Positions 1-64,000 of a DNA stretch of 64,000 nt are shown piece after piece. The stretch covers positions 9,332,485 through 9,396,484 of the forward strand of contig NC_134027.1 in NCBI RefSeq assembly GCF_964204645.1. The letters are read 5' to 3'. A program made the position numbers and the translations under genes. Positions within the stretch are counted from its first letter, which is position 1; the number at the start of each line of letters is the position of its first letter. The stretch is from Tubulanus polymorphus (lineage: Eukaryota > Animalia > Nemertea). Below the pieces are notes generated by a model that saw only the letters and a program-made list of their open reading frames with translations, ran no database searches and was not told the origin of the DNA.

Positions 1-1665
1 CGTGTGATTCATACTGGATTCATCTTAACCGGATCCTTACACTATGGACCCGAAACGATTCTATGTACGTACGTGGTTTTGCGCATGCTCCTCGATGACC
101 GCCGTGTTATACATGCTATGATTAAACCAGAGGAAAGACGCATAAACCGTATGGTTATGCGAATCGGAGGTCTACGATAATCATGGGAATGTAATTCACG
201 CTGCAGGTGATCGAACGATAAACACCGATTAATGCCAAATGAAGAGGAAGTCGCTTGTAATCGCTTTTTCTATTTATGAGATGCTGGCGATAGCCGATCA
301 GCGATATAGCCGCGGCGAAACGCCACCCTGGCACTTGTTGCGTACAAAGCACGATAAAAAGCCGCATAAAATACATTTACTGATCAACAAGGCCCAATTT
401 CCGATTATCAAGGTCCTAAAATACGACTATTCGATTACGTGATCATACTTTATGCACGTTAAAGATATCCAGCGTCGGACAAAAAGCTGATATCCCACTT
501 GAAACCGAACTAACACGTAGATATGTCGTTTTCATATGAGGTGAGATCATATCATATTGATTGCTTTTCCGTAAATATTTTTCAATCAACAAATATTTTA
601 TAAAGCATTCCGAGCCTAATGATCATTTGCAGATGATGAATTATTTCGAAATCGTACACAAAGCTTCCTAAGATTCGAGACCACAGTATCGCTCAAGACA
701 TGCACCCAATCCACAGAAATTGCACAATAATCCAGATAAATATATATATATATATAAATAAATATATATAAAATATATATAAACTTCTATTTAAGAACCT
801 TTCATATTTGGCTGAATTATCATCATCATTTATTGAATTACATGAATTGTCATGAACTTTCATCTTACACACGGATATTGTGTATCATCTCGACATACAT
901 TCGCACAGATTCTCTTATGTCCATCGAAACGATCTAATTTTCTTCATACCTCTACTGAATTTGTATTTTCAGTAGAATTCATATCGCCATATAGTTATTT
1001 AGAGCATCATAAAGTCAAGTGAATATCATTCATAAAATCATATTCGCTTGCGTTACCCTGATGTGATTTATTCGTTTGTAACAAATAAGAATGGAAACCA
1101 ATACCTGAAAAAGCACTTGCCACTGTCATAAAATCTTTTACGATCACGATCGTAAATTCAGCGTCAATGCGTCATCGATACAGACGATATAGAGATGTGT
1201 CTGCAATCTATTTTTTTCCAAAAAGTATTTCTATAAGTTCAATCATCAGTGGTAGAGCCGATGTTTTGTAATAGCAATTTCAGATTTCAGGTCTTCGGGT
1301 ACACGCTTACCACCAAGAATTGTTTTATGGCTCGTAAGAATTCTTCGTTTATACTTGAGTTGTTTAAAGTTTCTAACGTTATTTACTCTTATCTTAAGTA
1401 GATGTTTCCCCTTATAGTTTCAGTCTTAATCATATGCTTACAACGGAAACTAACATACTTATATTCAAATTTATTCATAAAATATAATATATACATCAAA
1501 AATCTATTAACATTACCAAATAACCAAAAGCAATGTATTTCATCAATCAGTTGTCAAGTATAAATACTCTGGCAAATCAAATATATATCTCCATTGAATT
1601 CAAATCGAAAAATTATTCATAAGAGGAAATGGGCCTATATGAACGTATAATTGAGCTTTGAAACA

Positions 1666-3885
1666 TCAGTGATGTCCACTGTGCCCATGTTTGTGTTGAT
1701 GTGTGGGTCTGTGTCCGGTACCGTGGTGTCCACGGTTGCATTGGATGGTTGCGTCCCGACTTCTTAACAACTGCGTCCATACGTGTTGGGACGACCTTCT
1801 GATCGTACAACAGTTCGATACATCCCTGCTCACTACCTAAAAGCAGCCAAATAAGAAGCATTAAATTCGAATATTTTATCAACAATGGAGGAGAGGAAGC
1901 TACGCTAAGGCCTACCCGGTATTGTTAAGACATGTGTTAAATTGGCCTCAAATCTGAATATATTAGTTTACTAACAGATTAAGATTCTAGGCCATTTAAA
2001 CATATATAGATAAATAATATATAATAAATAATATGATATCTTAAATGAGGAACACCGGGTTTTTACGCATTCAGTATCTAACTTGCTACCTTCATTGTAC
2101 ATTGGTGAGTGAACATCTGGGCCAGGTTGAAGCTTTGTCGATCGACCTCCTGCGATAATTTCAATCGCTGGCTCGTACCCGACAGATGCGCCCAGGCTGG
2201 ATGATGTGAGTGACTACGTGAAATGAAAGAAACAATTTCATGAATGATTCAGTACATTTATGGTAAGTATGCATGGGATGAATATCAATAGCATAGAATA
2301 CTGAAAAGTAATTTTTAACCGAACGATTAATCAAAATAACCAGTTCAAGTGCCCAAATAGAACGAATGGAGCTGACAAATGCAACTGTACAAAATAGCTC
2401 GCTCAACGAATTTTGCAAGGAAGCTCAAAAACATTATTTGACTTACGCGGTACGGAGCTCGTTACAGGTTTTTCCGGCTGCGTGCATATAGTGGTGTACT
2501 TCCACCGCACCAAGCGACGTACGGTCGGTCCTTTCTATGTTGTAGTGCACATCTACCCATTCACTACCGGGCTACATAGCAAAACAAATACGAGGACATG
2601 TCTTTTTATCAGTGAAAACATTTTCTGTAAATTATCTTTAGATCCAAATATGGAAATTTCCATTCAATTTGTTCGCCATTATAGCGTTGCATGGTCTCAT
2701 ATCATGTTAGGAAACCAAATTCAAACTAATTCCAATTAAGAATGGTCTCATGAAAAAGTCTCTCCTTCTTAGAACTTTTTGTTCGAAGTCCCCAGTCACA
2801 TTCATTACATACATCTCAATAAGCTTAACGTTAACGACGGGTACTAATGCGGACGCTACCGCCCGACACAATAAGACTTGTCCTTGCTCAATAAACGTGC
2901 CAAACGGTGCTACGGCTGTATGTTCATCGTAAGCAGATCTTTCATGAGATACACTTTGAATTCCAGATTAAGCGTCAACATTTGCGTCCAGTTGCAATCG
3001 ATCACATTGCGTTGCAAGCAGTCGCAATAAGTCAACCTGTCCACCTTAATTTTTATTCATAAATATTTACATTGCTTTTTCACGTACCAGATGCCGGAAA
3101 AGTATGTGTCCACCAATTCCACCATTTCGACGGTGATTAAGACAACAACATCCGTAAGTGGCTGGAAATGGGAGAATATACGTATGGAAATTGAAGCTGA
3201 TCCAAATTACTTTGCATATATTTCCAGATTAAAGTGTTATTATTGAAACAAGATCCAAGGTCATTTTTATTAGTGCCGCTATATCTATCTTTAACCAGGG
3301 GGTTAAATTAATCCATTGCCAATTGATTTCAACCCCGATGTTTCTGATGTGACACTGGCCCCAGAAGTGGCGGTTTATCATAGGAATATGTATATTTACC
3401 CGCCACAGGTGAGTCTGCTTGCATGTCGTTAGTCCTCATCCCTTCTACGGCAGCGGGAAGATTTGCTTCTGTTGATTCCTGGTCCAATTCATCGGTGGAT
3501 TGTGGCAATGTGTTGTCGCTTCGTTTGTGATGGTATACGTGCACGTGGTTTCCAGTTGCTTTTTCCTTCTTGCTGCCATCGTGAATGTATATATTTACCG
3601 TGCGTTTGCTTTCAAGTTCGCGCACGAACTTCCAAAGCGCTGATACGTCACGTTCCAGTTTATGGACAGCTCTGAACTCCCCATTTTCATTTTCATTATC
3701 TACCGTTTGAGAATGAACAAAAAAGAATCGTATCAAGTAAGTTTCATATAAAGCTGGTATTCCCGTCTTAATGGGTATGACGTGCGTATTGTAACTTCAA
3801 ACTTACCCTGTTCGACTTCGGAATGATGGTCGCAGTTAACGGCCGCGAAAGCCAAAAATAAAGATACCAACCACAAAATCTTCAT
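1666..3885 (-). CDS. Secreted His-containing protein with highly degenerate Cu/Zn SOD-like domain (paralog A, ~290 aa, 6 exons)
   Basis: Exons 3885-3807, 3699-3400, 3161-3088, 2571-2447, 2213-2090, 1836-1666; all GT-AG, phases 1,1,0,2,0, total 873 nt ending TGA. Signal peptide MKILWLVSLFLAFAAVNC; amphipathic segment AVHKLERDVSALWKFVRELESK; SOD-like segments ATYGCCCL..GIGGHILFRHL, EVHHYMHAAGKTC, SNCCTI; His-rich tail GHHGTGHRPTHQHKHGHSGHH. The SOD assignment is weaker than for the neighbour and leans on shared exon phases. Confidence 0.75.
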
Positions 3886-5014
3886 ATTTAATGTGTATGC
3901 GGTCTACACCGAATGTTTCTACTAGCACAAGTGATACCAGATTTTCTAGTTCGCCTGTTCCGAACAATAGACGATTTTCTCGAAAATGTGTTACTGCGCA
4001 GAAAAACGATAAGATAAGGTATCAATGTTTTCAAGAAATATATTATCATGTAATCGATTATTTTGCTGTACTTATTTGGGGGGTGTTCAACGAATTTTCC
4101 GGTTAATTTCAAGAATTTTGTTTTACTGACGGAACTTGTTCGCAGATTTTTTATCTTTACAGACCGGCCGAAATAAAATGCCCTGGATGGATTACGTATG
4201 TTCAACGGAGAAAACAAAAACAATATTGAGGGTCTAAACGTATTTATCGTTTAGAATTGGTAATGTGGTTGAAACACAGAACACCGTATGACGTAGCGAT
4301 CCCTGTGCCCAGACGTGTTTTTAGCCGTTAGAAATCTACATTACATTCTGATTTAATCCATTGTAATAAATCGGCCTACTCCACGAATCAAGCAACATAG
4401 GCTCAATTTCGTATTAGATTCCGTTGTAGGTAAGTCGTTTTCAATGATATTTCGAAGGTCGTTTTAGGTTGCGTGTGACAGTATTCCTACGAACCTATAC
4501 GAAATCTAGTAAAATAGGTAGGCACATTATACAGTTCAGGGTTCGAGCATTGTGAAATTTGAAAAACGGTCAAACGTTGAACCTTGATAAAGACGACCAG
4601 TATTCAAGAATATGGTAATCTACAATCTGCATTGATCACTTCTACCATATAAGTAAATGAATTCCAGTCCGTATAAGAGACATGCTACGTGGCTGCAAAA
4701 GTTAAATTCGTCTATGCACTTGAAGACTAGATGATGAACAAAGGCGCAAACATAATTTATTTCGGCGCATTTCGACCTCTGAGGAACTGTTAGTTCCGTC
4801 TGGCCTAAAATCTACAATCAAGTTGTATTATTGTTAGCGTACCAATAAAAAGTCAGACAATAGACTCATTTTATTATGATTTCCTTTCGTCGTTAAGATT
4901 CCTAATCGACTTGTGTCAGTACCGACCTCGAGAGATAAATATACTAAAGTGCAAAGATAGACATTCAACCACGAAATTTTCGGAGGATTCATTTGAAGAC
5001 TGCTGTTCAAAGCG

Positions 5015-7689
5015 ATGGGTTGCATGTGGAAATTAGTGGCTGTCACAGCAGCAGTATGTTTGGTGTGGAAAACCGAAATATGTTTTGGTAAGTGCAACGA
5101 GAGGTTGGGAATAGGGTTTGTTGATTGATGATTTGACATTCAGTGCCAATACGGAGAGAAATTATTTATTTCATCTGCTGACAACCAAATAGGAAATCCC
5201 GTTTTCGATGCTGTATTTGACCGGAAATCGGAAGCCAATATCCGGACACGACGTCATGTGAATGATAACACCCATCACCACCACGAAGACAGCCACGAAC
5301 ACGATACCCACCACCACCACGACACCGGTCATCATGGACACGATGACCACCACCATGACAGTAGCCACGTGGATCACCATCACGATCACGGCACTAGCCA
5401 CAGCAGCCATCACCACGGGTCACATCGAGACAGTCATGAGCATCACGACCACCATCACAATCCCCATCATCATCATCAACATGGTACAGCACATCAAGTT
5501 GACACTCATCACAACCATCATCGTGATCACGGCCACCATGATCACCATGAGCCCATCAGTAAGTCAGATATCAGGGTTATCGACGGGTCGTGTCTACCTT
5601 CCATTTTCAAATTTCCATGCTATTTTTGTTGACGCCATCAGAGGAAAGTGGCTTGTGTCCTAACATAACAATCCGGGAAAAATAACTTCAGTTAGACTTT
5701 GCCCTAACCAACTTTGATATCATATTAGTCAGCGACTATTATATATGTGATAAGATTTTAAGCTTTACACAAATGATTAAAGTAACTGCTTATTCTCGGA
5801 TGAGCTTTGAAAACTAGTCCATGTTTTTAAAGGCAGTACATCTACTTCTGGCAAGCACCATGGCCAACACTATGACGCTGTCGTAAAGCATACCGATAAA
5901 CTCGGTCACACTCACAGCGATGTCATACATCATGAACACGCCCGCGAAGAGGATGAACGAACGGCAACCGAGGTTCAACATCTTAGTGGACACCACCACC
6001 ATCATCATCACCACCATGATCACCAGACTGGAAATCTAAATATGACCGATGAAACCCAGGATGATAACAGCACTTCTTCAAATGAATCTCTGACCGGTAA
6101 AGTATACATTTTACTTTTTTTGTTTATTTCAAAACATTTGTCCTTATATACATATAGAAAAAAATAGAAAGCTAATAGAAGCAAATACTTGATAAATGTA
6201 GTGAATTTTTTGAACATTTTTCATACGGCATCCATCGATTGTACTTTCAGAGATTTTTGGTAGATGTGATGTGAATAGTAATGATAATGGACTAGCAATA
6301 AACGGAAGCATCCATCTACGTCAGAAGGTGATCCATTATAAATATTTCATCACAAAAATAATGAGATGTGAAAGTATGATATTGAATGAAATCAATTTAT
6401 CTATTGATGATAATTTGCATCTAATTTTATTTATTTTTCCATCCTATTTATGGCTATGAAGTGTACGAAGAAATGTTGTTGTTGTAATATGAAAGGGAAT
6501 TCGCAACCCGTTGAAATGAAATTGAACTTGAAAACGTCCGGATCACGGGCGGCTACGGGAATTGTGGTCGAATTGCTAGAGTATGGTGTCATCACGCCGA
6601 AATGTGATATGATGGGTGCTCGATTCGGAGGAAATACAAACGCGACTACGAAGTACGTCACTTGCAATTTCGTTTATTACACGACGTTTTATTAGAAGTT
6701 GACTTACATATCATAGGCGGACAATTGAGCGAAGGACGACAATGAGTGAATTTCTTGAAATCGATGCTCAAATTTTCTCTACTAGGCTGGCATCAGGGTG
6801 GAACTTCCTCAATTCCTCAATGGGCGGGAGGCGAGCGGGAGGTTCGTTCGCAGCCACCCCTCCTTAAATATGGGCCCGCACAGTGGATTTGGAGGAGTTA
6901 AAAAAGTTGACGCACGTGAGAGATGTGCGTGATGTCGGCAAAAAACCCAAATGCTGGCACCTTTAGCCTACTTTTGAATGAATTGTAGCTGCAGTAATTA
7001 ATTTTTTCTAACCAGGTGTCTAACGTCTTTATTCTAAAAAAATCTCTTTGATGTACTACTTTCTATTCTAAATAATTTAGCATTAGAATTGCAAAGTGCA
7101 GAACCTGCACCTGGTGTAGATAAATTGAATGGGCCATATCGCTACTGTAAAATGTCCAATGGCTAAATCATAGTAATCGTGATAATGAATATTACACATA
7201 TCGAATAAGAAATTTCATTCAACTTGGAGACCATGCGGCAGTAACGTACGCATGGATGTAAAATATGATAGAAATTATATTCTAAATACATATTTTTCAT
7301 TTCAAATTTAAGGAATATAAGTACTCACGTAAGCGTTATACCTAATGAAGCTGGGGAAGTTGTTACTAAACTAGAAGGACAAGGGTTAACCCTCCGAGGA
7401 AAGGATACCATATTTGGAAGAGGGATTAAGGTTAGTTAGTATATTCGTATGTCAACAACTTAATGGGTGCATAATGAATTGTAAAACAAGTATATACTGT
7501 GACAAGTAACATTTTTTTTTGAAATACGCGGAATTCATAAATTCTTAGATCGGGAGGCGATGTCTTACAGTTGTTTTTTTAATCTCATTACAGATGACAA
7601 CGACGGTCAGTGAACCGGACCACGACCTGTTAGTCAACTGTTGCGTGATCAGCCAGGCGCCATCGGATCCAATATGGGACACGAATTAA
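5015..7689 (+). CDS. Secreted histidine-rich protein with C-terminal degenerate Cu/Zn SOD domain (paralog B, ~394 aa, 7 exons)
   Basis: Exons 5015-5087, 5193-5558, 5833-6096, 6251-6327, 6462-6652, 7313-7430, 7594-7689; phases 1,1,1,0,2,0; 1185 nt ending TAA. Signal peptide MGCMWKLVAVTAAVCLVWKTEICFG, RTRR site, His-rich exons, then GRCDV..INGSIHLRQK, ELLEYGVITPKCDMMGARF, NEAGEVVTKLEGQGLTLRGKDTIFGRGI, NCCVI. The acceptor at 6462 is the least certain junction. Confidence 0.82.
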
Positions 7690-8619
7690 CTAACTCAATT
7701 CATCGGCTTTAAGGAAATTCTAAATATAAGTCTAACGAAAGATGTCATTTGAACGATATACAAGTATACACCAGTCTCTAATGACATTGGTTAGTCGTTT
7801 TTTCTCGATCTAATCTATCAATGCTTCGTCAGACGGGGGCTGGATCTAAACCACAGGAAAAACCGATTATGAAAGATATGTATTTTGGTTAAAACTGAAA
7901 GGCGACGGCGGACGTTCCCAGGGGTGTATTCAGGGTGTGGTCTTGGCGGTCCGGACCTCTTACTTTCCACCGAGGTTGCCCTTTCCAAGAAGACATATAA
8001 ATCGTTAAAACCTGCAAATTTGACGATCAACCTAACGGAACTTGCATCTTCATGGGTGAAATTCTTCAAAAATATCTTCATCACCGAGGGCGGGACCCGG
8101 TCCTGCTTCATACCCCTAGTGGCGTTACGTGGCTGATTCATCAGAGAAATGCATTCCGTATCCTAGATCCTGGTCTTCCAATTTTCCTACATCCGTGGTC
8201 GACGAATGCTTCACAAGCGAAAAGAATTCTCGAGAGAAACCAGATACAAAACTGAAGAAACAAAACTATATATTTTTTTGTTACAAACTTACTTCTTATT
8301 TCATTTACGATATAGTCATCGATCATCGATATTTCACGAACAATTTTACATCTCGGTTAAAACCATCAATCAATTCATATTCAATCTATAGCGTGAATAT
8401 CAACGAGCGGCTCTTGTTTATATCTTCCGATTAATGATTGAAAAATTCCCATCGAAAGCGAAAGCACAGTGTCGACGACTCCAGCCACGAACCGTACTCC
8501 GTACTCGGTAGCTATCGGAGAAAATCTAAGTTAGTATCGAAGCAATATTTTCCACGATTAGTCTACTACAAAACGTCTTTCAACTACGCGAAAAGTTGAT
8601 CGCTTAGATTAAAAATCTA

Positions 8620-8793
8620 CAGTCGAACTCGCTTAATTCGGATCGGTTTGATACGGATTTCGATCTAATCCGGATCTCAGGTTCAGTCCACCTATGCATA
8701 AACGTATGTTAATATGTTGTTTTATTCGGATTCTCATAAACCGGATGAATTCCATTGATCCTGAATGATCCGAATTAAGAGGGGGTTCCACTG
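8620..8793. mobile_element. Tc1/mariner (pogo/Tigger-like) MITE, copy 1
   Basis: TA|CAGTCGAACTCGCTTAATTCGGATC ... GATCCGAATTAAGAGGGGGTTCCACTG|TA: terminal inverted repeats, TA target duplication, 174 bp, no ORF. Confidence 0.75.
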
Positions 8794-8805
8794 TAGTTTA
8801 CATAG

Positions 8806-9204
8806 GAGACGAGTAGTACTATTATGGGTAGGTTAACTAATTCATTTGGCGCATGAGCTTTCGCTACTCAAGTATACAGTAGAATTCGCTAAATTCGGAT
8901 CATTCTGGACCAACAAAATTCATCCATTTTACGGGAAATCCCGATTAAAAGTAATTTTCTTGTATATTAGTGAACAAATGGACTGCAAATATTGTCCGGA
9001 TTAGACCAAAATTTGGATTAAGCCGATCAGGATTAAGCGGGTTTGACCGTAGTAGCTTCATCAGGTGAATGAGTATAATCAACGGGAAAATAACATTATT
9101 TTTCCATTGATTATACTAAATTCACCTGATAAAGCTACTATACATTAGAAGCGAAGGCTCTTGCGCCAAATAAAATAGTTAACCTATAAAGTACAACCCG
9201 TCTC
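8806..9204. mobile_element. Foldback (fully palindromic) element of ~225 bp interrupted by a MITE
   Basis: 8806-8876 is the imperfect reverse complement of 9139-9204, and 9050-9140 is a near-perfect hairpin; removing 8877-9049 plus one TA restores one continuous palindrome. Confidence 0.7.
8877..9049. mobile_element. Tc1/mariner-like MITE, copy 2 (inverted relative to copy 1)
   Basis: TA|CAGTAGAATTCGCTAAATTCGGATC ... GATCAGGATTAAGCGGGTTTGACCG|TA; 173 bp; same termini as 8620-8793. Confidence 0.7.
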
Positions 9205-10879
9205 GTGGTATTCATTCTACACCCGGTTTACACGACTCCTCTACGAATAGACAGGGAACGAAAATCAGCGCCAGGGTCCATCTTTCATCTACTTGGTAGT
9301 AGTAGTAGCTCCGTAGTTGCAATGAGAATTCCTGGATAAAATGACACGAGTAAATAACTAATTCTTAGTTCGAATCTAAATCGCAAAAAATGCCACTCTA
9401 GGTCATTCGATAATACGAGATTAATATCATCATCATTCGGGCACTGCCCGCAATTTTGTGAGAGCTAACAAAATTAATGTGGACATACATACATTAATGT
9501 AAACATACCATAAACCGACGAAAATTCGATGTACAATGTGTACTTTTGTTTTTACCTAAGACGCATATCTCTATGCGGCCATAACTAATTGACATTAGGT
9601 TTTAGACCATTTTCTACTGTGTGGTTATCATACAAGAAAATCTTAAAACCTCAGTAGACGCGTTGGCGACGATTCAATAGAGATATCATAATGAAAACAA
9701 GGGGCCGGTTAATCTAAGGTCGTTGAATGTCAACCCAGTTCCGCAGTCAGGCTTTGGAAAAAGATCGGGCTTTTAAGTCACGACCGATTTTAAGTCAAAA
9801 TAGAACTGAATTGAATCTTTCAGAATTAAACCCATTTTTGCACATAAGTCCGGACTCTGGAACCGTGCCCGTGATTATAAATGCATTGATAACGATTCTA
9901 ATATTATCGTTACCATGCTATTCTTCACACTGTTCAACACTAAACAATCTTCGAAGAACTGGGCTTTTCAATGGATAACTTTGCCCGTCAATGCCGGGAA
10001 TTTTCATCTAATCTCCATTTAAAGCGATGTTAGTGGTTAAGAAGCCCGTAAATAATCTCAAATGAAGTCTTACACACAGCAAATAACGAAATCGACGCTA
10101 TCGATAAGACCCTAATAATCGACTATAAACCCGTACACACTCATAAACCATATTGAAGATTAATAGAAACTTTTAAAGATCTTAGCATATATCACACACT
10201 GTTTCTCAGCTCTAATGGAACATCAAATATCAGTCCACACTTCGTACACAAAATACGACGCTTGAACAAAAATTGTTTGGCAAAAAAAAAACAACGCTCG
10301 ATTATGACATCACTAATTGTAGTGTAGAAACAGAAGACGAACTAAATATTACTCGGAAATACATATTAAGGTAAACGCTTTCTTTTCGTAAGACGAGATA
10401 GCGGATAAGCTAGCAACTAAAGAACAACTTTCAATCGAATTACTTCTCGAATTACTGCGCATTCTCCCGTAGAGCACAAACGGAACATGTTATTTAGTCT
10501 ACGATAGGAACAGTTGTCTGAAATGCGAACAGTTGGCCGCTGTGCGCATGTGTTCATTACGATTATTTTTTTTCAAACCAAAGATATGATTATCAACTTG
10601 ATTACGTGTGTATGCGTGCGCACGTGTGTGTTTGTGTTTTCACTTGTAACACGCGCCAACGAATTGTCTGAATTAATATAGTAGTAGTTTTTTCCCGAAT
10701 CGGTCCATAATATTGTGATGAATACAAGTGGTCTCGGGCTGCGTGTGGTGATATACGATATAACGTAGATCCGGAGCGGTAACGCCCACATTCTATTCAT
10801 AAAGCCGCCCTCGCCGTCGTAATTGTCTTTTAGTAGTCGTATTATCATCAGCTATACAAATCATACTTGTATTCGAATA

Positions 10880-12924
10880 TCATTTGCCGCACGCGTATAG
10901 TCTCGTCTCTTCTCTCGCTGCAAAAGATAATTCGCTCAGAAATTTAAACACATGTCGCCGTTGCTAGCGAATACAATTAAACCCACTTAATCAAAGAACT
11001 AAAATTCATTGATTCATCTTGTTAATCATAACTAAGACCAGAACTAGCTCCTGATAATCTGGATCTAATTTATTGGTTTCTATTGTACTGTATTCAGTAG
11101 TTTTTACTGCACAGGTATATATCGTTTTTACATCAAAGGGTGCTTGCATATCACACATTCCATTAGTCACTTACCCAATTCAATAGCTTTTAGTTCGTTC
11201 TCCATCCATACTTCAGCTACCGCATTGTTAAGTGGGTCATCCGGATTTGGGGCACTTAATAATGCTTGTATAGATAGAAGCACAGTCCTAATCTGGAGAG
11301 CTGGACTCCATTTATCTGACCAAGAAAAAGAGAAATATCAGAACTCATGAATTCGTTTTTGAAGATGCACCATCATCTTTGTAACAGGATAATGAGGTAT
11401 AGGGATAAGGCTAAGGTCAATTTATACCTTGTTTCTCATTTCTGCCGAGCTTCGAAGTTGACCCGCCAGCCACCGCCTACCTATCCCGCGCATCACTTTT
11501 TTTTAGAAATTATTATCAAGCTAACCATAACAGACCCGGCAGCTATAGATATGAACTGATTACAAATTTTACTGCAGTTAACAAAATGACCCGGCCGATT
11601 AGGAGAAACAAGGTATCATTGTTTTCAGCCCAAGTGTCCCAAAACCGTCGGGTTTGAATTCATTCATACGCACCTTTCAAAATATCCAAACATATACGAC
11701 CCAAATTATCTACATTGGGATGGTATATTCGCGTTAGAAAGCGCACTTTCGGAGCCGCCATTGGATAATCTTCCGGTAAGAAGAGTTCTAATTTGAATGT
11801 ACCAGTTTCATACGGCGACTGAAATCAGAATTCATCCCTGTATATAGCCTGTGTAAATGCAGGGGGTTCCGAGGGTTCTGAAATACCGTCGAGCTTTGTC
11901 TGTGCCCCTTGGAGATGCCCCTAGACCCATGGATTTGACATAAAAGCGCCCTTGTTTGGCCCCTGAAAACCACACAACTTTGATGGAAAGTGCCCTTGTT
12001 TGTCGTGATTTCACATAGAAAGTGCCCCCCCCCCCATAATAACGAGTGCCCTTAAACAATTTGGAACCCCCTCGAGATAGGGCCCTGGATCCGCCCCTGA
12101 AATGATATTTTGTCTTTTTCGAAAAATGATCCATCAAAAATATCGAGTACAAGTACCGGTGAATGGTTTTTCATACACCTGAGACTATCTAAATTTGATA
12201 TAAGAAAAACTGAGATTAGTGACATTTCGACTCAATTCTATGAGCTGTTTTAAAAACTGTCGCTTATCAAAATTCCTCGTCCTTGTTGCTACTCTTGTTT
12301 TCATATTTTTACTAGTCATGTAGGCCTAAGCTTAATCAGTTTTGAAAATGGCTTATAGAAATGAGTCAAAACGACCTCTTCAGTTTTTCTTCACAATTCT
12401 GGGTGAGGCCTACATATACTTACATCTTTAGGTCCGTCCATCACTACGTAAAATAGCCGACCATTTTCCTCATCAGGAGTAGCTTGGATCCCAGGGACGG
12501 GTTCTGTCATAAGTCGTTGCGTTTCCTGGAAAGATCAAGAATTTTGGATGAAACAGGCAAACTGACAGAGCTCTTAACCTACCATGATATCGAACACATG
12601 GCATTGTATGCATTATGCTTGTTATTGGTCAGTCACAGTGACACATGTCAGTGCTCCCAGTCCGGACCCAGTCCCCACCAGGTCCCAGACGAGACGTCCT
12701 GGCCAGAATCATTTACCTATGCAAGTCATACTATATGGCCTAACTCTAATCTTATCCATATCTTCGACCCCGTCAACTTTAATGTTTAAGCAACTTCTGT
12801 GGAACTTTTCATTAATCATGATCAACAGATCTCGCCAAAAAATTAAATCGAAATTCGCTCATTTTCAACACTCAACCATTCAATTTACACATACTTTTGT
12901 GATACGCCTGGGTAGTCCTGACAT
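10880..12924 (-). CDS. UBE2N: Ubiquitin-conjugating enzyme E2 N (Ubc13)-like, 151 aa, 5 exons
   Basis: Exons 12924-12895, 12525-12424, 11818-11674, 11315-11175, 10917-10880 (456 nt). [15 protein letters not shown]..., [62 protein letters not shown]: HPN motif and catalytic Cys present. Confidence 0.95.
11870..12099. mobile_element. Non-autonomous DNA-transposon-like insertion (CAGGGGCGGATC-type terminus) in UBE2N intron 2
   Basis: Right end GGATCCGCCCCTG is the reverse complement of the CAGGGGCGGATC terminus seen at 55124; internal GTGCCC(T) subrepeats; left boundary approximate. Confidence 0.5.
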
Positions 12925-13019
12925 TTTCTTTCTATGCAGACAAATACAATTATTAGGTTTTCTTGTTCGTTCGTGATTTAGAAGAAGAGTATCCTTGCAC
13001 AATTATTATGCGGCAACGA

Positions 13020-13082
13020 GGAACAGGCGGAAGAAAAACTGTAAAACTCGCCCAGCCTTTCGTAGAAACCAAAATGGCGGAG
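13020..13082. promoter_or_regulatory. Probable UBE2N promoter elements (ETS-like GGCGGAAG, YY1-like AAAATGGCGG)
   Basis: Motifs lie 100-160 bp upstream of the UBE2N ATG; typical of housekeeping promoters; motif match only. Confidence 0.4.
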
Positions 13083-15490
13083 CCGCAATGGTGAATGAGG
13101 GTTCGAATCCCGCATTTTCGAATAATTGATCCGCTGTTACTCGATCGGAGCTACGGAACTACATAGATAAGAGCGGCCTTGCTTATCGTGATTAGAATTA
13201 ATGGAACATTCGAGAAAGTTCAACCTCCTTTTGTTCATGATTTGTATTGCTGAAAGACCCGAAAATGTCAGAAACCAGACTTTCAAGATCGAGTACGGTA
13301 TTATAATTATCCCATCACACCAGTAAAGTACCATTAAAGATCAAGTTTAAAAAAAAAGGAATATTTGACTTGTTGACTCGGCATGTATGAATTCGAACAA
13401 AAACTGTCTGCTACAAATGAAAAAACTCACACAATCCATGAATGTATTGGATCTATATTTATTTTACCAAAAACTTATGAAGAAAACATAAATACATGTA
13501 TATGTATAGACATGTATACACGAATAGCTTACGCGATCTGTGACATATTTTGAAGATGATAAAATCTTTGCAAAGTAACTATAATCCATCTACATTTCAT
13601 ACATACAAAGAATCTTTAATTTTCAGAAATCTTCAATCATCTAAATATGATATCAAATCAATTGCAATTGCAGGGGTAGAAACTTCACAACTTTTTTTTT
13701 AACGAAAGGCAAAAGTACAAAAAAATCATTAAAGATAGCGAAAAATAAAAAAAAGTCGAGAATCTTGCACAAAGGTTGGCTATGCAACTTTAATTGGATA
13801 TTGTCAAATTACTGAATCTAAACCTAAACTAAATACCATACATAATGCATGGTGTATTTAAACATAAAGACAATGTGAAAACCTCAACACTTTTCCTGAG
13901 TTTAGCTAACAGTCAAAACATACATGCGCTATAGTGATGAGCAAGCATTAAAACATAACATCCAGAAGACAACTTTTTGCTTTACTAATAATAAGGCTCT
14001 TCTCGTAGTTTCATCTCACACAAGAGGAATTAAGCGACTATATCTTAATACCACATAAACCCCGACAAAAGCTACATGTCAAGGTAATTGCTTGAATATG
14101 TAAGTACGAACAAAACCTTAATGAAAAATATACCTACAACAATTATGAGATCTGATAGTGGAATGATATATCATTTTCTAAGAAGCCTAAAAAAGATGTG
14201 AATGCTGTACATGTGTAGTATCAAAATGATGCTCTCAGCATCTATTTCATCTTTAATCAAGGTGACATAAGATATCAGATACACTACCATTAAAAATCGA
14301 TTAAAAAAAACTCTATACTTGGAGTATTTCACCAAATATCTTCTCATAGTCCAGTAATTAAATATTACTTCAACCATTCTAACGCAATTGAAAAAGTCAA
14401 ATATACTCTGGGCTTTTCAATGCAATAGCGATTTAGGACAGAAAAAAATTAGAGATGCTGGCTCAATTAATAGATAAATTAGGCAGGCATGGTCGAGTTC
14501 TACTGCAACCAAACCAAATAGAAAAAAATGTCTTTAGAAATATCAAAGCAATCATAAAACTATATAGAGATCACGCTAATCCGGTATTACAGCAATTGAA
14601 ACAAAGCAACATCGTCCATTAAACATTGATTTACGCACAAAGAAATTGCAACATATACATATAGATGTACGTATATAGTTCTTGTTTATACATATTGGCA
14701 CAAGGAGATCGTGTCAGGAAGAGGGGAGGAAATGCTTTAGTACCATAAGCTGCCATCTAAATGGAAACCGAAAAAGGGTTTTTACTGTAAAATCATAAAA
14801 CATCTTTTTCTAAGTACACGCCATCATGGCAGTGAATTGATACTTCAAATGTATAAGCACAGTTAGAATTAGTGCGTAAACGTTTTAGTAATAATAATCA
14901 ACCGTTAAAAGATATTAGAAATACGCAATAAACTGAGATTCGACAAGGTTCATAATATGGTTGGCACAAAATATTTTCCAGACAACGAATTCTTTAAAAC
15001 AATACATCACAACATAACAGTAAGCAAGTGTCCGTCAAAAGTAGCTCCAATCAGGAAAATTCATTACTCATATGTAAACCACAATAAGACAGTGGCCTCG
15101 TTCTTTCACAACAAAAACAACAAGAAAAGGGCATATTTGGAAAGAGTTAGCATTATTCTTTATGAATTCTTTTTATACCAGTCGATCTTAGCATGTTTTT
15201 GGTTTGGACAAAATGGAAGAAACAGCGAATACAAGTGCATTGTTTTTCCTTCAGCCTGCAGATATTTGTTATGCGCCAACGAAGAAGCTCAGCAAAGTCG
15301 ACCAGGGAAACCTTAATGAGTGATCACCTTTTGCCAAACGAATATATATATATATACATAAAATTGTTTATAGCACGAATATTATGAAGGTATTCATATC
15401 ATATCGCAGTCAGCAGTCACCAGGCATCACAAAATCACATCTATAATTAAGCGTTTATCATTTATTTAGAGGAAGAATTCCGAATTTCCA

Positions 15491-17879
15491 TCACGAAGCC
15501 GACGTATTTTGAACATTGTCCTTCAACGACGTGCCGATCTCGTCGAGATTTTCGATACTGCCTTTCGAACGTATCTTGGCGTGTATTTTAAAGAATTCCG
15601 GTTGATTTTCGCCATCTTCCTCGGCTACATCATTGACAGATGATTGTTTATGTTCATACTAAAAAAAAAAATAAAACAAACTATATCAACTACCAATTGA
15701 CATTTCAGTTTAAAATTAGATTACAGTACAACTTGCGTTAGTCAGTTGGCTGTTAGTCAGAAAATCGGACCAGTGTAGGTCCAGAATTCTAACATTGCAT
15801 TGATGAAATTGCATTCAAAACGTAGATATCCGAGTGCTAAACGTCATCTTCTTTCATGTACCTCTTTAATTTTATTGGCCTGTTTTTCCAGTTCTAATTC
15901 GAAACTTGTTCGTTTGCTTTTCTGAATTTCAACCTGTTCTTTCCTCTTCTGCGAATCCCTTCTTTTTTCCATCTTCAATTGCAATTCCGTCTTCTGATTC
16001 AACACGTTTATTCCCCTGAAAAAAAAGATGGAAAACATCATTCCAAACTTATGCATCAAAGTGATGATGTATGCATGAAAATCTAATTCTGAAAGAGAAG
16101 AGAAGTTTTGAAGGAGCTGAGTGTAGATATGACCAGATTAAGAAAAATGTGACATTCGATGACAAGAGCAACACGTTTCAACATTCAATTATTACTCAGG
16201 TTCAATGATTAGTATTGAAAAATTGATTCTAGATCATTTTGGTTCCAATTTAGATTCCATGAGGTAAGAATAACATCACGTCAAGTGATAACTGCATGAC
16301 AACAGTCACCTTGGAAATAGCCAGGGTTTTAATTCGAATAGCTGGGTGGGGCTGTCAATGTGGTTCATTAGTACTTTACCTGTACTAGCACTACGTATAG
16401 GAATAGAAACATCATCAAAGCTCTTATGTCAGATATATATAGTAGAAGTCTGCGCATAAATGATGAGGAAATATTTGAAAAAAGATTTAAAAATCTCCTA
16501 GGATATATTGCCTAGAATTCTACCCACAGAGACTTACATTTTAGAATTATATAAAAGTTGTCGATGCAGTTCTTGGTGATCTTTTGACTCAGCGCAAGGA
16601 TTCGGTAATTTTTTCGGTTCTATAAGACCCTGAGGTTTTCCGTTGTCCACATCAGGCAACATATTGCCATCGTCATTCTGATAGTCGGGCTCCGGTTCGG
16701 GTACATCTGGAAATGGATGACCTGGAAAAAAACAAGAAAAATTAAGCCCACTTAGCCTACAAGCCAAAACTATATTTTCATATAGACCTGTTCAGATATA
16801 TCGTAAGGAAACTTCAATTTTGAATTTTCACACAAGCCAGAAATCCAAAAGTACAAAGCAAAGAATTGTAGTAGATAAAAATACTGTATAACAAAATATT
16901 TGTATTTGTACCTCATTCACATCCTAAAAAAAACTGAAAATATTCAAAGAGCTTAAATAATTATGTCGAGAACACTCTAAATATGTCGAGTAAATATACA
17001 TTATTAACCCTTTGAACCTGGCTCATGACACAATTTTGTAGTTTATAACATACTCAAACACACTAAAATGATAAGAAAAAATCATTTTGTTTCCCTTGCT
17101 ACATCATACCCATTTTGTCGGAAAATTTGAGCTGTTTGAGCTGTGAACAAGAGGGATTAGCTACTAACTAAGACTTCTCATCACCAAAGTCACCGCGATA
17201 GGTACAGAAAGACACCTTATAGCATTGCGCGGAAGGATGACTAAACATTTCCCAACAAACATTAGACATTATTTTTCTCAAACAAAAGCCCCACTAAAAG
17301 TGCTTGTGTTCCACAGTTGTGAGTTAAGTTGACCGTAGAGCAATTTCAATGCTTAACATTTATCATGCATAGATACTAAAAACATACATAAAATCCTAAA
17401 TTCAATTTGGTAGGATCTGACGTTAAACAATAGGGCCTAAATAGCGGAATAAAAAGATATAAATAAACCATGGGTATAGATTGCAATTAGAGACATCTAG
17501 TCTGTGTGTGTGTGTGTGTGAGTGGAATATCAATAGAATTTTTCCCACGATAAGAATTTAGAATTTCCAAAAAGTTTTTGTACCTACAACAACGATACTT
17601 CAATCAAAAAAGGGTTACATGATACGAGTGTGACAAATAAATGCGTATGAGGATGTTTTCCCAATATTGTTGATTTTTGTACAGGAAATACTGGAAGCAC
17701 GCAATAGTATTGTTTATAGAAGATAGAATCGAGAGGATGGGCATCTTTCTGTGGTGACTAAAAAACCAACGGCGCTCGCTGAATAATCAGTGGAATATAA
17801 TAGGGAAGCAGCTTCGATTATGTGCAACGTAAGGAAAATAAGGCATCCGAGTAATAACAATAACCACGAGACAGATGAA

Positions 17880-17964
<85 letters not shown>

Positions 17965-20900
17965 CAGATGTAAAAATATATCAACTTTAACATAACACTA
18001 ATAAAGTAAATCTATGGTCATATGATACTCTTAAACTGCAACTGCATGTCACACTTAGTATTCGCCAGTTATCTGTGAAGGCTGAAAGCTATCCTTATTG
18101 TCTACGTATTAGGCAACATATATCGTTAATACATATCTAATCAAAAATTGACAATCAAAACGTGTATTGTACGTGATAATTCTAACGCCGAATGTGTTTC
18201 ATAAGCAGTTTTCATTTGAGTTAGAGCTGAAAAAAAATCATTAAAATTCTTTTTCGTGTTTCACTTTTTTACATCTACTGTGTGGCATTGACAGGATTAA
18301 TGAAAGCGTTACAGAAATGTAGAGTTGATACATGTTGAAGCAACCCACCAAGTTCGACAAGTTTCCACAAAAATATCTAGGGGAACTACACTAAAAGATT
18401 GATCCCTAAATGGTTAAATGGGAATCCCTATGGATCCATTACCTACCATTATCGTGATTTCGGAACTTATTCCGGTACGAATTATAATGATGATACTTAA
18501 CGACAAAAGGCACCAGGGAACACATTTTGGGATCACATTTTAAAGTCGTTTCAAAATGTAACGCATTAACTATTTTGAAGCTAATGCACGATTTGAATGT
18601 AGTATTTTGGAATGCAGAATATCGAAGAATTTTTTCAACCGAAACGTGGAAACTTGAAGACACAAGCAGATTGAGGAAAATTCACCTTGTTGCCATTCAT
18701 CAAAGCTTATCATAACTGGAACTTGAAAGCAGGGATCATCCGCATTGGGGCCATGGTGATTGTACCGGTCATCCGGAACAGGACTATAGCTCTTTCGCGG
18801 GCTCAAAGGAGGGATAGGACTGTGGCCTATTCTTGGGCTTTGAGGTGCCGGGCTATTTCTTGGGCTCGGCTGAGGTGCAGAACTCTGACCAATTCTTAGA
18901 CTCAAAGGAGGGAGAGGACTGTGGGTTCTCGGGCTCATAGGAGGGACAGGACTGGAGATATTTCTCGGGCTAAATGAAGGGACAGGACTGTAGTTTCTCG
19001 GGCTCAAAGGAGGGACAGGACTGGAGATATTTCTCGGGCTCGAAGGAGGGCTGGCTGTATTGGGAAAGAATTCCTGTCCTATCAGGCACAGACCTGGAGA
19101 CCCGACGGGGCTGATCGGGGGCGACATTCCAAAATGATGCTTTGACGGGAGCATTATATTTCTCACAGGAGGACTGCACGGCGGAGTACGAAATTCATTT
19201 TTCGGTAAATTACGCGGACTGGACGGTGGAGGAGAGCCGTATTGGTAAAAGTCCCTACTACTACCGCAAGAGACAGCCAGCGGGCTTTGAGGCGGGGTTC
19301 GAGGAATCGGAGAATGAGGGCTATGTAGAGGTGAGGATCGCGAGGTTGGAGACCGTGGACTCATCGGAGGCGAGCGAGCGGGAATCGGAGCAAGGGGAAA
19401 TTTAGGACGGTGTGATGGACTCGAAGGAGGTGAAGATAAGTCGACAACATGCTGCTGCTGCTGCTGCTGCCGCTGTTGGTGAGAATGAGCTGGAAAAAAA
19501 CACCGCATAACAAAATATACATTACTCAATCGTAAAATATAAGGATAATTCATAAGGCAAAGATGTGAAGTTGATCTCTTCAATAAAACATGCCTTCCCA
19601 TTGTATTGATATCATACACCCCTAAAACCTGCCTAATTCGGGAAAAATGATAAAAATCTAAATCTTCCACATTCAATGGTGCTATAGTAGAACTCGCTTA
19701 ATTCGGATTATGACTTATTCGGATGAAATATCTGGTCCACTTAACCTGGAACCATGTTAACTATTATTCATAATTCAGATCTCACTTGATTAATCTTAAT
19801 TTGAAGAAATCTGGGCAGTCACTAGTCATCCGCATTACTGTATGATAATAACAGAAACATTTGAATGAAGTTGGGTTCAAGGTTAACCATTTCCGTAAGA
19901 TTTAGCTTAACCCGACCAAGCTAATATAATAATAATAAGCCAAGACAATTTTGGGGATTAGCGATGGTTTGATAAAATGAGAGAATCATAAATCAAAACA
20001 AGGCAGATATAAAAGTCTAGAAAAAATGAAAATCAATACGTTTGAAAGCTAATTGTCGATACACGCAGAATTGGGATGGAGACAGCTTGATCTGTTATAT
20101 ACAATACGCAGTACACAGTGGACGTGTGATCGATGAAATCAAAACAACAACATTTTTTATTAACAAAACAGCGACGTTGCTGCCAGATCGATTCATTTAC
20201 CTCCTGGAAGATTCGCTTGCATACGATGCATCGCTTCTAATTTTCTCAAGTGCGCTTCTCTTTCGCTCTGAAATGATAAAGATAAACGGGGTCTTCAGCT
20301 TAGATTAGTCGATGTTTCGTTCGCCGTGTAGTTGAATTGAAGATTTACCCGCAACCAACACTTAAGGCATTTCACTATTGCGATATTCAGGGATCTTAGG
20401 GGTTTCCCCAATTACATTTTTTCATAAATTTTTCCTACCCCTAAAAATTTCATATTGATACATAGAATGTATCATTCGTGTATACTTGGTTCGGCTGGGC
20501 AAACTAGACCGGCTTCCAGGTCAGAGTACATCCCCTGCCCCAGATACACAAATCTCTGTTAGAGAACCAGATGCAACTTCTCTTGATTCACCCTGAAACC
20601 CAAACAACGATCTAAGGCCAAGGCCAACCAAGAACAGGCAACGTAGGCCCATTCAAAGTTAAGAAGTGTCAATCATCAATAGCATCGACAAAATGTTTTC
20701 ATAATGTTTATATAACGTGTAGAGAGACATTTAGGCATGTAACCTAAAATTTCAAATTCCAAGGAAAATCTTATTCTGAGACAATTTTTCTGATTTTCCA
20801 TACTTTTTCCATAGCCATAGAAAAAAACAAACAAAGTTTCCATAGCTTTTCCATGGCCTGGAAACAAATTCACATTTTCAAAAAACCTGTAAGAACCCTG

Positions 20901-23900
20901 GTTATTCATTCTAGAATTTGAAGAATATCCAGTCAAAATTCTAACTCACTGATGAAGGTGGTGTACATGGAGTGGGGATTTGATAATTACAGGTCTATGA
21001 GTCCTTGGTTGATTGGGCCAGGAAAGATGTTTTGCCTCACACCAATATGAACGAATATGAACAAACGGATACCCAGCGGTTAACTACAAAACAACTGGAA
21101 GGCTATTCGCATTTGTTGAATATCTAACCTTTCTGATAATTCATTTAAAAAAACTTTTTGATCACCATCAATATGTTTATGCTGAAACCTAACTCAGCTC
21201 AGTTGTCGACGAGCTATTCCCGTTCATTGTAGTGTTGAGCCCGTAAGGCGTTTAACTAGATTCCCTTGTGGGACTATTCCACAAATACAATATAGTGATA
21301 TCAAAAATAAACAAACAAAAAATGAAGAATTTATCGAAACTGTAGCATCATGAAATAAACAAGTTCACACCCAAAACTTGCTAAAAAGATTGATTGGTTC
21401 AGACCACATTTTCCTGGTTTAGCCTATTCCTCTCAGGCCAAGTCGGCCTGACTAGACGGTATATGATGAGTAGCCTGGCAAAGTCCGCAAATTTTCAATA
21501 GAAAAAAATGTATCTTTTGTCCATCTTGATTTTGAATTTAGTAAACTTGTAAAATCACATGATTTGGAAAAAGGTTTGAATAAAAACTATCACAATTTTC
21601 ACTCTTATGTTTTTCTGTAGTCCTTCCAAGGTTTTACCTGGAAAATGCTCAAATAGTAAATGAATTCAAATTTTTTTTCCTGTTCCATTTTAAAACGCCT
21701 TTTTGAAAAAAATTGTCTTTCTCAATTTCTACTTTTTTCACTTTGCCCTTCCGCTTGTTTCTTGAAAAAATCTGTCTCCAAGTAATTAAAAAAAGGCCTA
21801 AATAGCGTGCACTGAAGAACTGGGTCCTAAGATCTACCACAAGAAACAAACTACTATAATACAAGTCAACACATCTGTCAGAATACTTCAGTAAAAAAAG
21901 CTGTTACAGGTAGCACTATAAAAGCAACATTCAGACAACAGATGGTGACTCATAATGACACAACGCTGTGAACACCAGCAAACGGGAAGCTGTCTGTCTG
22001 TGTATCAGCAGTGTCTGTCTGCCTATCAGCAGTCGCCATTATCCTATATCGCGTTTTCATCATCTGAATCATCTACTGCTGAGATAGATTCGGCCGACAG
22101 TTAACGAGGTGTTAGATTATCTTCTAATCAAATAATTCATAATTTATACACTCGCGAGTATCTCTAACATGTGCTGCACTAGTGACATCCACAATTTCAT
22201 TCGGAAAAACATAGCTTTGTAGGAGTAAGCAAGAAAGAAACAGGATTAGGCCCAAAATACAGTAATATGAAGATTCCAGCCTCTATTCAGCGTTGGAATA
22301 CTGTAAATATTTTCGAGTGGGGGTTACTGTTTTGAGAAATTAATCCGAACCTGTCTGACAATATTAGTGAAAAGGCTGGTATTGAGTTTAGTTTTTAACC
22401 AGCCATTAAACATTGCCTCCAATTTACATGTCACTAAATCATGTTTCACATCGAGTACCTAAGTAGTCAATAGTTTTAGAAAGCTTTATCTGCATTTTTA
22501 TGGGTTTTTTAAAATCGCATGAATAATTTATCATCAAGTAGAAATGTGATGCCTAATACATGATCAGGCCCATGCTGAGTGGGGGTTCAGGGAGAGCCAA
22601 CGGATGCCTGAATTTTCCCCTCTAAAAGTCAGTGTGAAAAAATTTGGGTCAAGATTTTTCGAAATTTGGATACAATTTTCATGTTTTTTTTTTGCTTTAC
22701 GAAAAGTAATCCATTCTCCAGTGATTTATCCAGGTACTCAAAAAATGATGTTTAAGATTTGTCCTTCGTCAATAGGAAAGTGATCCTTTTTACGGTGAAA
22801 AATCAGTTCCACAAATGAGTAGATTTGATTACTTATTGAGAAAGCAGCTTCAAAAAATGGCTACTTCTGGTGCACGACTATTGTTTCAGTATCGGTAAAA
22901 GTAGTTAGAATAGAATCACCACGAGTGCAAAGAGTTCTGTTTCAGACTGGAGGCAGCGCTATTATTTTATACATCGATCGTGCGTTATCAATATTTCATC
23001 GAAAAAAAAAACCCTCCAGTGATACTTTTTTCAGCATGACACTAATCGCTGACAGTTCTTTGAAACGACTTCCATAGAAATAGCTCAATACCGAGGCAGC
23101 ATGGACAATAAATTCTCTAATCTATATCTTACCATTCCTAATTCTGAAAGGACTTTTCCAGAATGTGAATCGAAATAGCCTAGGACTAATATCTTTTTAG
23201 TGGGACACTAATTGCTGACAGTTGTTTGATTGAAACCACTTCCACGGATATACTAGCTCAATACGGAGGCAGCATGGACAAAAAATACACTGATCTATTT
23301 TTTACCATTCCTAGTTCTGAAAGCATTATTCCGTGTGAATAGAATGGAGGGACGGGTTCTCACGATTCCTACTTCCTATGAAAAGGGCATAAGACTCATT
23401 GGTCGAATAATCTAAAGTATCCAGCGGACACACTCGTACTACAAATTACTAGAATCAAAGATTTACTTACTTTGAAATTTTCTGGCAACAATTTCCCGAC
23501 TTTTCTCTCTTCGAACTGAAATGTAGACGATGATAGAAATATCACTCGAATGCAGGCTTATATATCGCGATACAACTGAGGCGAGTTGTACGTAACCAAA
23601 CAGGATATGAAACGATGTAAAATTTCATTCAACTGAATTTGCATGAAATACTGCTATTTCACAGATATGACGGCTATGTGATCATAGTCTGAATACATGT
23701 ATGCCCTTATATAGTTATAAAACACAGGCCATTATCAAATCCATAGTATATTTAGTGCTGTTTTCCTGCAATAATACCCTTTGTGACCTGATAGATAACC
23801 ATTTTCCGATGTAAAAATAATTGCCAATCGATCGTGCGTTCTTTTTTCTTGTTGAAAACCCAGTCCGTTTCAGAGAATTTACACATGTATTTGCAGTAAG

Positions 23901-26292
23901 CCTTGTTCCAGTATGATACAAGAAGTCCACTCGAATAATGGCTTTTCATTTTGAGACAAAATCCTATATATTTACACCAGTTATATTACAGAAATTATAT
24001 AACAGGACAGTTACATGCATAAAAATGGGCATTCTAAGACAGTCTCAGTAAGATTAATGACAAGCGTCGGACTGCAAAACTTACAAATTACAAATTTACT
24101 ATTCAATCAAACCATGATCATATAGGCCTAAGTTATCATTCTCCAAAGCTGCTCATTTCTAAAGCCGCGATTGAACGGACACGATTTGGCCCTGGCCAAA
24201 TTGGCACATTGGCCCGGGCCAAAAATGCTCGTTTGATCGCAGCTTAAATCAATAGTGTCTACTACAAACCATCTCATACTGCTAGCATATATCATTTCAC
24301 TGATATTTATTGATACAATGATTACTGATAGATTATTGCGAAACTATAGGCCTACTGTAAACCCTCTTTTCATATCACCGGTTTATTTTCGAAAAAAACC
24401 TACGTTACCGATGACTTGAAAAGTAGGGAAAGGGTTAAGTATCATTATTAAATGAGATAAAAGGTCCACAGATGTACCAGGCACTTTTAGCTTTTAACTA
24501 TTGGACAAAATTCTATTGATCCGACTACGCATTAGCAATGTTTCAACAACACTTAACGTCTGGAGGAGTCATGTATTATTAGTTTCTGGCCTACCATATT
24601 AACCAGTAGCCATTAAAGATTTGAAATTTGTTTCAGTCCTGTGAACCATAGAATAATACCTTAAAGTTATCTAGGCTAATGGATTTATGGAACAGAAAAG
24701 AAGGCCTATAACTGTAACTATTGTAACCTGACATATCTAAAAACATGTTTTGATCGACGGTACTTATACTACATGGTACTTATACTACACGCATAGGGGA
24801 CACAACGCAGATGCCATTAGCAAAAAATTCCTGTTTGGCTTCAAAAAAGTATAAGCTAATACCAAAAGCTTGCCTATTTCCGGTTGTTGACATAAAAAAC
24901 CTCCAGATTAAGGTGCTTAAAAACGATTAACAATTTACTTGTCTGGTATTTGCAACAAAAGCTACTTTACAGGCTAAATCTATCGTTCCATGGTATGAAT
25001 TTTGAGGCGAAAAACTTTCATCCTAATGTACTTGATACCAAAATACATTCGTTGATATCCATATGGAGGCTGCCTGTGGGAGGGCCTGTCAGAATCAGTC
25101 TAAAATCATGGGCAGAGCTAGGAAGTACGCTAAAATATGATCAGTTCCCCAATTGGCATAATGCGGACTTCCCAGTTAACAATGCAGTAAATCAAGCAGA
25201 TTCTGGTCTTAAATGACAGTGGTTTACAAAACTGCAGTCAGTGCCTGTGGTCTGTAGTATCATAACGGTAGTAAAAGTGAGTTGATGGTCCATTTCTGCA
25301 TATACATTTATGGCACTGCTCTGTTAATGGTCAATTATACACTAGGCTTCACTGAAGTCTGAACTCAATTCATTCCTGATCACCAACCTCAGTAGTTCAG
25401 TGAGATGAGGTGTGATGCTGTTGCATCCACTAGTGACTGAGTGACAAAGTGACAAGTGGATTCAAGTCCTGCTGGCTGTTTACAATGTGCATGCAGCCAA
25501 CACTTCAAAGGCCTTCCCATCGCGAGGTTAAATGAATAATCCAATAGGGTAAGTATTGGAAAACCAAGATCCAACCGTAAAGCCAAAGAAACAAACAAAC
25601 AAACCAGTGGCAGCAGAAACATACCAGCATGTGTTATAAATGGAAAACTTAAAGCCAGGATTTCAAATCAACTAGGCCTAAATCTAAGCACATAGTCTCC
25701 CTGGGTTGCATTTTCCTAATCTGACCGGACCTACTTTATGTAAATCGGTATGACTGCAGTTTAGGTGTCCCTAATGGTATGTACCTAACCTTACCATAAC
25801 ACTATTCTTTAATAACACTAGCGCCACCCAGTGGATAGGTGACCCAAACTGCAGTTAGACCAATATCTAAAAATGCACAAATGCCAAATATTCAACCGGT
25901 ATGGCAGTAGGTCTAGTAAGTGTGGAAACTGTTGTAGTGACTAATTCATGAAATCTTACCCGGTCATCTTTATTACCAAGATGACCAATTTTATCATCGA
26001 TTTTGCTGGCAAGATGATAAGAAGATAAGATGACCTGAAAATGATAAAAAAGAGCATTTTTGTCGGCAATTTATCCTACCTTTAAATATTTGACAGGTAC
26101 ATATCCTACGGCGTTATCTTTGAGCGCACGAGCTCCCCACCATACTTTATTCTCTTGTTCGAGCACTTCAAATTTGTCTCCTTTGGAAAAGCTGAGCGCA
26201 TTTGCACAGCCACCACCAGCACTGGCAGGTCCATTTTTCGACGACGACGACGGCGCTTTGAAAGACGACACCGCTTTGTAAACTTCCATCAT
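15491..26292 (-). CDS. FAM107: SH3 domain + Ser/Pro-repeat + FAM107 (DUF1151) protein, ~544 aa with all 7 exons
   Basis: Exons 26292-26080 (SH3: YKAVSSF..LSFSKGDKFEVLEQENKVWWGAR..GYVPVKYL), 23515-23471, 20267-20201, 19489-18686 (Ser/Pro-rich), 16721-16538 (LIEPKKLPNPCAESKDHQELHRQLL), 16015-15862 (NQKTELQLKMEKRR..ELEKQANKI), 15658-15491 (PEFFKIHAKIR); phases 0,0,1,1,2,0; 1635 nt ending TGA. The FAM107 part is confident; linkage to SH3 is inferred from phase-compatible exons. Confidence 0.8.
17883..17963. repeat. (AT)n microsatellite, ~40 units
   Basis: Perfect dinucleotide run read directly. Confidence 0.98.
18770..19050 (-). repeat. Coding tandem repeat (~30-36 bp unit) encoding SPV/LPP(L/M)SPR-type peptides
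   Basis: Repeated plus-strand words CTCGGGCTCAAAGGAGGGACAGGACTG and variants; translation SPRNISSPVPPLSPRNYSPVPSFSPRNISSPVPPMSPRTHSPLPPLS... Confidence 0.85.
19685..19840. mobile_element. Degenerate copy of the 8620-type MITE
   Basis: Begins TAGTAGAACTCGCTTAATTCGGAT and ends CATTACTG|TA, matching the termini of 8620-8793. Confidence 0.6.
20780..20900. mobile_element. Fragment of a CAGGG-terminated DNA element family (related copy at ~51598-51910)
   Basis: Both end in AAACCTGTAAGAACCCTG and share TTTCCATAGCTTTT / AAAAGCTATGGAAA subrepeats. Confidence 0.5.
23038..23340. repeat. Imperfect tandem duplication, two ~135-bp units spaced ~165 bp apart
   Basis: GACACTAAT(C/T)GCTGACAGTT...TAGCTCAATAC(C/G)GAGGCAGCATGGACAA...TTTACCATTCC..TTCTGAAAG..TGTGAAT at ~23038-23170 and ~23204-23340. 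Confidence 0.85.
24163..24244. mobile_element. PIF/Harbinger-like MITE (TAA target duplication)
   Basis: TAA|AGCCGCGATTGAACG ... CGTTTGATCGCAGCT|TAA with internal GGCCAAATTGGC / GGCCCGGGCCAAA; relatives at ~31620-31872 and 35082-35270. Confidence 0.65.
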
Positions 26293-26982
26293 TAAAATAT
26301 GTCTTCAATTTTCTTCCGTTTGTTAAAAACGACGGTAAACCGCAGTTCCCTCCACTCGATTACCGGGATGTATTTCAGTTAGACATCTTAAACATTGCAG
26401 CAATACTTTACCATACTTTAACCAGGAAGTGAAAGAGTGAAATCTGATCAAAATGATAAAGTAGATGGCAGCATGTATCGGCCATTTTAGAAAGGGTGGC
26501 TCCTAGAATATCCAATTTGAGGCATCCATATGGTTCACCCAGCACTGGCAGGGGTTGTCTCCACCAGCGATCTCCGTCGCTCTATGATCCTAGGGTACAT
26601 CAGACACTAAGATTCTTGGTGAACCATATGGCAGCCTATATGTTGAGTTTCCAAGATTTTCCCACGCGTCCTGATATGCTCATTTGTAGCATTGATTGAT
26701 AAGATTTGGTCACAATAAAAAATACATCGCTTTAAGAGCTCAGTTAAGAAACATTTTGGCTGATGCAATCGCACCAACCATTGCGTGCGTAGTAACGTAG
26801 TAAATAGTAATTCACGAATGAATGGCTACCGCGAGGAGTTCATTCATAAAAACCTCGACCAATGAAATCGTGGCAATTTGGGTGGGTCATCAAACGACTG
26901 TATCGATTGGCTGAATGCCGATCTACGTCATCGTCAGTTGTAAATAGATGCACGCGCCATTGAGGGAATCGTCCACATCAAA
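26293..26982. promoter_or_regulatory. Bidirectional promoter region between SH3-FAM107 and SLC7
   Basis: Divergent ATGs 690 bp apart; CAGGAAGTG (ETS-like) ~26423, GCCATTTT (YY1-like) ~26481, TGATGCAAT (C/EBP-ATF element) 26761-26769, CCAAT ~26859, ATTGG ~26906, TACGTCA (CRE-like) ~26924. Confidence 0.6.
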
Positions 26983-29900
26983 ATGGCGAGCGACGCAGTG
27001 GAGAAGCGGCGTGATTCGAAAAAATCAGCTACCGATTCTGCGGTTCACGACGGAAACGCCGTGCGATTAAAACCGAAAATCACCCTGGTCAATGGAGTAG
27101 CTTTGGTCGTCGGTACAATCATCGGATCCGGGATTTTCTTGACGCCGAAAGGAGTTCTTGATGGAGCCGGTAGTGTAAGTGTTCAAACAAACCAAAGTAC
27201 AATTCAATTAAGGATATTTGAGTTGATTATATAATAATTACAATAATTTTGAAAAATTCAGTTGATAGGAGATCTAAATAGTCCCTATAGCCTACTTTAC
27301 AAATAAGCCAGCATTATTCAAAGTTTCCACGCAACATTTATTTTTGGCATACAATAATAGATAAGATAGCTGGGACATACTCCGCGCGTAGGCGTAGTGA
27401 CCGGTATTTTATAATTCCCCATGATCAGTGTTTGTGTTAATTACAACAAATTGTTCTACGCAAATTTGCTTTAATGTTAAGAATGGGCCTATTCTTATTC
27501 TCATTCTCTATACCAGGAGGAATAAAGGATAGGCAAAGGTCAAACAGAGCCTAACAAACCATATAAAAGATACCAGCTTTGAAGTCAATCGATCCTTGTT
27601 ACAAGAGCTTGTTACACATTAGCATGATGCAATCACCTCTCTAGCTTCAGCAGTACAGTAGAAGGGAATCGAATATTATTGGAGATAATCAATCTTGCTT
27701 TGTGGTTTAAAAGTTACTTAATTTGAGGCCACACCAAAATTGTTCATTTTCTCAGCAGTAAGGATGAATATTTAAAAGTTTTCTTTTAATTGTGCTAGTT
27801 AGTTTGGGCAAAGTTCCTTAAGTTTTCCAAGCATCAATGGTCGATGCAAAAACGGTCAAGTCAGCAATCGACGGACAAAACCAATTCTATTAGGCCTACA
27901 AATATATTTCAATAACAAAGAATGTAGGCCGATTAGAATTGGATATTGGCTCCCAAGAGCTTACTTCTCGACCAACTTCAGTAGACTAATTTAATATAGA
28001 CCCCACAAACCTTTTAATAATGATAATTAATGTTTTATACAGCGCATAATCCAGCATTTAAAAACTGATCACAGGGCTTCACATGATAAAAGCCTAAAGA
28101 GCAATTTTAAAAGTTGGCCCCGAAGATCTCCAGAGATGTTTTAGACTAGAGCTCTCTGGGAAGCAGCTGATTCCACAGGCCTTTGATGGAAAAGCTTCAG
28201 GACCAAAATACTTTTTTCTGTCGTTTCAGGTTGGATTTTCGTTGATAATTTGGGCAGTATGCGGCGCGCTGTCCCTTCTCGGGGCTCTGTGTTACGCCGA
28301 ATTAGGTACAACGATTACGACTTCCGGTGGAGATTACATTTACATCATGGAAGCATTCGGCGGTTTGCCAGCATTTTTACAACTTTGGGTAAGTTGTTAT
28401 TTGATTCTTTCATTCATTTATTATTTCATCCTTTTATCGAGTCAGTATCCTTTTCTGTTAACGTCACGTAGGTTTGATTTTCTAAAACATTTTATCGCTT
28501 TTCTTAAGAAAGTTAATTTCAAATTGAACTTATCATTCGATTTATCTTTTGTCCAGGTGAATTTGATCGTTATAAGACCAACAGCTCAAGCGATTGTCGC
28601 CCTCGTGTTCGCCAACTACGCGTTAGTGCCATTTTTCCCTGGATGTGATCCTCCAGACATAGCTGCCCGCTTACTAGCTGCAATGTGTATATGTAAGTTT
28701 TAGGCATTGACAATAGAAGATTTAGTTGAACAAAAGCTCAGATCTTAGATGTTGTACACTTTAAGGCCCTACAATGTGACTAATTTATAATAAGCATGAA
28801 CAGGTCTAAGCCTATTTGTCTCTATGTGTTATTTATCTGCTAGTGTAGAGCATTAGGAGACGAATGTATGGTCAAGAGCTTCTACTTGGTAATAGTCAAT
28901 TGATTAACTGATTAGTTAAATTTGAAAAAAAACTTTAGTTAAAAGAGTTTATGATCCATGGTCTGGTCGATCTATTATGCGGGAGATAGTGAATGGCATG
29001 TAATGTTGGAGTAGGCCTAATGAATGAATAGCTCAAACAGACATTCAGACTGTAAGAACTAAAACCTTTGTTTGAACTTAATATAGCAGGCAATTTTTCC
29101 ATTGTAGCATTTCCTAACTATTGTCCCTTTATCACATCCCACTTATTAACTCTTACACTGTAACAAAAACATTTCTAGGGCCCCTATTATGAGATTTACT
29201 ATATAGACAAAAGCAAAACAAAAAAAATCTCAATAGGCTTATGTTGTGTTGATATGATTATACATAAATAAATTGTTTATTATCTTGCCTGACTTATGAA
29301 TTGAAATATCACGAAAGTAATTCAATCAATTTTCAAAAAGCTTTCACCAGTTTATGGGCATTAGTGGACCAAAATAATCTATATTTTTTAATGAGCCTTT
29401 TAAAAATCACAAGACTAAAAGATCAATCGCTAAGTTTAAGCACAGTGTACCTAGATTCCTTTGATAACCTCATGGACTTGGCACTGAATTTGTCAACTTT
29501 AGTTCCGTTTACCTTTTTAAAAGATACTTATCGTTAAAGAAATATTTACTCATGGACTATCGTTGATAATTGTACGTTTTAACAATCTGTTAAAATCTTG
29601 GTCGAACAATTGGTAGATTATTTTCTTAAATCTGCTTTATCTCAAGGAAACAATCTCTGAATTTGCTCTGTGAGTAACAATTGATTTCTTGAATTGAGCC
29701 TTCTCAATATCAATACTATCATGATCAATAAAATCAATAAACATTCATTCAGGTACCCAGTAACCAGGAAGCAACATTTCTGTGGACAACCATTCTTAAT
29801 TACTCCTTGCGATTATTACTCTAGATTCGGATACCGCGATACTTATGAAATGTCGAGCCTACAACAAAAATCTGTACATAGATATATGGGTTTTCCTTCC

Positions 29901-32900
29901 AAAATCATTGAAATCATTACGGCTTAGTTTTACAAACATCAGTGATATCGTTGTTCAAATTTAAGTAGTTTTGTCATGTTTCCTCAGTTTGGTTGTTAAA
30001 TATCCGGGTTTGATAAAATCTCAAAGTGGTTCGTTCTGTAGTGATTACTGTATTGACAAGATATGCAAAATGACACGGTAATCGTAGCATTGATGTGTTC
30101 TTTCTTATAGACAAATTTTCTTCCTTTGATAGTAGGAACTGTCGAATTAACTGCGAAAACCATATGAGGACCTTTGTATTTCATTCCTTTCGACAAAAAT
30201 CTTAGCTTCAAATTCAATAGCTTATGAGGAGCCATATGCCGAGGCTGATTTTCTGATATGTCATGTAAACCAATCAGGTCTGGACCATTGGATATTGGCA
30301 TTTGATGCGATCACTGTTGTGGCCTCAATTTCTATGCTAATTACTTGGCGTATGTGTTGATCTATCTGGTATTGACACCTACTACTCGGTTTTCTCTGGG
30401 TTGCCTGCTGTAAACGTGTCTTGTCTTCAGGGGTTCGGATTTTGCATTTACCAAAGCTTGCTATCATGAAGTTGGCGAAACCTCTTTGTTGTTCTCTTAA
30501 TCACATATTCTTACGTACATTCATGAAACATTTGAAATATAAATATGAATGATGAAATCAGTTTCTACAACGATACCAAATTTCGAATTTATCGCAGTTG
30601 TTTCATGAAGTCATGATTAAAGTAGATATTTTGATATCAGGGCAGATGGTTCTTCAAAGTCCATGTATACTTATTACAGATGTACTTGATAAAGAGGGTA
30701 TATCTGTCCCTTGCACTGGCTAACCAGACAGGCCATTGTTATCAAACTAAATTTGTCTAAATGCCTCTTCAAGTCGAGATGGGTCGATTTGCTTACCGTT
30801 AAATGATAATTGTAAGGCTTGATAAAATGACAGATTTTTTTCTGATATGCTAGGTCTGTTCGTGTGCATATTCCACCACCTGATACCTGAGCTATGAAAT
30901 ATGAACTAATTCGGTGTCATTTGGTGCGCCCCGATTGATAATAGAGTCATAGGGAGGTCATTAAGATTTATCAAATTGAATGCTCAGACTGATCATATGG
31001 AAGGATTACGTAGACATAAATGAAAAAAACTACCGCATATGAATAGCTTCAAGTGCTATATATATAATATATGTAAAAAGATCACTTAGCCAGACATCAA
31101 TTAAAAAGTAGGATGTGTGTTATGTTTGATACTAAAGCTGAGATGCAATAGTTGTAAGCATCAGAGTCGCCTCCCTTGTTTCGTGATTTATGTGGGCACT
31201 GGTAATAGCTGAATTTTAATCCTATTAAAGACATTTGGTAGTACAAAAAAGTAATGGCCTATTCAGTATCGAGCTAGGCCCATTTTGTCCCAGTCTGATA
31301 TTTAATACCATTTTTAACTACAACTACACGCTTTCTCATGACAAAAATTTAGTGAAGATGCTTTGAGAACATGCAAAGTTACCCTCGAACAACTTGAATA
31401 GCGGTACATTTATTTATAGAATAACCTCTTGAACCTGAAATTCAACCCATTCTCTATTAGAACACCACAAGACATATATCCATCAAATAGTTGTCGGAAT
31501 GTTTATTTCAGAATTACTTGAAGAATATAATAAGATGTTGTATATAGAGGTTCACGAGTCATCCAGAGTTCGAATATCTTTCTGCAAATAAGAAAACAAT
31601 ATCCGCAATCATATAGAGTTGATTTGGTCCAGCCCAAATTGGCCCGTATCAGGCCTAATAAGAGGGCACGTTCACTTGATACTAAACAATGCCGTGACAA
31701 AGCAAAGTTAATCAGCAAAGTTAATCGCAACTTTTTGACCCGTGCTGAAATTTGGTTCTGGCCTGTTTTTAAAAAATTTTTTTGGGTCGGGACTAATTTG
31801 GCGCAGGCTAAACAGGCACAGGCCCATTTGACACCTGTATGAATGGCCAAATGGCGTGTGTGATTGCGGCTATAGGATCCATTGCTAGAATTAGCTACCC
31901 CTCATGAAATGTTTAAGATTTTTAAAAAGGAAAATGCCTTGTAGCGAAGTGACGCTCATTTATTTTGTATGATACGGATTAATATAGCGTTGGAGTTTTT
32001 TTAGGTTTTTTATGGCAGTTTGAATTTATCCTGTGGCACTGTTCTTAAAGTTCCCTGGTTGAGATTTCTTCATATCATTAACAGGTATCCTAACGGCTAT
32101 AAATGCGATGAACGTGCGATGGGCGACACGAATTCAGGATCTGTTCACGGCTGCTAAATTACTAGCATTGGTAATACTTATAGGAACTGGGCTTGTAATG
32201 ATATGTATGGGTAAGTAATGGTGTTGGAGAAAGTTTGAATTCTGAGACGATGCCAAATTCTTTTGACAAATTTAATATGTGATAAACTGAAACATTTTGC
32301 TTGAAAATATGGGAAAAAAATCCACTGAATGAGAACATATGAAGGAAAAGTTTCCTCTAAGGAACTAGACGTATTGGCCCCACTCCGCGCGGTGGCGCCA
32401 CCCCGCGGGATTTAGGCGAAGCAGCAGAACACAAACACGGCCACTCTCTCAATTTTCAATGATAGAAATCGTGTGTGCATTTCAATTATTTCGGCTGTTA
32501 GGGTTTTAAGGCACAATATAAGTTGATGATGTGATATGGCAAAAACACTGAAATGTGCGTAGTTGCGTAACTATTTGCAGTGAATTGCAGACGGAACATG
32601 AAGCCTGAACGGCCGTTTAAAAAAAATTATACCAATCGCAATTGTAAAATAAAAATGAGATAGAACCTAAGTTAAAATTCTGGCCATTTCTAAAATGTTA
32701 TTAATTATTATTACTAATTTTTAGTCAGTGCGGAACGTTTAGTTTTCCAACAATAATGAGGGGTGGTAGGTAGTCATGCAATTCAAGTCATCATTTATTA
32801 CACGTTACTACCGTGTTGTTGAAAATCTCGCGAGTCCTGGACCAAACCCCAATGAACAATGTGATCTGTGTGCTGGCCACAAGTGTGCTGGCCACAAATG

Positions 32901-35900
32901 CACACAGATCACACTACACTACCCATTACACACTCCAGTACCCACAGCTTTCATATATCCATCCAAATATTAAGTGGCTTTCTTCCTGGGTTATACGTGT
33001 ATATGGACAACCAGAGTGGGTGGACAGATCTTATATTGCACAATGAGCCACCAACTGAAATTTTAACTGACCACCTTAGTTTTTGTAGATCTGTCTAGAC
33101 CGTGAAATATTCCACAAAGGGCAAATTTGCTCAGCTTAGTTTTATGGCAAGTGCAGTTCAGTAGACCGTTTTATCCATTCTGAATAAGATCTCCATTATT
33201 CAGACTATAGTCTAGTACCAAATGGCAAAAAAACGGACTGAAAAATTGGCCAATATGTTAGCTTTACATGAGATTGCAATGATTTCTGCAAAGGTTGGCT
33301 CTAATTTGGATGATGCAAAGCCACTGACTAAATCGTCAAAACCTCAAGTCAAAAGGGGCAGCTCCTATTTGATTTGTTCCTTTAAACTAAATGTTGTCCT
33401 GATGATTTTGTAGGACATACCCACTACTTTGAAAATGCTTTTGAGGGTACTACAACTGATGTTAAAAAGGCATCGCTGGCCCTCTACTCAGGATTATTTG
33501 CTTATGCTGGATGGTAAGTAGAGCTATTATTTGTACAATTAGTCTTCGCTGTAGCTTGAAATTTGATTATTGTTTTTTAACGTGTGGCTTTGTTGCTTTA
33601 ACGACATCATTTGGAACAATTGATGTAGCCGAATTTTAGCTGCGGCTACTCTGCTATTACTATACTACATTGTAAAACATGTGCTATAAATCTAATGAAC
33701 ATATTCAACCGCAGTTCTTCATCCTTACTGTGGATGACACTTCACACTTCTGAGACAACCAGACAAACAGAAGAAAGCATGTTCAAACTTTATTCAGCAT
33801 AGTAGACTGAAGACTACCTTATGTGGAATGACAAACCTAAGTTAAATTGTCATGCTTTCATACATTATTCCAGTCACAATAGGTTATTGCCGATTGTTAA
33901 AATAGTTCAGCTTTTTCCGTTATTCGTTAAACCCTCCAAAAGGCCAAATAAGTGCATTTCTTTATTCGAGAGTGTGTCCAACAAATGCTTGCATTTTTGG
34001 CCCATGCCATATTAGGCCAGGAACACCTGTTCACACCTGTGCCAAATCGTCTCTGCCGGTTTTTGACCATGAACGAACAAGTCAATACATATCAATCCTG
34101 TCTTCGACACTTACTTTGGTTGAATTTGCGAAAGTGAGTCTGGCAAGGAAATCAAACGGCGAAGAAAAACAATTCAACTTGTTGACCCTTAGTTCTTATC
34201 TGGCTATCCCTTAAACGGTTCGATCAGTGATCGCCACCAGACTAACGTGCAAACCTTTTAGGAGCTATAGCCTATGTATAAAAAGCTTTTTGAAATACAT
34301 TTTCATTTATACGACGGTACTCTGAAAGCTGAGGGTAAGAAAAAATTAGGGTGATAATATTTAAAGCCACATCAAAGCCCTTAAAGCCCTTAGGGCTTCT
34401 TGTTTTATGATATCTCATGTAATATAGAAAATGTTTAACCACTTAAGTGAATTGTTGTGGAAGTGATATGAATGACGAATTGCCTTCATTTGCTGAAGTA
34501 TGGTAAAGTAGGCTGTTGTGGAAGATTTTCTGAAAATTTCGTCTCAAGGTTGTTGGTTTATGTTTCATTTCAATGCGGTTAGGTTTCACAATATTCTGCG
34601 TAATCTTTCTCGCAACATGTCTAGAAAGCTACGCAAATTCTTGTTTAGACACTTAAAACTTTTTTGAAGGAAAGATTAATGATTGTTTTCCGATTGATAA
34701 GATGTATTGCACCTCTCCTGGTTAACGTGCCCATCATGAGCTAGTGAATTGCCAATTGAACCTGGCATTTTAAAAGTTTCTCAAATTCTGAGGAACTCTC
34801 TCTCTTTCGTTAACCAACTGCCATCAACAGAATCTATGTGTATGGTCATTGTAGTCTAGTAGTCTGATGTAATACATATATGACATTGTTGAATTTCAAA
34901 GATATACAGTTTATTTCAATATAATGAATGCCAGCTGGTGCTAAGTGTGTAGGTGATATTTAATATCCAAGGTGATATGTAAGCTGGTGCGAAACGTGAC
35001 TTCGTGACGCAATCTGATTGAACTACGTTACAGGATAAGACTTTGTTGATTTATTCATTTCATATTTTAGAACTCAGATGATAGCCGCAATCACACGAGC
35101 ATTTTTGGCCGAAAATATGACTTACTTCACTTAGTTTAAGCATTGTTGTTTAGTATGGAGTGAGTGGTTTACGTGTGAACAAGCTCTCTAAATGGGCCAA
35201 ATTTGACTCGGACCTGATCCGTGCCAATTTGGCCCGGGCCAAATCATCACCATATGGTTGATCACGGCTAGTATGAACTCTAGTCTCTCGTAGTGGGATT
35301 GATTTCCATATTAACTCATTTGAATCGTTGTTGATATGAAAATCGTCATGTGCTATAAAATACATCGACCTATCTTGCACACATTTTTGTATGCTTGACT
35401 TGAACACAGTCACACCGCAAAAACTGATTTATCTCTATAATCTTGTCATCTATTAGGAATCACATGACTGGCGATTATAAAAACTATGTTCGGCTTCGCG
35501 GGGAAGGCCATCAACGTTAATTGTGCTTTTTTTTTTAAATGACAAATGGAATCGTGAAATTTATGCGTTTTTGATCATAATCGCGAATGCCTCCGTAATT
35601 GGGGCGATTCATGTATCAATTTAGCGCTGCGCCGCAGGAGGAATTAGATAAATCAGTCTAGTGTTGGTTTTGATAATAAATTGTCGAGAGTAATTTGATC
35701 CAAAAGTTTACAGTAGTACATTTTCATATCTCGTGTTGTCTCAAGTTTATCTTCAAATTCACGTCAATGATAATTATTTCTGAATGATTAAGGTCGTCTC
35801 GTATCTTATCGTTAACTCAAAAACTTGTTGAGATAAAATCGTCACATTTGCATGTCAGGTGGTTTCGCGTGGCATGAAGATGAATTCGATGAATGCATTC

Positions 35901-38900
35901 GAGATGGCTGAGTAGTCACCGTGGCTATATATTCTTGGAATCTTAGAAAAATGTACATTTTACTCTGTAACTGGATTTTTGTTTATGTAGGGTATTCATA
36001 TATTACGTATAGGTAGTATTCATGTATCAATAGTCAATATACCATCCAAGATGGCTATGTGGTGGCCATCTTTGATTAAAAAAATGTTGGCCTGTAACAT
36101 TGAATTTATTTCATAAGCAATGATTTCTCCAATGAATTGATTCATTTTTTGTGAATAACTGATGAAAAACCAAAGCAATTAAAAAAGAAACCAATGTTAT
36201 TGCTTGGTTTTTATTGGGATGTCCGGGAATGTGCTTGCGCTTGCAAGGCAGTTTCTGATTCGATTTCTGACCACTAATGTTAAGAAAGCCATCTTAATTA
36301 TGTCTGATAATTATTCCTGATGGATAAGCTTGCTTTATCATGTCTAAGACACGCACAAGTTCGTGCAAAAAGCATTATAATCTGTTTGTGGATAGAGAAA
36401 AAAGGTATGTAACTATTCAGGATGCGCAGAAATAAGATTGGATAACAACCAAATGGGTTGGATCTGCCTGAAAGCTTGAATGCAATAAGGTCTATCAATA
36501 ACACTATGAAGTGTGTTATCAAGATACAACATATTTATTCTTATGTGATGACGATATATTTTTCCTTTGATAGAAATCGTACAAAATCTTTAGTTTTGAG
36601 TAGGTTTAAATTGTATCTACAGTTTTCTATTTGTGGAAATTGCCCCTAAACTGCTCTGTTCAAAAATCAAAATTAACTGAACTGGTATTCAGGTTTTGAT
36701 GGATGGTTTTGGAAAGGTTGAGGATTTTCATGCCATTACACCTATTTCTCATCCATGAGTGGGGAACACTGGTGTTCCTGCAATTTAACCTAAAAAAGGC
36801 ATCCAATACGCGGCTTGTATCAAATGTTAAATCGTTATACACTATTATCAAATGAATTGATAAGAATAGCTTCATAACAGGACAGTAACATGTGGACAGA
36901 TGTATGCATATGATTTTGTATACCGCTATAGCCAATCTACAGCTGTTATGTACTACAAACACGTGTTGGCGCCATTTTTGTGCATTTTCACAGCTTTTCT
37001 AAAAATGATGTCGCCATAAATTTCTGTCCGTTAGTGCTCATCGACAGAAAAAAGTATCTAAAAGATAGACGCAAATTGGGAATCCTCCCAATTTTCAAAT
37101 AGCTTGTGAACGAAAAGGCTACAAAAAAAAGAATTGCATTCATTCCTTATGGTATCTTTTCAGGAATTTCCTCAACTTTGTTACCGAAGAATTAAAAGAT
37201 CCATTTGTAAATCTACCGCGAGCTATTTATATCAGTATACCGATCGTGACGTCAATCTACTGTCTAGCAAATGTAGCCTACTTCAGCGTATTGTCCAAAT
37301 ATGACATCATGGAATCAACAGCAGTGGCAGTTGTTAGTATAAAATACTATTGAATTTATTCTAAAAATATCAGAACCCACTATTCTGCAGATATATATCA
37401 GTATCTATTATTTTGATTATGATTAACGTATATGCCTTAAAATTTACAGTCGTTTGGTGGTAAAGTGTTCTCATTCATGGCATGGATAATACCAGTTTTT
37501 GTATCGCTATCCTGTTTCGGAAGTGTGAACGGTCTGCTGTTTACCTCAGGAAGGTATGTACCGGTAATTCGATGACTCGTGTGTGTGCAAGTGTCAATAT
37601 TTACATGTTGATACCAAGTAAGGAGGTAGTTTACTGAAGGTTTCATTTCAGGCCCGGTTAAATGAGGCAATTTGTATCAAAAATTCCACCCTAGTGTGTT
37701 GAACAACAGGAATACCACTATAGTGCGCCTACACTGCGGCGCTGTGTATCGTTAGTTACAAGTATTTCACTATGTTTGACACGTGCTGCCATTTTTCAAG
37801 AGAGATAATTACTAATTACATCAATACACCGCAGTGCGGTGTACTAGCAAAATCTATCACTGATTTATTCACCGCACTGCGGTGTAGACGCACTGAAAGG
37901 GTTAAACTGAAAAAACTCTAAAAAAGAGTTACAATACTAACTATACCTACATGTCGAGCAGTCTATACCAACTGTAAAATATCATAATAATTCTCTATGT
38001 GCTTGTTCGTGGAATTATTTCAGGCTATTTTTCGTCGGTGGACGCGAAGGTCATCTGCCTGGATTCTTGTCAATGATTCACCTACGGCGTTATACTCCGA
38101 TGCCGGCTCTGCTGTTTACTGTAAGTGTCAACTAATGAACGATTTCATCGAACATATTTCAGGTTATTCTTCGTCGGAGCTAGAGAGGGCCATTTGCCGG
38201 CCGCGTTGGCCATGATCCACGTGCGTCGTTGCACGCCGATGGCCGCCTTACTGTTCACTGTAAGTCATTCGGATTCAGGAGTGAGGACTTGAGCTGCCGG
38301 CTTGCTTAACGTGCAGCATCACTCGCCTTGGGTCCTGTAATGATCATTGCTGCATGAATTTCTAACGGATAGTACAGTATTGTCATAGATTGCATGCAGA
38401 ACCCTATGCCTGAAATTTGCATTTGATAGTTTCGTGCCGTTTTCAACTAGGAGAACAAACTTGTACTAGCATGAAACCGAAGACCCTATGGGCATACTTA
38501 ACGACCGTGATTACCATTCAGAATGACTGTTTTGATGATATTCAGTGTAATGACTGTGACAGATTTTCACATGATATTCACTACGCGTTAATTATGCTTG
38601 CATTTTGTGTATGAATTCCATCCTTTGGGATGCATGATTAATCAAAAATGTTTTGAAACCATGAATGTATCATATTCCTTAGTATCCATGTATTGGTAAT
38701 AGAGGGAGTTAGTGCTGCTACTGCTATGAATACTGGTTATTAGCCTAGTTAGTTCCAAAAACCTAGCATCCTACTGGGTTAAGCTAGATTTCATGGATTT
38801 GACCCTCCTATATGAAATATGGTATAGCATTGATCCATGCAACCACTTAACAACCAGTGTGATAATTCACCCTTATGTCCAAAAACCGACTTTACTTTTT

Positions 38901-39548
38901 CCTTTTTTAGGGTTTGATGTCTCTTATCATGTTGACATCGGGTGAAATATTTGCGCTATTAAACTATATGAGTTTTGCGCAGTGGCTGTCAGTCGGAGCG
39001 TCGATCGCTGGTATGGTATATTTAAGATACAAACGTCCAGAAATGAAACGGCCAATTAAGGTAATTACTGTAACATTAAATCCAGCTTAATTATCACGAG
39101 AGACTCGTCATTTGAATTGTCTGTAGGTTTCTAATGTTGATTACTTTTTCGTTGCAGTACCCGCTTATCATACCGATTTTGTTCCTGTTAGCCGTACTGT
39201 TCTTGCTGATAGTTCCATTATTTGCTGCTCCACGCGATACTGGAATTGGCCTACTAATAATATGCTCTGGTATCCCTGTTTACTGGCTAGGTGTCAGTTG
39301 GAAACGAAAACCGAAAGCCTTCACTAGATTTGTCGGTAAGTTTGTTATACAATATCGAAAATTCAAATGTACATGATATATTGAGAATAAGTGAGAATTG
39401 TTGTTTCTCCCTTGAAGAATTTGCCAGAAGACTGCATTCCATAGCATGGATAATTTGCTGAACCGAGAATGTTATTTTTTGTGAACTTTCAGATAAAGCG
39501 ACAAAAAGATTACAGCAATTGTTACTGGTAGTTCCTCAAGAAGATTAG
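26983..39548 (+). CDS. SLC7-family L-type amino acid transporter light chain (LAT/y+LAT-like), 488 aa, 11 exons
   Basis: Exons 26983-27174, 28230-28388, 28557-28692, 32085-32210, 33414-33513, 37164-37332, 37450-37553, 38024-38120 (or 38163-38259), 38911-39060, 39158-39335, 39493-39548; 1467 nt. Motifs [35 protein letters not shown] (heavy-chain disulfide Cys), [33 protein letters not shown]. The exact SLC7A ortholog cannot be assigned by eye. Confidence 0.95.
31620..31872. mobile_element. Harbinger-like MITE relative (24163 family)
   Basis: Ends GTGTGATTGCGGCTA (reverse complement of TAGCCGCAATCACAC at 35082); internal GCCCAAATTGGCCC; left boundary approximate. Confidence 0.55.
33264..33357 (+). 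repeat. 94-bp dispersed direct repeat, copy 1 (copy 2 at 43678-43771)
   Basis: TTACATGAGATTGCAATGATTTCTGC...CTCAAGTCAAAAGGG; two mismatches between copies by eye. Confidence 0.9.
35082..35270. mobile_element. Harbinger-like MITE relative (24163 family)
   Basis: TAGCCGCAATCA ... TGATCACGGCTA inverted termini; internal TTGGCCCGGGCCAAA. Confidence 0.6.
37711..37905. mobile_element. Small inverted-repeat element ending in GGG-TTAA (piggyBac-like MITE) in SLC7 intron 7
   Basis: AGTGCGCCTACACTGCGGCGC near the left end is inverted relative to GCACTGCGGTGTAGACGCACTGAAAGGGTTAA at the right end; left terminus decayed. Confidence 0.45.
38163..38259 (+). CDS. Alternative duplicated exon 8b of the SLC7 gene (mutually exclusive with 38024-38120)
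   Basis: tttcag|G TTA TTC TTC GTC GGA GCT AGA GAG GGC CAT...CTG TTC ACT|gtaagt; 97 nt, same phases as 8a; [32 protein letters not shown]. Confidence 0.88.
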
Positions 39549-40744
39549 AGACCGGTATATCATCATAAGCACCATCTCAACATACAACCTAGACGTAAAG
39601 AATGTGCAATGCAAAATGTCAGTTGAAATTCGGATCTGTCTTCTCCCATAATGGAAAAAAGGCATCAATTTTTATAAGACCTACTGATGTCAACATTCAG
39701 GATTATGATATGTCAAGGTGCCTTTATCAACTACTGATTCCGTGCTCAGGATTTCGGGCTAAAGAGCTTTTTTCATCGATGCTTTGTATGTCTTGTTTCC
39801 AAACTTTGCATATACATGTACCTTGTCCGCGGAGCATTACGTGATTGAAATGATGCATTTAAAATCTATAGGTGAAGATTTTTTCGAAGAAAATGCATGT
39901 GGCAGTCTATTTCATATGTTTGTAAAAGATTCTCATCTTGCATAATATAGCAGTAACTGACACATACAAGATTTGTTAGTAGGAATTATATTTGGTTTCG
40001 AATCATTCATCTGTAGTATAGAGTTCAACGAACCGGGTGATTATCAATGATAATGAAACAAAGGAATCTCATTCATTCACATCTTATTTTTTCTGGAAGA
40101 GCACCTTTTCCGTCGCTATTTTGAGTTTCAAGTCAAAGCTCTAAAAAGTTACCCAATAAGCCTGCCATGTATGTTGATATATACTTTAAGAAATAATTGC
40201 GAGTGACAACGATATTCATTTTCAAATATTTATGCCAAGATCAATTTTACCTAGGTTAACTTATGTGAGGGTTATGCGAATGTATTATGCCAGGGGAATG
40301 AGCCAACATATTGTAATAAATGGAATGTTTATATGATCGTGTGTATTTATGTGATAATCATATTTTTGAATGAGTTGATAATTTTTTTAAAGAAGATTAT
40401 TGCACCGAGCGAACTTTCATACTACAGGTATTTATAAGTATGATAGCGTGCTAGATTATTGGTGATAGGATTTCTAGCTATGCTTCGATCCTGCTGTGGA
40501 ACTTCACAAATTGAACTAGTTCCATTCGATAAATGTTTCTGCTGTGCCTTGAATCAAGATATAGCTTTTGAGATATAGGAATTTTCTTTGAGCTAAAATT
40601 CAAAGATTTCATTTTAGACTCTTATCAATCAATGCCAACTTTGTAAGAATAACCTGGTCACAAAGTTGTTACGCTGATAGTATAAGTGTGTTATGATGAT
40701 AATATATGTGTTAAGTTAATAAATGTTAAAGACATATGCCTATG

Positions 40745-41046
40745 CAGGGGCGGGCCGATGATTTTGCCGATGATTATATTTTTGAAAATGTACTTGTGAT
40801 CAACTATGAAACAACTGCGTCTACAACATTATAATCCGTAACATTTGTAAATGAAGTGTCTCGATCGACCTGAATCATGATACTGGAAAATTATCAGTCT
40901 CAAATAGCCCCAGAGCCTTCAAAATCCAACCATTTAAAAAAGATTTCTGCGAGGAAGACCCTTGAGCCCCTTGAAAAAAATTGGCATGAATCTTTCTCGT
41001 AGTTAACGCCTTGTGGCGTCAGTCGACTTGCTTCCACCGGCCCCTG
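40745..41046. mobile_element. CAGGGGC-terminated MITE-like element downstream of SLC7
   Basis: CAGGGGCGGG ... CCGGCCCCTG inverted termini, ~300 bp, non-coding. Confidence 0.5.
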
Positions 41047-43677
41047 CTGCGATGATATTTATTGCAATAAATTTATATGGATCATTACCTCGCTTAAATT
41101 ATAGTCGGCACTATCCTAAAACTACCTTAAGGGATTTTCTGCAACCTTGACCTTTCAAAACTGCGCCTTGTCTTTAAAATTTTGAACTCCTTTAATTATG
41201 TTAGTTGATCAAAAGAAGTGTAGCGTACTTATAATAAATAGTTGATGTGATCAATGATAATGATGCTGAATCGGTATCAGGTCTTTCTGAATAAAAAGAA
41301 TTGACGTTTCTTAAGGTTAAGTAATCTTTCGAAGATAAATTCAAGCAATTTACAATTACTTTCAAAAATTTACTGATGCTGCTTATGTTTTTGTCAGTTA
41401 GTATAATAATAAATGGCTTACAAAATGTCAGGTGTGTCTATGACTGTACCTAGCATTAATATGTTATAGTATTCTTCTTTCTTATAAGATTGTTTTACAT
41501 GCATGTATCTCCTCATTTATGTTGTATCTGTACCATGGGGTTTCAAGGTTGTCTCATCTAAACAACGGAATTATGATTGTGAAATTGTTTTGACAAATTA
41601 TTGTAGTAGATTACCAAACTGTGGTTACTTCATCGTGGTCAGTTATTTTAGATTTTAAAGCAATATCAGTGTATGAAAGCCAATAATTTACTATTTTACA
41701 AATAAAAATGTTTCCTGTCAATCTCACATATTTACAATGGAAAAGAAATATTGTCTTTTCTAGTACAGTTTACATGGTATATATTGCCTAAATCAACTAT
41801 GGGACAATGTTTTAATGGTACGTATATATTCTTAGCTTCAAATAACTAAAAGGTATAGATTTGTATTTTATATGAAGTAAATTTTATTTGAGTACATTTT
41901 GTTTTTTCTTGTTTCAAGTCCAGTCTATCAAATTCTTCAAATTTACCATTCTTGTTTTGCTATTTTGATTAGATTGTATGTAAATCTGTCTTCCAATTTC
42001 AAACACTCAGAAATTGAATGTAGTTGGTAAATGTCTTTAGGTTGTGGTTTTAGGATTCAAACTATAGTAAAAATGGGCTTAAATCTAGGATAAGTCTCAA
42101 ACATGGTACATTAAAAGTCTAAAAATGAATGATATATTAAGTGAATGCATTTTTCTGTAATATTTCAAAGCTGCTTTTTCCTTGCTATCTGGAGGCTCTA
42201 CATGTTGAGTCTTACTTAGTTGGATTTTGGATTGCAAGAAAACTACGCCGGGCTAAAATTCTGCCAAGGTAACCATGACTGAGCACTCATGTCATTTGAC
42301 CGATGCAGGGCCATTGTATGAGAACCATGTTGGACCTGCAGAATTTATCTTATGATGTATTCCTTTAAGATGCGTTTATGTAAAAATGTCATATAAGTAC
42401 AACAACAGTGTTACACCCAATAACAGGATGTTTACCTTGCCTGTTAAAGTACCACTTGCTATTAGTACGTACTGTAGTTACCAGTATACCAAGTAAGCTT
42501 CACTAGTCTCAACTGAAACACGGTTACTGGAAAACTGAAATATTTCTGATTGCTCCATTGTGAATATAATAGCCTTGGGTTGATAATGATATGTACGAAT
42601 GATCTCTATCTGACCAGGGTAAAGAATGCTCGCCATAAAAACTTTTTTAAAAAAATGTGTTACAAGTTCATACTCGAGTGTATGTGGTATGGACAAAATG
42701 CATGTACTGATGAAACTGATATTTGTATGCTAAGAAGTTCTATGTACCGTGATCAGAAATATCTAAAGTGAAAATTATATGATATTGATATTAGAGTACA
42801 GATCTCCTCTGGATTTTATCCAACTTTGAGTGTCGCGTTAAGCTAAGTCTCGACGCCATCAGGCTCGAATACCTACTGAGGGTGGATGCGTATGGTTGGG
42901 GACTGAGTTAACATCTTTGCTTGCTTCATCGACCAAAACTTAAGTTCAACATGGAAGCACCCTAGTGTCTATGTACGGTAATGATGGTTATTGTGTGTTA
43001 TAATATCATGCGAGGTCCTTTGCCACTCATATGATCCATTTGTTCAATGACAAATTCATCGATGTTTTCATCATATTCTATTGGGTTTCTTCTCGGTACA
43101 GGACGAGTTATTTCTTACTTAGCTGCCTACGCATACTCGACTGCATGTGTATAATTTGAATGTAGCTTTTAATGTTCTTTGTTTGCCATAATTAAGATAA
43201 TTGAAATGTGTGTACCGTTACTTTGTGATGTATGATTTAATGTACAGTAGTTCTATTAATGTGATATATTCATTGTACATCGACATCGTGGATAATAAAA
43301 CATTAGTATATATATCATACATGATGTACTATTTGTCGTTTTTCTTCGCATCTGGTCATGGAGAAAAGAAGATATCATGGAAATTATGCAGTTGAACAGG
43401 GTGGCCACTTATCTGGAAATCAGGGAAATTTCTTTTCTTGAAAAAAATTCAGAGAATTTTGTAAAAAAGCGAAGTCAGAGAAATTTTTGTTGAGATTGCG
43501 CATAAAAAATCAGTTACCATCTCTTATGTCTTACATATTTGACTGTTAATTCATTGGATTCTTGGCAGTCTGTCAAGGAAAACTAAACGCATGTCAGGAA
43601 AAAGGCAAGTTAAATGAGAGTGGCCATGCTGTGGAACTACACATTTTCATCGCTCTGATGGTTTGTTACCATGTCAG

Positions 43678-43771
43678 TTACATGAGATTGCAATGATTTC
43701 TGCTAAGGTTGGCTCAAATTTGGATGATGCAAAGCCACTGACTAAATCGTCAAAACCTCAAGTCAAAAGGG
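43678..43771 (+). repeat. 94-bp dispersed direct repeat, copy 2
   Basis: Near-identical to 33264-33357. Confidence 0.9.
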
Positions 43772-46560
43772 AAACCAGCAGCTACTACTTGCTGTTGCGG
43801 CACCTTCCCGCTCATTCATTGGTCTTGTATTGAATATCCTAAAATTTCCATTTCAGAAAGAAGAACTATCAGATGTAGCATTTAGACAAAAGAAAACTGT
43901 ACAAAACCATATCTGACTAACAAACACATGCTTTTATTTTGCCTTCATACATTTGATAAATAGTGGACAGAGCATGGACGGGGATACGGGTGGGATGGTG
44001 CTTGGACGGGGCTGGGTGATAGCTGTATTCAACCAGTTACAGGTTGCATATTTTACACATTGCAGGCAAATAATACTAAGTCATCCAAAGCAATCAACTT
44101 CAACAGATAAAAACAGCACAGGTTTGGCAATCAGCAGATACTGTGTATGTACTCCTGATACATAACTGAAAGAGGAATTCAAGCTAAAAACTGAAGTCAA
44201 AATGCTCAAATCAAACCCAACGACTCAAAGCATTTTTATATAACATTTTTTGTTTATAACCACATTTCTACAACATGTAACCAATCATGATATACCTATC
44301 ACCTTTAGCTTGTAGTTAACCTTTTAAGGTCAAGAGCATAGGCTTCCACAAGGCAACATTATGTTAAACCATGGACATGCGTACATGGATAAACTAATCA
44401 TTTGTAGCTCAAGATCAAAGCTCTATGTATGGACATTTCATTGAAAGACGGGCAGAATAGACACCCCCAATATATCTAATTTTCTACATTTCTCACATCA
44501 AATTACATACCAGGTACGTTAAATACAACTGACTGAAACAGGCCTGCTGTCAGTTGGTGCATGCAAGAAAACACATAATTCATTCATCATATTCGAAAAT
44601 TACATCGAGAAAGAAATAAAGAAACCGCATTAATCAACTTCAACCGAAACACTTCACTATTGTTTCCGGCATCTAATTGGATGGAATGGTTGATGTTGCA
44701 GACGGGAAATATGGTTGAAATTCGTACGAAATTTGAATCGCCCAATGGAATGTTTTTGGTGAGTAGTACTGAATTGTGTTAATTATCTAATTTTGACAAG
44801 CATCGGTAGGTACACCTAACAAGCATAACATTATGATCGATGATGTAAAACAAACATTCAATACATACCTGACTACCTAATATCTCAAAATGTAGTTTGT
44901 GTGTTTCAAAGAAAAGATTACAGTATTTTGACTCCAAACAAAGTAGTTTCATTGAAAATGAACTAGAAATTATTTTGAGAGTATTTTGATATTTTTTAGA
45001 GTATTTGGGCTCTCAAAAAGAGTATAGACTACTCTTAACTTGTAGTCGTAGTCAGGTTTGTTCAATGCAAAAAATAACCTCTATATCACTTGCATTTTAG
45101 AACAGGATAAGCTGTCAACCCTGGGTTGAAATTGCATACAATTCTAGGTATTATGAATGCCTTATGCGATTAAGATCATTAAACTGCCAAATACTAGTTG
45201 CACAACAAACGTGTTAAAAATTTGATTAATGCCACGCTTAAGATAACTTAAAGCCAAATGCATGTTTGGCAACTTAGGGGCAATAAATCAAAACATACTG
45301 ATTATTAATTACCTGGGATACATAATACTTTTGACAAATAATTCCATAAATGCTAAAATTCTTTGGAAGATTTTGACGTAAATTTTCTATTTTGCATCAT
45401 ATAACGTAGTCACGACATGTAAGTGTTAAGAGAATACCAGTAGGTACCGTAGTATGCTAATACTATTCATTATTGTCGGAAAATAATCATTACAAAGCTC
45501 TTATTTCATTGAAAATTGCACACAGTCACTAGACAGATTATCAGAACAACCGCCTCTAATCTTAAGAAAATTAGTTGCAGTATACAGCGACTCAAACATG
45601 CATGTTTGGCACATTTTTGACAAGACATCAGGCCACAACCGAGATAAACGCTACTGGCTAACGTCATTTCTGTGTGTTTAGGATTGGAAGCAAAATTCAT
45701 AAACACTAATCCCTCCTTGTACAGAAGAAGTACGAGCCATATGAAACAACCAAAATCATTTGAGCCAATGAAGCATAAAAGCATGAATTCACATGCTTAA
45801 AGCAAGTTGATATTACATTTGTTTTCTTAATCGAAATAAGTTCAACTGATAGTATCCCTAGTAAGACCAGTCAATAATCAAATAAAATTTGTGACAGACT
45901 AGATATCATTTACGTGACAAAATGTTTAAGTGGATGTAGATTCAGTGAATGTTTGTGACTCCATGATGAATAAGGCCGCCGCCGCTGCTGCTGCTCTTTT
46001 TCAGCCTTAAAGCAATAAACATATTTTATGTTAGCACAAAACCTAAACCGTTCACAATAGAACATACATATTGTGTATATGAACATATCTGGTAAATGAG
46101 CACAATATCTTATGCGTAGGTCCCTCTCAGAAATGAACCAATTGCTTTAGTTATAAATATCAGGTAGCATTGAGCTTACGCGTAGAAAATAAGCTACCAG
46201 TATACTCAAAGTTTATTTACAAGAATACGAAATACAATTTTGTAAATATATTCCACTCCGAATATCATAGCCCGACACATCTTGAGAGTCCAGTTTTTCA
46301 ATGGTCAAAAGTGACGAGAAAACATTTAATCTTTGATGAATTAAGCCAACAGTTAATCATTGTGAAAAGGTAAATGTGACGATGGATGGTACATCGATAA
46401 CACTGTCCGAGTCATTCGTTGTAAACACTGCTGAAATTTCAAGAACTACAAGACTTGACGAAATTTATAGCCCCGGTTGGCAGACAACTTTCAGAACTAA
46501 TAGGTAAAGTACATCACTACAATTTATGTTCTGTTTTCAGCGTTTCAGATGTTCGAAGCA

Positions 46561-49500
46561 CTACAAATGCACGTCTGCCGATGTATCTTTCTCATATTCC
46601 GGTATGCCTTTATAAAAGTCCTTCCGTCGGAATATCCACGAAAGTCTCTTGAGCGATCGTGTGCTCTTCGTGCTGACCAAACTACCAGTCGGCGTCGCCA
46701 TCGGCAACCGAACCGGCGATCGGTGCAATGTCTCGATTTCCTGGCTACGTTGTTCCAGATAGTTTTCCAAAGGCGTCACTAATTTTAAAACGAGCAGCTC
46801 TCCACAATCTTTGATCATCGCCACAACCTCTTCGTGCGAACTCCATTTCGTATCTGTATCCCCAATGGCAACTATGAAATCTCCAACCCTCATTGAAGCT
46901 TTCTGTAAATGAGACATGAAAGGCTTTGCAAAATGTATCAAAAGTGAACGAAATTTTTCAGAAATTTTCATCAACAGAGTAGCCAACCAGTAGGCATTTT
47001 TACACAGTAACTTTAACCCTAAAGCCTAACTCGATTATCGGATTGTTAAGGAATTGGGACCAGTCACAGATTTTTCAGTCGGATTTTTCAATCTTTGTGA
47101 TGTGAATGTACTTAAGATCATTAAGCCTGTTCCCGGACTGAAGCCACAATCGTAAGGATCGGACATGTTCTATTTCTTACGATCAAAATTCATGATACAA
47201 ATTTGCAACTTTTCTTTTCTCATACATCATATATCAGGCCCACACTTACCTGCGCTATACTTCCTGTCTCGACCTCCGCTACGATAGCCGGCGCTCCGCC
47301 TCTCACGCTGAAACCATAATCCTGGGTATCCTGGGATTCTTGCGGTTTCATCAGGGAAATCATTCGCGGTGCCGACCAGTTCTGATTGGCATTGAAAATA
47401 CTCACAGGACCCTGAAAATCGCAGATACAATAAGCAACCCGAGAGAAATGAGGCAAATTAAATGCTGACGATTAAAAATAATATACGTACCAGGTCACGA
47501 AACAAATCTTGCACTTTATACTTCACTAGATCTATGCTTATTGGCTCTATTTTTTGTTGTGATTTTCCTGTAGGCAATAAAATGTAAATGTATATACCGG
47601 TAATAATTATAGCAAAAATATACACACTGCTACCATTACAGCTATAGAATACTCAACTACCTTGTATAGCGGGAACCTTGAGCAAATCAGAGAAGTCGTC
47701 CTCTTCTTCTAATTCAGAAAATTTGCTTAGAGATCTGAAGATAGAAATTAGGTAGGATTGGTCTCCCATAGGGTAAAATCAAGCACAGATTATCATCTAT
47801 CGGCTACCGGCCAGCTCCTATTGTGACACCAACAGCTAATTGAAACAGGGAAAATGTAGGGAAAAGTGATCAGAGAACTGTGGACCAAGAAACTCCTTGG
47901 CATGATTAGGAATATGGGATATTGACAAATTGAAGTTCTGGAATTTCTCGTTTGATGGCGCTAGTCAGAACTGGGAAATAGAACCTTTAACTGATAATTG
48001 ATAACCGTTCGTTTCTCTAGGATATCTAGGAGATTAAAGCTATTTGATTGGTCTAAAATAACACTTACCTATCGTGAGCGTATCGAAGCACCTCTTGGAA
48101 TGTATCGATTTTACGAAGCTGTTTACACAGGCCGTGTATTCGCAGCGCGTCTTCATGCTGCACGAGCGCCTCGCTGAGGTGGCCTTTGCCTGAAACGAGG
48201 TGCGTGATGGGATCTGAAAGAATCCGCATCGGTCGTCGGGAAAAAGAAGAGAGAGAGAGAGACAAGCGGTTAGTTAAAAAACATGCAGCAAACGCGGTAT
48301 TGCAAGCGATAAAAGCATGGGTCGATCATAGCTTCCGATACAGGATTCTATGCTATGAATTAATTCCATTATAAACCATTAATGGCATATAGACCCCCGA
48401 GATAATATGGTAAATGCAGATAAGAACTTCAAATCAAATATACCTATGTCACTATTGAGGCTATTGCAAGACGACTCAAATAAATATCTGCGGCATTTTA
48501 ACATGCAACGTTCTATGTTGGAGAGTGTATAATATATTGCAACATTAAATACAGATGAAGTTTATGATTCTCAATATTACAGCATAAATTTGATTACCCA
48601 ACTATAGGTAGATTGGGAATAATAGATCGATATTGTTATTCAATAGTGCACACAAGCATTCTGTAGATATTTGATGCAAAATCACATGGATTGTAATGTA
48701 TATTTAATTTAATAATCCTCTTGATTGAAAGAACTTCATGCATTGCAAATTCACTCGAGCATTCTAATGCCATATAGAATATTTCATGCTTCTTGCATCG
48801 AAAATATTTCAGTATATAACTTTAGAATTTGTATCAAAACTTTTCCATTATTTAATTCAACTTCGGTATTCAATCATACCTAATGCAGTTTTGTCCTCTT
48901 CAAACAGTTGCTTACTAGGATCCACCTGCCTGTAAAAAAATCCACGAATCAACACAAGCAGATGGATAAAATCTCCGTAGTTTTTTAAACGAGCTGATAT
49001 ATGCTGCATCAATTCCTACACAAAATGCGTTTTAAGTTTAGGTTTGTAACGTAAGTAATTCTTACTTATGTGAATCAGTGGTAGAATTGACATAAAGGCT
49101 ATGTGATGCCTTTCTTAGTTCATCTTCGTCATCAGAATCTACAAAATAACATGAAATGTTCATCGATACTATACACCATTCGTGTACATAAAGAGTAAAT
49201 CGAAGAGAAGGGAAAATCCAAATATAATACAAACCCTTTTTTTGAAGAATACCAATCGCTGTATAGTAATGCGACAACGCTCCGTAATGAAGAGCCTTGA
49301 CATGAACCATCGAAATCCAAGAAAAAGGCAGATATTCCTTCAATCTCGACTCGCTCATCAGTTCATATGTGTAATGGTACGCATGTGAAACCTGATAAAA
49401 AACGATCGGGTGTGAAATTAATTGACAAAGGAGACCAGAATCGCACACACACACACCGATAAGTACGATCGAGTACTTACAGCTGCGGCCTCTTGAGCAA

Positions 49501-52500
49501 CTTCGATTGAGTTTCTGACACCGGGCTGTACACCACCCAACATACGTTTCTCATATACGCACTCTTGAGCCTGCGCCTAGAAAAATGGATCATAATTTCA
49601 TAAAATAAACCCGATCTAGGGATAACCACTTCTAGATTTTGATGGGATCCTTACACGGTTGAACCTCTTTAAGACGAAACCTGTTTATCACAATGATGTT
49701 CCAGCATGTCCCAGCTGAGATAATCATATCAGTCAAGATTTGGATAATACGAAACCCGTTTAATACAACAATTTCAATTTTGCCCACATGATTTGTATTA
49801 ACGCGGTTCCACTCTATGAGGGCCTCCAGAGTGACCTATCCAATAAAAACTCATACAATGTTCCCCGCAGAAGCCTGGTAATACCAATCCCTTTCTTGAT
49901 CTGCCCCACTATTCCTGGATACTAAACCAATCCAAAAAATTGTTGCAATGAATAAATATTTTGAAAATCTACTGTTATTTTAACGCTCAAATGTGTTCAA
50001 TCACTCAGGCGCACGACACAGTAACACAGTTAATATAACGCACAGTACTGTGTTAACACCCATCTGCTGGCAACTTCAGGAATCTACTTGGAATTTGAGG
50101 CACTAAATTACGGTGATATTAAACCCCGAAAATTCATCAAAAATACTATTTGACTTACTAGCATCAACTGAATCAACATCTCTAATGTTTTCGACTGCAT
50201 ATCCATACTCGGCGCGTGACTGAAATTCTCGCGTAAATACTTCATGACGCCAGCAGCTCTCTCGAAGTTGACGATCGCCGCGTTCAAGCCATCGGTTTTC
50301 AAGCGATCTTGTTTCGAGGCAATTTGCGAGTAGAGCGCGCCGATGTTGAAGAGTACGCTACCTTTCTCGAAGCCAACCGAACGCTGCGAGCTGGGTACTC
50401 CCGTTAAACTATCATACCTAAAACAATTCAATAATCAGCTCGTTTTTATCAAAGCACATCTGATAATACTAGTACATTGTAATAAAAAAGGGTATCAAAA
50501 CATATTGAGTAAAGCTATTAAGTGACCCTTGCTTAACTCCACATATCTTCATTTATCTATTACCTGAAAACAAAAATTAAACAGTCTACCAAGGATTGAT
50601 CTTAAAGCAGGGATAACCCTGTTATTTATTCAATTGGTAGATTTCGTTTGATTAGTTTTGATTTGTTATCCCTCACAGACCCACCACACCTGCCCGGAAC
50701 GAAACAGGGGGTTCGATACAATCATCACACAGTGATAACAATAGATAGTCAACTATATTAGCAAACAGCAATTAAAATATCTTGAATTCCAAGTCCATGA
50801 GCATCGAGTGCTAAAGCAAGATAGGCAAGCCTATATGAAAGCTTACATACATTTTTCTCATTGATTTATCGGGAGCAATCTCTATTGTGAAGTACTGCTT
50901 CACGTCGATAACAACTAGAGTTAAACGGGTTATTATTAAAAGCCAATCTTATATTGCTTCCGCCGATAGAACAGTTTACTTAAGACGATTGTTCGTGACT
51001 GAAAATTCATCGGAAAAAATGTTGACACAGTTGTCGAAGAAGGTAAATAAACCAATAATGACAACCACACGAGGATATCAGCGACAAAGTTCAATTCTCA
51101 TGGTTAAGTGCCTTCATCATTTCGTGGTTTAGTTCCATTCAGTTTAAATCAACATTTACGCATTTTTGTCAAACTAACAACTGGAATCCGCATTCAATTT
51201 TGTTCGGAAAGCGTTATCAAGACAAGTAGGGCTCCTTAGAGAAAATGTTAGCATTGATAAGCACCCGGGGACAAAATCCCCTTAACAATGATCAAGAAAT
51301 TACACCTAGTAAATGGACACATTGGTGGGGCTTCTATTTAGTCATCATCTGGGACAAAGTCATTACATACCATTGGAAGAATATTCCGTGACTTCGATTT
51401 TGCGTGAAAAATCGTTTGTCGATGAAGTAAAGATGGTTGTAGTATTCGAACAGTAACTGTATGCCGGATTCATTTCTCTGCGGCGTGCGCATTGCCTAAA
51501 AACGAATGACAAGATTAAAATCCCCGATGCGAGGACATGTGCAGCAAAGTCGAAAAATGGTCAACGATAATCATTCAGTTGGTAGAAAGAACAATCACAG
51601 GGAACTTTTTCCCAGGCTTTGAAAAGCTATGGAAATTTTGTTGTTTCTTTCACTATGACTATGGAAAAGGTATAGTATGGAAATTTCAAAAAAAAGAATT
51701 TTCTTTCTATTTTTTATGCCTCAATGTCTTACTACACATATGATTACAAACTTGATAACAATACACTTGGATTTTCTCATCGATGGCACTTCTTAACTTT
51801 GAATGGGCCTGCATTGCCTGTTCTTGAGGATATGGAACTTAGGGGTATGGAAAATCTATAATTCGGGTAGGCCTATGGAAAATGAAACTGGGAAACCTGT
51901 AAGAACCCTGCTGAATTAGAATAATGTACCATGCGCAGATCTCTGAATTCACGAAGCGCGTCTTCATAATTCTCGCTGTCTTCGCTATAATGTTCCAATA
52001 TGAAGTCCTAAAATGACAAGAGAAATAAGATTAAATCGAAGCAGAAATTGTTTTATACGTTGAGATATCATCAGGTAGAAGTATTGCTCGCTATGAGTCT
52101 CCGCTCAAAGTTTTGCTTCAGAAAACAGGTACCTGCCTGGAAACGGGGCTTTGGGGTAGCTTTGTGCCCTTTAAAAAGTCATTGTAAATAAATTTGGGGT
52201 CAATATTTTTCGAAATTTAATCATAATTTTCATTTTTCTTTTTTTTGAAAATAAAAAGTAGGCCTAATCCATTCTAAAGTGTCAGGTACTACTCAGGTTT
52301 AATGTCATTAAATTCATAAATGGAGACGTAGTTTAAGTTAAGGTTATATCGAAAAAATAATATTTAAGATCTGTCCCTTTTCAATAGGACACTGCCCCTT
52401 TTCACGGTGAAAAAATGCCCTTTTTCTTGAAATAGAACTGCCCCTCAAAAAAGCACAGCACGGGCAGGGAAAATGTTATATTTCAGAAAGTCCAATCATT

Positions 52501-55500
52501 AATCCGGGGGTTTTATTTTTTAATGAGGGTTTTTTCTGTGAGACTTCGTAAAAATCAATCATAACTAAATAAAAATAACCATATAAATCACCAGAGAACA
52601 AAAAGGTTTAACGATTCATATATTCGAAATAAAATTGACTCGTCGCATATTTTTCCGAGGAAATTGCGCGCCGGATAAAACAGTGCACTTTTTCTATCAA
52701 ATTAAACGTCAAGTCAACTGCGCACATGGCGTAAGGTGATAAATAATATGACGCACAGGTGCTCGAAAATATATATATTCATATACAATCACATTCGCAC
52801 ATGCTTTGTCTATTACATCAAGCCCTGGGAGATAAATGAAGCATTCCCATGTACGATAGAGACAGCTCTTATTTCAAGTAACAAAAATTTCCTCTCCAAC
52901 GGAAAAATTGTATACAATATATGTACGTGCTGTATTGCTAATTATGCTCTTAATAAAGGGCTATTCAAACTGAGGGATCATCACTATTACTATCAATAAA
53001 CAAGGAGTACATACTTATAGCTCTATAGCATTTGTTTTTGTATACGGTATGTCATCAGGAGGAATAAACTTCATTATACATGTACATCCAACCTATGAGC
53101 AATCATCTCAGCTCATAGGTCCGACCCAGCCACCTCAACTCCAATACCACATAAAAGACCAATGGTCTAGTAATTCACATGACCATGTTCAAGTGACCAT
53201 TAACGGGTATAGATCGATATTTGCATTGCCTTGCAAGCCTTCAAAAGGCGCAATCGAAATCAAACCACAACTAAAATACGGTTGCAAAGCAGCGATAACA
53301 GGTTTTCTGCCTTGCTTACTATGAAGTAAACAAAACTGATACTGAATTGAGTTTTTAAGGTTTATACCACCTAGTGGAAATAATATGAACTAACTATATA
53401 GAGCGTTGTAAGTCATTCAATATCCGGTGTGCATGTATCAATTTTCATCAAAATCCCTTTATCTGGTGATTAACTACTTACCTGATAGGCCTAGATAAAA
53501 TTGTAATTTTTCATGCCTGGTAGACTGATATAAATCTCAGTATTCAGAGTTCATTAGCAAAACACACAGTTGATGACTTAACAATTCATTCAATCTGACA
53601 TTTACTAAATCGTCAATTAATAGTTATTGATTATTAATGATTATTAAGTCATCAACTATGGGTTTTGCCCATAAGCAATTTTCTAATGTTTTTTGTAGGT
53701 GGCATTACTGGAGAATCTTGAGTTACCCTGTCAACAAAACACCATTACAAGCGTAAGGGCTTCCAAACACAAAAGCAAACTCTATACTTTATGGTAATGA
53801 GCTGAGAGAATAAATCTTGTAAAAAAGCTGGAGGTACCCATATTTGACCTCCTACAGCCAGAACAGAATATTGTAAAAATGCACGCAATAAAGTTCGGAT
53901 CATAGGAAACAACTTTAGCGCTCAGGCCATGCTCAAAGATCTAACAGAGAACGTTTTCTAGCTAACTTCTTATACTTAGCGCTTAAACTGAATTTTGAAA
54001 GTTCAATGCCTCTTTGCTCTTAGAGCATAAACTAAGATGCTAATCATGATAACTGAGTAACATAGGTAGACTAAATGTAGGTAATCTATAGTGGTAAATT
54101 AAGTATGTATATTTAAGAAAGAAATATACTTTCATTAGATAGAGTGTTAATTTGTATGTTACTGCAAATACATGGAAAGGAGGAAAAACTTAACAATAAC
54201 CATATATATACCGAAACAAGTGAAATATTGTTTGCATAATTTTCATAGATCTTTACCTTGGATGAATTTGGATTCATACAGAACTTTCAGATAATAAATT
54301 GACATTACATTACACCTCCGTTCAAAAAATCAAATCCAAGGACCTTATCAATAAAAAGCGTGCCATCCATTTACTAATAACATTATTGTCTATAGGCAAA
54401 TGTATTGAAAGAGTGACCTCATCTCTACAGGTTTGCTAATACAATTGATCAGCAAAGTTAAAACCTTTTTCGTTCAGAGAAAGCTTCAGTTGCGTGCCAA
54501 CATCAGCGTATAGTGACAAATTGAATTATCAACCTGGCCGGGAGCACCTTTTTAGGAATGAACATCGCGTATGAAGGTGGTCAGGAAATCCGAAGGAACT
54601 TATCAGAGGCAGGTGATGGGTAGTGCGCCATCACACACTCAGGTTCGATTAGCTTCCTTCAGCGGTCTGGGCTTTAATAAAAGGACTAATACAGACAGAA
54701 TCCGATAGATAAAAATACAGAAGCCACGAATACGATTTATTTCAGAATTCTTCTTCGAAATCAATCCCCACTCGTTCTACAATAATTTGGCAAATTTTGA
54801 TATACAGCTCGGTAAAAAATGGATTTCATCACCAACATCAAACACATGCGCGAATGGCCTCAAAGCCAAGTAACAATAATGTCTCATCAATTTTCAAATA
54901 GTTTCCTGTGATACACCCAAAACACACTGACATTTCAATCGGTGAGTTATAGATTGATAAACAACGAATATGTATCAAAATTCTCACGCGAAAAACAACA
55001 CAAAAATTCCAATAATCACCTGAAAGGGAAACTCCCAACGTGAGTATTTTCAACCCATTTTTTTAAAAGTTCCTATTCATGGATTTATAAGTAAGCGGAT
55101 ACGAAGATAATGAGGGGAGCAACCAGGGGCGGATCTAGAAAATTTGAAATGGGTGGGAGGGGGCACTTGCATAGTGGCTTATTAGCTGAAAACAGTTTCC
55201 CCGGAAAATTTTGAAAAATTGATGGTATAAGATCCTTTCCTGCATCTAAAATCATAATTTCAAAAAATGAATTCTAAAATCATTCCTGCGATACTTTCCT
55301 CATGTTTGCTGACAATACTCGAGAAAGATGGAATGTGTGCACCCCTTTAAATCCGCCACTACATACTCAATTCTTTATTTGAACAGGCCTATCAAATACA
55401 GCTATGCTTCGATAATAATGTAGGCTATAAAACAGGTAAGTTCTAGCTGGGGTTTTCTTGAAATAGAAGTACTGACTTTCTGATCATACTTAGTTCCATT

Positions 55501-58020
55501 GATTCAGTTCACTTCCTACTTCTGACATATGACGTATTAAAAACAACATTACAACTATCTGAGACCAAAAATGCTTTGAATATAGGCCTATTCATATTTT
55601 CCTAGTCTTACGCCTCATAAACGTTAAGCGCTTGGGTAGTAGGCACCAAAAATGAAAATCTGGAAGTATCTGGTATTTATGAGCGCGTCTTTATCACGCA
55701 AAGATAATCACTTTTTTACCACCGGGTTTTTATTGTAGCATATACGCAATTTTACGCTGGAACTATCTCGAAGCCGCCGGAATAGGTCGAAGGTTCTTTT
55801 CACAACTGAAAAATGTTATCAGTCGCACACGTGGTGGTGTTGTTGCAATACAACTGATCGACCGACGTACTACACAACAGTCGAGTCTGATTCTTTCCGC
55901 CATCGATAAATCAATAGGAGAAAATCGTATCGATCTCGTCCGGAGAATTGACGTGTTCTCATTTTGCCGCATAAAAGAGGAGTGTTAAAGATTAAAACGT
56001 CACAGCGAATCTCCGATGAGGAACTAATAAAAAATTATTACCAGATAGAAGACAAACAGGCCCGTAAAGAGTGTGGTTGTTTTGATGTAGAGTACAGAAC
56101 TTTTTGAAACAGCTCTCTAGGGAAAAAGTGAAATGAATGCCATGAATTTCTTTGATCTACAGCGCATTTCTCTTAAAATATGCAACAAGTTCCTTACAAT
56201 TAAACGTCCCGCCTCAACTGTCTTTGTTCGTATCAACCGCTTCTACTAGAATTACTAAACGTAACAGGTCTGTGGAGCATCAATTTTTCATATCGTGCGA
56301 AATTAATCGGGGGCCGATTCATTATTGATGCAGCTATTGAGCAACATCTAATCAAAGATATACCATATACGGAATATTAACTACACATATCGCTATATGA
56401 AAACCGGAGTTGAACTCTGCGTACGAGGAAGATTAGTCCTATACCCCCTATGTGACCCGGCCACGCTATGAAGCTCACCGAACTACTTGACCGTCACACT
56501 AACATACAGACATGAACACACGTGTGTATGTCATGTAACAGAAGTGTACTAAAATATGTGTCTGCCGAGAACACTATCGAGATAAATTACACAGATTGCG
56601 CACCCGATTAAATCATAGTCAATCTAATCAGATATCTCGCAAATTTTCTATATAACGTCCCAATATTTAAAATAATATGCTCTAGCATCAAGTTAGGCAT
56701 CAATGTGTAATTTGACTCTAACAAACAAGTTCAAGGCCTGTGACATTGTTATTTGTACACTGGGATGGGCTGAAAAAATATTGCGTTAGTCTCAGTCTTT
56801 TGAACATACGAAGATTGTCAGTAGAAATCTAAACAAACAGTGAAGGTTAACACTTTTATGAGGGTACACGTACTTATCAATTTGACAAACAATTGCTGAT
56901 CCATAGACAAACCAAGTGAAAGGCTAAAATGGCTACGAGCATAATCCGTATTGAAAAAATCGTACTAACCTTGAACTGAGTAGACACCTCAACGTCCTTG
57001 GTCTCTTTCAGCCCTAATGGTATCATCGGTACAGACTGGGCCGTCCTGAAATGTATTCATCTTTATTCACAAGACAATCTTTGACAGGATAACGGCCTCC
57101 GTCGCCGACATGAATACTGATTACTTACTCTCCATTTTGGTAAATTTCCACTGAACTGTTCAATTCAGCTAGCTCCTCCTTGAGAAGTTGTAAGTTTGAG
57201 TTGGTGAAAGTTAACTCAAGTGATATTGTGTCGCGAAGTTTTTTGCTTTCAGTGGCCCTAAAAATTAGTGTAGTGATTTTTACTTTTCAAAGTAATTAAC
57301 AAAAATTTATAAAATCAAACATATACTAAAATTAGAAATGCAAATACCCGGTAGATGAAACACCCGTGGCCTCTAAGTAGGTCTTGGAAAGAGTTTAAAA
57401 ACCCTGGGCCCGGTCTCATAGATTGAATACCAAAGTTACCCCTTGGGGTAAATCCTCAATGTGGGTGACAACAACCATATAGTAACAGAAACCATGGTTT
57501 ATATTCGACAAAATGACAGGGAGTGAACCGCAACCAAACAGCATTTCAGAGACCGATGAGAAAATTATCGAGCTGTCCCAGGGATTAGTTTGTTTTCACA
57601 TCTTTGAAACCCAGCTCTGGTAGAAAACAGACAGGTCCAGTCATTAATAGATTTCATATCTTCCTAATTCCTCATCTAATACCAGGTCATTACGTAAGGC
57701 TAATCGGAGGTTTAAAATTGAATAAGAATCTATGAAGTAAACAATCGACGATTTTCCCTGAAGTACAGGTTTTTCTGCGCAGTTGGCCTTTATTTAAAGA
57801 ATCAATTCATAATCGACGCAAATGTCAACAATGTTAATGATGAGCACCATATGTTTGTGTGTGAGTGTGCACGTATTTGTATGCGCAACAAAATTCAATA
57901 AAACAACGCCCACCATATCTATTTCATTATTTCTAGATGGCGAAATATTATCATTTATGAATTTGATATGCCGAGTAAGAACATTAGATCATAAATCCAT
58001 ACCAGTACATAGGCCGTAAT

Positions 58021-58095
<75 letters not shown>

Positions 58096-59950
58096 TATAT
58101 TAAAGAGAGGAATAAGTCCACCACACCTATCTTCATGAGTTACTTAAAAGTCAATATAACAAATCTTCTTATAAGCCCTAACAAAATCCCTGTTACGCAT
58201 ATAATAAAATGCTTGTCAGTCTTAAATGAAGGATTCTACATTAAATTTCAATTGGGTATTACCATTAATATTTGCAAGGAGGACACTTTTTTAACTGCAC
58301 CTCCTTCCCTTATGGCCCTGTCCAGAAATAGCCTAGACAAAATATTTGCACCATTGCTGATAAGTCTAATTAAAAAAACTGAATCAGATGAACCCCTACT
58401 ATGAATTGTGCTCAAATTGGATGAATAAATCATTTCCATAGCAAACCCATATCTAGAGCCATTATAAATGATGTAGGCAAGGAATTCTTCTATTGTTTAC
58501 AAAGACTGCAGTCCACAAAGAACTATATCACGCCTACAAGAATTCATGTCAACAGCCACTTTAACTCAAGAGCGCTGGTATTTTTTTGCTTTTTAAGGAC
58601 ATATAAGCCTAGGGTAAAACTTGATTTCGTGTAGATCATCTAAGAAAGACGTAATGTTGTGATATTTTTACGCAATCGAATTCAAAGAACTACATGACAG
58701 CAATCTCAAGTCATTCTAAATTCTGAATCACTGTTAATGAGGAAAAAGCATGTAAAACTATTGTCTTGTGTCACTAGAAATTTATTCCAAGAACAGTCAT
58801 AACTTAGTCGTTCATCAGTCACAGATAGCCTAAATGTCTAGTTACCCAGACATGCTATCGCTTAATCAAATTATCTAAAACTTGATTAAAAAGATTTGTC
58901 AAATGCTCATTACATGCATACTTCAAGCCGGTTTAGTCATCAATCTTAGAAGCATCAAGTCTTTCAATTCAGCTTAGTGTCTTGAATGAATAATTTACTA
59001 AGCTGTTAAAATCTCAAATAAACTTTCACTTGTGAAAATCTGTTGAAAGCTGTTAGGCTATACCACCCAGGGGTGGATTTAGGCAAGGTTGGTATTGGGG
59101 TCCTGACCCCTGCCTGAGCTTGCCCTTTTCATCAGGCAAAGATCATTAAAATGATGCAAATTAACATTCATCCTTTCGGAAATTGTATATATATTGCTTA
59201 AAAAATATCGAACACCAAAAGGAGGTACCCCGATAGTAGTAAGCCTATATGACATGGCTGTTTTAATCTAAAAACCTTTTCTTTACTTCTGGGCCCTGGC
59301 CACCCTTCCCAACATACAGAGGACTAGCTCTTACTTGAATAGGTTCTCAGCACCTGCTCTCATACGCAATTCTCTGTTGATTTGGTCATTCAGTTTTGAC
59401 CTCTGTTTCTGAAGACGTCCGCGAGCAGTTGCCAGAATTGGATCCGAGCCCTGAAAATAGCGCAATCAAAGCAAGCGAAATCAGACTGGAATTTGCCAAA
59501 AATTATGAACCCCTTCATTAAACTGGACAGTGGTTTAGTTACAAGATTGGATATTTTTCAATAAAAGCTATTGTAATAATAAAGCAATTAGGGCAATGTA
59601 GCCAATATTCTTAGTTAGAACGCTAATAAAAGGCAAATCTTTTTTAGGCCAATCATTTATTCGTAGTTCAACCTATAATAATTCAAAGGCTAGGCCTATT
59701 ATAGCTTGCCTTTAAGGACTTTATTACAACAATATCCCAGCAAAAGCTAGCCACAAAAGATTTCCAGCGGGGAGTCCATAAATGGTTAAGCTTTAACGGT
59801 AACAGCTGTTAAACTATGTAAACATTCAACAACCTGACGTATGTTCAATAAAGTTTCATTGATTTTAGTATCATTCTCAAAATCTCGTACCTTTCTCCTC
59901 ATTTCCGACTGCAATAACGTTAATTCTTTAGTCCTCGGAAGAGTCGTCAT
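46561..59950 (-). CDS. RHPN: Rhophilin (HR1-BRO1-PDZ Rho effector), ~664 aa, 16 exons
   Basis: Exons 59950-59891, 59450-59335, 57257-57129, 57045-56970, 52007-51930, 51495-51371, 50417-50159, 49576-49481, 49391-49235, 49138-49066, 48929-48880, 48189-48069, 47734-47661, 47567-47491, 47411-47250, 46902-46561; 1995 nt in frame. HR1 (RGRLQKQRSKLNDQINRELRMRAGAENLF), PMIPLGLKETK, BRO1 (DFILEHYSED, WYDSLTG, FEKGSVLFNIGALYSQI, AQAQEC), PDZ (YGFSVRG..GDFIVAI..SHEEVV). Confidence 0.95.
49655..49815. mobile_element. Tc1/mariner-like MITE remnant in a rhophilin intron
   Basis: CGGTTGAACCTCTTTAA ... TTAACGCGGTTCCACT inverted termini resembling the 8620 family; decayed. Confidence 0.45.
55124..55360. mobile_element. 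CAGGGGCGGATC-type MITE in rhophilin intron 4
   Basis: CAGGGGCGGATCTA ... TAAATCCGCCACT inverted termini; related ends at ~12099 and ~59068. Confidence 0.55.
58023..58092. repeat. (AT)n microsatellite, ~35 units
   Basis: Perfect dinucleotide run read directly. Confidence 0.98.
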
Positions 59951-60589
59951 CTCGATTAATCCCACGAAAATGCGTTAGTATCGAAAAAGAGTTCCCGCAA
60001 CACGAATCACGACATTATTCCATAGTTTTAGGCGTGTTCGTCTACCCACCACACGTCGATGACTCGACTGACAGTTATAGCAGTGTTGACATCGATCGTT
60101 TCGGGGACGATTTCACAAAATAAATTTTCGCGAAACCTAGGCCTACTGATCAGTACAGTGATGTAAATTCCAACGCGGAAAATTTGTTTACTACAATGGT
60201 ATGATGCAACAGAACAATTTTGGTGATGAAAGATTTTGTAACAATGACGCATTTCAATACGACTGAATTAAAGCGCCCTTCCAAGTTTAGCAGTAGAAGA
60301 CGGTCCCTCGATTAACCAATTATCGAAAACCTATAGAATAAACTGAAATTCAGGCTAGTGATTGTTATAGGCTACAATTTGATTAATTGATCAGAACCGG
60401 TTCTAAGTTAAAACGTCGAATATTCCCAACTTCTTTTTGAACTGGGCCAAATAGCCAAAATAAAATAAAATTGAATTGGTCTTAGATTCAAGAAGTGTTC
60501 GTGTAACACGGTGCATTTTGCCAAGTACACGTCGGTCTGCCGGTCGCAGAAAATCTAAAATTTATTTGTGATTTCTGTATATTTTAATC
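59951..60589. promoter_or_regulatory. Bidirectional promoter region between rhophilin and RAB5IF
   Basis: Divergent ATGs ~640 bp apart; locally CpG-rich; E2F-like TTCCCGC (~59993) and TTTCGCG (~60126). Confidence 0.5.
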
Positions 60590-62128
60590 ATGACCTCGGT
60601 TCACAAACGAAACGAAAAAGATACGAATGTATCGTACTCATCAGTCGATATCAGAGCAACGCTTAATAAAGCGCTGACCGCTGAATCGGATTGGTCAGAT
60701 AAGGTAAACCGTATCATCAATCAAGCAGTTTAACAAACTTAAATTGAATTAAATTTTATTGAAATGAATTCTAGACCTGTTTCACATGTTTCAAGTTATT
60801 AGTCATCCAACCAAGATGGAGATATGATATCAGAACCAGCAGTCATACCAATTTACATAGTCAGATACGGCAAATCATAAAAGCATCATATTGTCTGAAA
60901 CTTAATATATCTGTGGCATTGGGAAGCAATTTTTGATTGCTGCGGCCAATGGCAATTGCCCAATTTTGACAGGTTCCAATGCGGCAAATTTACTTCAAAA
61001 AACATAGCATAAAAAGAAAAAAAAACGTCATTTGGTATATCGTCGCTACAATCATTACAGTTCCAACACCACTGCTTGCCTACAAAAATAAGAAGATAAA
61101 GATATACCATTTTCATAAGATAAAGAAAATTTACAGAACGGAACTGACCTGGCTGCTGGATTTCATTTTGTGCGAATTGATTTTACCGAATTTTTTCATC
61201 GATTTTAATGGCCTGGCCTGTCATGAGATAATAGCTAAAATATCGGTAGGTCAATATCTTTCTGATTTATATTGTAGGATGAACTGTTGGATGTAATTTA
61301 TTGGATGAGACAGATTATAGGTGTTATCATTGGTTTAGTATGGGGTATATTGCCGATGAAAGGTGTTTTAGCCATTATTTTGTAAGTAATACATTCCGAT
61401 TCATCTGTGATATTGTGTCTAAGTCTTAAGGAGCCTTGTTGATCATAAAAATCTGTAATTATACGGTATAATTATGATCCAGTATCTCCCCACTTGGTTG
61501 TGTGGTATATACCTCCACTCACAATGAAGTTGGCTTACTTGTAGTTGGCTTATCCATCCAGGCACTAATATTGTGCTATGTAATTAGTATTTAAATAAAC
61601 TATGAGACCAGTCTGCTCTGATGAATACTCGAATTATTTGTCATTTTGTTCATTTTCTCGAATGTTTTTTTTTTCCAGATTTTTCCTTATCAATGCAGCC
61701 ATAGTTTATTTCTACTTCAACTCATTTCAAAAACTCGACGAAGAAGAATACGGCGGAATATTAGAAATATTAAAAGAAGGATTGATGACATCGTTTGCGT
61801 CATTTATAGTAAGAATCGCAGTTAACTGAGACCAGTATTTGATATGTTCCTACAATGGATCCACTGTTGGGAGCCAGGACCATTTGGAATATGATAAAAT
61901 ATATGTTGAAAGTCTAAATAAACTGAACTGATAATAAATGATTGTTAATAACTAGAAGTTCAACTAGAGCAATGATCTGTTTTTAAGAACGCTTCCATGT
62001 AAAACAAAGCTGACTTATGTTTCGGTTTGCTGTTTAGTTCAAACAACTTTTTGATGTTGTCTTGTAACAGTTGTTTTCCATATTTTCAGGTCACTTGGAT
62101 CATTCTTTATTCGGCGTTGCATGCGTAG
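60590..62128 (+). CDS. RAB5IF: RAB5IF / C20orf24 (OPTI, EMC6-Rab5ip family) small membrane protein, 128 aa, 4 exons
   Basis: Exons 60590-60703, 61278-61381, 61679-61808, 62090-62128 (387 nt). WSDKDELLDVIYWMRQIIGVIIGLVWGILPMKG, QKLDEEEYGG..EILKEGLMTSFASFIVTWIILYS. Confidence 0.93.
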
Positions 62129-64000
62129 CACGGCAGGTTCAATCTCGTATCTGATGCTAAAATATTACTGACTTTCCTGACTAGATACACTGATCAGTGA
62201 ATAATTGTAATTTTGGAAGAAGAGCCTGTGAGAGGGGTTCCAGATGAAAGTGCAGTCGTTGCATGGTAAAACCCTGCGAGTATTAAGGACCCATAGCACG
62301 TCAAGCGGATTTGTGTATTTGTTGCATACCCTGGACCTTCTTGTGTGTTTTATGGGAACTACTAAACAAGAGAAAAACCAATCAAATGATGGCCGACTCC
62401 ATATTTTTGTGCAGTTACCGGTACCTTATCATTCGATTGTTGATTTGACTAATGTAAGAAATGAAATAGAAAATTATAGGATTTCAATTACTTAAGAAAT
62501 CTTCTGGAATTGTAAATTTAAGTGCGACCATTTCTAAATCTTATGTTGATTATGCTTTCTTTGTGAATTTATGGATCTTTGTGAATTATTAATGAGCCAT
62601 CTTCTACGATCATTACTCTTCATCTACAATGTGTATTTGCCAAATTGTAAATCAAAAAGCAAAAAATATTTTACCGAAGTTTGAGAATGTCTCCTTGATT
62701 GTATTAAGCATTTAATGAAAAATGTAATAAAGGATCCAGCTGTGGGTTTATTCGGCGGGGTTCAGATTAAGTTTAGTTTTGAATATAAATTCATAATGCT
62801 AGAAATTTGCTAAAAATTAACACATATTCTCATTCACACTACCTTTCTCGATATCATTCTGTACTTATTATGTATGAAATCACTTCTTGGCCTACTTAGC
62901 ACTTTAGTCTGATCGGGATATTGCATTGCATTCACTTTCTTTCATTCATCATCCGCCCAAAAATCGAAAACAGTTATTGGACATTTTGAAGACAGTTAGA
63001 TGGATTTTCTACACTTTCTACTTTAAACGTGTATCTACCTTTGACACATCTGCATCCTTGAATCAATTCAAGATGGCTGATTGGCAGCCATTGCTCAATG
63101 AAATCTGTTATTGGTTTCTGTATATGTTGACCATTAGGTTTTGAATATTGGAATTATCAGATGGTCAAGCATTTCACCTAGTGGGAATTATGTCCTGGAC
63201 TCCTAGTTTAATCTACTACCTTGTATAAGCCCATCGTAAAATGTTGTCAATGACCATTCTTCCTAACCTACGCTATTTCATGAGCTAGTAGTCGGATAAC
63301 AACAATCAAAACTGAACACCAGTCAATTTTACTTTTTAGCATGTCTGGTCACATAAAGGCTGGTGTAATCAAAATCCACAGGGATTGAAGTGAACTAAGT
63401 CAAATAAGCAAAACCAAAAACTAAGACCTAAAAACCTAAGACTTGAGGAATTTTGATTCATTAAGAACGTAGGATTTTGACAGGAAGGTCCTACTTATTG
63501 CTTGCGTATGTACTTTATGAACAGTCCCTTACACTGGACATCAGTATCGTTTGAAGATCTAGCATAGGAACCAGTACAGGAATATTTACCTTTATGATAG
63601 GATCCGGTATACATGATTCTCGAAGACACTGTCAAGGGTATACTTAGTTGCCATATTAATTATTGTAATATTATAATATATATGTAAATGACGATGTTTG
63701 ATAAATAATAAATGGTTTCAATATATATTTTTTCACTTCAAATTCCTTTTTTGTCCGAAGCTTCAGTTGAACTTAGTATATGAGATGGTAAGCAGCAATC
63801 CTAAATCTCACTCACTTGTGTTATATACCTAGTACCATAGAACTCAAATCAATTTGATTTGAGTTCTATGCTAGTACCTAGCAGAAAGGGATCATTCATT
63901 TATTACGTATGCATAAAATTTGACATTTTCAACCTCTCTACGCAAAATCGGCCATTTTTTCATATACATAAAGCATTGCATTAAGCAATTGCACTGACCC

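Follow-up and report, generated by a model that had tools for sequence, protein, structure and literature searches.

We identified a gene, here called B, in the ribbon worm Tubulanus polymorphus (phylum Nemertea) whose predicted product joins a very diverged domain, likely derived from a Cu/Zn superoxide dismutase (SOD), to a long histidine-rich arm. The domain shares with the Cu/Zn SOD superfamily a weak but above-chance homology, the sites of the disulfide Cys pair, and the intron positions and phases. In our preferred reading, to which we give about an even chance of being right, B is a secreted glycoprotein whose likely SOD-derived and inert barrel acts as a disulfide-locked hub for a metal-binding His arm of 166 residues. 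The gene lies in the window, by which we mean the whole stretch of 64,000 nucleotides that was analysed.

Gene B was modelled on the forward strand as seven exons with canonical splice sites and an open frame of 394 codons, inside which no stop codon or frameshift was found. The phases of its introns are, in order, 1, 1, 1, 0, 2 and 0, and its parts are the following.

5015..5087, + strand: exon 1, with the start codon, a predicted signal peptide (about 24 residues) and a phase-1 donor; read from the sequence.
5193..5558, + strand: exon 2, a short propeptide up to RTRR and then the main His-rich tract; AG/GT ends, read from the sequence.
5833..6096, + strand: exon 3, the second His-rich tract, which includes a run of nine His; 3' joint to 6251 in spliced contigs.
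Within 5833..6096, + strand: exon 3 linker, rich in Ser, Thr and Asn, with N-glycosylation sequons at residues 216, 225 and 230.
6251..6327, + strand: exon 4, with Cys240 and what are predicted to be SOD-barrel strands 1-2; phase 1 in, phase 0 out; both joints in contigs.
6462..6652, + strand: exon 5, predicted strands 3-4, E297, L299, Cys308, R314 and a shortened Zn loop; phase 2 out; joints in contigs.
6462..6497, + strand: Cys insert, formed by the first 12 residues of exon 5, five of which are Cys (261 and 265-268); acceptor 6462 in spliced contigs.
7313..7430, + strand: exon 6, 118 nt, with N325, T328 and His329 nearby, and predicted strands 5-6 and Greek-key loop; phase 0 out; both joints in contigs.
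7594..7689, + strand: exon 7, T365, a short electrostatic loop, L376, the CC motif (C379, C380) and the stop codon; joint in contigs.

Contigs of two sequencing runs from one sample, X5 and X6, contain the joints 6096^6251, 6327^6462, 6652^7313 and 7430^7594, all of them GT..AG. These runs were treated as RNA because their contigs skip the introns of gene B, and this single sample provides the evidence for expression of the gene. The contigs extend through exon 7 to 7770-7781, and in run X4 intron sequence of gene B is covered, unspliced. No contig of run X7 aligned to the gene, which says nothing about its expression. An X5 contig carries 626 nt upstream of position 6030, compared with 636 coding nt upstream of that position in the gene model, so that its length fits exons 1-3, the joint seen directly there being that of exon 3 to exon 4. 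The same joint places the His-rich arm and the SOD-like domain on one transcript. Two alternative acceptors for exon 5, at 6471 (in frame) and 6496 (out of frame), were absent from the contigs, an assembly form in which rare variants are dropped. A preliminary description of this DNA had placed the SOD-like part at 6251..7689, with introns of phases 0, 2 and 0 and a penultimate exon of 118 nt. These details are borne out: 6251 is the first base of the exon for strands 1 and 2, 7689 is the end of the stop codon, the phases are those at 6327^6462, 6652^7313 and 7430^7594, and the spliced joints delimit the penultimate exon as 7313..7430.

The predicted protein begins with an apparent signal peptide (residues 1-24). 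The basis for this prediction is a hydrophobic stretch at residues 7-17, the most hydrophobic 11-residue segment of B (score 2.87). The propeptide ends in RTRR, which we take to be a furin-type site. The His arm that follows (residues 47-212) has 67 His in 166 residues (40%) and 17% Asp plus Glu. Its His codons, 37 CAC and 30 CAT, are interspersed, and this mixture points to selection on the protein rather than to a plain triplet repeat. The SOD-like domain comprises residues 235-385 and includes three more N-glycosylation sequons. Between its predicted strands 2 and 3 lies the Cys insert, in which four of the five Cys are encoded by consecutive TGT codons; from the intron to the Cu-ligand motif there are 33 codons in B, compared with 21 in an intact SOD gene designated L124. 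The four TGT codons in a row suggest that the insert is intron sequence taken into exon 5. Since five is an odd number, at least one of these Cys would stay unpaired or join a second chain if the protein is secreted.

The SOD origin of the domain is supported by its gene structure. L124 is a whole intact gene of the CC type, and it has the same four introns as B, with phases 1/0/2/0 (4/4 positions). Intron-position mapping, which the preliminary description had named as a check, showed that the joints of B coincide with SOD positions and phases. For a broader comparison, metagenome contigs were scanned for the H80 motif preceded by a splice acceptor, which yielded 41 loci with 30 distinct intact exons; the phase-2 acceptor is part of the scan pattern and hence is not an independent count. 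A GT[AG] donor stands directly after the GR motif in 15 of the 30 exons, at 118 nt in twelve, at 115 nt in one and at 121 nt in two. Another seven have a GTC or GTT donor at 115 nt, three are intronless at that point and five were unreadable.

Sequence comparisons gave the same indication, most strongly at the level of exons. Aligned without gaps, exon 6 of B scores 35 against 15 intact SOD exon blocks of 39 residues, whereas shuffled sequences score -34 +/- 12 and none of 5000 reaches 35. The ungapped comparison of exon 4 with its counterpart in L124 was equalled by 1 of 10000 shuffles, and the whole B domain scored 61 against L124, a value reached by none of 2000. Against a profile of 42 SODs (out of 91 usable of 117 rows, with 14 baculovirus-like or isolate loci excluded) the domain scored 13.9 bits, which 1 of 2000 shuffles reached. 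Pairwise scores of B against 117 SODs from viral contigs were near noise, with a best value of 10.9 bits and shuffles of up to 10.5. Pfam returned no family for six exon queries of B, and a PDB sequence search with exons 5 and 6 gave no match. The Atlas matches for exon 5 were small viral clusters with low recognition and were set aside. None of 26 candidates among longer proteins was a relative of exon 5, which is weak evidence, and the search did not recover B itself from the database.

It is highly unlikely, in our estimate, that the domain has another origin, whether as a chance likeness or as a different SOD-like barrel such as CHRD. The B exons did lack a Pfam or PDB match and anything informative in the Atlas, CHRD is a metal-free SOD-like barrel (PMC13382577), and the Atlas model of the neighbouring gene A (see below) fits CHRD and Sod_Cu equally. 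However, neither source would readily account for the agreement of four introns with those of SOD in position and phase, for an exon of exactly 118 nt, or for ungapped exon matches and correctly spaced Cys. We therefore regard the B domain as very diverged and likely SOD-derived.

To read the active site we used SOD1-style ligand numbering (after PMC13017621) and aligned B by anchoring on the introns. None of the four Cu ligands is kept (H46 is E297, H48 is L299, H63 is R314 and H120 is T365). At the Zn site, the same register gives R314 for H63, a deletion for H71, N325 for H80 and T328 for D83, and the catalytic Arg, R143, is replaced by L376. The disulfide Cys sites are kept at their expected places (C57 as C308 and C146 as C379). 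Counts that need no alignment agree with this picture: exon 5, the expected home of H46, H48, H63 and H71, has zero His, the whole SOD-like domain has three (256, 329 and 373), and exon 7 has no Arg. In addition, both active-site loops are reduced compared with L124, the Zn loop by 6 residues (15 instead of 21 from C308 to the intron codon) and the electrostatic loop by 12 (13 instead of 25 from T365 to C379).

One site depends on the register. HMMER placed H329 on H80 by a shift of 4 residues, with the other three Zn ligands still lost. In exon 6 the shifted register scores 22 after gap costs, compared with 35 for the intron-anchored one. It is the less likely of the two, both for its lower score and because two gaps that offset each other would have to fall within an exon whose length is conserved. 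The earlier claim that every Cu/Zn ligand was lost thus holds for 7/7 in the preferred register and becomes 6/7 if H329 corresponds to H80. The site-by-site readings of the preliminary description, from H46 through C146 and including the shortened Zn loop, came out the same in the intron-anchored alignment, and so did its loss of the catalytic Arg, given L376 at the site and a last exon devoid of Arg. What it had overlooked were the shorter electrostatic loop and the 12-residue insert with five Cys that begins at acceptor 6462. Its term, a catalytically dead SOD scaffold, has good support from the sequence, in which the Cu ligands and the Arg are lost. As encoded, B is not an active Cu/Zn SOD, with the Cu ligands, the Zn ligands, Arg143 and a full electrostatic loop all wanting, and from what is known of the family its old site would have no dismutase activity.

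Superoxide might still be removed elsewhere in the protein, by Cu held on the His arm or at a new site formed from His256, His329, Glu297 or the Cys loop. Peptides that bind Cu through His can mimic SOD (PMC10892282), and His329 may equal the old H80. Relocated catalysis of this kind nevertheless seems very unlikely to us, given zero His in exon 5 and zero Arg in exon 7, and given that active Cu-only SODs are described as keeping all four Cu histidines (PMC13017621). Rather, a protein that has lost the Cu-binding residues and the catalytic Arg and has a long His arm likely binds metals and does not destroy superoxide.

The same divergence could be expected of a decaying duplicate under little selection. 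It is extreme, no orthologue was found among the 26 candidates of the exon 5 search, and B, unlike its neighbour A, did not turn up among database proteins. We consider decay extremely unlikely, however, as the frame of 394 codons is intact, the splice sites are canonical and spliced RNA is present; moreover, the Cys and Gly residues of the barrel are kept, and the changes fall only at active-site positions and loops.

The ancestor of B was likely an extracellular (SOD3-like) SOD rather than SOD1, as suggested by the Cys pattern (C240 and the CC motif), the gene structure and the signal peptide, although few genes are informative on this point. The strand-1 Cys and the CC motif of B (C240 and C379/C380) are features of the SOD3-like lineage and are the same in L124, which ranks 4 of 47 by local score against the B domain; under such strong divergence the overall score is not decisive. 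B lacks an intron near G56 that is present in several intact genes. This intron is absent in both informative genes of the CC type (2/2), L124 among them, and present in 2/3 informative genes of the CG type, the third of which is without the intron after the GR motif as well. Human SOD1 has the intron near G56, together with a phase-0 intron after strand 2, a phase-2 intron before the H80 motif, a phase-0 intron after the GR motif and a 118-nt exon. Cytosolic SOD1, the comparison chosen in the preliminary description, was thus apt as to the three shared introns and the 118-nt exon, but it usually has the near-G56 intron, it has CG instead of CC and it has no signal peptide, so that the extracellular lineage fits better. 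In other respects SOD3 and L124 differ from B, as they keep all ligands and both loops. Human SOD3 is not known to have a His-rich arm. Its disulfides are C45-C190 and C107-C189 (PMC12774472), and from these pairs we predict the bonds C240-C380 and C308-C379 in B.

A second gene with a SOD-like domain, A, is located next to B.

1669..3885, - strand: gene A, six exons encoding 290 aa, with a signal peptide, a SOD-like domain and a short His-rich tail; exon model.

The protein encoded by this model is identical at every residue to P0002, an uncharacterized database protein (LOC141902707). The two genes are arranged head to head, with start codons 1130 nt apart. The domain of A has intron phases 1/0/2/0, as in B, and the motif NCC.I; like B it has Glu at the H46 position, and it has His at H48. 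The gene also carries a Cys triplet. Among Atlas features for A, extracellular Cu/Zn SOD clusters came first (0.82), which we take as a lead only, and the Atlas model of A matched Sod_Cu and CHRD rows equally (TM 0.51 each). Sequence scores of A were lower: 5.1 bits against the SOD profile, near the top 1% of shuffles, and a score against L124 that 273 of 2000 shuffles reached. As these scores are near noise, the case for a SOD origin of A is made mainly by gene structure and the Atlas lead. The likeness between A and B is insignificant (32 of 1000 shuffles), and it is gene structure that makes the two likely paralogs. A MAFFT alignment of the B exons to A put them in the wrong places and was discarded.

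Searches with A returned little else. Among 1.84 billion representatives the only relative of A was A itself, Pfam gave only DUF7591, under its cut-off, and a PDB sequence search gave three weak unrelated matches. AlphaFold modelling of the A domain alone was uninformative (pLDDT 44.7, best Z 5.3); supplied with an alignment of 16 SODs, which makes the design circular, it reached pLDDT 54.6 with no Foldseek match at E <= 0.001. No further copies of the SOD-like domain were found in the window. A rhophilin exon is also encoded there and is 100% identical to P0001, which like P0002 is a record of T. polymorphus.

Based on these features, we propose a function for B that is modelled on proposals made for dominin, cavortin and pernin. 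By analogy with the wider family, B would be exported and glycosylated, its short propeptide would be removed at RTRR, and the disulfides C308-C379 and C240-C380 would lock the barrel. The His arm may then bind many transition-metal ions, while the barrel would oligomerise and the odd five-Cys loop might link chains. In body fluid or mucus, the resulting particles could serve as a buffer or carrier of Zn, Cu, Ni or Fe, or could sequester these metals. Metal binding by the arm could serve a role unrelated to the old site, which differs from the earlier idea that metal binding had moved there. Nemerteans have a CSRP (PMC12217663), and this protein could cover extracellular dismutation.

Tubulanus secretes a tube, and a structural role for B is the main rival reading. 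B, perhaps with A, could be a building block of secreted tube or mucus that sets in seawater through His-metal cross-links and disulfides of the Cys loop, with the barrel as a node. The 40% His arm and the clustered five-Cys loop would suit this role, as would the His-rich tail and Cys triplet of the head-to-head neighbour A, and a mussel glue protein provides an analogy in its His-Zn driven, pH-triggered curing (PMC13022425). On the other hand, our literature search, which included the available text of PMC6410017, gave no composition of the tube, and neither superoxide nor histidine is mentioned in the main text of a paper on toxins in the mucus and proboscis of another palaeonemertean (PMC12846013). 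We regard a structural role as unlikely, though well worth keeping in mind. A more specific form, in which A and B are co-secreted, ribbon-worm-specific material proteins, with the barrel as node, a pH- or metal-setting arm of 67 His and a chain-welding five-Cys loop apparently derived from an intron, strikes us as slightly more doubtful; it would represent a tube or mucus chemistry undescribed for Nemertea.

A role in immunity is improbable, if still worth considering beside metal handling. Here the dead barrel would recognise microbial surfaces and the His arm would starve or damage microbes by means of metals, and dominin and cavortin are indeed reported to bind pathogen patterns (PMC6530089; PMC13017621). 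However, the exon 5 search among longer proteins returned no relative of B that would bear such an annotation.

Inactive secreted SOD derivatives are already known; B adds a fuller loss of ligands, a His arm, a cluster of Cys and a new phylum. Our literature search, made mostly outside subscription journals, found no nemertean SOD derivative and none with such a His arm, and the supplements of nemertean proteome studies could list B. With B, ribbon worms would join bivalves, flies and tardigrades as animals with inactive secreted SOD derivatives, and B exceeds the oyster proteins in ligand loss. It would represent a clean case of a former enzyme fold that has changed too far for Pfam or pairwise comparison to recognise, but whose descent can still be read from the positions of its introns. 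Should the His arm and the Cys loop build tube or mucus, work on underwater materials cured by metals would gain a new lead. If B is a plasma metal buffer, it would be a convergent copy of dominin, which is useful but not surprising.

Among known systems, several lack the catalytic residues of SOD, as B does. Drosophila secretes a SOD, Sodesque (Sodq), from which catalytic residues are missing (PMC1847502), and the CHRD domains of chordin are metal-free SOD-like barrels without the two active-site loops (PMC13382577). Both resemble B as secreted SOD-like domains devoid of catalytic residues, but a His-rich arm goes unmentioned in the available text of either source, and CHRD is repeated four times within a BMP regulator. 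Cu-only SODs and CSRPs share with B the absence of a Zn site and a short electrostatic loop, and some CSRPs, in arthropods and tardigrades, are without any Cu site (PMC13017621). CSRPs nevertheless have 4-12 tandem domains, with four Cu His in the active ones (PMC13017621), whereas the single domain of B is without Cu His; the predicted B protein is neither a Cu-only SOD nor a CSRP.

The most similar proteins in general design are cavortin and dominin of oysters and pernin of mussel, abundant plasma proteins of bivalves that have SOD domains without SOD activity, bind metals and form particles (PMC6530089; PMC9118643; PMC12784942). In the plasma of oysters and of one mussel, the principal proteins are such inactive, metal-binding derivatives (PMC6530089). 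Dominin, cavortin (Cg-EcSOD) and pernin resemble B in having a secreted SOD domain, secretion being predicted for B, that has lost most ligands. The extent of the loss differs, however. In the oyster ligand table the second Cu His is kept in 63/63 domain rows and at least 2/7 ligands remain (PMC9118643 Table S5), whereas B keeps none or at most one. That second Cu His, H48, which all oyster rows retain, is L299 in B and His in neighbour A. The simpler guess is that B and the bivalve proteins lost their ligands independently, rather than descending from a common dead ancestor. Their size differs as well, as dominin is about 19 kDa by sequence (PMC6530089) and B, with its His arm and Cys loop, is about 41.6 kDa once the signal peptide is removed.

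Beyond the head-to-head pair formed by gene A and gene B, which has a predicted secreted SOD-like domain and a His-rich arm, the window holds parts of several other genes, together with repeats; the second exon of gene A is listed with them:

3400-3699 (-), second exon of gene A (residues 27-126 of its database protein, P0002)
8613-9186, nested inverted repeats
11167-11824 (-), ubiquitin-conjugating enzyme exons (Pfam UQ_con)
15491-16791 (-), DUF1151 (FAM107-like) gene exons
about 17885-17963 and near 58030, long (TA)n microsatellites
18570-19697 (-), long Pro/Ser-rich open frame of 375 codons with SP-rich repeats, upstream of the DUF1151 exons
28098-28703 (+), amino acid permease exons (Pfam AA_permease_2)
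46564-59950 (-), rhophilin-2-like gene with BRO1 and PDZ domains (database protein P0001)

Across the matched exons, P0001 is identical to the rhophilin-2-like gene. Judged by its sequence, the ubiquitin-conjugating enzyme is presumably similar to UBE2N/Ubc13, and the Pro/Ser-rich frame may be the N-terminal part of the DUF1151 gene.

Downstream of gene B, a separate contig from run X5, which we take as RNA, ends at 8310-8400 (-), approximately 530 nt beyond the gene B transcript end, possibly marking where a different transcript stops. The nested inverted repeats, with arms of 48 nt (8829-8876 and 9139-9186) and 49 nt (8731-8779 and 8889-8937), are probably small non-autonomous transposons. 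Short repeat-like pieces similar to them were also seen in the 660-nt intron of gene B, with loose contig ends near 6777.

Among the viral-contig Cu/Zn SODs compared with the gene B domain (loci L004-L118), many have the Cys motif C-x-R-T-[KR]-[AS]-x-x-C-x-C near the N-terminus. Fusions of the SOD with additional domains occur in several of them (e.g. L008, L012, L030 and L047).

In the database model, the second exon of gene A begins at 3699 (region 3699-3708, -). The exon has a weak, below-cut-off match to DUF7591 (Pfam) and includes two similar copies of a V-x-I/V-Y-x-H motif. It also encodes a short amphipathic stretch with a Trp at its centre, which may resemble the N-terminal oligomerisation helix of SOD3.
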